From Dendrobates tinctorius (lineage: Eukaryota): a DNA stretch of 64,000 nt. The position numbers and the translations under genes were made by a program. The notes beneath the pieces are model-generated. The model did not search any database and had not been told where the DNA came from. It saw only the letters and a program-made list of their open reading frames with translations. Positions 1-64,000 of this stretch are shown piece by piece (position 1 is the stretch's first letter; each line of letters opens with the position of its first letter). The stretch spans positions 11,842,001 through 11,906,000 of the forward strand of contig NW_027361696.1 in assembly GCF_039654945.1 (NCBI RefSeq), written 5' to 3'.

Positions 1-142
1 GGGCCTGGCCCTGAAGATTGAACCCTCCTCCAACACTGTGGCTGAAGGTCAGACCCTGGAGCTGAACTGTGTGGTCTCTGGGTCCCCGAGTTCTGCCGTT
101 TCCTGGCACCGGAAGAGTCAGCCGCTCTCCCCCAACCACCAG
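1..142 (+). CDS. HSPG2: HSPG2 exon (5' truncated by window), N-half of Ig domain
   Basis: GLALKIEPSSNTVAEGQTLELNCVVSGSPSSAVSWHRKSQPLSPNHQ; donor GTGAGC at 143. Confidence 0.92.
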
Positions 143-3100
143 GTGAGCGGCTGATGGCTGCAGTCACTCCTCCAATCTCATCGGCCGCTGATGGCATCGT
201 TGGGCTCTGGATTCAGCGGCAGCTGCAGATATTACAGGCGAGAATGGCCGATTGTGGATGATCCTCCTGATTATAGCCATTAACCCTTCACTTGTACACA
301 GGTGCTGGGATCTCGTCTGCGCATTGTCCATGCGTCGGTGGCGGACTCCGGCGAGTACATCTGCCGCCTCACCTCCGGAGCAGTCACTCGTCAGGCCGTC
401 ATCACGGTGACTATTACTCGCGCCATCAACCCCGTGCACTGTGAGTCGGATGATTGCATCTCTGGTTAATTTTTAGACTTTTCATTATACTTAAGTCCGA
501 TGTCCTGATATGTTCTCAGCTGGCATCACCCCCACCATCCGCATCGAGTCCCCACTTAGTGCTGTGTCTGAGGGTCAGACTGTGGTCCTGAACTGTGTGG
601 TGGAAGGACAGACGCGTCAGGAGGTGTCATGGTACCGACAGGGACAGCCGCTCTCTCACAATCACCAGGTATCATCACTACTCCTACCAAGGTGTTGTTA
701 GATGTGGTAACACTGCAGAGTATATGGGGGCATCACCCAGGACCCCGCTATCTGGGCCGAGCGGCCTTTCCAATAGTGTGACCAGACAGCCCGAGCATCT
801 GCAGTCCATCAGACACTGACCAGACTTTGCTCCACTCACACCCAGGTTGACGGCTCTCGGCTGCGCATACTTAACGCCTCCCCCCAGGACTCGGGTGAAT
901 ACATCTGCCAGGTGAGCGGCAGCTCTGGGATCCAGGCCGCCTCCATCACCGTCTCCATTGAAGGCTCCAGGCACAGTAAGTCTTTTGTTATCTTGTATTT
1001 TCTCTTCTATTTTCCTTGCTGCCTTTTATTATCTTTTCTTTTTTTTCCTTGTTGCCTTTTATCATCTTTTCTTATTTTTTTCCTTGTTGCCTTTTATCAT
1101 CTTTTCTTTTTTTTCCTGCTGCCTTTTATTAGCTTTTTTCCTTGTTGCCTTCTATTAGCTTTTCTTTTTTACCTTGTTGCCTTTCATCATCTTTTTTTTC
1201 CTTGTTGCCTTTTATCATCTTTTCTTTATCATCTTTTCTTTTTCTTTCCTTGCTGCCTTTCATCTTTTCTTATTTTTCCTTGTTGCCTTTTATTATCTTT
1301 TCTTCTTTTTTACCTTGTTGCCTTTTATTATCTCTTCTCTTTTCTCTTTTCCTTGTTGCCTTTTGTTATCTTTTCTTCTTTTTTCCTTGTTGCCTTTTGT
1401 TATCTTTTCTTCTTTTTTCCTTGTTGCCTTTTATTATCTCTTCTATTTTTCTTGTTGCCTTTTATTATCTCTTCTCTTTTACCTGTTGCCTTTTATTATC
1501 TTTCCTTATTTTTCCTTGTTGCCTTTTATTATCTTTTCTTCTTTTTCCTTGTTGCCTTTTATTACCTCTTCTATGTCCAGGTTTACTGCTTTTCTGCAGA
1601 TTTGAGACTTGATCATCCTCTCTGGATATGTCCAGCATCACCTTTCTGACAAGTTTTTCTTGCCTATGGGCTCGGGGCATTTATTTCTCTTCGTGACGTT
1701 TATTTTCTATGTGATTTTGTTCTTGTAGAATTCCAATATGAACGACGTCCAGAGGAGAATTTGTTTTTCTGGTTCTGTCTCGTTTCTACCCTTACTAATG
1801 GGGCTCTCATCGCAGCCCGCCTGACAGATTCCCGCTATAACGATGGTGGTCATTTATCAGAATATTCTATTTCAGACTCCGGCATATCGGGAGCGATTAG
1901 GATTGAACCGTCATCCCAGACTGTGGAGGAAGGGCAGAACCTGGAGCTGAGCTGCCTCATGGAGGGGCTTTCTGGCCATTCAGTCACCTGGCACCGGTCT
2001 AATGGACGTCCGCTAAGTACTAATCACCAGGTAAGTGAGGCGCGGTCGCCGATGTGCTGCCCACAAATTCGGCAGACTCTCTAATACTCCACTGTTGTCT
2101 GTCAGGTTGTGGGACCACGAATGCGAATCATTGGAGCCACTGTGGCTGATTCTGGCGAGTACGTCTGCCAGGTGAACACCGGATCCAGGGTTCAGGAAGC
2201 CGCCATTACTGTCATCGTGCGGCATTCATCACAAGGTGGGTTGCAAGGGAGATCTGTGCCAGGTGAAAACTCAGTCTATGGCCATCCATCCACAAGACAG
2301 GCGGCCAGAAAAAGAAAGACGTCCTCATGAACTTCTGACCATTGGGGTCCGCAGCCGAGGGCTGAGGTTGTGTGTAATGACTTCCATCTTCTGTCTGTGT
2401 CCTCAGTGCCAGCAAACATCCCCACCCCGATCCTCATAGAGAAGACCCCAGGTCCCGTAGCCGAGGGGCAGACCGTGGATGTAAACTGTGTGGTCATCGG
2501 ACATCCAGATGCCGCCGTTACCTGGATGCGTCCAGGAGCGAGCTTCTCTCCAAACCACCAGGTAACAGAAGATCACCATGTGTTTGAGGTGGTCCCTGCA
2601 GTCCTATGTAGCACCGGTGATACTGGAGTAGATATTACCTGCAGATCCATATAGTACCTGAAAAAATGTAGTAGATGTTACGTGCAGTTCCATGTAACAC
2701 CTGAGATAATGTAGTAGTTACCTGCAGTCATGTGTAACAGCTGAGATACTGTAGTAGATGATACCTGCAGTCCCATGTAACACCTGAGATATTGTAGTAG
2801 ATGTTACCTGCAGTCCCATGTAACACCTGAGATACTGTAGATGTTACCTGCAGTCCCATGTAACATCAGAGATACTGTAGATGTTTTCTGCAGTCCTATG
2901 TAACACCAGAGCCACTGTAGTATATATTACCTGCAGTTCTATGTAACACTAGAGAAACTGTAGTAGATGTCACTTGCAGTCCCATGTAACACCATTCTTC
3001 TCCCACTGTGGATGTGATTTTTAGATTTCGGGATCCCGGCTCCGCATCGTGCAGGCCTCTAGTGCAGACTCAGGGGAGTATGTCTGCCACTACCGCTCTC

Positions 3101-6100
3101 TTTCTGGCGCACTCAAGGCCTCCGTCCTCATCAGCGTCCTCTCTGGGGTGCAGAACGTTTACCGTAAGTCTCTATCTTCCCAATCGGCGCTCTTTGTCCT
3201 CTATGGGACGCAGAACGTTCACCGTAAGTCCCCTTCTTCCCAATCGGTGCTCTTTGTACTCTATGGGGTGCAGAACGTTCACCGTAAATCCCCTTCTTCC
3301 TGCTGTCCTCTATGGGGTGCAGAACATTTACCGTAAGTTCCCGTCTTCCTGCTCGGCGATTCTTGTTCTCTATGGGGCGCAGAACGTTCACCGTAAGTCC
3401 CATTCTTCCTTCACGGCGGTTCTTGTCCTCTATGGGGCCAGAACGTTCACCGTAAGTCCCATCTTCCTGCTTGGCGGTTCTTGTCCTCTATGGGGCACAA
3501 AATGTTTACCATAATTTCCCATCTTCCTGCTCGGCGGTTCTTGTCCTCTATGGGGCGCAGAACGTTCACCATAAGTCCCCTTGTTCCTGTTCGGCGGTTC
3601 TTTTCCTCTCCGGGGTGGACAACGTTCACCGTAAGTCCCCTTCTTCCTGTTTGGTAGTTCAAGTCCTCTCCGGGGAGCAGAACGTTCACCGTAGGTCACA
3701 TTCTTTCTGCTCGGCAGTTCTTGTCCTCTATGGGGCTGTTGACATTCCTCTGATTTCTAGGGCTCGAGTCTCCAGTCATCTCCATCAATCCTCCCAGTGC
3801 CACCATTCGCAAGGGGGAAAATGCCACATTTAAATGCCACGTTCACACGGGGGCTCAGCCGATACGTGTCACTTGGAAGATGGGCCAGAATCAGCCTGTG
3901 CAGGGTAAGGTGTTGGGGCAGGATCTGAGGCGTCAGTGTGAGGAGCTCTGCTCATCTCTGCCCTGTCTCTGCAGATAATGTCCACATCAGCTCCAACGGC
4001 TCTATTATAAATATCGTGGGGGCCCATCACAAGAACCAGGGCGCGTACCGCTGCATGGCCGCCAATGCCTTCGGGGCAGTGGACAGCGCTGTCACTCTGG
4101 TGGTGGAAGGTGAGTGACAGCACGAGATCAGCAGCAGCAGTGCCACACTGGCCATGATGGTTTCTCATCTTCCCTGTAATTTCCAACTACAACTGGTGGC
4201 AGATGCTATTATCTTGCGGCGGCGGTGGAAGTCATCGGTGTCCGTGCATTATTGTGTTCTAGGACGTCCCACAGTGTCGGTGATTCCTCCCGGACCGATT
4301 AAGGTGAATGTGGGAGAAACCGTGTACCTGGAATGTTCTGGGGTGGGAGACCCTCGTCCTGTGGTCAGCTGGCGTCGTACCGGATCTAGACAGACCATCC
4401 GACAACAGAACCATGTTCCACTGGACAGTCACGCGGTGCTACAGGTACTGACCCCTGAGCCGCCACACACTCTGTACTGGACCTGTGCTACAGAACCATC
4501 GTATCACCAATCCTCCTTTCCACACATAGGGTATACCGCCCATGGGCACAGTGTATACTGTCCCCGGGCGCGCAGTGTATACTTCACAGTGTATACCACA
4601 GCGCAGTCTATACGGCCCCCTTGCATGAAGTGTACACCGCCCCGTGCGCAAAGCGTATACCGAATGTGCAGTGTATACCGTCCCCACATGCGCAGTGTAT
4701 ACGTCCCCCTTGCACGAAGTGTACACCGCCCCCGCGCCACAGTGTATACCGCCCCCCATGCGCAAAGTGTATACCGCATGCGCAGTGTATACCGTTCCCG
4801 CATGCGCTGTGTATATGTCCCCGTAGTTTATACCACCCCCCATGCGCGAGTGTATAACGCCCTGCACAAACAATGAATATGTGGTGACAACATGTGTTTG
4901 GTGAGCACAGTTTGGGTAGGATCCTGTGTGGCACCAATGACCTGTAGTCAGTGGATCAGCGCTTGGTTCTCACCGTCCATGTGGCTGCTGTATTCAGGTT
5001 CCTCATCACTTTCTGCCGTAGATTACCTCGGTGAAGCTGGGCGACTCTGGATCTTACACCTGCGTTGGACACAACCCGGCTGGCTCTGCCCAGGTCCTCG
5101 TGGACGTAATTGTTGAAGACCGAGTGATGAAGCCGAGCGCTCCGGCGGCCTCTGTGGAGCAGTCCGTGCACGTGGTGCTGGCCGGGGAGACCGCCACGCT
5201 GCGATGTTCTGCTGCAGGTGACGTCGCCTGTTTCTTCACAAATCCTTTTTTCTATTTTATCAACAGAAACTAAATTTTTCCATTTCCTTGTTGTGCAGGA
5301 AACCCAACTCCGAGCATCACATGGTCCAAGCTGCGGGCGCCACTACCCTGGCAGCACCAGATTGTGAACGACAGCCTGGTCATCCCCAGAGTGGCACAGC
5401 AGGACTCGGGGCAGTACATCTGCAATGCCTCCAACGCTGATGGCCACTCCGAGGTCTTCATCACCCTGGACGTGGAAAGTAAGAAGCGCTCTGCAGCCGT
5501 GTCTTCGCCGCACGACCCGGACTGTGGGGACATCGCTCACTCCTGACAGCAGAATGTTGTGCTTCTGGCACTATCTGCATGAGCTCAGACATGGCAGCAG
5601 GTTACTGAGGCCTCCACCCACACTGAGCGCACCGATGTTTTACACCTGGGGTGATGTTGCTCTGAATATGGGGTTATATGCGGTGATGTTGCTCTCAATA
5701 TGGGTTTACATGTGGTGTCGTTGCTCTGAATACGAGGGTATATGTGATGGTGTTGCTTTGAATACGAGGGTACATGTGATGGTGTTGCTCTGAATATGGT
5801 GGTACATGCAGTGACGTTACTCTGAATACAGGGTGTCACGTAGCCGCTTCTCAGCACGTGACTTGGGGTTGCACCTGCAAGGCTTAATCTATCTCCTCTC
5901 ACTCAATCCAGCATTCAACCTCTGTCCTATGCTGCAATGGAAGCATAAATCACACCCCAACACAGACCACTCTACCCCGCTTCATACACGCTGCCACCAC
6001 TCACCGAACACACAGGCGAACACACAGGCGATGAGTCCCGGAAAATCTACTATTACTGTCTGCCAATCACTAAGATCACACACTCTTAGGTAATGGATTC

Positions 6101-9100
6101 TTTTCGAGTATACAAGGTTCAAACATATTAAAGTTTTAAGCTTTAATAGAAAAGGTACAGTGCTTACCATAAAAGGATATAAAAAACTATGGGAATAAAA
6201 GGTGACATACAAATATGCAAAACTGTTATAAAATAAAAGGGAGAAGCTTACAGAAATATCTAAACTTTTCAGTCTGGTATTCTGTTCCCGGGGGGGGGGG
6301 GATGAATATGAAATGGATCACATCAGCTTGGCTGTCCTCAATCTGTGAACAACTTTCTTTGTGTAGGCCCAATTTATAGGCTTAGCCTGGAGATCAGATT
6401 TCTATACCAGCCTCTCATGGTAATATTCTAATTCCTGGTTTGTGACTGGACGATACTTTACCAATGAATACATTTAGTTTTTCTCTTTGTCGTAAACTTT
6501 CTTTCTCATAGTAAATAGAAAGTGTCAGGCTGCACTAGGTCCCATTTGGCATCTTCCTTCAAAGGCGTCAGAGGTGTGAAATAGTTCCAATTCTGTGTGT
6601 TCTCAGAAAGGCACCCTGGGATCTGAGACCTTTGTGAAGAGCTGCAGCCTAAGAACAGGTGCCAATTTACTGCCAGTCTTACATCACCTACAAATACATA
6701 TTTCCACTGCACAGGGGTACTGTGACGGTAGTGACAATAGTCAAAATCCATGGACAGGCCGTGAGTCAGAGAAGTCAGACTTTTCGAGGTGGGTAAATAG
6801 CAAAAGAATATCTAGTAAACCAAGGGAAAACACGAAGTCTTAAGTCAGGTCACATGTCAGGGTCAGAATACCTGAGAAACAACAGATAAGCAAAGGCTCA
6901 ATAACAAACGGGTTGTCTGAGCACAGTTCAAAGGTCAGCAGCAGAATATCAGATGCAAAGGGGCAATAACAAACGGGTAGTCAAAACACGGTCCAAAGGT
7001 CAGCAGTGGAATATCAGATACAAAGGGGCAATAACAAACTGGGTGTACATGTGGTGGTGTGGCACTGAATATGAGGATACATGTTGCTCTGAATATGGGA
7101 AAACGTGTGTTGTTGCTCTGAGTATGGGTGTACATGAAGTAACATTGCTCTGAATATGGGTGTACTTGCGGGGACGTTGCTCTCAGTTTGGTGGTACATG
7201 AGGTTACATTGCTCTGAATACGGGTGTACTTGCAGGGAAATTACTCAGAGTGTGGGGATACATGAGGTGACATTGCACTGAATACGGGGTACATGTGATG
7301 TGCCTCTGAACACGGAGTACATGTGGTGACATTGCTCTGAATACAGGTGTACTTGCGGGGATATTGCTCTGAGTTTGGAGGTACATGAGGTGACAATGCA
7401 CTGAATACGGTGTACATGTGTTATTGCTCCGAATACGGGGTACATTTGGTGATTGGCTCTGAATACTGAATATGGGGTACATGTGATGACATTGCACTGA
7501 AAACGGGGGTACATGCGGTGATGTGGCTCTGAATACAGGGGACATGGGGAGTTGTTGAAGTGAATGCAGAGGTACATGCAATGACATTGCACTGAATACG
7601 GGGGTACATGCGGTGATGTGGCTCTGAATACAGGGTACATGTGGAGACGTGGCTCTGAATACGTGGTACATGTGGTGACATGGCTCTTTATACGGGGGTA
7701 CATGTGGTGTGGTGAGGATTCTTTTTCAGTGTCCACTTTTTTCCGTTTTCCCCAGACCCGCCGTACGCTACTACCCTCCCTGATGAGCTGTCCGTCAGTG
7801 TCGGGGAGCCCATCCGGTTGCAGTGTTTGGCGCACGGGACTCCTCCTCTTAAATTCCAGTGGAGTAAAGTGAATGGTTCGGTGCCACGCTCCGCCGAGCT
7901 GCCTGACGGCGTCCTGCTCATCGGTCGGGCGGCAGCCGCAGACGCCGGCACCTACCGCTGTGTCGTCAGTAACAAGGTTGGAGAAAGTGCGGCCCTGACC
8001 CACATCAGTGTTGTAGGTGAGTGATGAAGAGCTCCACCATGTTGTATCGTCTCGGAGGTCTCCGCCATGCTGGGGGCCACATCCTGGGGTCGGATATGCC
8101 CCGCTGCCATCGCCCTCCTCACCACGGGATCATTGCTCTCACTGACTTCTCCTTTTTCCTTTCTGCAGCTCCCTTTTCTGTCCGGGTGTCACCTCAGGTC
8201 GACACCAAGGCTGTGGGTGACACAGCAGAGTTCACCTGCACCGTCCTGGGAGTTCCCCGGGCAAAGATCCAGTGGATTAAAGAGGGTGGAGAGCTCCCAT
8301 CTAATCACACAGTGGACGGGGCCTGGATCCGGTAAGAGGGGTCTCACCCCGCACACATTGTAATTCCCCCCTCAGATCTAACCCTGTGGGATGGGAACGC
8401 CGCGCCGTGTAAGGCCACTGGGTATTCGCAACTCTGAGAGCTCGGGCGGGGGAACATTTACTGACTGCGGAGGGTTTGACCGCTGGGACCAGGCCTGGAC
8501 CACAAGAATTGTGCTCCATATGATGGGCCCCTAAGAATGGGGCCCATCTGTATGGAGAACAATTCTTGTAGTCCAGTCCTTGTCTGTGGGACCATCAGAG
8601 TAAGTGGAGCACCGACCTCCCCTCCACTTAATTTAGACAGAGCCACTCCCCCCATTCAGGGTTAGATCAGACCCCAGTAGTGATTGAGAGATCTCCCACC
8701 CTATGGAAAATCCTGGGCAGCCATCATTAGAGCCCAGGTGTTCAGCGGCTCTGCTCATGGGGCCGCCATCATTCCTGCAGGTTGGCGTCTCATCTGCGAG
8801 TCACTTATACTCCAAGAATTATGCACCAACCACTCGCCCCAATGCTCTGGAGAAACCCATCACCTCAATGTCTGGCCCGTCACTCGAGGTCTGGCGAGTC
8901 ACCCCGAGATCTGGCCTGTCACCCCAAGGTCTGGCAAGTTACCCCGAGGTCTGGCCCATTATCCCATGGTCTGGCTCATCACCCCGAGGTCTGGCCCACT
9001 TTCCCAACATCTGGCCCATTATCCCAAGGTCTGACTTTTCACCCCGAGGTCTGGCCCGTCACTCCGAGGTCTGGCCCATTATCCCAAGGTCTGGCTCATC

Positions 9101-12100
9101 ACCCCGAGGTCTAGCCCATTTTCCCAAGGTCTGGCTCATCACCCCGAGGTCTGGCCCTTTATCCTAAGGTCTGGTTCATCACCCTGAGGTCTGGCCCATT
9201 ATCCCAAGGTCTGGCCCATTATCCCAAGGTCTGACTCGTCACCCCGAGGTCTGGCCTGTCACCCCAAGGTCTGGCCCATTATTCCGAGGTCTGGCTCATA
9301 ACCCCGAAGTCTGGTCCATTTTCCCAAGGTCTGGCCCATTATCCCAAGGTGGTCTGGCTCATCACTCCGAGGTCTGGTCTGTCACCCTGAGGTCTGGCCC
9401 ATTATTCCAAGGTCTGACTCATCCCGAGATCTGGCCCATCATCCCGAGGTCTGTCCCGTCACCCCGTGGTCTGGCCCATTATCCCAAGGACTAGCTCAGC
9501 ACCCCGAGGTCTGGCCCCGTGTGTTCAACCCATGGTCTGGCTCGTCATCCTGAGGTCTAATCCATCACCCCAAGGTCTGGCCCCATGTGATGACCCTGAG
9601 GTCTGGCCCATCACCCCGAGGTCTGGTCCGGTGTGTTGACCCTGAGGTCTAGTCCATCACCCCGATATCTGACCCCATTTGTTCATCCCAGGATCACCAA
9701 CTTGGAGCGAGGGAATGAAGGCGTCTATACTTGCAGAGCCAGTAGCAAGTTGGGTCAGGCCCAAGACAGTGGGAAGCTGGTGGTCCAAGGTGAGTTCCAG
9801 GACTCTGGGACTGGATGGAGACTGCTGGAGCTGGTCTGTCCCTGACACACCCTTGTCTTCTCACCATCAGTGCTGCCAAAAGTCAGAATTAACATCCGCA
9901 CTTCGGTGCAGACCGTACTGGCCGGAAACTCTGTGGAGTTTGAATGTCTTGCTATTGGAGACCCTGGTGCCAAAGTCACCTGGAGCAAAGTGGGAGGCCG
10001 GCTGTCGAGTGATGCCATTGTGAGTGGCGGCCTGCTGCGGATGGAGCAGGTGAAGCAGTCAGACGCTGGACAGTACCGTTGCACAGTCACCAATCACGTG
10101 GGCGAGGTGCAGTCCCATGTCATCCTCCATGTGCAGTGTAAGGGGACGTTCTTGTTTTATCTCCTCCTCTTCTTCCCCTCGATATCTCCTGACTCATCAT
10201 TGTCTTCATCTTCACAGCCGTCCCGCAAATCGCTGCCCAACCAGAGATGAAGGAGATTACAACCGGATCCACCGCTGTCTTTCCCTGCCTGGCATCTGGA
10301 TTCCCGGTGCCTGAAATCACATGGACTAAGGTACAGTGTGTGAGGCTCTCCACCAGGGGTTCACCACCACATGTGGGCAGTCAGAAGGCCCCCCAGTAAC
10401 CGGGGAACACCAGCACATGTGTACAGTTGGAGGGGCCCTCAGGACCCCAGGTATTCCACCACATGTGGGCAGTCGGCTGCCTCCCCTGTAATCGGATTAC
10501 AACACCACATTTGGGCAGTCGGAGTGCCTCCCCTGTACTCGGGGTACACCGCCACATGTGGGCGGTCGGAGTGCCTTCCCTGTACTCGAGACCTCCCAGT
10601 ACCTCAGAATACACCACCACATGTGTGCAGTGGGAGGGGCCCTCAGCACCCAAGGTATACCAACGCATGTGGGCAGTCGGAGGGGCCTTCAGTACCTGAG
10701 GTATACCACCATATCTGGGCAGTCGAAATGCCTCCCCTGTAATCGAGGTACATCACCACATGTATACAGTAGGAGTACCTCCCCCTGTAGATACATATGT
10801 ACATATGATGTCTGGGTCGTCTGACTCTCCTCTGTGTTGTGACAGCTGGAGGGCGACCTCCCCAGTGAAGCTGGAATAGAGAATAACGTCCTCACGATAC
10901 CGTCTGTGAAGCCTGAAGATGCCGGCACTTATGTGTGCACCGCCGCCAACCGCCAGGGCAGAGTTACCGCCTTCTCCATGCTTAAAGTGCGAGGTGAGAC
11001 GTTGTAGGAAGAGAATTTCTAGGGTTCATTATCTGTGTCTACAGACCGTTCTTGATATGGGAAAGGCTTCGGAGCTATGTCTTGTCTGGCACAGGTCCTT
11101 GCCAGGGGCAGTGTCGAGTCTGGCAGAGGCCCCTACTCCAGGGTGGTGTTGTGTCTGGCAGAGGCCCTTCTCTGGGCCGGTGTCCTCTCCGGCAGAGGTC
11201 CTTCTCCGGGCCGGTGTCCTCTCCGGTGGAGGTCCTTCTCCGGGCTGGTGTCCCTCCGGCAGAGGTCCTTCTCGGGGGAGGTATCCTGTTTGGCAGAGGT
11301 CCTTCTCGGGGAAGGTATCCTGTTTGGCAAAGGTCCTTCTCGGGGGCAGGACACTGCCCCCGAGAAGGACCTCTGCCAAACAGGACACCTTCCCCAAGAA
11401 GGACCTCTGCCAAACAGGGCACTGCCCCTGAGAAGGACCTCTGTCTTGTTCGGCAGAGGTCCTTCCCAGGGTGGTGTCCTCTCCAGCAGAGGTCCTTCCC
11501 TGGGGCTGTGTCTTGTCTGGCAGAGGTCCATCTCATGGGCCGTGTTTTGTCTGGCAGAAGTCCGTCTGTCTAGCAGAGGTACTTCTCCGGGGCAGTGTCT
11601 TGTCTGGCAGAGGTTTGTTTCTGGGGCCATGTTTTGTTCGTACAGGACTGGCTCCAGGTCATGTCTTGTTCTGCACAGGCTCAGCTCCAGGGCTGTGTCT
11701 TGTTCGGAAAAGTTCCGGATCCAGGTCCAGGTTTTGTTCGGTAGAGGTCCTTCTCCCGGACCGTGTCTTGTTCGGCATAAATCCGGCTCCAGGGCTGTGT
11801 TTGGTTTTGTAGATGTCTGTCTCTGGGCCCTTGTCTTGTTCAGCACAGGTCCAGCTCCAGGGCTGTGTTTTGTTCTGTAGATGTCCAGCTCTGGGGCCTT
11901 GGCTTGTTCGGTGCAGGTCCGGCTCTGGGGCCTTGTCTTGGTCGGCACAGGTTCGGCTACGGGCCTTGTCTTATTCGGTGCTGGTTTGGCTCCAGGGCTG
12001 TGTTTTGTTCTTTAGAAGTCCGGCTCTAGAGCTGTAGCTTGTTTGTAACAAGTCCGACTCCAGGGCTGTTGCTTGTTTGGCTCCAGGGTTGTATTTTGTT

Positions 12101-15100
12101 CTGTAGAGGTCCGGCTCTGGGGCCTTAACCTGCTTGGCACAGGTCCGACTATAGGGCCTTGTCTTGTTTGGCACAGGTGACCGTGTCTTGTTCGGCACAG
12201 GTTCGGCTCCAGGGTTGTGTCTTGTCCGGCACAGCTTCAGCTCCAGGGCCTTGTCTTGTTCGGCACAGGTCCATTCCGGGGCCGTGTATTGTTTGGCACA
12301 GGTCCGCCTCTGGGGCCAAGTCTTGTTCGGCACAGATCCGGCTTCGGGGCTGTGTCTTGTTCGGCACAGGTCCGGCTCCGGGGCTTGTGTCTTGTTCAGC
12401 ACAGGTACACCTCCGAGGCCATGTCTTGTTCAGCACAGGTCCGCCTCCGGGGCCGTCCCTTGTTCAGCACAGGTCCAGCTCCGGGGCCTTGTCTTGTTCG
12501 GCAGAGGTCTTGCTCCAGGGCCTTGTCTTGTTTGGCAGAGGTCTGGCTCCAGTGCTGTGTTTTGTTCTGTAGAGGTCCAGCTCTGAGCCCTTGACTTGTT
12601 TGGCACAGGTCCGACTCCAAGGCCTTGTCTTGTTCGGCACAGGTCAAGCTTTGGGGCCTTGTCTTGTTCGGCACAGGTCCTGCTCCAGGGCCGTGTCTTG
12701 TTTAGCAGAGGTCCTGCTCCAGGGCCGTGTCTTGTTTGGCAGAGGTCTGGCTCCAGTGCTGTTTTGTTCTGTAGAGGTCTGGCTCTGGGCCCTTGACTTG
12801 TTTGGCACAGGTCCAACTCCAGGGCTGTGGCTTGTTCAGCATAGATCCAGCTTTGGGGCCTTGTCTTGTTTGGCATAGGTCCGGCTCCTGGGCTGTCCGT
12901 CATTTCTTCTGTTTTTCTTAATATATTTCAGAGAGGGTTGTGCCGTATTTCACCGGTCATTCCCACCTCGCGCTGCCGAGCCTGAAAGATGCCCACAAGA
13001 AATTTGATATAAAGATCACCTTCCGGCCAGACTACGCCGATGGTAAGAGCTTGGCGATGGCGTGCACTGTATGTATATATTATGTACACACCGTGAAGGG
13101 TCCGGGGTAATGATGGAGCTTTTATCTACGAAACCTGGAGGAGGAGACGCCGGTGGGGACGGTTATTGCCACACGTTTCGGCTCCTGTATTAGCAGGTCA
13201 GATGACTGACTGTAATATCAGTCACCTCTGCTCCTACTGTAAAGACCCCCTCTATGGTATTAGGCCTGTGACTCCCAGCTGCTGGTCTCCTCTCACTCTG
13301 TACTCCTCTTCTCTCCCCCAGCCCTTGTCCTGTACTCCGGTAAGTGCCCGGCCTTGCATGTCAGCCTGCACAGCCGTCCTCCCATCTGATCCCATGTTTG
13401 CAGTGTTCAGAATGGCGAGATACTGTAGAGATGCATGAACCCTCGTCCTCGAGGGCAGCGGCCCCCCAAGTGCAGCCACAGCATGGTCTGAAGCCGAGAA
13501 GGGACTCCCATCATGCATTGTTCTGTGCACCATGTGACTGTAGCAGATTCCTACTACACATGTCACCGTCTTCCCCCAGCATAACAACGTGGGCGATGCC
13601 GTTCAGTGTTCAGCATCACTCCCATCATCCCCCTCCATGTAGAGACCTCGGTATTACTCCTATCATTCCCCTCATTTTAGAGGTCTCGGTATCAGGCTGT
13701 GTTCACACGTAGCATTTTTTTGCGGCGATTTTAAACGAGCGATTTTGCCTCGAAAACGCAAAAAAAAGCATCCCATGCAATCCTATGGCATTCCGCACAT
13801 GCTGTGCTAATGCTGAAGATTTTTCCGCGGCGGAATTGCATCGCGGAAAAATACGCAGCATGCTCATTCTTTGTGCGAAATCGCGGGAAAATCCGCACAC
13901 ATAGGAATGCATTGTTCTGCTTACTTTCCGCATGTGGCTGTGCCCACCATGCGAAAAGTAAGCAGAACATTTGCGGATGGTACCCACGGTCTGGAGGAGA
14001 GGAGATTCTCCTCCAGGCTCTGGGTACCATATCCCTGTAAAAAATAGAATTAAAATAAAAAAATCATCATATTCTCACCTTCCGATGTCCCTCGCAGCAT
14101 CACCAGGCCTCAGCGATGCTCCCGGCAACTCCCGTTCCCAGGGATGCATTGCGACAATGACCTTTGATGACGTCGCGGTCTCGCGAAACCGCGACGTCAT
14201 CAAAGGTCATTGTCGCAATGCATCACGGAACAGGACCTGCCGGGAGCATCGCAATGATCGGGAACGCTGCGCCGCCAGAAGGTGAAAAAAACACCATTTT
14301 TTATTTTTTTTTAATTATTTTTAACATTAGATCTTTTTACTACTGATGCTGCATAGGCAGCCCCAATAGTAAAAAGTTGGTCACACTAGTCAAACACTAT
14401 ATTTGACGAGTGTGACCAACCTGTCAATCAGTTTTCCAAGTGATGCTAAATACGCTTGCAAATCGCTAGTTTTTCCGCGGGAAATAGGCGGGAATTAAAA
14501 TGCGGTTTTCTCGCATATTTCCCGAGGAATGGAATTCCGGAATTCCCGCAGAAATTTCCGCGGCAATTTCGCAACGTGTGCACATAGCCTCACTCCCATT
14601 GTCCCCCTCCTTGTAGAGGCCTTGGTATCACTCCCATCATCTCCCTCATTTTAAAGGCCTTGGTATCACTCCCATCATCCCCCTCCATATAGAGGCCTTG
14701 GTATCACTCCCATCATCCCCCTCCATATAGAGGCCTTGGTATCACTCCCATCATCCCCCTCCTTGTAGAGGCCTCGATATCGCTCCAATCATCCCCTTCC
14801 TTGTTGAGGTCTCGGTATCACTCCTATCATCCCCTTCATTTTAGAGACCTCGGTATCACAACCATTATCCCCCTCCTTGGAGAGGCCTTGGTATCACTCC
14901 CATCATCCCCCTTCTTGTAAAGGCCTTGATATCACTCCCATCATCCCCCTCCTATTAGAGACCTCGGTATCGATCCCATCATTCCCCTCCTATTTGAGGT
15001 CTCGGTATCACTCCCATGATCTCCCTCATTATAGAGGCCTCGGTATCACTCCCATCATCCCCCTCCGTGTAGAGAACTCGGTATCATTCTCATTATCCCC

Positions 15101-18100
15101 CTCCTTGTAGAGGCCTTGGTATCGCTCCCATCATCTCCCTCCTTGTAGTGGTCTCAATATCACTCCCTAAAGGATCTGAAAATGTCAGGAGCAAGTGTGC
15201 GTGTCAGGAGTGAGCGCTCGTCAGGAGTGAACGTGCATGTAAGGAGCGCGCGCGTGTCAGGAGTGATCGCGCATTTCAGGAGCGAGCGTGTGTGTCAGGA
15301 GTGTGCGTGTCATGAGTGAATGTGTGTCAGGAGCAAGCGCGTGTCAGGTGCAAGTGCGTGTGTCAGGAGTGAGTTTGCGTCTCAGGAGCGAGTGCGTGTG
15401 TCAGGAGCGAGTGCGCGTGTCAGGAGCGAATCAGGCCCTTTTTTTCCTCTCCCAGCCTCCGTATGTAATGTGTTTGCAGTAATTCTCTGTGATGTGACGC
15501 TCCTCTCTAATGCAGCTTCTTATCTACAGACAGAGGTCGATGATATTCGTCCCCTCCCCCTGTTTTAATAACCAGCTGAGGGAAAGCAGACAGCTGTAGG
15601 CTGATAATAACATAGAAAAGGGCCATGGCTATTGGCCCCCTCCCAGAGTAATGCCGCCAACCCTAGGACGCCTCACAAATGGCAAATCAATTTGATGTGC
15701 CAATTCTGGTGCTTTACAAATGGAAGGAGAGGGGGATATGTCAGCTCACCACAGCTAGAGCCTTGTTGGGTGGAGGTAGATCGCTCTAAGCTGTCCCAGT
15801 CTTGGACTTAATCAAGTGTAAAAAGGAGGAAAGTAATCTCCAAACCAAGGTGGAAAAAAATTTATGAAAACTCATTATTTTTCCAATATTAAAGATAAAT
15901 GTTCTGGTGATCATCAGAAATCCACAATCGACTGAGCCACGTGTTTCAGCTCGGAGCCGGAATCATGGTGTATAACAACATAAAGTGGGAAGGATCTGAT
16001 GTGTCCGGCTCCAGGTCTACACTGGTGTATGTGAGGATAGAAAGTAGTCACCTGGGAAATTACCCCCGTGGAGGACAAAGTAGGCAGGATGCGTAAGAGC
16101 CAGGAAAAAAAACGCAACAAAGTGACCATTTCCCCTACAAGAAACAGTCATCCCATTGTGATAGCGAGTTCATGCCGTCCGCTCCACGTCCGCCCCATTT
16201 CATACAAAACATTTATACTATGGAGGTGTCATGATCCATGCTGGATCAGGACAGATAAAAAGCACAGGTAACCTTTTTTTTTCTTAAGCTGTGCTTAAGT
16301 TTGGTTTTTGCCCCCGGTGGCCATTAGGATTATTTCACTGTGGTGTCTTTTGTTCTAAATTTGCCCCCGGTGGTGGTCAGCGTCATTGCACTCTGGTTTC
16401 TTTAGTTAGTGCACATGATTATAATGCAGGTGTGATTGCTCTGGCTCTGCTATAAAAGAGTCACAGGTGTTGCAATCAGTGTTGATTATAGTGTTCATTT
16501 CAACCATCCTTGGTGGAGGAAGGAGCTGGAGAGCGTTCCTTGCAGCACTGTCTTAGCCCTGGTGTGGAAGGAGTCAGAAGGGATTTCCTTGTCGCTCTGA
16601 CAGAGCTTGGTGGCAGCTATTCAGGAGTAGAGCTGCATTCTGGTGGTGGACTCTGTTGCCAGGAGCAAGTGCAACAGAGTAAAGCTAAGTGGTGTTTCCC
16701 TGTTTGTGTTTTTCCTTAGTGTGTATTAGTACAGCGGTGGGGCCAGTGCCTGCGCCACCCAGCTCCCTAGCAAGGGATAGGTGTAGGGTGTGCTAGGGCG
16801 ACAGGTTACTGATCGGCGCCCGGTGCGGAATCGGCATAGGGAACGTTAGGAGCGTTAGGGACGCTGACTCGGGAGTGCAGGAGGTCTCCACGTCCCCTTT
16901 CCCTATCGCAGGGCCCACCGTTGTAACTGTTTCCCCTTACCCCGTGTCTTGTTGTTGTAGTACCGGCCGGCTGGCTGTGTCACACAGGACAGTATCACGT
17001 GCCGCGTCTTGTAGTTTCAGTTACCGGCCTGCGGGTCGCGTCACACAGGACAGGTCATCGTGACAGGAGGCTAATAAAAGAGATAAGAGGCTGAAACATT
17101 GGGGTTATAGAGACCCTAAAAGTGCTGAGTCCGGAGTACAGAACATGGGTAGACAGAAGTTATTATCAGAACATGTTACCAGTGGTAATAATGACTCTCT
17201 TATCACATTCTCCACCCAATATAATCCGCAGTGTTTGGAGATCATTCATATTAGAAAAGTATCCTCCAATATTAAGCAAATATGCCCGGCTTTCAGGAGT
17301 CCTAAAAATCAGGGGTGAGGTGTGTTACTAAGAGAGCGCCCACACCGGACAATAGGGCAACAAACAATCTTCCCAATCTACATGGCTTTCCCTTAAATGG
17401 TTTTATAAATGTGGACATACACCGTCTAAGGCAGGGGTCTCAAACACACGGCCCACGGGCACTGTAGTTCCCTGGTGTAAGTCATGCCTCCATGCAGACA
17501 TTCACAAACAAACATATATACTATCACTGATCAGGAATTGTCAATACACAGCTTTATTAATGTAAAACAGCATTAGTAATCAAATTTGAGGGTGTAACAC
17601 ACAATGGACCGGACCACGCTGGTGTTATTAGTTTGGGAGGGAGCCAGTATCCATGGCCCCTTCCCAGCCTGTTAATATCAGCCCGCAGCTGTCTCCTTAG
17701 TCTCTGCTGGTTATTATAAATAGTTGGGAAGCCATGTCATTTTTTGGGGAGGTCTCCCCTTTTTTTAATAACCAGTAAAGGCTGCACAGACATCTGTGAG
17801 CTGATATTAATAGGCTATGAAGCTTCATGGATATTGGTTTCTTCCCAGAATAATAACACCAGCCCCCAGCTGTCTGCTTTCCCTCAGCAGGGTATTAAAC
17901 ATAAGGGGACCCTATGGCATTTTTTTCATGTAATTTTATATTTATTAGCGAAATCCATGTACCGTGCGCTGCACTGCAATGATTTTATATCTCACTGACA
18001 TCTTTATCTATCCTGACTCGTCACGCTGTGCATTTACTGTACTCGGCTGATGAAATGTCGGGTTTCCTATGAGGTGTGTGTATATATCGGGCACTATATG

Positions 18101-21100
18101 CATGGTCCGTGTGCCTTGCATTTTTTGTTTTTTTTACTTGCACCCATAGACTTGCATTGGTGAATTTCAGCCGTTTTACTCGGCATACTGTGATTTTTTT
18201 CTGCCATTGCATTCGTCGATGTTAGATACAGATGAGCGAATCCTAATGCTGTTGGATCTCCACAGGAATGCTGGTCTACAGTGGGCAGAAGAAAAGCAAA
18301 GGTGCAGATTTCATGTCCTTCGGCCTTGTGGGAGGTCGCCCAGAATTCCGGTGAGGAGGGCTGTTGTGGGTCATTACTGGAGCTGTGAGGTCATTTCTGG
18401 AGGGGATGTAGGGTCATATCTAGGGAGGGATGTTAGTTCATTCCTTAGGGGGTTGTGGGTTCATATCTAGGGGGGTTGTGGTATCATGCCTGGGGGGGGG
18501 GTTGTGGGTACTTTTCTGGTGGGTGGATGTGGGGTTATATCTAGGGGGAGTTGTGGGTTCATTCCTGGGGGGGTTGTAGGGTCATATCTAGGGAGGTTGT
18601 GGGTTCATTCCTTGGAGGGTTGTGGGTCATATCTAGGGGGTTGTGGGTTCACTCCTGGTGGGGGGGATGTGGGGTAATTCCTGGGGGGTTGTGAGTTCAT
18701 TCCTTGGGTGGGTTTTGGGCTAATATCTAGGGGGGTTGTCCTTGGTGGGGTTGTAGTGTTGGGGTAGCTCTTTAGGGAGGGCTAAATTAACCCTTCACGG
18801 TTGATCCAGTGATTTCCAAATTAGTTCATAGGGCGTTGCTAACAACTGGGAATGACCACACGGAGACGGGGGTCTCTGTATGGGAGGATCCAGGAAGATC
18901 ACTAGTCCCCTTTATTTTAGTCACTTCTTTTATAATCTTTTGCTTAATTATGCAAAGTTCTCAACTACGAATAACATCATTGTAATACATTCACTTTATA
19001 AGCCAATAGTATTGCAAGAAAATCGGAATATGTCCCTAGTTACGTGACGTAGAGAATAGAACAATAGCACATTCTTTTAGGGTCTCATATCTCATATCTT
19101 GTACAAGCTAGAACAGTCTAGTTTCATAACAGCTGCAAATTTTCACCTAATTACAACATTTATCTTGAAAACAACAAAATGGCGTCGCAAGCACAAAAAT
19201 GGATCCTGGAGAACAAGATGTCCTGTACAACTGAATACTGTACTTCACAGTAGGGTCAAATCTTGAGGGGGTTGTGGGTTCATTCCTGGGGTGGGTTGTG
19301 GGGTCATATCTATGGGGGTTGCGGGTTCATCCCTTGGGGGGTTGTAGGGTCATATCTAGGGGTGTTGTGGGTTCTTTACTGGTGAGGAACGTGGGGTCAT
19401 ATTTCAGGGCAGTTGTGGGTTCATTCCTGGGGAAGGTTATGGGGTCATATCTAGGGGGGGGGTTGCGGGTTCACTTATGGTGGGGGGATGTGGGGTCATT
19501 CCTATGGGAGTTGTGGGGTAATTACTGTTGGGGTTTTAGGATCATATCTAGGGGGGGTTGTGAGTCCACTCCTGGTGGGGGGATGTGGGGTAATTCCTAG
19601 GGGTTGTGGGGTCATTCATGGGGGATTGTGGGGTCATTCCTGGAATGATTGTGGGGTCATTCCTATGGGGGTTGTGGGGTAGTTACTGAGGGGATTGTGG
19701 GGTTATGTCTGGAGGGTTGTGGGGTCATATCTAGGTGGGTTTTGGGGTCATGTCTGGAGGGGGGTGTGCAGCCATCTTTACACTCTGAATGTGGCCAAAA
19801 TATGCCTCCTCGCTCGCAGTCTGATCTACTCGTGCAGGGAGCAGATTTCCAGGCTACCTTCCATGACATCCATGAAGCTTCAGACCTCATGATGCGTCTC
19901 CCGTGTGATTGCAGATTTGATGCTGGTTCGGGGATGGCAACGATCCGGTACCCAATACCCATTAGTCTTGGTGAGTTCCATACTGTGACCCTATACAGGA
20001 ATCTGAACCAAGGATCTCTAGTGGTGGATAACCAGATGCCTGTGAACGGCAGTTCCCAGGTACCTTGTCCTTTTGGATGCTTCTTACATGTGGTCACCCA
20101 GCCGCGTGATATTCGCACACATTACACATCTACTTCCCCTGTGCAGGGCAAATTCCAAGGTCTGGACCTGAATGAAGAGCTGTATCTCGGGGGTTATCCA
20201 AACTTTGAGGCCGTGTCCAAGACCGACTTGAGCAGAGGGTTTGTTGGTGAGTAGAGACTTGTCCCTGTTCTTGCATCGTCTCTTTCAGAGCTGACATCCC
20301 TCACGGTAATGCCTTTGTGTCCCCCAGGCTGCGTCCGTCAACTGATCATCCAGGGTGAGGAAGTCATCTTCAAGGACTTGGATCTCATTGCAAACAGCAT
20401 CTCCAGCTGCCCAACCTGTAGAGACCGACCCTGCAAGGTAAAGGTCCCGGCCGGAGGAGACGTATCCACATGTGAGGGCACCCGCATCTTTACAAGCTAT
20501 ATGTGAACACACTGATGAGAAACCTGCACTGGCCACCTTCCTTCCATCGACCGCTGCACGTTCAGGAGGTGGCCCCAGTATTGCTGCACTGAATGGCCAC
20601 CTTCCCTCTGTTCACCTCCCCTCTGTTCACCTCTGCCAGGGCTGGCATTTGGAGCAGGCAGACCAGGCAGATGCTTGGGGCCCCCACCTACAAAGGGGAC
20701 CCCTGCGTCTTCAACCCCTTTATGAAGTGCCCAGTGGGTGTACAGCAGTGAATAACGCTGTGCATCCTCTGTAGTCCCGGGGTGTCTCTCCCAAGCCCCC
20801 CTCTCTCCTGCTTTCTCCCTGCAGTCAGGTTAGAAGTTGAGATTGAGGGGGAGGGGCCAATTACAAAACAGCGACAGTGTCAGAGCCGGGCCAGGAAGAT
20901 GCCTGCAGTCCTGTCTGTGTCCTCTCCTCCTGAGTCGTCATCATGACTGCTCCTAGCACTGTCCAGAGAATGGATATGCATAAGTGAAGCCACAGAACCT
21001 GGTAAGTATACATGTATATGTGTATCTGTGTGTGTACATGTGCAGTACACAGTGTGTGTCTGTATATGTGTATATAGTATGTGTGTGCATATACAGTATG

Positions 21101-21126
21101 ATTGTGTATATCTGTCGTGCATGTGA

Positions 21127-21167
<41 letters not shown>

Positions 21168-24100
21168 GACAAAAAGAATACAGTAGCACATGTGCATGAA
21201 TCTAGGCCATGTGAAAACACAGAAACACATTAAAACCATTCAATTTGGATAATAATCCTCAAAAATATTTTTTCAAAACATTTTTTAGAACTTAAAGTAA
21301 GAAGAAAATGAAGGTTCTTAGTGCACAAATTGGCCAATTCCTGTAAGCCCATCAACCATGACAAGGTGACCTCCACCTGATGGGTCCCTGCTCTACCGGA
21401 CATAAGCCACTTCTGGGCCACCAGCCTACAATTTTGGACAAACATGTCACTACCAGGCTTAAGGCCCTGTCTCACTAAGCGATCTCGGTAGCGAGATTGC
21501 TGCTGAGTCACAACTTTTGTGACGTAACAGCGATCTCACCAGCGAGATCGCTATGTGTGACAGCAATCAGCGAGCGGCCCCCCTGCCGGTATCGCTGATC
21601 GCTGGAAGAAACCTCTGGACATTTCTTTGGTCGCTGGTCTCCCGCTGGCCAGCACGCATCGCTGTGTGTGACCGGGAGACCAGCGATCAGGTGTAAAAAA
21701 TAATTAAAAAAATAAAAAATATAGTTATTCTCACCTTCCGACGACGCGTTCAGCCATCCTGCCTCACTCCACGCTCCGGTCCCAGTGATCCTTTGCACGA
21801 ATGACCGCGAGACTTCGCGCTCCCGCGAGACCGTGACATCTCGCGGTCATTCGTGCAAAGGATCACTGGGACCGGAGCGTGGAGAGAGGCAGGATGGCTG
21901 AACGGGACGTCGGAAGGTGAGAATAACTATATTTTTTATTTTGATTCTATTTTTTACAGCGATGGCAAGCGATGCCGGGCGCTCGGCATCGCTGTGCTGA
22001 TCGCTGGTTAAGCTGTCTGTGTGACAGCTCACCAGCGATCACATAGCGACTTACCAGCGATCCTGACACCTTGATATCGGTGTCGGGATCGCTGGTAAGT
22101 CGCTTAGTGTGACGGGGCCTTAAGCCTACAATTTATGGGCAGGTAGAGCTGATTACAGCCACCTGCAAGGCCAATGGGAGGGGTGCAAGATCAGACTGGA
22201 AGCAGCTGGCATCCAGCAACTAAATGGAGGAAAAAAAAAAAAAAAGCGACCAGCACCTCCTAATGTGAACACGTGCAAGCTGCAAAAACTACATAATATA
22301 GACAAAAAGAATACAGCAGCACATGTGCATGACTCTAGGCCATGTGAAAACACAGAAACACATTAAAACCATTCAATTTGGATAATAATCCTCAAAAATA
22401 TTTGATTATGAAGCATGAAAGCTGTGATTAAAAATCATGGATATTCCACAAAATATTGATTTCAGAACTCTTCCTGAGGTAAAACATTAGTATTGTTGTT
22501 TCTAAATGATTATGAACTTGTTTTCTTTGCATTATTTGAGGTCTGAAAGCACTGTTTTGGTTTTTTTTTTAATTTTGATCATTTTTGTCAGAAAAAAAAT
22601 ACAAGATTTATTACTTGGAAATTCGGAGACATGTTGTCAGAAGTTTATAGACTAAAAGAACAATTTACATTTTACTCAAAAATATACCTATAAAGAGAAT
22701 AATCAGACAAACTGAATATTTGAAAGTGGTCTCTTAATTTTTGTCAGAGCCGTGTATATATATGTATTTATGTATATATATATATATATGTCTATGTATA
22801 TTATATTTGTATACTGCATGTGTGCAGTATATTGTGTAAATATATATAAACTATATGTATGTGAGCATACTGTATGTACTGTATATAAACTGAATGTTTC
22901 TGTGTGTATACACTTTATATGTGTGCTTGTACACACTGTATGCATCTGTTTACTGTGTATACTTTATATATGTGCTTGCACACACTGTGTGTGTCTGTAT
23001 ACTGTATATACAGTATATAGTGTATGTTTCTATATTCATAAAGTATATATAATGTGTATACTTTATATATATATATATATACTTTATATATGTGCTTGCA
23101 CACACTGTGTGTGTCTGTATACTGTATATACAGTATATAGTGTATGTTTCTATATTTATAAAGTATATATAATGTGTGTACATGTATAGTGTATATCTGT
23201 GTATATGTGCTGCATATATTCGGTAGTTCTGTAATTGTAGTGTCGCCATAATAGGGCTCAGTAGTTTACCATATGTCTAATGCCTGTGTCTTACATTAGG
23301 GCCTGTTCACACTGTCTTTACTCCGCCCCGGTGCGTTCTGCCTGAATCCCATATAGGACCATAGATTGCAATGACAGGAATGGAGGTTACATGAATCCCA
23401 CATGTGATTTTTTTTTTTTCTGAACGAGCCTGTCTGTTCCAACAGCCACAGAAAAGTGGACACTTTTAGACCAAAAATCACAAAAAGACTCTGAGGGTAG
23501 GTGCACACGATCAGTAATCGCTGCGGGTTGGACTCTGTGTACTTGAGCAGCATCCAGACGTTACAGCATAGTGGACGCGTCTTTCCAGACTGCAGCATGT
23601 CTGTTTATCTTGCGGAGACGCGATAAATCTCACCCATACAATGTATTGGACGCGGTGAATCCGCACGGCTCAGTGATCACATGTGGAGTCACCTGCGTTC
23701 AATAGCCGGCAGCGGACATGTGCTGCGTCAAAAGCATTGCCACTTCCTAATCGTGTGTGCACCTGGCCTAAGGAAATAAATCAGTCAGTTTCAGAAATAA
23801 AAAACAAATTCATTTGACCTCTGCTTGTGTCAGTGCAGTCCGTGGCCCCGTCGGGGATTTGCCAGTCTTAGCACTGGGCTGCAGTGGTCTTGTGGCTCCG
23901 GGGGGGTCTCCGTCAGTCTTAGCACTGGGCTGCAGTGATCTTGTGGCTCCGGGGGGGTCTCCGTCAGTCTTAGCACTGGGCTGCAGTGATCTTGTGGCTC
24001 TGGGGGGTCTCCGTCAGTCTTAGCACTGGGCTGCAGTGGTCTTGTGGCTCCGCGGGTCTCTGCCAGTCTTAGCACTGGGCTGCAGGGGTCTTGTGGCTCC

Positions 24101-27100
24101 GCGGGTCTCTGCCAGTCTTAGCACTGGGCTGTAGGGGTCTTGTGGCTCTGCGGGTCTCTGCCAGTCTTAGCACTGGGCTGCAGGGGTCTTGTGGCTCCGT
24201 GGGTCTCTGCCAGTCTTAAACCTGGGCTGCAGTGGTCTTGTGGCTCCAGGGGTCTCTGCCAGTCTTAGCACTGGGCTGCAGTGGTCTTGTGGCTCCGGGG
24301 GTCTCTGCCAGTCTTAGCACTGGGCTGCAGTGGTCTTGTGGCTCTGGGGGGTCTCCGTCAGTCTTAGCACTAGGCTGCAGGGGTCTTGTGGCTTCGCCTT
24401 ATATTATAGCTGCAAAGTGAATAATAACCATCAGGGCCCCCGAACCAGAAGGGATTTAGCAGAGTAGTTTGGGGGACATGTAGGACTTTTTTTAAATCGC
24501 TTTTTATTCTGCTGTTTGTGAGGTAGGATGTAGAAAAAGATGACAATTCTGCTAATGTTTTCTATTATGTGACTGTACAGCCCCCTTCACATGACCGATC
24601 ATGTTTTTCACAGATGCCATGTGTCCCCTATTTGACCTACGGTGCTGCACTCATCTCCCAGCAGCACAGATGACAAGGGCCATTACACGTCTATGGGTCT
24701 GTGTAAACATGCCGCCCATGTGCCGTACGTGTGCCGTCCATGTTTAATATGGAAAGTATATGAGAAGCTTTGTAATTTAATTTCCATTATCCATACAGGA
24801 AAAACACGGATGGCACGTGGACGGCACACTGATTGAAAACACTGGTGACACTGATATCGGTGTCCCCGGTATTGCTGCACTGGCTGGCCATCTGCTTTCT
24901 TTCCACCTCCTCTCCGTCCACCTCTGCAGTGTCCAGGAGGCGGCCCTGCAGTGCCGTTCCAGCTGGCCACCTCCCCTCCGTCCACCTCTGCAGCATCCAG
25001 GAGCCGACCCAGCAGTGCCGTTCCAGCTGGCCACCTCCCCTCCGCCCACCTCTGCAGCGTCCATGAGGTGGCCCCGGTATTGCTGCACTGGCTGGCCACC
25101 TCCCCTCTGTCCCCCTCCTCTTCATCCAGGAGGCGGCCCCGGCAGTTACGAACCGACCCCCTTTCTCTAGGAATTCCCTTCCTAACCAGGAGGTGTCTTT
25201 TCTCATTTCAGAACAGAGGAATATGTCGGGATTCAGACAGCAGCAGTTACGTCTGTGATTGTCCTCCCGGCTTTGCCGGCAGTAACTGTGAACACCACCA
25301 GGCCCTGCACTGTCACCCAGGTACTGCAGGGGCACTGGGTCCTGGGGGACTGCACCCACCGGCCGTCCTCCTCACCTCCATTCTCCTCCTCAGGTGCCTG
25401 TGGGCATGAAGCCACCTGCATCAACCGCGCTGATGGGACGGGATACACCTGCCGCTGCCACCTGGGCAAATCTGGAGAGAAGTGCATGGACGGTAAGGAA
25501 CGGTAACACAGTGGCCCCTCATAGGAGCCCAGTGCCCACCCTATACGTTACTGCCCCTCTTTCCTGCAGGTGTTATGGTGAACACGCCTTCATTTAATGG
25601 AGAAACCTCCTACATCTCGTACCCGTCTCTCACCAACATCCACAATGACCTGCGGGTGGACCTGGAATTCAAGCCTCTGGCTCCCAGCGGCCTGATATTC
25701 TTCAGTGGGGGGCAGGGCGCTCCGGTGGAGGACTTTGTGTCGGTGACCATGGCTGGAGGACATCTGGAATTCCGCTATGAGCTGGGCTCAGGTACGGTCA
25801 TGTCCCGGGGTGGACGGCTGTTGTTAAGAATGCAAATGTACTAGGACTAGTCCGGCTCCAATCTTGTAAGCCCTTCAACCACTGCGTGACTGACAAGACT
25901 GCGGTCCCCGCATGCTCTGTGTATGTCTCATTTTGTACGCTCACAGCGCAAAATGTCATGGGCATGCATAGTCGTGCAAGGGGCCGCCGCTGACGTCACT
26001 CACACACAGCAAGACTTGTCCAGAGGAATCGGCGTCTCCCGCTGGACTAGTCATCGGCACCTTCCACTCGACTAGTCCTGAGCGTTATTCATGACTCAGT
26101 GTTAGAAGTGTCAGTGTATATACAGTATACTGTATATATATATTAGGGGCAGTGGAGCCACGTGGCAGCTCTGAGGGGCAGCCGGCTGGTGAATCTGCCC
26201 AGCAGTCACTGAGCTCGGAGCAGGACCCGCTGCTCACAGTCACATCTGCAGCTTCATCTCCCCCCCCGGCACATGACAATTTATCCCATCGTGTCAGATG
26301 TACAATAGTATAAGGTGTGACTGACCGCAGCAAGAGACCTCAGCCAGTGATCGCAGCACTACAGCAAGAGACCTCAGCCAGTGACCGCAGCGCCGCAGCC
26401 AGTAACCTCAGCCTGTAACCGCAGCTCCACAGCCAGTGACCTCAGCTCCGCAGCCAGTGGCCACAGCACCTCAGCGCCACAGCCAGTGACAGCAGCGCCT
26501 CCGCTCCACAGCCAGTGATTGCAGCCAGTGACCTCAGCTCCGCAGCCATTGTCCTCAGCTCCACAGCCAGTGACCTCGGCTACGCAGCCAATGACCTCAG
26601 CACTGTAGTCAGTGACCGCAGCCAGTGACCTCAGCTCTACAGCCAGTGAATGCAGCCAGTGACCTCAGCTCCGCAGCCAGTGACTGTAGCCAGTGACCGC
26701 AGCGCAGGATACAGTGACCGCAGCCAGTGACCTCAGCTCCGCAGCCAGTGACCTCAGCTCCGTAGCCAGTGACCTCAGCTCCGCAGCCAGTGACCGCAGG
26801 GCCGTCGCCAGTGACCTCAGCTCCACAGCCAGTGACCGTAGGACTGCAGCCAGTGACCTCAGCTACGCAGCCAGTGACCACAGCCAGTGACCGCAGCCAG
26901 TGGCTGCAGCCAGTGACCTCAGCTACGCAGCCAGTGACCACAGCCAGTGACCGCAGCCAGTGGCTGCAGCCAGTGACCGCAGCCAGTGACCGCAGAGCCG
27001 TAGCAAGAGACCGCAGCCAATGACTTCAGCTCCGCCAGCCAGTGACCTCAGCTCCGCAGCCAGTGACCGCAGCGCTGCAGCCAGTAACCGCAGCCAATGA

Positions 27101-30100
27101 CTCCAGTGCCACAGCCAGGGACCTCAGTTCCGCAGCCAGTGACCTCAGCTGTGCAGCCAGTGACTGCAGCTCCGCAGCCAGTGACCGCAGTCAGTGACCT
27201 CAGCACCACAGCCAGTGATCGCAGCTCCGCAGCCAGTGACCTCAGTCTCATCGCAGGGATGGCCGTTCTGAGAAGTACTGACCCCATTACCCTGGGACAA
27301 TGGCACAAAGCATCTGCAGAGAGAATCAACAAGGACGGCACACTGCAGGTGGACGGGACCCCCGCTGTGAAGAGGTCCTCTCCTGGAAAAAGCCTTGGCC
27401 TCAACCTGAAGACCCTGATGTACCTGGGAGGTGTGGACCGTTCTGTGAGCCTCCCCTCCGCCATCAACGTCACACAGCCTTATCAGGGCTGCATCGGAGA
27501 AGTGAGTACACAGGGCTCCCCTGTAACAATTCAGGGTGGGGTGGTCCCTGGACATTGTGGTGGTCTCGACCCCGGGGTCTTGGTTCTGATTGTGGTTTTT
27601 AATGTATTTTTTTAGGTTTCCATCAATGGCAAAAAAGTGGACGTTTCCTACAGCTTTGTAGAAAGCCACAGTGTGAGTCAGTGCTACGACCGCTCTCCCT
27701 GCGAACGTATGCCCTGTCTGCACAGAGGCCGCTGCATGGCAACGGGCGACTCCAATTACCAGTGCCAGTGCCGCCCTGGCTTTACAGGTGAGCGCATGAA
27801 CCCGAAGTAACAAATTTTTCTTTACTATTGTTTGCCCACCAATTTGCCTGGATTATGACCCACAACTTTTGGTTTCACTTTCAGTTCCGGTTTGGAACTT
27901 GCAGCTCTCTGGCGCCCCCCTTACCCTCAGGTCAGTCAGGGAACTGCACCTAGGATAAGTAGTCGCCGGAAGGGTTGCCTTGTCGCGTACTGGCTATCGG
28001 GCACTCTGCAGTGAGGGCGGTGTGTATATCACCAGTCTCAGGCAGGAAATACACACATAAACCTCCGATCCATCACTGCCAGGGTTTCCCAATACCACCA
28101 GGACACTTTGCTGCTATCAGCCCCTCGTTCGATACTAAAGACTATATCGGGTCAGGAGCCAACCCAAACGGTAGCGTATTTTAGCGCGGAGTACGTGCCG
28201 GTTCAATCATAGAGCAAAAAGAATGAAGCTAGTAAATTTATAAGTTGACTCCAAAATTATAGGCCGTGTTTGCAAAAATACAAAGATATTACAAAGGAGA
28301 CAAAAATACTGTGTGTACAACAGTTGCAAATAAAAGGGATTAACATGAGACTATGGATCTGAGTCACAGATCTGACGTGTTGATAAAGGGGAGGAGGGCC
28401 ATCCCAGGAAAAAGGGTCCGTCAGCACAGCGTCTTGATAGCTGGCCCTCCAGGCATCCGGCAACCCCCCAAATGAGCGTCTCAGCTTCATCCTTTTCTCT
28501 TGCTGACCTCACTAGGTGTGCTGAGCCAGGGGATATACACCCCTTTTTTGAAAGTTATTACAGCTTTTATTTGCCATATCTCTGGCCAGGAGGCTCATAG
28601 AGTGACACCAGGGGTATCATATTTTCTTTTACAAAATTATCTTTCGTTTGAGACCAAATATGATATGTATGTGGGCTACGGAGTGGCAGAAACTGTTTTT
28701 CTGGCTTCTTAATGACCCTAGAAGTTGCAATATGTTGCGGTGTGTAGCCTAAATTCTACCGGTTCTGAAAATATGTGTTTGCTGTCTCTAGGATAAATGT
28801 GCGTTATTACAATTTGAGTTTGAACAGACAAATGATCATGTGGTTGGAACAAAACCACATTTGACTGGTCGGGAGCAATAAAAGAAGACCAACAGCTGAA
28901 AGGAGGGGGAGTGAGGGGGAAGGTGGTTAGTATTTCATACAGGCCGAGAGAGGGGGGCTGGAAGCTGTGAGGGGGATTGTTTGTGAGCTTGTCATTCACA
29001 AACCAAGGAAAGACAGCAGGCAGCTCTGGATGGGTACTTTGGTTATTTAGGAAACACTCATATTTTCCTGACACCCGAATGTAAATGTGCACCATGTGGG
29101 GTGGTGACGTCTCCGGAAATCAGCAGCCAGCGAGCGTCCAGCTGTGGTAGGACAAGGCCAGGAATGGCTGCGGACAGTCTACAGGGGCCACCACCATCCA
29201 ACCGTCCAGAATAATGATGACGACTAATCCCCGGAGGGAAACAATGTAAAAGGATTCTCTCTCATCTCACAGGTCACCGGTGTGAAACACCTGAGGATCG
29301 CTGCCAGATCCACAATATCTGCACCAATGGTGGCTCCTGCAAGGAGAACAGATGTCACTGCCCAGAAGGCTTCTCAGGAGTGTACTGTGAGCAAGGTGAG
29401 GCCGTCCGTTCACCATCCGACAGGGGTAGTCACACAGTCCAGACCCCGCACAGTACTGTACTGCCGGCACGTACCGCTGCCCAGGACTGTCAGCTCCCAC
29501 ATGGCAGTAAAACGTCTCCACCAATGGAAACATGACAGGGCCTGTCTTGAGCACAGCTGCTCAGATCCTCACAGCCATATTGTCCTCACCCCCTGTCCTC
29601 GCTCCTCCACACACTCCCTCGCCTGTCACGCCTGCCTTCACACACTCGCTCGTCCCGCCGCACACACCCGCCTTTCCCCTCTGCACATGCTGGCCCCTCC
29701 ATATACGCTCACTCGGCCCTCCGCATATGCTCGCTCGCCCTTCTGCACAGGCTCGCCCCTCCGCAAACGCTCACTCCTCTGCACACGCTCACCCGCCCCT
29801 CCACACACGCTCGCCCGCCCCTCCACACACGCTCGCCCGCCCCTCTGCACACTCGCCCCTCCTCACACTCTCACCCTGTCGCACACTCGCCTCTCCGCAC
29901 ACGCCCGCCCCTCCACACATGCTTGCTCACCCCTCTGCACACTCCGCCGTTCTGCACACTCCCGCCCTTCTGCACATACTTGCCAATCTGCACACACCCG
30001 CCCCTCTGTACACCCTCGCCCGTACCTCCGCACATGCTCACTTGCCCCTCCGCACACACTCGCCGGCCCCTGCGGTGGACACAGCCTGTCGGTATTTAGG

Positions 30101-30727
30101 AGCTCGGCTTTGCCTGTGTCACTGTGGTAATCGGCTTATTTGCACTTGTACAGGAGCAGTATCGACAAATCTGGATGATGGCGTGCACGAAGGGAGTGGG
30201 GGGAACGGTATTGTATCCCGGATTTCTTTTCATTTTCCTCTTTTTCCGTGGTTTCATTCATTGTGATTTGGGACATTAGTTCTGGCAGCATTCGCCATCT
30301 TCTGGGCCACCAGGAGCGAGCGGCCTTCTGCTGGGGCTTGTAGTGCAGGTGTCTGGCAGAGGGTTACCCTCTGCCAGTTCAGATCTTTTTATTTCCAACC
30401 TCTGATCTTTATTTTTGGTTCTCCCGGCCTTCTCGTTGACTGGCTGTTCCCTCCACCACTTCATCCAATGAGATGCTGTTGTTTCTGCTTCTTTTGCAGA
30501 TGCTCCGGGGGTTTACGGATCCTTCTTTTCCGGGGACTCTTACATTACTCTTCCGAGGCAGACCTTCCCCAGAAGGTAGGAGAGACTGGAAGCCGGGGGG
30601 CTGGGGTGTGATGACTTTTACATCTTTCATCTTTGCTGCTTCTTCCAGCCGGCCGGACTCCCCAGAAACCATAGAGTTGGAGCTGCGGACCATGTCTGCG
30701 GACGGCGCCATCTTGTGGCAGGGAATG
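1..30727 (+). CDS. HSPG2: Perlecan (basement membrane heparan sulfate proteoglycan core protein), partial multi-exon gene: C-terminal domain IV Ig modules and domain V; both gene ends lie outside the identified exons
   Basis: 33 GT-AG exons splice in frame. The translation is colinear with perlecan as I recall it, e.g. WSKLRAPLPWQH..IPRVAQQDSGQYICNA, PPYATT..QCLAHGTPPL, INIRTSVQTV, ERVVPYFT, RFDAGSGMATIR, GKFQGLDLNEELYLGGYP, EGSGGNDAPG, PETIELELRT. Confidence 0.96.
302..440 (+). CDS. HSPG2: HSPG2 exon, C-half of Ig domain
   Basis: cacag|VLGSRLRIVHASVADSGEYICRLTSGAVTRQAVITVTITRAINPVH|gtgagt. Confidence 0.92.
520..668 (+). CDS. HSPG2: HSPG2 exon, N-half of Ig domain
   Basis: ctcag|GITPTIRIESPLSAVSEGQTVVLNCVVEGQTRQEVSWYRQGQPLSHNHQ|gtatca. 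Confidence 0.92.
846..975 (+). CDS. HSPG2: HSPG2 exon, C-half of Ig domain
   Basis: cccag|VDGSRLRILNASPQDSGEYICQVSGSSGIQAASITVSIEGSRH|gtaagt. Confidence 0.92.
990..1575. repeat. Pyrimidine-rich minisatellite, unit ~30 bp (tttccttgttgccttttattatcttttc)
   Basis: About 19 degenerate tandem copies of ccttgttgcctttt. Confidence 0.9.
1876..2030 (+). CDS. HSPG2: HSPG2 exon, N-half of Ig domain
   Basis: ttcag|SGISGAIRIEPSSQTVEEGQNLELSCLMEGLSGHSVTWHRSNGRPLSTNHQ|gtaagt. Confidence 0.92.
2106..2235 (+). CDS. HSPG2: HSPG2 exon, C-half of Ig domain
   Basis: gtcag|VVGPRMRIIGATVADSGEYVCQVNTGSRVQEAAITVIVRHSSQ|gtgggt. Confidence 0.9.
2407..2561 (+). CDS. HSPG2: HSPG2 exon, N-half of Ig domain
   Basis: ctcag|PANIPTPILIEKTPGPVAEGQTVDVNCVVIGHPDAAVTWMRPGASFSPNHQ|gtaaca. 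Confidence 0.9.
2590..2992. repeat. Minisatellite, unit ~40-43 bp (gtagtagatgttacctgcagtcccatgtaacacctgagatact)
   Basis: About 9-10 tandem copies filling the intron. Confidence 0.9.
3025..3163 (+). CDS. HSPG2: HSPG2 exon, C-half of Ig domain
   Basis: tttag|ISGSRLRIVQASSADSGEYVCHYRSLSGALKASVLISVLSGVQNVY|gtaagt; the 3' boundary could alternatively be 3223 or 3283 (see findings). Confidence 0.88.
3136..3736 (+). repeat. 60-bp tandem repeat made of the exon 3' end plus the 5' splice donor (gtcctctatggggtgcagaacgttcacc|gtaagtccccttcttcc...)
   Basis: 10 copies; donor-equivalent positions 3164, 3224, 3284, 3333, 3393, 3452, 3511, 3571, 3631, 3691. Confidence 0.93.
3761..3904 (+). CDS. HSPG2: HSPG2 exon, Ig domain
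   Basis: tctag|RLESPVISINPPSATIRKGENATFKCHVHTGAQPIRVTWKMGQNQPVQ|gtaagg. Confidence 0.93.
3975..4109 (+). CDS. HSPG2: HSPG2 exon, Ig domain
   Basis: tgcag|DNVHISSNGSIINIVGAHHKNQGAYRCMAANAFGAVDSAVTLVVE|gtgagt. Confidence 0.93.
4263..4444 (+). CDS. HSPG2: HSPG2 exon, Ig domain
   Basis: tctag|GRPTVSVIPPGPIKVNVGETVYLECSGVGDPRPVVSWRR...LDSHAVLQ|gtactg. Confidence 0.93.
4525..4865. repeat. Minisatellite, unit ~23 bp (cagtgtataccgccccatgcg)
   Basis: Degenerate tandem copies of agtgtatac. Confidence 0.85.
5022..5217 (+). CDS. HSPG2: HSPG2 exon, Ig domains
   Basis: cgtag|ITSVKLGDSGSYTCVGHNPAGSAQVLVDVIVED...GETATLRCSAA|gtgacg. Confidence 0.92.
5299..5478 (+). CDS. HSPG2: HSPG2 exon, Ig domain
   Basis: tgcag|GNPTPSITWSKLRAPLPWQHQIVNDSLVIPRVAQQDSGQYICNASNADGHSEVFITLDVE|gtaaga. 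Confidence 0.95.
5640..7710. repeat. Minisatellite, unit ~31-32 bp (gtacatgtggtgacattgctctgaatacggg), in two blocks 5640-5833 and ~7040-7710
   Basis: The same unit lies on both sides of an unrelated ~1.2-kb insert. Confidence 0.88.
5834..7040. mobile_element. Insertion splitting the minisatellite, probably LTR-derived remnant(s)
   Basis: Abrupt compositional break; begins TGTCACG, with a GTGACA near 6736; no clean TSD seen. Confidence 0.4.
7756..8016 (+). CDS. HSPG2: HSPG2 exon, complete Ig domain
   Basis: cccag|PPYATTLPDELSVSVGEPIRLQCLAHGTPPLKFQWSK...DAGTYRCVVSNKVGESAALTHISVV|gtgagt. Confidence 0.95.
8169..8331 (+). CDS. HSPG2: HSPG2 exon, Ig domain
   Basis: tgcag|PFSVRVSPQVDTKAVGDTAEFTCTVLGVPRAKIQWIKEGGELPSNHTVDGAWI|gtaaga. 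Confidence 0.93.
8860..9680. repeat. 20-bp minisatellite (tcaccccgaggtctggccca)
   Basis: About 40 tandem copies running up to the next acceptor. Confidence 0.92.
9692..9789 (+). CDS. HSPG2: HSPG2 exon, Ig domain
   Basis: cccag|ITNLERGNEGVYTCRASSKLGQAQDSGKLVVQ|gtgagt. Confidence 0.92.
9871..10137 (+). CDS. HSPG2: HSPG2 exon, complete Ig domain
   Basis: atcag|LPKVRINIRTSVQTVLAGNSVEFECLAIGDP...DAGQYRCTVTNHVGEVQSHVILHVQ|gtaagg. Confidence 0.95.
10218..10330 (+). CDS. HSPG2: HSPG2 exon, last Ig domain N-half
   Basis: cacag|VPQIAAQPEMKEITTGSTAVFPCLASGFPVPEITWTK|gtacag. Confidence 0.93.
10360..10790. repeat. Minisatellite, unit ~44 bp (caccacatgtgggcagtcggag...cccctgtactcgaggta)
   Basis: About 9 degenerate tandem copies. 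Confidence 0.85.
10846..10993 (+). CDS. HSPG2: HSPG2 exon, last Ig domain C-half
   Basis: gacag|LEGDLPSEAGIENNVLTIPSVKPEDAGTYVCTAANRQGRVTAFSMLKVR|gtgaga. Confidence 0.94.
11070..12895. repeat. Minisatellite, unit ~33-34 bp (gggccttgtcttgttcggcacaggtccggctcc) with a short internal inversion at ~11345-11440
   Basis: About 50 degenerate copies; gagaaggacctctgccaaacag at 11361-11440 is the reverse complement of neighbouring units. Confidence 0.9.
12932..13042 (+). CDS. HSPG2: HSPG2 exon, start of domain V (LG1)
   Basis: ttcag|ERVVPYFTGHSHLALPSLKDAHKKFDIKITFRPDYAD|gtaaga. Confidence 0.95.
13612..15170. repeat. 39-bp minisatellite (ggtatcactcccatcatccccctccttgtagaggcctt) split by a MITE
   Basis: About 2 copies at 13612-13694 and about 15 copies at 14590-15170. 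Confidence 0.9.
13695..14589. mobile_element. PIF/Harbinger-like non-autonomous element (MITE)
   Basis: TIRs GGCTGTGTTCACACGT / ACGTGTGCACATAGCC; 3-bp TSD TCA; removal restores the ggtaTCActccc repeat unit; related to 40725-43931. Confidence 0.8.
15183..15430. repeat. 18-bp minisatellite (gtgtcaggagcgagtgcg)
   Basis: About 13 tandem copies. Confidence 0.85.
16130..17425 (+). mobile_element. Degenerate Penelope-like retroelement fragment, interrupted by a solo LTR
   Basis: Broken frames give ASSCRPLHV, ITFSTQYN, ILEKYPPIL, GVRCVTKRAPT and GFYKCG, resembling the Penelope RT-thumb/linker region as I recall it. Confidence 0.45.
16227..17065 (+). mobile_element. Solo LTR
   Basis: Termini TGTCATGAT...ATCGTGACA; 5-bp TSD GGAGG (16222-16226 / 17066-17070); TATAAAA at 16451. 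Confidence 0.85.
18266..18350 (+). CDS. HSPG2: HSPG2 exon, LG1
   Basis: cacag|GMLVYSGQKKSKGADFMSFGLVGGRPEF|gtgagg; missed by the ORF track. Confidence 0.94.
18355..19770. repeat. G-rich minisatellite, unit ~20-21 bp (gggggttgtggggtcatatcta / gggggttgtgggttcattcct)
   Basis: Two blocks, 18355-18756 and 19250-19770, separated by a solo LTR. Confidence 0.88.
18757..19249. mobile_element. Solo LTR (~490 bp)
   Basis: TG...CA termini (TGTTGGGG...CTTCACA); 4-bp TSD GTAG; removal restores the ggggttGTAGggtca repeat unit. Confidence 0.75.
19915..20059 (+). CDS. HSPG2: HSPG2 exon, LG1
   Basis: tgcag|FDAGSGMATIRYPIPISLGEFHTVTLYRNLNQGSLVVDNQMPVNGSSQ|gtacct. Confidence 0.95.
20147..20246 (+). CDS. HSPG2: HSPG2 exon, LG1
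   Basis: tgcag|GKFQGLDLNEELYLGGYPNFEAVSKTDLSRGFV|gtgagt. Confidence 0.95.
20328..20437 (+). CDS. HSPG2: HSPG2 exon, LG1 end / EGF start
   Basis: cccag|GCVRQLIIQGEEVIFKDLDLIANSISSCPTCRDRPCK|gtaaag. Confidence 0.95.
21462..22120. mobile_element. Harbinger-like MITE with internal hairpin
   Basis: TIRs AGGCCCTGTCTCACTAAGCGA / TCGCTTAGTGTGACGGGGCCT; TTA/TAA flanks (could also be read as TTAA); internal inverted repeat ~21700-21960. Confidence 0.75.
22405..22752. mobile_element. Tc1-like terminal fragment
   Basis: Ends gtggtctcttaatttttgtcagagccg, resembling a Tc1-type TIR, next to a TA-rich tract; no partner TIR found. Confidence 0.4.
22752..23220. repeat. (TA/TG)n low-complexity tract containing a ~120-bp tandem duplication
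   Basis: 22958-23060 is repeated at 23078-23180; a similar tract lies at 21005-21165. Confidence 0.8.
23860..24395. repeat. 49-51-bp minisatellite (cagtcttagcactgggctgcagtggtcttgtggctccgggggtctctgc)
   Basis: 11 highly similar tandem copies. Confidence 0.92.
24865..25142. repeat. ~65-bp degenerate tandem repeat (gctggccacctcccctccgtccacctctgcagc...), also present at 20530-20636
   Basis: The same unit occurs at both ends of intron 20438-25211. Confidence 0.75.
25212..25320 (+). CDS. HSPG2: HSPG2 exon, EGF-like
   Basis: ttcag|NRGICRDSDSSSYVCDCPPGFAGSNCEHHQALHCHP|gtactg. Confidence 0.95.
25394..25492 (+). CDS. HSPG2: HSPG2 exon, EGF-like
   Basis: ctcag|ACGHEATCINRADGTGYTCRCHLGKSGEKCMD|gtaagg. 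Confidence 0.95.
25570..25791 (+). CDS. HSPG2: HSPG2 exon, LG2
   Basis: tgcag|VMVNTPSFNGETSYISYPSLTNIHNDLRVDLEFKPLAPSGLIFFSGGQGAPVEDFVSVTMAGGHLEFRYELGS|gtacgg. Confidence 0.95.
26320..27245. repeat. 12/21-bp compound minisatellite (gcagccagtgacc[tcagctcc])
   Basis: More than 45 copies, abutting the acceptor at 27256. Confidence 0.92.
27257..27501 (+). CDS. HSPG2: HSPG2 exon, LG2
   Basis: cgcag|MAVLRSTDPITLGQWHKASAERINKDGTLQVDG...LMYLGGVD...YQGCIGE|gtgagt. Confidence 0.94.
27616..27787 (+). CDS. HSPG2: HSPG2 exon, LG2 end plus EGF-like
   Basis: tttag|VSINGKKVDVSYSFVESHSVSQCYDRSPCERMPCLHRGRCMATGDSNYQCQCRPGFT|gtgagc. Confidence 0.95.
27806..29073. mobile_element. ~1.27-kb solo-LTR-like element, copy 1 of a family with three copies in the window
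   Basis: Ends TTCCTGACA; flanked by direct repeat CCCGA(A) at 27801 and 29074; homologous to 44836-46056 and, inverted, to 48147-51430. Confidence 0.75.
29273..29395 (+). CDS. HSPG2: HSPG2 exon, EGF-like
   Basis: cacag|HRCETPEDRCQIHNICTNGGSCKENRCHCPEGFSGVYCEQ|gtgagg. Confidence 0.94.
29590..30075. repeat. C-rich minisatellite, unit ~18-22 bp (cacacgctcgcccgcccctc)
   Basis: Degenerate tandem copies. Confidence 0.85.
30154..30207 (+). CDS. HSPG2: HSPG2 54-bp linker exon (Ser-Gly GAG site and residue before the LG3 cleavage site)
   Basis: tacag|AVSTNLDDGVHEGSGGN|gtattg; matches the perlecan EGSGGN|D linker. Confidence 0.9.
30500..30575 (+). CDS. HSPG2: HSPG2 exon, start of LG3
   Basis: tgcag|DAPGVYGSFFSGDSYITLPRQTFPR|gtagga. 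Confidence 0.92.
30649..30727 (+). CDS. HSPG2: HSPG2 exon, LG3 (last exon found)
   Basis: tccag|RPDSPETIELELRTMSADGAILWQGM|gtgagt. Confidence 0.92.
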
Positions 30728-32203
30728 GTGAGTGGAATTACTATGTTCTGTTATGTGAGGAAACACAATTCAGGGGTGTACTTAGTTATTCTCATGACAG
30801 CAGTATCACCTAAGAACACCGGTGCTCACTTGTATGATTACAGAATTTGCAGATTTTTATTCCGCGCTCTTCCGATAACGATTGTGTGACGCGTTTTGGT
30901 TTGTCAGAAGCCTCTGCCAGGTCACCATCACACACAGGGAGTTTATCGGGGTCCACAGGGTGTAGAACAGGCGGCTCCCTATAGCAACTACTTCTGTACC
31001 AGATAAAGCCTCATTCATAGGGAGCCGTTCACACTGTAAAATGTAAGACACAGAGCCAGGAGCATAAAGATCCATCTATAGAGACAGTGTCTGCGGTGTG
31101 ACCTTGGCTGTTTATTATCAGACATATGATACAGGTGACTGACACAATGTCGGAGCAATGATTGTAATACAGTAGGTACAGAAAGTATTCAGACCCCTTT
31201 AAATTTTTCACTCTTTATTAAAAGAACTGAAATGTAGAAATTTTTGAAAATTTATTAAAAAAGAAAAACTGAAATATCACATGGTCATAAGTATTCAGAC
31301 CCTTTACTCAGTATTGAGTAGAAGCACCCTTTTGAGCTAGTACAGCCATGAGTTTTGTTGGGAATGATGCAACAAGTTTTTCACACCTGGAATCGGGGAT
31401 CCTCTGCCATTTTTCCTCTCCAGTTCCGTCAGGTTGGATAGTGAATGTTGGTGGACAGCCATTTTCAGGTCTCTCCAGAGATGCTCAATTGGGTTTAGGT
31501 CAGGTCTCTGGCTGGGCCAGTCAGGAATGGTCACAGAGTTCTTCTGAAGCCACTTCTTTAGTATTTTAGCGGAGTGCTTAGGGTCATTGTCTTGTTGGAA
31601 GGTGAACTTTCGGCCAAGTCTGAGGTCCAGACCACTCTGGAAGAGGTTTTAATCCAGGATATCTCTGTATTTGGCTGCATTCATGTTTCCTTCAATGGAA
31701 ACCAATCGTCCTGTCCCTGCAGCTGAAAAACACCCCCCATAGCATGATGCTGCCACCACCATGTTTCACTGTTGGGATTTGTCAGGAATTTTTAGGGATA
31801 TAAGCCAACTTTTTTTTTTAATTTGTTAAACAGCAACAAACAAACAAACATATTTGGTACATAACCAGTGTAATGTATACAGGTTCATTATGGTAAAACA
31901 ACAAGCTTGCAATATGAGCTATTTGTACAGACTTCAATCACACAGATCCTCACTCAATTGCGAGGCCTATGGACAATTAAGGGGTAATTAAAAAGAAAAG
32001 AAGAAAAGGTGTCATTGTTCGTTATTCTATATGTTTGGCTATGCATAGCTCAAAGTGATACATTACATTCAACATATTGATCATAAAGCTAAAACTACTA
32101 CTATCCTGCCGCCATAAACAACCTCCACAATGCTAATGACATTATGAAACTATGAAGTGTGAATTAATGTATTCTTCACTACAGCCATTATGATGGTATC
32201 AAA

Positions 32204-35200
32204 CTATTGTCTACATGGTGACTTAGTAAGGTGAGAAGTATTCCACACTTCCCAAATCTTATTGAACTTTCCCAGGCAACCCCTATTTTGATACATTGTC
32301 TGCTCGTAAGGTATAACTGAATTCACCAACTCAATCCAAGCTCTAAGAGATGGATGTGCATTACCCATCCAACGCAAGGCCAATATTTTCCTGGCTAAGA
32401 AATGTCTCACGTAGGAAAATTTTAACATGGTGCCCCCAAATCTCTTCCTCTAGTACACCAAACAGACACACCAATAAGTTAAGAGGAACAGGAGTGCAAA
32501 TAAGGGAGGTCAACAATGAAGTTACCTCTTTCCAGAAGGATAGGATAATTGGGCACCCCCATACCATATGTATAAAACCCGCATCTTGGGCATTCTGAAG
32601 ATTGAGACCACCCCATTCTAAATAATTGCAACGGAGTCAGATAAGACTGGTGTACTATATATAGTTGAGTCATCCTGTTATTAGCCGACGGAGACACCTT
32701 GGGTTGGAGATTCAAGAATCTCTTCCCAATCCTCATCTTGAATGTCAGAGATGAGAGATTTCCATTTCCCTCTTATTGTCAGTGAAACTGAATCGGTACC
32801 CACGGCCAACATATATGTATATAAAGCAGAAATAAAGCCCTGTGACTTAAGAATCCCTATTAACGGGAAGGACAATAGTTGCATAAGTTTGATTGAATTG
32901 CTGATCTAAGCTGTAGATAGCGAAAAAATTGGGACCTCGGGATACTATATTTGGTTTGTATTTGTTCAAAGGACATTAGGACATTGTATTCGTATAGCTC
33001 ATTGACCGAGGAGATGTTATGTGAGACCCAGAATTGAGTAGGTGGGTGATTTAATAACATTGGAAAATAAGTATTATTCCATAATGGCATTTCAGCTATG
33101 ATGTCATCAAAACAAACCACTTGTTTAAATTGTCTCCAGACCGACCTAGCCAAACGAAGCAGGGGTAATAATCCAGAGACATTAGGTTTATCTATTTCTA
33201 AAAATCCCAACAAGCAGTTGGTCCCTGCAACATGGGCCAAATGGCTCTCCGAGTTGGGTAGATAATTATTGAGCATCCATTCACTCAAGGCTCTGATCTG
33301 CCCAGCCAAATAATATAAAAATAAATCCGGCAGCGCCGCTCCCCCCATCTGTCTAGACCTATGTAAGGTGGACAGTTTGAGTTTAGGTCTGGTCTTTCCC
33401 CATATAAAGGATGAGGTCAATGAATTTAGAGCTGAGAGAAAGGATTTAAGGATCAATACTGCACTATGTTGGAGGGAATAATTAAGCTTTGGGAGTAGGA
33501 TCATTTTAATTAAGTTAATACGTCCAGAGACAGATAATGGTAGTTTGCTCGAAATAGCAAATTTGAGCTTGACAGGTTCCAACAGCGGGAGAATATTGAG
33601 TTGTAAATGAAGTTTACTCTTTTTTGGGATATTTATTCCCAGGTATTTAAAATTAGTTACAATAGGCAGTGGAGATAACGTTTCAAGGTGACCTATTGGA
33701 CCGTGGAAGAGAGGCGTTAAAGTGGATTTATCCCAGTTTATATAGAATCCCGAATAATTACTAAATTTGTCTATTGTGGCAATCACATATAGCAACGTTT
33801 CTTCTGTGTTATCCATGAATATCACCATGTAGTCAGCATATAAGCCAATGGTGTCCAAACGACCCGCTATATCTATACCCTTAATGACCGGAGTGGATCT
33901 TATACGTATCGCCAGTGCTTCGATCACGAGAGCAAAGAGGGCTGGGGAGAGGGGACACCCCTGACGTGTTCCCCTTGCCAAAGAGAATGATTCGGATATA
34001 TATGTAGAGTTATTTATTATTATTCGGGCTTTTGGCTTCATATACATTGCGCCAATCCACTTCCGAAATTTAGAACCAAAACCATATTTTTGTAAACATA
34101 CGGATAAGAAGGACCACTCAAGGGAGTCAAAGGCCTTAGTTGCATCTAACGAGGCCAAGGCCCACTTATTATCTGGCACCAGGGAGCTGTACTGAACCAC
34201 GGACTGAACTCTCCTAATATTAATAGACGTATTCTTCCCTGGCATAAAATCGGTCTGGTCTGGATGTATTATTTCAGGTATCACCGAATTCAGTCTAGTG
34301 GCCAGGATCTTAGTGAAGATCTTATAGTCCACATTTACCAGTGACATGGGATGATATGATCCACAGTCAAGGGGGTCTTTCCCCTCTTTCTTAAGAATTA
34401 TTATATTTGCCTCATAAAAGGAGTCTGGTAGAGAGCCTCTCTCCCAAGTTTCCCAAAACATCTTTAGGAGGAGTGGCTCCAAAACATCCCAGTACTTCCT
34501 GTACATTTCTATGGGAAACCCATCCGGCCCAGGTGCTTTCCCAGAGGCTAGATCCGCAATAGCTCCATTTATTTCCTCTATAGTACAGTCTGTATCCAGA
34601 AAGGCTTGTTGAGTAGGGCCTAACATGGGAAACTCCACATCTGATAAGTATTCAAGACATTCCAAAGCGCTGAAACTACCTCTGGAGCTATATAATGTTT
34701 TATAGTAATCATGGAAATATTGGATTATGTCATCAGTTGTGGTTATTATCGAATTATCAGGCATTCGAATTTGAAGTATGGTATTAGATGTGTTGTGATG
34801 GCGTACTATAAATGCCAGTTGTTTGCTGGATTGATTCCCCAGTTCAAAATATGACTGACATTTAGATTTGGTATCCATATATTGAGTATATAATCTATAG
34901 GAGTTCAACCACTCAATTCTATTTTCATTTGTCTGGTTAGCTATATAAGTTGCCTCCGAATCCCTCAGGCGCCTCTCCATCTCATCATCCTCCCTTGATG
35001 TCGTCCGTTTAATATAAGAAATTGTAGAGGACAAACATCCCCTTAAATATGTCTTAAGGGCATCCCAGAACAAATTAATATTTTGGGGTTCAGGGTGAGA
35101 TGAAATGAAGCAGTCCAACTGGTCCAGAGTCCTGTCATTGGGGCCTATCAATTTCAGCCAAAATAGGTTTAGCTTCCAAAATATACCGTGACTTTCCTGG

Positions 35201-36507
35201 CCAAATCTGAGTTAAAGTATTATTGGATTACGGTCTGAAATACCCCTGTTTCCATGCTCCACATCCCCCACCCACATCGCTAGGTTACTGGAATAAAATA
35301 TATAGTCTAAACAGGATAAAGTGCGTCAAATGGATGAGTGACAGGTATGTTCTCTAACCTCAGGATGACGCATCCTCCACAGATCCACCCAACCGCTACC
35401 CCTCATGAGTAATTATAACGGGGATGGAGAGGGAGTGGCCTCGAAGACCCCATGATCCAGTCTAAAGGCCCCGTCACACATAGCGACTCACCAGCGATCC
35501 CGACAATGATATCAACGTGTCAGGATCGCTGGTGAGTCGCTACATGATCGCTGGTGAGCTGTCAAACAGACAGCTTCACCAGCAATGCCGAGTGCGCGGC
35601 GTCGCTGTGTACTTTAGTTACCAGCGTGCTGATGCAGGGAGCTGGTAACTGAGGTACACATCGGGTTTCTAAGGGACGTGCGTCACTTAGAAACCCGATG
35701 TGTACCTTAGTTACCAGCTCCCTGCATCAGCGCGCTGGTAACTAAGGTACACATCGGGTTTCTAAGTGACGCACTTCCCTTAGATACCCGATCTGTACGT
35801 TAGTTACCAGCTGATCGCCGGTCTCCCGCCTGTCACATGCAGCGATGCGTGCTGGCCAGCGGGAGGCCAGCGATTAAAGAAAAGTCCAGGGCTTTCCAAG
35901 AGCGATCAGCGATACCGGCAGGGGGGCCGGTCGCTGATCGCTGTCACACACAGCGATCTCGCTGGTGAAATCGCTGTTGTGTCACAAAACTTGTGAATCA
36001 GCAGCGATCTCACTAGCGAGATCGCTATGTGTGACGGGGCCCTTAGTCTATTGAGACAATTATCCATAACAAGATTAAAATCTCCCATGCACATGACTAA
36101 TGCATCCGGATAATTTAGGGCAAAGCTTACCGCCTTTTTAATAACTGACAAATTGGCCGGGGGTGGGTTATAAACACACATTACGTAGTTTTTCATATTT
36201 ACCGATGCACGCACAAAAACAAAACGTCCCTCAGGGTCTTTCCGAGCTTCCTTAACTTCCCATCTAATGTCCTTGTGGATTAACAAGGACACCTCTCTAG
36301 AGAAACTAGTATGAAATGCATGTATAGACCATTGTACCCATAGTTTCTGCACATAACGGGCCGAATCCCTGGTCAGATGTGTCTCAACCTGGGCCACAAT
36401 GTGAGGGTGGTGACGCTTAATCTGGGAAAATAATTTAACTCTCTTTTGGGGGGATTTGACTGAGGCCTCTCTCATTCCAGGTCATACTTATTACTTCAGA
36501 TCCCAAG
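32204..36507 (-). pseudogene. L1 ORF2 (APE endonuclease plus reverse transcriptase), disrupted
   Basis: TWNERG, ETHL, GDFN endonuclease motifs; KAPGPDG, LDATKAFD, GTRQGCPLSP; catalytic YADD changed to YADY; frameshifts and a MITE insertion; longest open piece 32860-35151. Confidence 0.92.
35466..36042. mobile_element. Harbinger-like MITE inside the L1 endonuclease region
   Basis: TIRs AGGCCCCGTCACACATAGCGA / TCGCTATGTGTGACGGGGCCC; TAA/TTA flanks; internal palindrome ~35605-35810. Confidence 0.8.
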
Positions 36508-36530
36508 TTCCCCTATCCAGATGTGATATA

Positions 36531-38139
36531 CAGTGGGGAAAAAAAGTATTTAGTCAGTCAGCAATAGTGCAAGTTCCACCACTTAAAAAGATGAGAGGCG
36601 TCTGTAATTTACATCATAGGTAGACCTCAACTATGGGAGACAAACTGAGAAAAAAAAATCCAGAAAATCACATTGTCTGTTTTTTTTTCATTTTATTTGC
36701 ATATTATGGTGGAAAATAAGTATTTGGTCAGAAACAAGCAATCAAGATTTCTGGCTCTCACAGACCTGTAACTTCTTCTTTAAGAGTCTCCTCTTTCCTC
36801 CACTCATTACCTGTAGTAATGGCACCTGTTTAAACTTGTTATCAGTATAAAAAGACACCTGTGCACACCCTCAAACAGTCTGACTCCAAACTCCACTATG
36901 GTGAAGATCAAAGAGCTGTCAAAGGACACCAGAAACAAAATTGTAGCCCTGCACCAGGCTGGGAAGACTGAATCTGCAATAGCCAACCAGCTTGGAGTGA
37001 AGAAATCAACTGTGGGAGCAATAATTAGAAAATGGAAGACATACAAGACCACTGATAATCTCCCTCGATCTGGTGCTCCACGCAAAATCCCACCCCGTGG
37101 GGTCAGAATGATCACAAGAACGGTGAGCAAAAATCCCAGAACCACGCGGGGGGACCTAGTGAATGAACTGCAGAGAGCTGGGACCAATGTAACAAGGCCT
37201 ACCATAAGTAACACACTACGCCACCATGGACTCAGATCCTGCAGTGCCAGACGTGTCCCACTGCTTAAGCCTGTACATGTCCGGGCCCGTCTGAAGTTTG
37301 CTAGAGAGCATTTGGATGATCCAGAGGAGTTTTGGGAGAATGTCCTATGGTCTGATGAAACCAAACTGGAACTGTTTGGTAGAAACACAACTTGTCGTGT
37401 TTGGAGGAAAAAGAATACTGAGTTGCATCCATCAAACACCATACCTACTGTAAAGCATGGTGGTGGAAACATCATGCTTTGGGGCTGTTTCTCTGCAAAG
37501 GGGCCAGGACGACTGATCCGGGTACATGAAAGAATGAATGGGGCCATGTATCGTGAGATTTTGAGTGCAAACCTCCTTCCATCAGCAAGGGCATTGAAGA
37601 TGAAACGTGGCTGGGTCTTTCAACATGACAATGATCCAAAGCACACCGCCAGGGCAACGAAGGAGTGGCTTCGTAAGAACCATTTCAAGGTCCTGGAGTG
37701 GCCTAGCCAGTCTCCAGATCTCAACCCTATAGAAAACCTTTGGAGGGAGTTGAAAGTCCGTGTTGCCAAGCGAAAAGCCAAAAACATCACTGCTCTAGAG
37801 GAGATCTGCATGGAGGAATGGGCCAACATACCAACAACAGTGTGTGGCAACCTTGTGAAGACTTACAGAAAACGTTTGACCTCTGTCATTGCCAACAAAG
37901 GATATATCACAAAGTATTGAGATGAAATTTTGTTTCTGACCAAATACTTATTTTCCACCATAATATGCAAATAAAATGAAAAAAAAAAACCAGACAATGT
38001 GATTTTCTGGATTTTTTTTTCTCAGTTTGTCTCCCATAGTTGAGGTCTACCTATGATGTAAATTACAGACGCCTCTCATCTTTTTAAGTGGTGGAACTTG
38101 CACTATTGCTGACTGACTAAATACTTTTTTTCCCCACTG
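36531..38139 (+). mobile_element. Intact Tc1 (DD34E) DNA transposon, 1609 bp
   Basis: ~210-bp near-identical TIRs starting CAGTGGGGAAAAAAAGTATTTAGTCAG; TA TSD; uninterrupted transposase ORF. Confidence 0.95.
36898..37920 (+). CDS. Tc1-family transposase, 340 aa, intact
   Basis: N-terminal paired-like [33 protein letters not shown]...SPDLNPIE with exactly 34 residues between the second D and E. Confidence 0.95.
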
Positions 38140-38399
38140 TAATAAACTTTAGAGATAGCATAATTGATGTTCTGGCAGCAGCATCTATATATACCTTAAC
38201 AAACCATACTAAAACAAAAAAACAAAGTAAGATGCAAAAAGGAGCACAATCTCATGCTCCTGTTTCAGTCCCAAAAAAAGGGTACCATCACTGAACACAG
38301 TGTCCGGTATGATTGGACGCTGGCGGAAAGAGCTCCTATCTTTACAGATATCAAGAAGTTCTATTTCCCCATGCACCCGTGTAGGGATAACAGTAGATA

Positions 38400-39206
38400 A
38401 ATCAGGGTAACTTTCCATTCGCTCAGACCACAGCCACTCCACGGCCTCCGCTGGGGTTGTACAAAATATGGAGGAACCTTCATAAACAATTCGAAGTCGA
38501 GCTGGGTAATTCATTGAATATAGAATATTCCTTTCTCTAAGTTGTTTCTTGATCTCCATAAATTGAGCCCGATGCTTCTGCAACGCCATAGAAAAATCTG
38601 GAAAAATTGAAATTGTGGTGTTGTTGAATTTAATGGGACTTTTTTGCCTTGCCATACGGAGGATAGTGTCTCTGTCTTTGCAATTGAGGAGGCGCGCCAA
38701 AAAGGGTTGTGACGACTACCCGGGGGAAGAGATTTTGTAGGTACCCTATGGGCCCTCTCCACGGAAAAAGTTGGACAGATCTCACTTCCCAATGTGTCTC
38801 TGAGCCATCCTTCAAAGAATTGCTTCGGTCGCTGACCTTCCAAGTGCTTTGGTAATCCAATAATTCGGATGTTGTTCCGACGCATTCTGTTCTCTAGGTC
38901 TTCCACCTTTTGCCTCCAGGTATTTATGGAGCCAGCTACCTTTGACAACTTAGTTTCCATAGGTGCAAGATTATCTTCCAGGCTGGTTTCGACTTCAGAT
39001 AAGCTCCCCTTCATGTCTTGCATATCCTGCCGAAGACGCCCCACTTCCTAATGCACCTCCTCTATTTTCCTCCAACAAGAATGTTCATTGGGCAGCACGG
39101 TGGCTCAGTGGTTAGCGCTGCAGCCTTGCAGCACTGGGGTCCTGGGTTCGAATCCTACCAAGGACAACATCTGCAAGGAGTTTCTATGTTCTCCCCGTGT
39201 TTGCGT

Positions 39207-39237
<31 letters not shown>

Positions 39238-39595
39238 ACACTCCAAAAACATACTGATAGGGAATTTAGATTGTGAGCCCCATCGGGGACAGTGATGAAA
39301 ATGTGTGCAAACTGTGAAGCGCTGCGGAATATGTTAGCGCTATATAAAAATAAAGATTATTATATTATTATTATTAGTTAGAGATATGGCTTGCATTAAT
39401 TGTTTAGATGCTTGTTTTATGGTCAGATCTTCTTGATCACCACCCTTCTTCGCCGTCAGAAGCGCGGTTTTTACGTTGATCTGCAGCTTTAACACTTGAT
39501 GGAGCATTTCTGTTGGACCTTGAGTTATCAGAGGGGTCAGGTCTTGCATACTCCTTTAGCTTTTCAGCCGCCTCTGAGCTCTTTGATCGGTTCAT
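38400..39595 (-). pseudogene. L1 ORF1 (coiled coil, RRM, CTD), frameshifted and interrupted by a SINE
   Basis: Start MNRSKSSEAAEKLKEYAR at 39595; EDLENRMRRNNIRIIGLP, VERAHRVP, ISIFPDFS, YPARLRI. Confidence 0.88.
39090..39376 (+). mobile_element. tRNA-derived SINE with V-SINE-like core and L2-type tail
   Basis: Box A TGGCTCAGTGG, box B GGTTCGAATCC, core gtttgcgtgggtttcctccgggcactccggtttcctcccaca, tail ending (TTA)n. Confidence 0.88.
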
Positions 39596-39703
39596 AATTA
39601 ACGTTTATGAGAAACAACTAGCTGGTCAAGTATATTTCCCCCCCTTCCCCTACTTGTAGCAGCTTTTTTATAGAGTGGAAGCACTGATTTCTTGGTTTAC
39701 TAA

Positions 39704-40099
39704 AGGGCATGTCACACTAAGAGATATCGCTAGCGATATCGCTATAACTAGTGACGTTATAGCGATATTGCTAGCGATATCTCTGTGTCCGATACTTACC
39801 TACGACCGGCTCCCCCGCTGATTATCGCTGATCGCGCGAGAACGTTCAGGACTGTTTCTCGTCGTCAGCTTCCTGTGGCGCTTCCTGCTGTGAGGACGAG
39901 CGACGCGTGGAGCCGGGCGGGAGGACGCAGGATCGCCTAGTGTGACAGGTAAGTAACGATCCCCGTCCCCAGCGATGTCGCTAGTGAGATCTGCCTGTGT
40001 GGCAGCTCACTAGCGACCACTTAGCGATGTACCAGCGATCCTGACCGCGTCATATCGCTGGTCGGGATCGCTGGTACATCGCTAAGTGTGACAGTACCT
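39704..40099. mobile_element. Harbinger-like MITE (~395 bp)
   Basis: AGGGCATGTCACAC...GTGTGACAGTACCT; TAA TSD. Confidence 0.82.
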
Positions 40100-40197
40100 T
40101 AATGCAAAGTAATACAGCCAGTTTGTTTGATCTGCTGTGCAGATCCCTTCCAGATAAGATATGGTGCACTGTCAGCAAGCTGCTACATCCTCTATAA

Positions 40198-40588
40198 AGG
40201 TACTGTCACACTTAGCGGTATCGCTAGCAATATCGCTATAACTTGTGACGTTATAGCGATATTGCTAGCGATATCGCTGTGTCTGATACTTACCTACGAC
40301 CCGCTCCCCTGCTGCTTATCGCTGATCGCGCGAGAACGTCCAGGACCGTTTCTCGTCGTCAGCTTCCTGCTGGGCCTCCTGTGGAGCGACGAGCGTGGAG
40401 CCGGGCGGGAGGACGTCAGGATCGCCTAGTGTGACAGGTAAGTAGCGACCCCCGACCCCTGTGATGTCGCTGGTGAGATCTGCCTGTGTGGCAGCTCACT
40501 AGTGACCACTTAGCGATGTACAAGCGATCCTGACCGCGTCATATCGCTGGTCGGGATCGCTGGTGCATCGCTAAGTGTGACAGTACCT
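40198..40588. mobile_element. Harbinger-like MITE, sibling of 39704-40099
   Basis: AGGTACTGTCACACTTAGCG...CGCTAAGTGTGACAGTACCT; TAA TSD. Confidence 0.85.
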
Positions 40589-40724
40589 TAACTCCAGCCA
40601 TGGGGAGCAGGGAGAAGTGAAAGTGAAAGCACAAAGCTGTCAGCACTGGTCTATCATACTACTTCACTAGCAGTTGTTCTACCCACTGCGACTTCAGTTT
40701 GTGTGCAATGAAAGCTTACTGTAA

Positions 40725-43700
40725 GGCTAAGTGCCCACGTTGCAGAAATGCTGCGGAAATGTCCGCAGCATTTCCGCAACTCCCTGCCTCGGGTACATCG
40801 CATGCGGAATTCGCATGCGCTTTCCCGCAAAACACAAGCATTTTGCAATCGTTTTTAGCTTGCAGAATGCTTGCTCTTTCCAAGCGATTTGAAGCATGGC
40901 TTGGAAATATGATTGACAGGTTGGTCACACTTGTCAAGCATAGTGCTTGACAAGTGTGACCAACTTTTTACTATTGATGCTGCCTATGGTGCATCAATAG
41001 TAAAAGATAGAATGGTAAAAACATAGCTCCCAAGCGTCCCGATTCCCGCGGGACAGTCCCGGTTCCCGCGGGACAGTCCCGGTTTTGACACGCCTTTCCC
41101 GCGTCCCGCCCGGGACGGTATTTTTCCCGCATTGCACTGAGCCGCCACGCCCCCATCCACCGACGCCATGCTCGCCGTCCCAGATAGACGCACCGCAGTC
41201 TGCAATGATGTGGCTGGGCTGTGTGTGTTCTGTCTGTGCGCAGAGGACCTGTGAGAGGGAAGGAGTCAGGGGTCACATGATCAGGCCCCTCTATGTCTAT
41301 GTGGCTGGGCTGTGTGTGTTCTGTGCGCACAGGATCTGTGAGAGGGGAGGAGTCAGGGGTCACATGATCAGGGGCTGTGTCTGCCTCCATGTCTGTCTGC
41401 ACTCTGCAGGAGTCAGGTCTGCTGTGCTGGTTGTCATGTTGGATGAGGTAAAGTTTCTGAGTGGGGTCAGGAGAGGTGTACAGTGTGGATGTAGCAGAGC
41501 CGTGTGTGTACGAGGTGTACGGAGCAGAGCCACGTGTGTACAAGGTGTACGGAGCAGAGCTGGGTGTGTGTACGAGGTGTACGGAGCAGAGCCGGGTGTG
41601 TGTACGAGGTGTACGGAGCAGAGCCACGCGTGTACGGAGTGGAGCCCCATGCGTATGAGGTGTACAGAGCGGAGGTGTGCGTGTACAAGGTGTACGGAGC
41701 CATGTGAGTACGAGGTGTACGGAGCGGAGCCGCATGTGTACGAGGTATACAGAATGCAGCCGCATGTGTACGAGGTGTACAGAGCGGAACAGCGCGTGTA
41801 CGGGTCGTATGGAGCGGAGCCGCGTGTGTACGAGGTGTACGGAGCGGAGCCATGCGTGTACGGAGCAGAGTCGTGTGTGTAGTCGGTGTACGGAGCGGAG
41901 GCACGTGTGTACTTGGTGTATGGAGCGGAGCCGTGTGTGTATGAGGTATGCGGAGCCGTGTGTGTGCGGATTGGAGCCGTATGTGTACTGGATGTACGGA
42001 GCGGAGCCAAGTGTGTACAAGGCATACAAAGTGGGCGTTTCCCACGGACACAGGGAGTACACGGCGGAGCCCCAAGGAGCACTTTAAAACTCGCACATGA
42101 CGTTCCACCGGAAGTGATGTGCTGGAAGCTGACCGGAAATTAGGTAATTTCATGAGGAGATTGTGACGGAACCAGGAATGCTTCAGATCCATCACCGTGT
42201 CCTCCTCTGACAGCGCGGAGAGCAGAATCACCTTGGAATCAGGGATGCCGGCCATGTGAGCGGATCATGATATGTCCTGCACCGGGAGGCTCAGGTGGGC
42301 ACTTCAGTGGGAGTTGGGCTGCTATAGTATCTTTATAGAATCTTTATTTCTTTCTCTGTTTCTTTATTTCTCTGTTCTTTTTTTCTCTCTGTTTCTTTCT
42401 CATTCTCTGTTCTGTCTTTCCCTCTCTTTTTCTTTCTCTCTCTCTGTTCTTTCTCTCTCTAATCTTTCCTTTTTTCCTCTCTCTTTTCCTTCTTTCCCCT
42501 CTTTCTTTCTTTCCTCTCTTTTTCTTTCTTTCTCTCTGTACTTTCTTTACTTCTTTCTCTCCCTCTGTTCTTTCTCAGTCTCTGTCTGTGTTCTTTCTTT
42601 CCCCTCTTTCTTTCTCTTTATCTCTCGCTTCTTTTTCTTTCCCCTCTTTTTTCTTTCTTTCTTTTTTTTCCTTTGTTTTTCTCTCTCTCTATTCTTTCTT
42701 TCTTTCCCCTCTTTCTTTCTTTCGCTCTTCCTCTGTTCTTTTTTTCTGTCCCCTCTTTCTTTCTCTCTCTGTTATTTCTTTCCCCTCTTTCTTTCTTTCT
42801 TTCTATCTGTTCTCTCTCTCTCTCTCTTTGTTCTTTCTTTTTTCTTTTCCCTCTTTCTTTCTCTCTGTTCTTTTTTTCTCTCTGTGTTCTTTTTTTCTGT
42901 CCCCGCTTTTTTCTCTCTGTTCTTACTTTCTCTCTCTCTTTTTCTCTGTTCTTTCTTTATTTCCCCTTTCTTGCTTTCTCCTTTCTTTCTCTCTGTTCTT
43001 TCTTTCGCTCTCAGTTCTTTCTTTCCCCTCTTTCTTTCTCTCTGTTCTTTCTTTCTTTCTTTCTCTCTCTCGGTTTTCTTTCTTTTCCTTAGTACCAGTC
43101 AGTGTGCCCACAGTACCAGCCACTGTGCCCATAATGCCAGCCACTATGCCCCTAATAGCAGTCAGTGTGATCAGCAGTGCTAAATGGGTGTGACTGGGCG
43201 TGGACATGGGTGTGACTAATCGTGAAATGGGTTTGGTCGGGGCGTGGCCTAAAATTTGCGGCGCCGCAACCTGTGTCCCTCTTTCCCTTTTTCAAAAGTT
43301 GGGAGGTATGGTAAAAATAATTTAAAAAAATTAAAAAATATGGTTATTCTCACCTTCTGACGGCCCCCGATGTCCTTAGTGGCGCTTTTGGTACATTCCG
43401 TTCCCAGGGATGCTTTGCGCGAAGGACCTTTGTGACGTCACACTGGCGAGACCGCTACGTCATCTCAGGTGATTCACGCAATGCATCCCTGGGAACGGAA
43501 GATGCTGACAGAGTGGCTGAGAGGCGGGAGGACTCCGGGGGCCATCAGAGGGTGAGTATATCCCTATTTTTTATTTTACTTCTATTTTTACAGGATATGG
43601 TACCCAGGGCCTAGTGGAGAGTCTCCTCTCCTCCAGACCCTGGGTACCATCCGCACATTAAGCACTTACTATGCACATGGTGGGCATAGCCACATGCGTA

Positions 43701-43931
43701 AAGTGAGCGTTTCAATGCAATCCTATGGTGGTGGAATCGCCGCAATTTTGCAGAAATAATGGACATGCTGCCGATTTTACCGCTATGCGATTCCGCAGCG
43801 GGAAAATCCGCTGCATGGGCACAGCAACTGCAGAATCCCATAGGATTGCATGAAAATGCGTTTTTTAAGCGTTTCCGTGGCCGGAAAAACGTGGCGGAAA
43901 CGCTTAAAAAACGCAACGTGGGCACATAACC
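40725..43931. mobile_element. Harbinger-like element (family of 13695-14589, opposite orientation) split by a hAT-like insertion
   Basis: GGCTAAGTGCCCACGTTGC...GCAACGTGGGCACATAACC; TAA TSD. Confidence 0.8.
41022..43310. mobile_element. Non-autonomous hAT-like element filled with simple repeats
   Basis: TIRs CATAGCTCCCAA / TTGGGAGGTATG; flanking direct repeat GTAAAAA (7 bp clear, whereas hAT normally gives 8); contains a ~30-bp minisatellite at 41490-42070 and a CT-rich tract at 42340-43090. Confidence 0.65.
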
Positions 43932-44035
43932 TAAGAGTCCCACAAAAACCCCGGTATGTGGTCTGAAGTAGGGCATTGTCAGCAGATTTCCACGGCAACC
44001 ACGGTCTCAGTCCCAAGCAGCAGAGATAAAAGTAA

Positions 44036-44473
44036 GGCTAGTTTCACACTAACGTATGGAGGAGCTGCGGAGGGATGCGTACTTCCTCCGTGAAGCTCCG
44101 CCCATGGTCGCACCTCCTCCGGTCAGCTCTGCCTCCGCTGGCATTCGGCCTGCGTACCCTATCTTTAGCATTAGGTACGCAGGCCGCGTCGATGTATGCA
44201 GATGCCTCCACATGCTTCGTTTTGACGGGGCGGCGACCTGCGCCGAACGCAAAGTGTTGCATTTTGGTGTGGTTGCCGCACCGTCAAAACGACGCATGCG
44301 GAGGCATCTGCATACATCGGCACGGCCTCTGTACCTATTTCTAAATATAGGGTACGCAGGCCGCATGCCGACAGAGGTGGAGCTGAACAAAGGAGGTGCG
44401 GCCATGGGCGGGGCTTCACGGTGGAAGCCCACATCCCTCCACGGCTCCTCCATACGCTAGTGTGAAACTAGCC
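44036..44473. mobile_element. Foldback Harbinger-like MITE, 438-bp near-palindrome
   Basis: GGCTAGTTTCACACTA...TAGTGTGAAACTAGCC; TAA TSD; arms complementary almost to the centre (~44255). Confidence 0.88.
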
Positions 44474-47119
44474 TAAGAGCGCTGGATTAATATATCATAG
44501 CGGGCGCCAGCAGGCGATGTATATCTCTAATGGGGAAACGCAGGGCACATTTCACAGAGCTCACACCGTGTGTACCTCCGTGAGTCCGATGTGCCGTTTG
44601 ATCAGCCGCGCCTGAAGAGGATTCTTCTGTGCTGCGCCTCCAACTTCTATGGTGCACAGCAGAAATGGCCGCACATCGTACCTTCTCAGAAGCCGGATAT
44701 CTCCAGGAGCCCAGGTGGTCACACTATCACCTAGGTGAGTCACGTTTGGGTGGTGTAAATACCGGATAGAAGTCAGGATTATGGGAGCTCTGCCTAAGCA
44801 CGTCCTCTCAGCTCCACTACATCACCACGCCCCCTGTATAACCCAACTTTTGTTTCCACTTTCAGTTCCAGTTAGGAATTTGCAGCTCTCTGGCACCCCC
44901 TTTACCTTCAGGTCAATCAGGGAACTGCACCTAGGATAAGTGGTCGCTGGAAAGGCTGTCTTGTCGCCTACTGGCTATCAGGCACTCTGCAGTGAGGGCG
45001 GTATGTATATCACCAGTCCCAGGTTGGAAATACACACATAAACCTCCGATCCATCACTGCCAGGGTTCTCCAATACCACAAGGATGCTACGCTGCCACCA
45101 GTTCCTAGTTTGTTACTAAAGCCTATATCGAGTCAGGAACCAAACCACAGGGTAGCGTGATTTGGCACGGAGTACGTGTCTGTTCTATCATAGAGCAAAA
45201 AGAACAAACCTAGTAAATTTATAAGTTTACTCCAGAAAATATAGGCAGTGTTCACACAAATACAAATTATATTATAAAAGGAGACAAAATACAGTATGTA
45301 CAGACAGTTACAAATAAAATGGATTAAAATAAGAAACTTACTCTGTCACAGATATGACGTATCGATAAAGGGGAGGAGGGCCTTCCCAAGGAAAATGGTT
45401 CATCAGCACAGCATCTTAGCTGGCTCTCCTGGCATCTGACGCCTCTCCAATTGAGCATCTCAGCTTTATGCTTTTGCCCAGAACCAAGTGACTCCTCCTT
45501 TGCTGACCTCACTTGGTGGGCTGTGTTAGAGGATGTACGCCCCTTTTGAAAAGCTATTAAAGCTCCTAACTTTCCATATCTTTGGCTGGGGGGCTCACAG
45601 GGTAATGGCAGGGGAATTACCTGTTCCCCTGTGACGTGACCATCCTTTTGAGACCAAATATGACATCTCTGCGTGTTACTCGGGGCAGAAACTGTTTCCC
45701 GGTTTCTGATGGGCATAACGGCTGCAAAACGCTGCGGTGCGTAGCCCTAATTATGCTGAGTCTGGAAATATCTTTTTCCTGTCTCTAGGTTCATTGTGGG
45801 TTATTAAATTCTACCTGCAATAGACAAAGGATATTTTGCAGGGAAAGACAGCGTTTAACTGGCCAGATGCAATAAAAGTGACCAGCTGCTAAAGGGAGGG
45901 GGAAAGTGGATAGGATTTTACAGAGCAGAGGTAGGGGGACTGCGAGGGGGAAGTAGCTGGTGAGCTTGTTCTTTACAAATCAATGGGGGGAAGGGCAGTA
46001 ATTCATTTCTGTATGTGTACCTGGGATATCAGCAAACAACTCATATTTTCCTGACAGGATTGTATTGGGCAGGTGATGAGCAGTGCCTGGTTTTCTCCTC
46101 ACATACCGCTTAGAATTATCACAAAAAAGTTCTATCTTCGTCTCATCAGACCAGATAATCTTATTTCTCATAGTCTGGGAGTCCTTCATGTGTTTTTTTA
46201 GCAAACTCTTTGCGGGCTTTCATATGTCTTGCACTGAGGAGAGGCTTCCGTCGGGCCACTCTGCCATAAAGGCCCGACTGGTGGAGGGCTGCAGTGATAA
46301 TTGACTTTGTGGAACTTTCTCCCATCTCCCTACTGCATCTCTGGAGCTCAGCCACATTGATCTTGGGGTTCTTCTTTACCTCTCACACCAAGGCTCAAAG
46401 AAATGGACAGAATGTGACTTAAATATGAGTGTCTGAGCAAAGGGTCTGAATACTTATGACCATGTGATATTTCAGTTTTTCTTTTATAATAAATTTGCAA
46501 ACAATTCTACATTTGAGTTTTTTCAGTCAAGATGGAGTGCAGAGTGTACATTAAAGAGAAAAAAATGAACTTTTTTGAATTTACCAAATGGCTGCAATGA
46601 AACAAAAAGTGGAAAAATGTAAAGGGGTCTGAATACTTTCTGTACCCACTTTATAGCCACCTGTTCACACTGTGTATAATGTAAGACACAGAGCCAGGAG
46701 CTTACAGATCCATCTATAGAGACGGTGTCTGTGGTGTGACCTCGGCTGTTTACTTTCAGACATAAGATACAGGTGACTGACACAATGTTGGAGCAATGAT
46801 TGTAATATAGTAGCCTGTTCACACTGTGTATAAAGTAAGACACAGAGCCAGGAGCATAAATATCCCTCTAAAGAAAGGTCCCGATTAACGGTCAGTGGTA
46901 CCTTCTCCTTACAAACTGGCACACGCCAAGGCCGCCCCTGTCCCTTGTCTCTCTGCAGACAGCGGATGCTGAGGTTTTCCTAACAGGAGCACGCATAAAT
47001 GCTAAGGGTGAGGGGGTCAGGGATCAGAAAGCAGGTGGTCCCGTGCAGCTGACCAGTGTTACCACAAATGGTGACATGGGCAGTGGTAGCTGCCCCTTCA
47101 TTAGTACAGCTCATTAGGT

Positions 47120-47490
47120 AACAAGAGGGACGGGGAAGGTGTTATCCACAGACTGTCCAGGGGGTGGGAATGTATGTCTCACAACCGGTCAGGGTGAGGG
47201 AAAAGTGTGTTGCACTATCTGTCAGGATGATGGGAAAGCAGCACCCATAGCCTTTCCGGTGGGTGGGAAAGTTGCATTTCTAGCCTGCCTGGATGGTGGG
47301 AAAGGAGTTACCCACAGCTTGTCGGGATGGTGGTAAAGTGGTATGCACAGCCTATCAGGGGGACGGCAAAGTAGGGTCCCTAGTCTGTGAGGATGGTGGG
47401 AAGGTGTCGCCCACAGACTATCAGAGTGGCAGGAATGTAGTATTCACAGTTGGTTAGGGTGGTGGGAAAGTTGGATCTGCAGCCTGTCAA
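47120..47490. repeat. Degenerate 33-bp tandem repeat (cacagcctgtcaggatggtgggaaag...)
   Basis: gtgggaa-like core recurs about every 33 bp, roughly 10 times. Confidence 0.65.
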
Positions 47491-47987
47491 AAGTAAATGG
47501 AAAAATGTTATTATCCCCTGGGAAGATAGCCTGCCTGGCCATTGCCACCCATGGCCCGAGAGCCCAGGACTGGCTCAGAATATGTCCTGGAGGGTTTCAT
47601 GTAAGGTTGGGGCCTTAGCGTCACTTCTGGCTATGTCTAGCCAGGAGTCTCAGACTTATCTGGTTGCGCTGAGTGACCCCTCAGAGAAGCCTATCTCCAA
47701 ATCTCAGACATATAGGGTACTGTGGGATCCAGGCAAGGTGGGCTGTGTGGTGATCTGTAACAGTCCCGATGCCACCTCAAAAAGTTGTAGGTGTCATAGA
47801 AAATATTAAAATCCATAGCACATCTCCAGGGTGGGGGCATTTCCCCTTCTCCTCTCTCACACAGAATTTCTGAAGGACAAAAGAGCTTGCAATCTAAGAG
47901 CCTCCTTGAAGTAGAATTGCACAATTGACATATGGGGTTAAGGAAATTATTGGTAGCTAAGAAGTGACAAAACTAATTAAAACTCCC

Positions 47988-48146
47988 TGCAAAGAGTTTG
48001 CTAAAAAAAACACATGAAGGACTCCCAGACTATGAGAAATAAGATTCTCTGGTCTGATGAAACAAAGATAGAACTTTTTTGTGATAATTCTAAGCGGCAT
48101 GTGTGGAGAAAACCAGGCGCTGCTCATCACCTGCCCACTACAATCC
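47988..48146 (+). mobile_element. Tc1 transposase fragment, inverted copy of 46057-46213
   Basis: [39 protein letters not shown]. Confidence 0.85.
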
Positions 48147-49027
48147 TGTCAGAAAAATGAGTTATTTCCTGATATCCCAGATACTCATCCAGCTGAATTA
48201 CTGCCCTTCCCCTTTAGGTTTGTAAAAAAACAAGTTTCACAAGCATTCCCCCTCGCAGCTGCAGCCCCCTCTCTCTCTGCTCTGTGAAACCCTATCTTCT
48301 CCCCCCTCCCTTCAGCAGTTGGTCACTTTTATTGCATCTGGCCAGTTAAATGAGGTCTTTCCCTCCAATATTTCCTTTGTCCATTCCAGGTCGAATTTAA
48401 TAACCCACAATCATCCTAGAGACATGAAAAAGATATTTCCAGACTCAGCATAAATACGGCTACGCATGGCAACGTTTTGCAGCCAGTACGCCCATCAGAA
48501 ATCTGGGAAACAGTTTATGCCCCCAGTAACACACAGACATGTCAAATTTGGTCTCAAAAGGATGGTCTCATCACAGGGGAACAGGTAATGCCCCTGCCAT
48601 CACCCTGTGAGCCCCCCCAGCCAAACATATGGAAAGGAAGGAGTTTTAATAACTTTTCAAAAGGGGCATATGGCCTCTAACCCAGCCCACCAAGTGAGGT
48701 CAGCAAGAGAGGAGTCCTTTGGTTCTGGGCAAATGCATAAAGTTGAGACGCTCAATTGGAGGAGGTGTCGGATGCCAGGAGAGCCAGCTAAGATGCTGTG
48801 CTGATGAACCATTTTCCTTGGGAAGGCCCTCCTCCCCTTTATCACAAGTCATATCTGTGACTGAGATAGAGTAAGTTTCTTAGTTACAAATAAAAGGGAT
48901 TAAAATGTCTGTACATACTGTATTTTGTCTCCTTTTTTAATATCTTTTGTATTTTTGTAAACACTGCCTATATTTTCTGGAGTAAACTTATAAATATACT
49001 AGTTTCGTTCTTTTTGCTCTATAATTG

Positions 49028-49422
49028 TTAAATCTCTTATTTATTGAGTTTTGTATTTTAAATTACAGAAGGTACAATAATCATATACAATAAGTACAGT
49101 TAGCACTATAAGTACCTTTAAGGGTATAGACAAGCCAAACATTAAATGTTCATATTTAAAGAAATATGATATACAACTAGTAAAAGTATAAAGAAGAAGC
49201 ATTACATTACATCGTACCACTTCAAGATCCTCTTTTTCATATTGACATGACCCTTCTGTGTTTCTATTAATATTAATACTAGTATCCATATATTTGTTTT
49301 TGTTTTTGTGAACCACATAAATGGATAAGCATATCTAGTATATTGGCTATTAGTAAGCTTATAGAATAGAATAAGTATTGAACTTCTCGTGTAATCTAGA
49401 CAAGCGGGTCCAGAAATACCTA
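49028..49422 (-). mobile_element. Short 5'-truncated retroposed fragment with 19-bp TSD
   Basis: TCTTTTTGCTCTATAATTG duplicated at 49009-49027 and 49423-49441; AATAAA near the 3' end on the minus strand. Confidence 0.65.
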
Positions 49423-49617
49423 TCTTTTTGCTCTATAATTGAACCGACACGTACTCCGCGCCAAATCACGCTACCTGTGGGTCGGTTCCTGACCCGATAT
49501 AAGCTTTAGTATCAAACGAGGAACTGGTGGCAGCGAAGCATCCTGGTGGTATTGGGAAACTCTGAAAGTGACGGATCGGAGGTTTCTGTGTGTATTCCTT
49601 GCCTGGGATTGGTGATA

Positions 49618-51252
<1,635 letters not shown>

Positions 51253-51946
51253 TATACACGCCGTCCTCACTGCAGAGTGCCCGATAGCCAATACGCAACA
51301 AGGCAGCCTTTCTGGGTACTACTTATCCTAGGTGCAGTGCCCTGACTGACCTGAGGATAAGGGAGGTGCCAGAGGGCTGCAAGTTGCTAACCGGAACTGA
51401 AAGTGGAACCAAATGTTGTGGGGTGATATGTCTCATGACAAATTGATTTATATATATATCCCCGGAAGTAAAAACAAAATTCTGACGAGTACAGATAATT
51501 AAACAGGAAATATCTGTTTTGAGGTCCAGATAACAAAAGGACATGTGTTTACGCATAGATGGTGAAGTGGAGAAGTCTCCTTTGTCCCCAGGAAAGATAT
51601 CCTGAGTTTAAAGTAAACTTTACATCTGCAACTAGTCATTTGGGCACAGGTGGAAAAATTTTGGGGTTTGTATACATCTGATGTTAATGGAACATTTTCA
51701 ACTTCAGGACTAGTTGGGGAAAAATATGCATTTTTTTTTTTTTAACTATGATACCTGGCTATAAGCTCCAAATCAATAGTGACCAGATCGCTGACAATAG
51801 CTATGTCAGGTTTCCCATCTATGGAAAGGTAAAATCCCAATAAAAAAATATGACGGTGATATCAAACTCCTGTGATCGTCAAGAGTGTAGATATTGTGAA
51901 TGTTTGGAATATCATTTTCTGAAATTGAAGTCACATTTCATGACCA

Positions 51947-51988
51947 GCCCCTGATGAAGCCAGTTTTATCTGGCGACACGTGTTGGGC
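51947..51988 (+). ncRNA. Degenerate minimal type I hammerhead-ribozyme-like motif, probably Penelope-associated
   Basis: GCCC-CTGATGA-A-GCCAG(ttttat)CTGGC-GACAC-GTGTT-GGGC; stems I and II pair; core GAAA reads GACA. Confidence 0.45.
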
Positions 51989-52319
51989 ACATCTTGTGCC
52001 CTTGTCTCCTCCACCTACTTTATTTGCAGGACAAGCCTCCATCACCCACAGGTCACTTTCTTTTAGGTGTCTTTTACAACCGCTCTTCAGGTAGTATATT
52101 GTCTTTGGACCCACTTCTGGGCACCATTGATTTTGGTACTGCATCTACCTGACCTTGAGATCTTTTTTCATACTAAGTTCCATTCAGAGCAGTGTTTTAT
52201 AATGGAATGTTATCTATTTGGTCCTGGGATTTCCCCAGAAAACTTTTGCTCTCCTTAGATCCGGATAATAGAAACCACATATGTGGTGTTGCCGCAGACA
52301 TTTTCACTTTGGGCGCTAA

Positions 52320-52590
52320 GGCTAGGTTCACATTAGCGTTTGAGTCCACAGCGTATCATCCGCATGCAAAAAGGCATGTTTACGCAGAGTTTTTTATGCG
52401 TATCATCTTACGCATGATGGAAAAAATGCTGTGTGTGCATGCGTTTGTATGCAATTTTGCATGCATTTGGGTTGTTTATGCGCATGCGTTTGATATGACA
52501 TCAGACAAAAATGGGCGTGTCTCATGGGATTTATATATGTATGTTGAATAATGCATGAGTATCGAACGCATGAGTATCGAACGCATGCGT
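52320..52590. mobile_element. Truncated Harbinger-like MITE
   Basis: TAA|GGCTAGGTTCACA start resembling the other MITEs; no right TIR found. Confidence 0.4.
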
Positions 52591-52894
52591 ACGCGAAACG
52601 CGCGTTGGGGATGCATGATCTGACTGCTTACTTCGACCTATTTGGGTGAGACTTTGCTCAGTGCTAGATGGTGTCTTTTGTAGCTTTTGGGTGTTCACGG
52701 GGCCATAATTATGGTGATAATTTAATTTTATTTGATCCTGCTCCACCCACAGTAATTTTGTGATTTTCTGGTACTGTGAAAGTGTTGTAATATATATATA
52801 TATATAGTATAGTATAGTATATTATACCATTATGATGTCTCTCTATGGTCTCTGAATGCCAGGTCCATATATATATGTAAATGTGTCGGATCTA

Positions 52895-55066
52895 TTAATA
52901 ATAATAATGATTATAAATTTTATTTCTATAGCGCTGACATATTCCGCAGCACTTTACATTTCAGAGGGGACTTGTACAGACAATAGACATTACAGCATAA
53001 CAGTAATCACATAGATCATAACAGATACCAAGAGGAATGAGGGCCCTGCTCGCAGGCTTACAATCTATGAGGAAAAAAGGGGAGACACGAAAGGTGGGTA
53101 GTAACAGTTGCCCTGATTGTATGGACAAGCCATAATGTTAAGTGTGTAACAGTACGGATGCAGAGGGCTAATGGATGCATAAAGCATGTGGGAACATGAT
53201 GCGGGGAACCTGGTTATGGTAAAAAACTTTTGGCTGTGCCACATAGGGATAGATTAGGTTAATGTGTTGAGGCGGTAGGCCAGTCTGAATAAATGCGTTT
53301 TCAGGGCACGCTTAAAATTGTGGGGATTGGGGACTAATCATATTGACCTGGGAAGTGCATTCCAAAGAATTGGCGCAGTATGTGTATAGTCTTGAAGACG
53401 GGAGGGGGAGGTTCTGATTATTGAGGATGCTAACCTCAGGTCATCAGCAGAACGGAGGGCGCGAGTAGGATGGTATACTAAAACAAGGGAGGAGATGTAG
53501 GGTGGTGCTGAGCAATGAAGAGCTTTGTGGGTGAGGGTAATAAGTTTGTACTGGATTCTGGAGTGGATGGGTAGCCAGTGTAATGACTGGCACAAGGTAG
53601 AGGCATCGGTGTAACGATTGGCGAGGAATATGATCCTGGCAGCTGCATTCAAGACAGATTGGAGGGGGGAGAGTTTGGTAAGAGGGAGACCGATTAGAAG
53701 GGAGTTACAATAGTCGAGACGAGAATGAATAAGAGAAATAGTAAGAGTTTTTGCAGAATCAAAAGTAAGAAAAGGTCGAATTCTAGAAATGTTTTTGAGG
53801 TGCAGATAACAAGAGCGAGCCAGTGATCGGATGTGGGGGACAAAGGAAAGCACAGAGTCAAGTATGACCCCAAGACAGTGGGCATGTTGCTGGTGAGTAA
53901 TAATAGAACCACACACGGAAATGGCAATGTCGGGTATAGGTACATTAGTAGAGGGAGGAAACACAAGGAGTTCAGCCTTTGACAGGTTCAGTTTCAGATA
54001 TTGTGAGGACATGATGTTAGACACAGCGTTTAGACAATCGCCGGTGTTTTCTAGAAAGGCTGGCGTGATGTCAGGAGAAGAAGCGTATAATTGAGTGTCA
54101 TCAGCATAGAGATGGTACTGGAAACCAAATCTACTGATTGTTTGACCAATAGGGGCAGTATACAAAGAGAAGAGGAGGGGGCCTAGAACCGATCCTTGAG
54201 GAACCCCAAGAGTAAGGGGAAGATGAGAGGAGGAGGAGCCAGCAAAAGATACAGTAAAGGAGCGGTCAGAGAGATAGGAGGAGAACCAGGAGAGAACGGT
54301 GTCCTTGAGGGCAGTGGAACGGAGCATAGTGAGGAGGAGCTGATGATCCACAGTGTCGAATGCTGCAGAGAGATCCAAGAGCATTAGCATGGAGTAATGA
54401 CCATTTGATTTAGCTGATAGTAGATCATTAGAGACTTTAGTGAGGGCAGTTTCAGTAGAATGTAAAGAGCGGAAACCGGATTGGAGAGGGTCGAGAAGAG
54501 AGTTTTCTGAGAGATAGCGGATAAGACGGGAGTGCACCAGGCGTTCCAGGAGTTTAGAGATGAAGGGAATATTAGAGACAGGTCTATAGTTAGTGGCACA
54601 GTTTTGGGCGAGGGATGGTTTTTTAAGTAGTGGATATATGATGGCATGCTTAAATGAGGAGGGAAAGATACCAGAAGAGAGAGAGAGGTTAAATATTTTA
54701 GATAGGTGAGGGGTGACAGCAGGGGAAAGGGTCAGGAGCAGATGTGACGGAAATGGGTCACTGGTGCAAGTGGTTGGGCAGGAAGATGCAAGGAGCCTGC
54801 TTACTTCTTCTTCTGTGACTGGTTCAAAGTCAGAGTGAGCTAGATGCAGTGGGGGAGGGAGGACAGTGCATGGTATGAGATGACTGGGAGATAATTTCTT
54901 GTCGGATCTGGTCAATTTTTTCTTTGAAGTAGTTGGCCAGATCGTCAGCTCGAAGCTCCGTGGTATGGGTCTGTACTCTTGGGTTGAGTAGAGAATGAAA
55001 AGTGTCAAAGAGACGTTTAGGGTTATTGGACAGTGAAGTGATGAAGGTGTTGAAATACGTTGTCAT
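52895..55066 (-). mobile_element. LINE-2 (L2 clade), 5'-truncated
   Basis: RT ORF 53338-55008 with [46 protein letters not shown]; 3' tail ending in (ATT)n. Confidence 0.92.
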
Positions 55067-57043
55067 GTGTCCTTCACTTTGATTTTCTTGTCCATGTATT
55101 ATTTTTAATATGTATAATTTTTGAATATGATATCTTATGAGATTAATTAATAAATTATTTGTGACATTTTATATGGGTATGTTGTACTCCTTTTCTGTTT
55201 CTTGTATATAGCCTTATTTGGAGTATACCTATTTTTAGTAGTGGTTGTTTTTATTGATTTAATCCATTTTCTGGATTTTTTATTCATTTTTTTTATTGAT
55301 CCTGTTTAATTTTATGTAAGTGAATATGCCATATTGTTTGTCCCCTTTGTAAATTTTTTTTATATTTTTTATAAACACTGCCTATCATTCTGGGTGAAAT
55401 AGAAAATTTAATAGGTGGTATTTTTGCAAATACTTCCTGTACCACATGCCACGCCAGAGAGGCAACGGGAGATTAGGGAGGTTAATAAGTGGCTCAAGAA
55501 TTGGTGTAGGAAGGAGGGGTTTGGGTTCCTGGAGAACTGGGCCGACTTCTCAGTTGGCTACAGGTTCTACGCTAGGGACGGGCTGCACCTCAATGGGGAG
55601 GGTGCAGCTGTGCTGAGGGAGAAAATGGCTAGAAGGTTGGAGGAGTGTTTAAACTTTGGACTGGGGGGAGGGTATTCATTTTATAGGAGGGGAAGACAGT
55701 GCAGATAGTGACCTGGACTCAAAAAAATTGGGGGTGGTGTCGGGGGTGGGGTTAGAACAGTCAATATTTTAAGAAAGAACAGAGGTACAGAGAGATACAT
55801 AAAGTGCATGTATACTAATGCCAGAAGCCTCAGCAACAAAATGGAGGAATTAGAATTAATTTTGTTGGAACATTATTTGGAAATATCTTGAGACATGGCT
55901 GGACGAGAGCCATGACTGGGCGGTTAATTTACAGGTCTATAGTCTGTTCAGAAATGACCGTACAAATAAGCGAGGGGGAGGCGTGTTTATAGGTAAAATT
56001 ATCCTTAAAACCCATCCTTCGTGATAATATATGTGAATCTAATGAAAATGTAGAGTCCCTGTGGGTGGAGATAAGGGGAGGGGGGAAAAATAATAAATTA
56101 CTGATAGGGGTTTGTTATAAGTCTCCAAAAATAATGGAAGCAACGGAGAATATCCTCATAAAGCAAATAGATGAAGCTGCGACTCAAGGAGAAGTCATTA
56201 TTATGGGGGACTTCAACTACCCTGAAATACATTGGGGAACCGAAACCTGCAGTTCCAGCAAAGGTAATAGGTTTTTGACAACTATGAGAGACAATTACCT
56301 TTCACAACTGGTTCAGGACCCAACAAGAGCGGGGGCACTGCTAGACCTAATATTAACCAACAGGCCAGACCGCATATCAAATGTAAGGGTTGGGGGTCAC
56401 TTGGGTAATAGTGATCACAAAATAATAAGTTTTCATGTATCCTTTAATAAGAAGTGTAGTAGAGGGGTTACAAGGACACTAAACTTCAGGAAGGCAAATT
56501 TCCAACGGATAAGAGATGATCTTGGTGCAATTAACTGGGACGATATCCTGAGACATAAAAATACACAAAGAAAATGGGAGACGTTTATTAGCATCCTGAA
56601 TAGGACCTGTGCACAATATATACCGTATGGGAATAAACATGCGAGAAATAGGAGGAAACCACTATGGCTAAATAGAGCTGTAAGGGGCGCAATAAAAGAT
56701 AAAAATAAAGCATTTAGAGAATTAAAGCAAGTAGGTAGTGATGAGGCATTAAATAAATACAGAAGATTAAATAAATTCTGTGAAAAGCAAATCAAGACAG
56801 CAAAGATTGAGACAGAGAGACTCATTGCCAGAGAAAGTAAAAATAATCCCAAAATATTCTTTAACTACATAAATAAGAAGCTAAAAAATGATAGTGTTGG
56901 CCCCCTTAAAAATAGTCTGGGTGAAATGGTGGATGAGGATGAGGAAAAAGCCAATATGCTAAATGACTTTTTTCCAACAGTATTTACACAAGAAAATCCC
57001 ATGGCAGATAAGATGATCAGTGATAACAAAAATTCTCCATTAA

Positions 57044-59808
57044 CCCCTTCACACCCGAGCCTGTTTTTGCCTTCGTGACCGGACCAATTTTTTCAATTCT
57101 GACCAGTGTCACTTTATGAGGTCATAACTCTAGAACGCTTCAACGGATCCTACTGATTCTGACATTGTTTTCTCATGACATATTGTACTTCATGGTGGTG
57201 GTAAAAATTTTTAGATATGAGCTGCGCTTATTTGTCAAAAAAATCAAAATTTAATTTTTATGCCCTTAAATCAGAGAGTGATATCGCACAAAATAGTTAA
57301 TAAATAACATTTCCCACATGTCTACTTTACATCTGCACAATTTTGGAAACATAATTTTTTTTTTTAGGAAGTTATAAGGGTTAAAAGTTGACCAGCGATT
57401 TCTCATTTTTACAACAAAATTTGCAACACCATTTTTTTTAGGGACCACCTCACATTTGAAGTGAGTTTGGGGGGTCAATTTGACAGAAAATACCCAAAAG
57501 TGACACCATTCTAAAAACTGCACCTCTCAATGTACTCAAAACCACATTCAAGAAGTTTATTAACCCTTCAGGTGCTTCACATGAATGAATGGAATATGGA
57601 AGGAAAAAATAAACATTTAACTTTTTTTCACAAACATTTTACTTCAAAACCATTTTTTTTTATTTTCACAAGTGTAAAAAGAGAAAATGAACCACAAAAT
57701 TATTTGTGCAATTTCTCCCGAATACGCAGATACCCCGTATGTGGGGCTAAACCACTGTTTGAGCACACGGCAGAGCTCAGAACGGAAGGAGTGCCGTTTG
57801 ACTTTTTCAATGCAGAATTGGCAGGAATTGAGATCGGATGCCATGTCACATTTGGAGAGCCCCTGATGTACCTAAACAGTGGAAACCCCCCACAAGTGAC
57901 CCCATTTTGGAAACTAGACCCCTTAAAGAACTTATCTAGATGTGTTGTGAACACTTTGAACCCCCAAGTGCTTCACAGAAGTTTATAACATAGAGCCATG
58001 AAAATAAAAAATCATTTTTTTTCCACAAAATGACCTTTTAGCCCCCAATTTTTATTTTCACAAGGGTAACAGAAGAAATTGGACCCCAAAAGTTGTTGTC
58101 CAATTAGTCCTGAGTACGCTGATACCCCATATGTGGAAGAAAACTACTGTTTGGGCACACGGTGGGGCTCGGAAGGGAAGTAGTGACGTTCTGGAATGCA
58201 GACTTTGATGGAATGGTCTGCGGGTGTCATGTGCATTTGCAGAGCCCCTGATGTACCTAAACAGTGGAAATCCCCCACAAGTGACCCAATTTTGGAAACT
58301 AGACCCCCAAGGAACTTATCTAGATGTGTGGTGAGCACTTTGAACCCCCAAGTGTTTCAGTAAAGTTTATAATGTAGAGGCGTGAAAATAAAAAAAATCA
58401 TTTTTTTCCCACAAAAATGATCTTTTAGCCCCCAATTTTTATTTTCACAAGGGTAACAGGAGAAATTGGACCCTAAGAGTTGTTGTCCAATTTGTCCTGA
58501 GTACGCTGGTACCCCATATGTGGGAGAAAACTACTGTTTGGGCACACGGTGGAGCTCGGAAGGGAAGTAGTGACGTTCTGAAATGCAGACTTTGATGGAA
58601 TGGTCTGCGGGTGTCATGTGCGTTTGCAGAGCCCCTGATGTACCTAAACAGTGGAAATCCCCCACAAGTGACCCCATTTTGGAAACTAGACCCCCCAAGG
58701 AACTTATCTAGATGTGTGGTGAGCACTTTGAACCCCCAAGTGTTTCAGTAAAGTTTATAATGTAGAGGCGTGAAAATAAAAAAATCATTTTTTCCCACAA
58801 AAATGATCTTTTAGCCCCCAATTTTTATTTTCACAAGGGTAACAGGAGAAATTGCACCCTAAGAGTTGTTGTCCAATTTGTCCTGAGTACGCTGGTACCC
58901 GATATGTGGGAGAAAACTACTGTTTGGGCACACGGTGGGGCTCGGAAGGGAAGTAATGATGTTCTGAAATGCAGACTTTGATGGAATGGTCTGCGGGCGT
59001 CATATTGCATTTACAGAGCCCCTGATGTACCTAAACAGTGGAAACCCCCAATTCTAATTCCAATCCTAACCCCAACACACCCCTAACCCTAATCTCAGCC
59101 CTAACCATAACCCTAACCACAAACCTAACACCAACACACCCATAACCTTAATCCCAGCACTAGCCATAACCCTTGCCCTAGCCCTAACCTGTGTACCTGC
59201 TTTTTTCTTTTTTTTTCTTTACTTTTTTTTATTTTTGTGACAAAATGGCTGCGCTGCGATCTGACTCATAGTAACGCCAATTCTCCTCTGATCTCACACT
59301 GACAGATGATCAGAGGAGAAGCAGCGTTACTATGTGACAAGATTGCTGCCTGGCACACAGTAACGTGACTTCTCCTCTGATCTCACAATGACAGATGATC
59401 AGAGGTGAAGCAGCGTTACTGTGTGACAAGATCGCTGCCTGACACAGCTGTGCCAGTCAGCGATCAGCTGTGCCAGGCAGCGATCTATTCACACAGTAAC
59501 CTCTGATCATCTGTCAGTGTTAGATCAGAGGAGAAGCCGCATTACAATGAGTGAGATCGCCGGGAAACAAGCAGCTTTCCCAGCGATCGCTCCCATTGGC
59601 TGCTGTGACGCTGACGTCATCAGGACCTGAACCAATCAGGTCTCGATGACGTCGGGGGTCCCAGCATGCATTGTGCACCGGGATCCCCGCGTTGTAAGGT
59701 ATGTGGGGGTCCCGGGGGGCACAAAACCGCCGACAGTAGATAAACGTCAGCGCTGCACAAAGCCCAGCAAGCGCGAACGTTTATCTACTGTGGGCGGTCG
59801 GGAAGCGG
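57044..59808. mobile_element. Non-autonomous piggyBac-like element (~2.8 kb)
   Basis: TTAA TSD, CCCCTTC...GAAGCGG termini; removal restores CR1 NSPL|NVTCLTQQEV; internal ~385-bp tandem repeat in ~3.5 copies. Confidence 0.82.
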
Positions 59809-60475
59809 TTAAATGTCACCTGCTTAACCCAGCAGGAAGTATGGCTAAAGATCACTAAAGTTGACAAATCCCCGGGCCCGGATGGCATACACCCCCGAGT
59901 ACTGCAGGAATTAAGCACAACCATAGACCATTATTTTTAATCTTTAAAGATTCCATAATAACAGGGTCTGTACCACAGGACTGGCGTATAGCAAATGAGG
60001 TGCCAATATTCAAAAAGGGGACAAAAACTGAACTTGGAATTATAGGCCTGTAAGCTTAACCTCAACTGTGGGTAAAATCCTGGAGGATTGCCTAATAGAT
60101 ACTATACTGGAGTATCTGAAGAAGAATAACCTCATGACCCAATATCAACATGGGTTTACAAGGGAGCGTTCCTGTCAGAATAATCTGATAAGCTTCTATG
60201 AAGAGGTAAGTTCCGGACTAGACCAAGGAAACGCAGTGGACGTGGTGTACATGGACTTTTCAAAAGCTTTTGATACAGTGCCACATAAAAGGTTGATACA
60301 TAAAATGAGAACAATGGGGATAGGGGAAAATATGTGTAAGTGGGTTAAGAGCTGGCCCAGGGATAGGAAACAAAGGGTGGTTATTTAATGGAACACACTC
60401 GGACTGGGTCCCGGTTAGCAGTGGGGTACCACAGGGGTCAGTTTTGGGCCCGCTTCTTTTTAACATATTTATTAA

Positions 60476-63449
60476 CCCCTTTACCCCCAAGGGTGGTTGC
60501 ACGTTAATGAGAGAGCCAATGTTTACAATTCTGACCACTGTCCTTTTATGAGGTAATAACTCTGGAAAGCTTCCATGTTTCCCGGTGATTCTGACATTGT
60601 TTTCTCGTGACATATTGTACTTCATGTTAGTGGTAAAATTTCATTGATATAACTTGTGTTTATTTGTGAAAAAAACAGAAATTTGGCACAAATTTTGAAA
60701 ATGTCGCAATTTTACAACTTTTAATTTTTATGCCCTTAAATCAGAGAGATATGTCACACAAAAAACTTAATAAATAACTTTTCCCACATGTTTACTTTAT
60801 ATTAGCACAATTTGGGAACCCAAATTTCTTTTTGTTAGGAAGTTATAAGGGTTAAAATTTGACCAGCGATTTCTCATTTTTACAACACCATTTTATTTTT
60901 AGGGACCACATCACATTTGAAGCCACTTTGAGGGGTCTATATGATAGAAAATACCCAAAAGTGACACCATTCTAAAAACTGCACCCCTCAAGGTGCTCAA
61001 AACCACATTTCAGAAGATTATTAACTCTTCAGGTGCTTCACAGGAATTTTTTGTATGTTTAAAAAAAATGAACATTTAACTTTTTTCACAAAAAAAATTA
61101 CTTAAGGTCCAATTTTTTTTTATTTTACCAAGGGTAACAGGAGAAATTGGACTCCAAAAGTTATTGTGCAATTTGTCCTGAGTACGCCGATACCTGATAT
61201 GTGGGGGGACCACTGTTTCAGCGCATTGCAGAGCTCAGAAGGGAAGGAGCGCCGTTTGACTTTTTCAATGCAAAATTGGATGGAATTCAGATCGGACGCC
61301 ATGTCACGTTTGGAGAGCCCCTGATGTGCCTAAACAGTGGAAACCCCCCACAAGTGACCCCATTTTGAAAACTAGACCCCCAAGGAACTTATCTAGATAT
61401 GTGGTTAGAACTTTAAACCCCCAAGGGCTTCACAGAAGTTTATAACGTACAGCCGTAAAATTAAAAAATCATGTTTTTTCCACAAAAATGATCTTTTCAC
61501 CCTCAATTTTTATTTTCCCAAGGGTAACAGGACCCTAAAACTTATTGTGCAATTTGTCCTGAGTACGCTGATACCCCACATGTGGGGGTAAACCACTATT
61601 TGGACGCATAGCAGAGCTTGGAAGGGAAGCAGCGCCATTTGACTTTTTTGGCTGGAATTGAGATCGGACGCCATGCCGCGTTTGGAAAGCCCCTTATATG
61701 CCTAAACAATGGAAACCCCCCACAAATGACACCATTTTGGAAACTAGACCCCCCCCCCCCCAAGGAACTTATCTAGATGTGTGGTTAGCAGTTTTAACCC
61801 CCAAGGGCTTCACAGAAGTTTATAATGCCCGGGTGTGAAAATGAAAAAATATTTTTTCCACAAACATGATCTTTTAGTCCAAAATTTTTTAATTTGCTCA
61901 AGGGTAACAGGAGAAATTGGACCCCAAAAGTTGGTGTGAAATTTGTCCTGAGTAGGCTGATACCCCATATGTGGGGGTAAATCACTGTTTGGGCGTATGG
62001 CAGAGCTTGGAAGGGAAGGAGCACCGTTTGACCTTTCCAATGCAGAATTGGCTGGAATTGAGATCAGACGCCATGTTGCGTTTGGAGAGCACCTGATGTG
62101 CCCAAACAGTGGAAAGCCCCCAATTCTAACTCCAACCCTAACCCCAACACACCCCTAACCCTATCCCTATTCTTAGCCCTAACCCTAATGGAAAAATGGA
62201 AATAAATACATTTTTTTATTTTATTATTTTTCCCTAACTAAGGGGGTGATAAATGGGGGTTTGATTTACTATTTTTAGCGGGCTTTTATGTTTGGCAGCA
62301 GTCATACGCTAAAAGACGCTTTTTATTGTAAAAATAGTTTTTGCATCACCACATTTTGAGAGCTATAATTTTTCCATATTTTGATCCACCGAGTCATGTA
62401 ATGTCTTATTTTTTGCGGGACGAGTTGACGTTTTTATTGGTACCATTCTCGGGCACCAGCATTTCATGAATTTCTTTGTGGGGGGGGGGGGGGGACGTTT
62501 ACACCATTCCGCAGGTGGTAAAATTGATAAAGAAGTTTTATTCTTCGGGTCAGTACGATTACAGCGATACCTCATTTATGTCATTTTTTTTATGTTTTGC
62601 CGCTTTTATGCAATTAAAACAATTTTATGTAAAAAATAATTATTTTTGTATCGCTTTATTCTGCGAGCTATAACTTTTTTTCTTTTTTTCACTGATGACA
62701 CTGTGTTGCGGCTCATTTTTTCGGGACAAGATGACGTTTTCAGCGGTACCATGGTTATTTACATCCGTCTTTTTGATTGCGCATTATTGCACTTTTTGTT
62801 CGGCGGTATGATAATAAAGCATTGTTTTTTGCTTTGTTTTTTATTTTTATTTTTTAAGGGATTCACTAAAGGGGTTAACTAGTGGGACAGTTTTATAGGG
62901 CGGGTCGTTACGGACGCGGCAATACTAAATATGTGTACTTTTATTGTTTTGGGTTTTCTTATTTCTAAAAAATTAATTTATTAGGGAATATTTTTTTTTA
63001 AAACTTATTTAGGGATTTTTTTATAAATTATTTTTACCCTTTTTTTTATAACTTTATTTTATTGTCCCGGGGGGGACATCACTGTCTAGTGTCAGATCGC
63101 TGATCTGACACTTTGCACAGCACTCTGTCAGATAAGCGATCTGACAAGCGCTGCACAGGTTTCCTCCATGCAGGGAAGGAGACCCTCGGACAGCACAGCA
63201 CATCGCGCTGCTTGGGGGGTTTCAGGGAAGCACGGAGGGAGCCCCCTCCCTGCCAATTCTTCCCTAATCCCCTGTTACACTGCGATCATGTTTGATCGCA
63301 GTGTGCCAGGGGTTAACGTGCCGGGGGCGGTCCATGACCACCCATGACACATAGTGCCAGGTGTCAGCTGTGAAAATCATCTGACACCCAGCCGCAATCA
63401 GCAGCGCAGGTCACATGGACGGGATAGTACGTCCGATGGCAGAAAGAGG
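60476..63449. mobile_element. Non-autonomous piggyBac-like element (~3.0 kb), related to 57044-59808
   Basis: TTAA TSD, CCCCTTT...AAAGAGG termini; removal restores CR1 FNIFI|NDLVGG..FADDTKL; same internal tandem repeat in ~3 copies. Confidence 0.82.
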
Positions 63450-64000
63450 TTAATGACCTTGTAGGGGGCATTCAGAGTATAATTTCAATGTTTGCAGATG
63501 ACACTAAACTCTGCAGGGTAATCAATACAGAGGAGGACAATTTTATATTACATGAGGATTTATGTAAACTAGAAGCTTGGGCTGATAAATGGCAAATGAG
63601 CTTTAATGGGGATAAATGTAAGGTCATGCACTTTGGTAGAACAAACAAGATGTTTAATTACGTGCTTAATTGTAAAACACTGGGCAAAACTGTCACTGAA
63701 AAAGACCTGGGTGTATGGGTGGACGACAAACTCACATTTAGTGGCCAGTGTCAGGCAGCTGCTGCAAAGGCAAATAAAATAATGGGATCTATTAAAAGAG
63801 GCATAGATGCTCATGAGGAGAACATAATTTTACCTCTATACAAGTCACTAGTGCGACCACACTTAGAAAACTGCGTACAGTTCTGGTCTCCGGTGTATAA
63901 GAAAGACATAGCTGAACTGGAGCGGGTGCAGAGAAGAGCGACCAAGGTTATTAGGGAACTGGGGGGTCTACAATACCCAGACAGGTTATTACACCTGGGG

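What the first reader, a model, noticed from the sequence alone, without database searches (positions are those of the whole stretch)
3136..3760. Tandem array of ten copies of a perlecan exon end plus its 5' splice donor
Seen: the 60-bp unit is the last ~28 nt of the exon followed by the first ~32 nt of the intron. Eight of ten copies keep GT (GTAAGT at 3164, 3224, 3333, 3393, 3452, 3631; GTAAAT at 3284; GTAGGT at 3691), and two are mutated to AT. Donors 3224 and 3284 are in frame with no stop. Using them would add 20 or 40 aa (RKSLSSQSALFVLYGTQNVH...) to the linker between two Ig domains. All later donors frameshift or lie past the TAA at 3334-3336. Inference: this is a ladder of competing donors, with VNTR copy number possibly tuning linker length or the share of NMD-targeted perlecan mRNA. 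The last donor is 70 nt from the acceptor, suggesting a tiny ancestral intron expanded by duplication across its own boundary.
Basis: partly seen in the sequence, partly recalled or inferred. Interest (0 to 1): 0.8.

Follow-up and report, generated by a model that had tools for sequence, protein, structure and literature searches.

The report
Splice-donor minisatellite in frog perlecan intron
An intron of a frog's perlecan gene is almost filled by ten tandem copies of the exon end plus its splice signal, but assembled transcripts use only the first, authentic signal, as in human F7, so it is a real but already known kind of oddity.

Summary
A 60-bp minisatellite (3136-3736, 10.2 copies, about 80% alike) starts 28 nt inside an Ig-domain exon and fills most of the 597-nt intron. 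It reiterates the 5' splice site: six copies read ACC|GTAAGT, two are weaker GT sites and two are dead AT sites.

The gene is perlecan (HSPG2) of a frog. Spliced contigs from three RNA runs (two related species, three studies) show one joint over the array, 3163->3761, which uses the first donor. No contig enters units 1-3. Perlecans from frog to sturgeon have the same one-residue junction, and none of the 15 annotated isoforms of the nearest frog carries a +20 or +40 aa insert. The pseudo-donors survive at the neutral rate of the array, and the two lost ones are CpG transitions.

This layout is known from human F7 IVS7, LMNB2, PDGFA, IFI6 and CBS (PMC1557585), where the most upstream donor wins. 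Earlier notes of this scan report it at three other genes (ROGDI, SURF2, HGD) on other DNA of the same genome.

The 'ladder of competing donors' and NMD tuning are not supported, though contigs cannot exclude minor use of donors 3224 and 3284. Verdict: a new member of a known kind, of modest interest.

The parts
3025..3163 (+). Exon A: second half of an I-set Ig module of perlecan domain IV. It ends in phase 1 (...VLSGVQNVY + C of an Arg codon). Its last 28 nt (3136-3163) are the exon part of repeat unit 1.
   Evidence: Joints 2559->3023 (cut +2) and 3163->3761 in spliced contigs of X1, X20 and X5. I-set match. 73% identity to XP_069802948.1 residues 2890-2934.
3136..3736 (+). 60-bp minisatellite of 10.2 units (60, 60, 49, 60, 59, 59, 60, 60, 60, 60 nt plus a 14-nt partial unit). 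Each unit is about 28 nt of exon end plus about 32 nt of intron start.
   Evidence: TRF. Unit alignment with pairwise identity of 58-87%, units 1 and 2 being closest. Single-copy depth in the DNA run X19. Unit absent elsewhere in the window.
3164..3760 (+). Intron of 597 nt, GT..AG, phase 1. The authentic donor ACC|GTAAGT is at 3164 and the acceptor AG at 3759-3760.
   Evidence: Joint 3163->3761, 'skips 597, GT..AG', in X1, X20 (organism A) and X5 (organism B).
3224..3229 (+). Pseudo-donor 2, ACC|GTAAGT, in frame (+60 nt, +20 aa if used).
   Evidence: No joint seen from 3223.
3284..3289 (+). Pseudo-donor 3, ACC|GTAAAT (weaker at +5), in frame (+120 nt, +40 aa if used).
   Evidence: No joint seen from 3283.
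3333..3338 (+). Pseudo-donor 4, ACC|GTAAGT, +169 nt, which shifts the frame. The in-frame TAA at 3334-3336 overlaps it.
3393..3696 (+). Pseudo-donors 5, 6, 9 and 10 (GT at 3393, 3452, 3631, 3691), all beyond the TAA, and two dead copies (AT at 3511 and 3571; CpG to CpA at the C|G junction).
3737..3760 (+). Unique tail of the intron with the pyrimidine tract and acceptor (…TTGACATTCCTCTGATTTCTAG).
3761..3904 (+). Exon B: first half of the next I-set Ig module (GG completes the Arg codon, then LESPVISINPPSATIRKGENATFKC...).
   Evidence: Joints 3163->3761 and 3903->3974 (cut +1). Ig_3 / I-set match. 87% identity to XP_069802948.1 residues 2936-2982.

Best explanation
This is a locus-specific intronic minisatellite born from a tandem duplication of about 60 bp that straddled the exon/intron boundary of a small (about 70-nt) phase-1 intron. 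The intron lies between two Ig modules of perlecan (HSPG2) domain IV in a frog. Expansion to ten units copied the 5' splice site nine more times. The spliceosome uses the first, authentic donor at 3164, so the whole array is removed as intron and the protein is unchanged. The downstream copies are silent pseudo-sites that decay neutrally. Shown here: the anatomy, the gene identity, the use of donor 3164 in steady-state mRNA of two related species, the ancestral status of the junction, and the neutral decay of the pseudo-donors. Inferred: the reason the first donor wins. I take this to be 5'-to-3' 'first functional site' selection and exon definition, as demonstrated for the same layout in human F7. 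Also inferred: the array is a tolerated by-product of a minisatellite-rich genome and not a regulator.
For: (1) Spliced contigs in X1, X20 and X5 join 3163 to 3761. Their depth in bin 3089-3209 (5.98, 60.2, 40.3) equals 75/121 of the mRNA depth (9.65, 97.2, 65), so nothing extends past 3163. Bins 3210-3451 are empty in all three. (2) Only weak unspliced traces exist deeper in the intron: X20 at 3499-3706 with depth 4.5 against 97, and X5 at 3621-3790 with depth 3.4 against 65. Both run through donors 3631/3691 unspliced. (3) In perlecans of another frog, Ascaphus, Hymenochirus, a turtle and a further, more distant species (P0073), exon A end and exon B start are one residue apart. All 15 isoforms of the nearest frog are identical there. 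The sturgeon gene has the same phase-1 junction, read from its DNA, and an intron of about 1 kb without repeats. (4) Retention of pseudo-donors matches the array's overall decay: 7 of 9 keep GT against 6.9 expected, and 5 of 9 keep GTAAGT against 4.0 expected (P=0.37). The junction CpG is lost in 2 of 10 copies, like the other CpGs of the unit. (5) Twenty minisatellite arrays cover about 9.1 kb of the first 31 kb. My own rough estimate is therefore that 0.5-1 array would span a donor by chance. (6) Precedent: in F7 IVS7 only the most upstream of 5-9 identical donors is used. LMNB2 and PDGFA behave alike (PMC1557585).
Against: All RNA evidence is from assembled contigs, which drop rare variants and show neither tissue nor stage. 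Transcripts spliced at donors 4-10 would carry a premature stop and could be removed by NMD before they are seen. In two of the human precedents (IFI6, CBS) the two pseudo-sites nearest the authentic donor are used as well, and here those two are exactly the in-frame ones. Older in-vitro work, recalled from my own knowledge, often found the donor nearest the acceptor favoured. So exclusive use of the first site is not a foregone conclusion.
Confidence: 0.8

Rival explanations
1. One reading: the copies form a ladder of competing donors. Donors 3224 and 3284 would give perlecan isoforms with a linker 20 or 40 aa longer. The later donors would feed NMD, and copy number would tune both.
For: Six donors share the identical 9-mer ACC|GTAAGT. 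Donors 2 and 3 are in frame without a stop. In human IFI6 and CBS the two nearest pseudo-sites are used alongside the authentic one (PMC1557585). Array structure differs between the window and organism C, whose contig holds about one unit more between 3380 and 4400.
Against: There is no joint other than 3163->3761 in three RNA runs of two species, and no contig covers units 1-3. No annotated orthologue or isoform has an insert at this junction. The pseudo-donors are conserved no better than neutral. The inserted peptide (RKSLSSQSALFVLYGTQNVH) is translated intron, with no sign of constraint.
Confidence: 0.12
2. The array of pseudo-donors is kept because it binds U1 snRNP and helps the gene, for instance by strengthening recognition of the weak-exon-side donor ACC|GT or by suppressing premature cleavage. 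It would act as an intronic splicing enhancer, not as a set of used sites.
For: Columns 17-34 of the unit (CAGAACGTTCACC|GTAAGT) are the best conserved part: 93% against 82% for the intron tail, with unit 1 left out. The authentic donor has no exon-side match to the consensus (ACC in place of CAG).
Against: The ten copies are not independent, so column conservation reflects the history of duplication. The 9-column window at columns 4-12 is as conserved as the donor window. Two donors are already dead through CpG decay. Neighbouring introns of 70-81 nt splice without any such array. The sturgeon orthologue has none.
Confidence: 0.05
3. Assembly artefact: the array, or its copy number, is a mis-assembly of a shorter repeat.
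For: Short-read contigs of organism C break inside the array, and one of them is out of register.
Against: A 208-nt contig of organism A matches 3499-3706 with no difference. Contigs of organisms B and C are collinear over 3074-3299, 3517-4400 and 3621-3790. The units are 13-42% diverged from each other, so they can be placed unambiguously.
Confidence: 0.03

Closest known systems
Human coagulation factor VII (F7) intron 7 VNTR (37-bp unit, 5-9 copies; Borensztajn et al. 2006, PMC1557585)
   Same: The first unit of a minisatellite spans the exon/intron boundary, so the authentic donor is followed by several identical pseudo-donors. Only the most upstream one is used, even though some downstream sites would keep the frame.
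   Different: Here the unit is 60 bp, with 28 nt of exon against 4 nt in F7. The donor is GTAAGT (F7: GTGGGT). The units are 13-42% diverged and not identical. The host is a frog and the gene is perlecan. Polymorphism within the species and functionality of the pseudo-sites are untested here.
Human LMNB2 intron repeat (100-bp unit, 10-15 copies) and PDGFA intron 4 repeat (81-bp unit, 16-18 copies), as cited in PMC1557585
   Same: [quoted passage not shown] Only the authentic donor is used.
   Different: Different genes, unit lengths and host. I know these cases only through the citing paper.
Human IFI6 (6-16) intron 2 minisatellite and CBS intron 13 31-bp VNTR, as cited in PMC1557585
   Same: The donor is reiterated by a boundary-spanning minisatellite.
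   Different: In these two genes the two pseudo-sites nearest the authentic donor are used constitutively. No such use is seen here in contigs.
ABCA7 intron 18 VNTR (PMC5954066)
   Same: An intronic VNTR reported to affect splicing of the host gene (title and abstract listed).
   Different: I read only the listing, not the paper, so I cannot say where that VNTR lies relative to the exon boundary. No length effect is tested here.

Membership tests
Boundary-spanning (donor-reiterating) minisatellite, F7 IVS7 type | Head-to-tail array of several units inside an intron | tested here: met
   TRF: 3136-3736, period 60, 10.2 copies. The intron is 3164-3760.
Boundary-spanning (donor-reiterating) minisatellite, F7 IVS7 type | The first unit contains the exon/intron junction, so the donor sequence is repeated downstream | tested here: met
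   The exon end at 3163 is fixed by spliced contigs. The array starts at 3136. Nine further junction copies follow, of which seven keep GT.
Boundary-spanning (donor-reiterating) minisatellite, F7 IVS7 type | The most upstream donor is the one used, and downstream copies are silent (or only the nearest are used) | tested here: met
   The only joint is 3163->3761 in X1, X20 and X5. The limit of the test is that these are contigs, so minor forms are not excluded.
Boundary-spanning (donor-reiterating) minisatellite, F7 IVS7 type | Copy number varies between individuals (VNTR) | tested here: inconclusive
   A DNA contig of the related organism C holds about 58 nt more than the window between 3380 and 4400. 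That is a difference between species, seen in one short-read contig. No second individual of the same species was available.
Boundary-spanning (donor-reiterating) minisatellite, F7 IVS7 type | Pseudo-sites are functional when the authentic site is inactivated | not testable with these tools
   This needs a minigene or a natural donor mutant.
Perlecan / HSPG2 | A long run of I-set Ig modules, most split over two exons (domain IV) | tested here: met
   Ig half-exons and whole-Ig exons lie on the + strand from 2 to 11004. Exon pairs are confirmed by joints.
Perlecan / HSPG2 | The Ig run is followed by laminin-G and EGF modules (domain V) | tested here: met
   Laminin_G at 19649-20251, 25497-25841 and 27088-27612; EGF at 25186-25503, 27616-27807 and 29221-29532.
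Perlecan / HSPG2 | The closest named proteins are perlecans, collinear over several exons | tested here: met
   Identity of 73-88% to XP_069802948.1 'basement membrane-specific heparan sulfate proteoglycan core protein', with the exons in order at 2890-3996. Next come Hymenochirus and Chelydra HSPG2.
Perlecan / HSPG2 | N-terminal SEA, LDL-receptor and laminin-B/EGF domains (domains I-III) | not tested
   These lie upstream of the window. The Hymenochirus orthologue lists Laminin_B and a laminin-type EGF domain.
Regulated alternative 5' splice sites coupled to NMD | Alternative junctions are present in RNA | tested here: not met
   None in four runs at a reporting threshold of 1%. These are contigs only, so the test is weak for rare forms.
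Regulated alternative 5' splice sites coupled to NMD | Alternative sites are conserved beyond the neutral expectation | tested here: not met
   7 against 6.9 copies with GT and 5 against 4.0 with GTAAGT (P=0.37). CpG decay at the junction is like that at other CpGs.

The most novel reading that the evidence does not exclude
Donor-reiterating minisatellites may be unusually frequent in this frog genome. This locus adds to three more that the scan noted in about 780 windows. The in-frame pseudo-donors 3224 and 3284 may be used at a low or tissue-specific level, giving perlecan linker variants whose share depends on the array allele. The genome would then be a natural, many-locus test bed for how vertebrate spliceosomes choose among identical 5' splice sites.
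Probability: 0.08. Interest if true: 0.55.

Novelty: new member of a known kind. Interest (0 to 1): 0.25.

Why it matters
The locus is a natural replicate, in an amphibian and in a very large matrix gene, of the classic F7 model for 5' splice-site choice. Six identical strong donors (ACC|GTAAGT) compete for one acceptor, and the first wins in steady-state mRNA. It also shows why such arrays can persist. If the first donor wins, a duplication across a donor leaves the mRNA unchanged, so in a minisatellite-rich genome these arrays should accumulate as harmless by-products. For annotation it is a warning: gene predictors may pick an in-frame pseudo-donor and invent +20 or +40 aa perlecan isoforms. 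No new mechanism is implied.

Tried and rejected
(1) A word search of the protein collection with the read-through ORF 3025-3333, meant to catch any predicted protein that runs into the array, found nothing. Only proteins of 57-180 aa could have been seen, so this says little.

(2) I tried to fetch the orthologous intron of other frogs. The Hymenochirus gene spans 167 kb and no DNA was returned. The gene of the nearest frog sits on a 93-Mb record and was not tried, for the same reason.

(3) The locus L001, fetched for the distant perlecan P0073 (species not identified), has a run of N next to the orthologous exons. I left it unfilled and drew no intron length from it.

(4) The sturgeon intron is about 1 kb without repeats. 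It confirms the ancestral junction but cannot give the ancestral intron size in frogs. The 'tiny ancestral intron' rests on collapsing the array and on the neighbouring introns of 70-81 nt.

(5) The solved-structure search with an LG exon gave agrin and neurexin first. No solved perlecan LG2 appeared among the matches, so this was not useful for naming the gene.

(6) Turri et al. 1995 (IFI6) is not held in the library. I cite it only through PMC1557585.

(7) The joined (spliced) protein models, canonical or with +20/+40 aa, were not searched because they have no reference. Exons were searched one by one.

(8) I considered and rejected the idea that the unit belongs to a dispersed repeat family. 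Depth in the DNA run is at single-copy level in the array, unlike the 43-bp array next door.

Full report
OBSERVATION

Tandem Repeats Finder reports one array at 3136-3736 with period 60, 10.2 copies, 80% matches and score 614. I cut the units at the junction motif and got lengths of 60, 60, 49, 60, 59, 59, 60, 60, 60 and 60 nt, followed by a 14-nt partial unit. Pairwise identity between units is 58-87%. Units 1 and 2 are the closest pair and share a variant, CCCAATCGG.

A 21-nt core of the unit matches nine times between 3151 and 3698 and nowhere else in the 64 kb, where 0.02 matches are expected by chance. The (pseudo)donor G positions are as follows:
- ACC|GTAAGT at 3164, 3224, 3333, 3393, 3452 and 3631.
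- GTAAAT at 3284.
- GTAGGT at 3691.
- ATAATT at 3511 and ATAAGT at 3571.

Translation from 3028 confirms that donors 3224 and 3284 would add 60 and 120 nt in frame. It also confirms that the 49-nt unit 3 shifts the frame and that TAA lies at 3334-3336. The last donor is 70 nt from the acceptor.

GENE

The flanking exons are halves of I-set Ig modules. The + strand carries such exons from position 2 to about 11004. Laminin-G and EGF exons follow between 19.6 and 29.5 kb. This is the layout of perlecan domain IV followed by domain V.

I ran a full search of the representative library with one whole-Ig exon and then a local BLAST of six exons against the hits. One protein, P0006, came out collinear with all six at 73-88% identity. 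Its sources name it 'basement membrane-specific heparan sulfate proteoglycan core protein isoform X4', XP_069802948.1. The next best are gene models from Ascaphus truei and Hymenochirus boettgeri, HSPG2 of Chelydra serpentina, and a sturgeon model. So the gene is perlecan and the host is a frog. Earlier notes of the scan call it a poison frog, which I did not verify.

WHICH DONOR IS USED

The run search found no run on record as RNA. However, X1, X20 (organism A) and X5 (organism B) hold long contigs (3054, 3045 and 8848 nt) that lie on the exons only. X19 (organism C) is DNA at about 8x depth and about 3% diverged.

All three RNA-like runs show eight GT..AG joints in 2000-5600. Across the array there is exactly one joint, 3163->3761 ('skips 597, GT..AG'). 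I asked for differences present in as few as 1 read in 100, and no joint from 3223, 3283 or any later pseudo-donor was listed.

The depth figures agree with this. In bin 3089-3209 the values 5.98, 60.2 and 40.3 are exactly 75/121 of the mRNA contig depths 9.65, 97.2 and 65. Nothing therefore continues past 3163, and bins 3210-3451 are empty in all three runs.

Two weak contigs lie deeper in the intron:
- X20, 3499-3706, depth 4.5, no difference from the window.
- X5, 3621-3790, depth 3.4.

Both run unspliced through donors 3631/3691, and the second also through the acceptor. They look like pre-mRNA and not like use of late donors.

The limits of this evidence are clear. These are assembled contigs, which drop rare variants, and forms sensitive to NMD may be under-represented.

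COMPARATIVE EVIDENCE

In P0006, Ascaphus, Hymenochirus, Chelydra and a further, more distant perlecan (P0073), the residues aligned to exon A and to exon B are separated by one residue, R or S, which is the split codon. The motif ...Y|R|L(E/Q)(S/T)P(V/I)IS is conserved. All 15 annotated isoforms of P0006's species are identical across this junction.

The sturgeon locus L002 has the same phase-1 junction (…C|GTGAGT … CAG|GT…), an intron of about 1 kb, and no tandem repeat. So 3163|3761 is the ancestral junction and the 28 exon nucleotides of unit 1 are ancestral coding sequence. The array copied them, not the other way round.

Contigs of organism C are collinear with units 1-3 (3074-3299, 2+2 differences) and with 3517-4400. 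Organism B holds 3621-3790. The array therefore predates the split of these species. The units differ from each other far more (13-42%) than the species do (about 3%), so the array is old. One contig of organism C holds about 58 nt more than the window between 3380 and 4400, a hint of a different unit number.

SELECTION ON THE PSEUDO-DONORS

Unit 1 is under selection as the real exon end, so I left it out. The remaining nine units agree with the consensus at 87% of positions. On that basis 6.9 copies should keep GT (observed 7) and 4.0 should keep GTAAGT (observed 5, P=0.37).

Both dead donors are G-to-A changes at the C|G junction dinucleotide. The other four CpGs of the unit have decayed in a similar share of copies or more. 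So there is no sign that the pseudo-donors are either preserved or purged.

The block CAGAACGTTCACC|GTAAGT is somewhat better conserved than the intron tail (93% against 82%). But the copies are not independent, and another 9-column window scores the same, so I give this no weight.

WHY IT IS THERE

The first 31 kb of the window hold 20 separate minisatellite arrays at score 150 or more, which cover about 9.1 kb. Nearly every intron longer than 150 nt is mostly array.

My own rough arithmetic, an inference, runs as follows: 20 founding duplications of about 40 nt, times about two dozen donors, divided by 31 kb, gives 0.5-1 donor-spanning array expected by chance in this stretch alone.

With the array collapsed to one unit the intron would be 70 nt, like its neighbours of 70, 75 and 81 nt.

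The 14-nt partial unit at the 3' end (GTCCTCTATGGGGC) shows a short direct repeat flanking the first unit. That is the usual footprint of slippage or unequal exchange (inference).

HOW IT WORKS, AND WHAT IS KNOWN

The layout is described in the literature. Borensztajn et al. [quoted passage not shown] They found that only the most upstream of five to nine identical donors is used. The pseudo-sites are functional if the upstream ones are destroyed, and even in-frame downstream sites are not used. They proposed a 5'-to-3' scanning choice.

Their introduction lists the same layout in four other human genes (references):
- PDGFA: only the authentic site is used.
- IFI6: the two nearest pseudo-sites are also used.
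- CBS: the two nearest pseudo-sites are also used.

The perlecan array behaves, as far as contigs can show, like F7, LMNB2 and PDGFA. IFI6 and CBS are the reason I leave about 10-25% for some minor use of 3224 and 3284, which happen to be the in-frame ones.

After I had reached this reading, a look-up of the scan's notes showed that the same layout was reported at ROGDI, SURF2 and HGD introns on other pieces of this same genome, with the same F7-type verdict. I did not test those loci. They suggest the phenomenon is recurrent in this frog.

VERDICT

The origin story is supported. The functional 'ladder / NMD tuning' reading is not supported but is not strictly excluded. This is a new member of a known kind. 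Its interest is modest: it is a clean natural replicate of the F7 model and a caution for gene annotation.

NOTES ON THE RULES

- Exons were searched one by one, by reference. The joined, spliced models (canonical and +20/+40 aa) were not built or searched.
- The run of N in locus L001 was left as it is.

Noticed in passing
window 2595-2993: A 43-bp minisatellite (9.5 copies) fills the preceding intron. Summed contig depth over it reaches about 14,000 in the DNA run X19 against about 8 on flanking single-copy sequence, and it is also high in the RNA runs. Its unit therefore belongs to a very abundant genome-wide repeat family, unlike the locus-specific 60-bp unit.
   Followed up: partly
window 1-31000: There are twenty separate minisatellite arrays (units of 19-120 bp) covering about 9.1 kb. 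Nearly every longer perlecan intron is mostly tandem repeat, for example 1010-1572, 7111-7709, 8856-9678, 11624-12893, 14590-15167, 23860-24393 and 26324-27247. Within 2000-5600, where spliced contigs fix the exon ends, only the 60-bp array overlaps an exon. Exon ends elsewhere in the window were not fixed.
   Followed up: partly
window 3380-4400 versus run X19 contig 6: The DNA contig of the related organism C is about 58 nt longer than the window here, and its first 186 nt align out of register with small indels at 3411-3456. The middle of the array differs in structure between the two species, while units 1-3 and the last units are collinear.
   Followed up: partly
window 19649-29532: Exons of perlecan domain V (three laminin-G pieces and three EGF pieces) lie here.
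   Followed up: partly
window 55993-57075, 60032-60385, 63428-64000: Long open frames on the + strand look, by eye, like non-LTR retrotransposon parts (an endonuclease-like N-terminus and reverse-transcriptase motifs such as YMDFSKAFDTVPH). They were not run against any family library.
   Followed up: no
L001 1682-2182: The locus fetched for the distant perlecan P0073 (species not identified) carries a run of N between an Ig exon and the orthologue of exon B. It was left unfilled, and no intron length was drawn from it.
   Followed up: no
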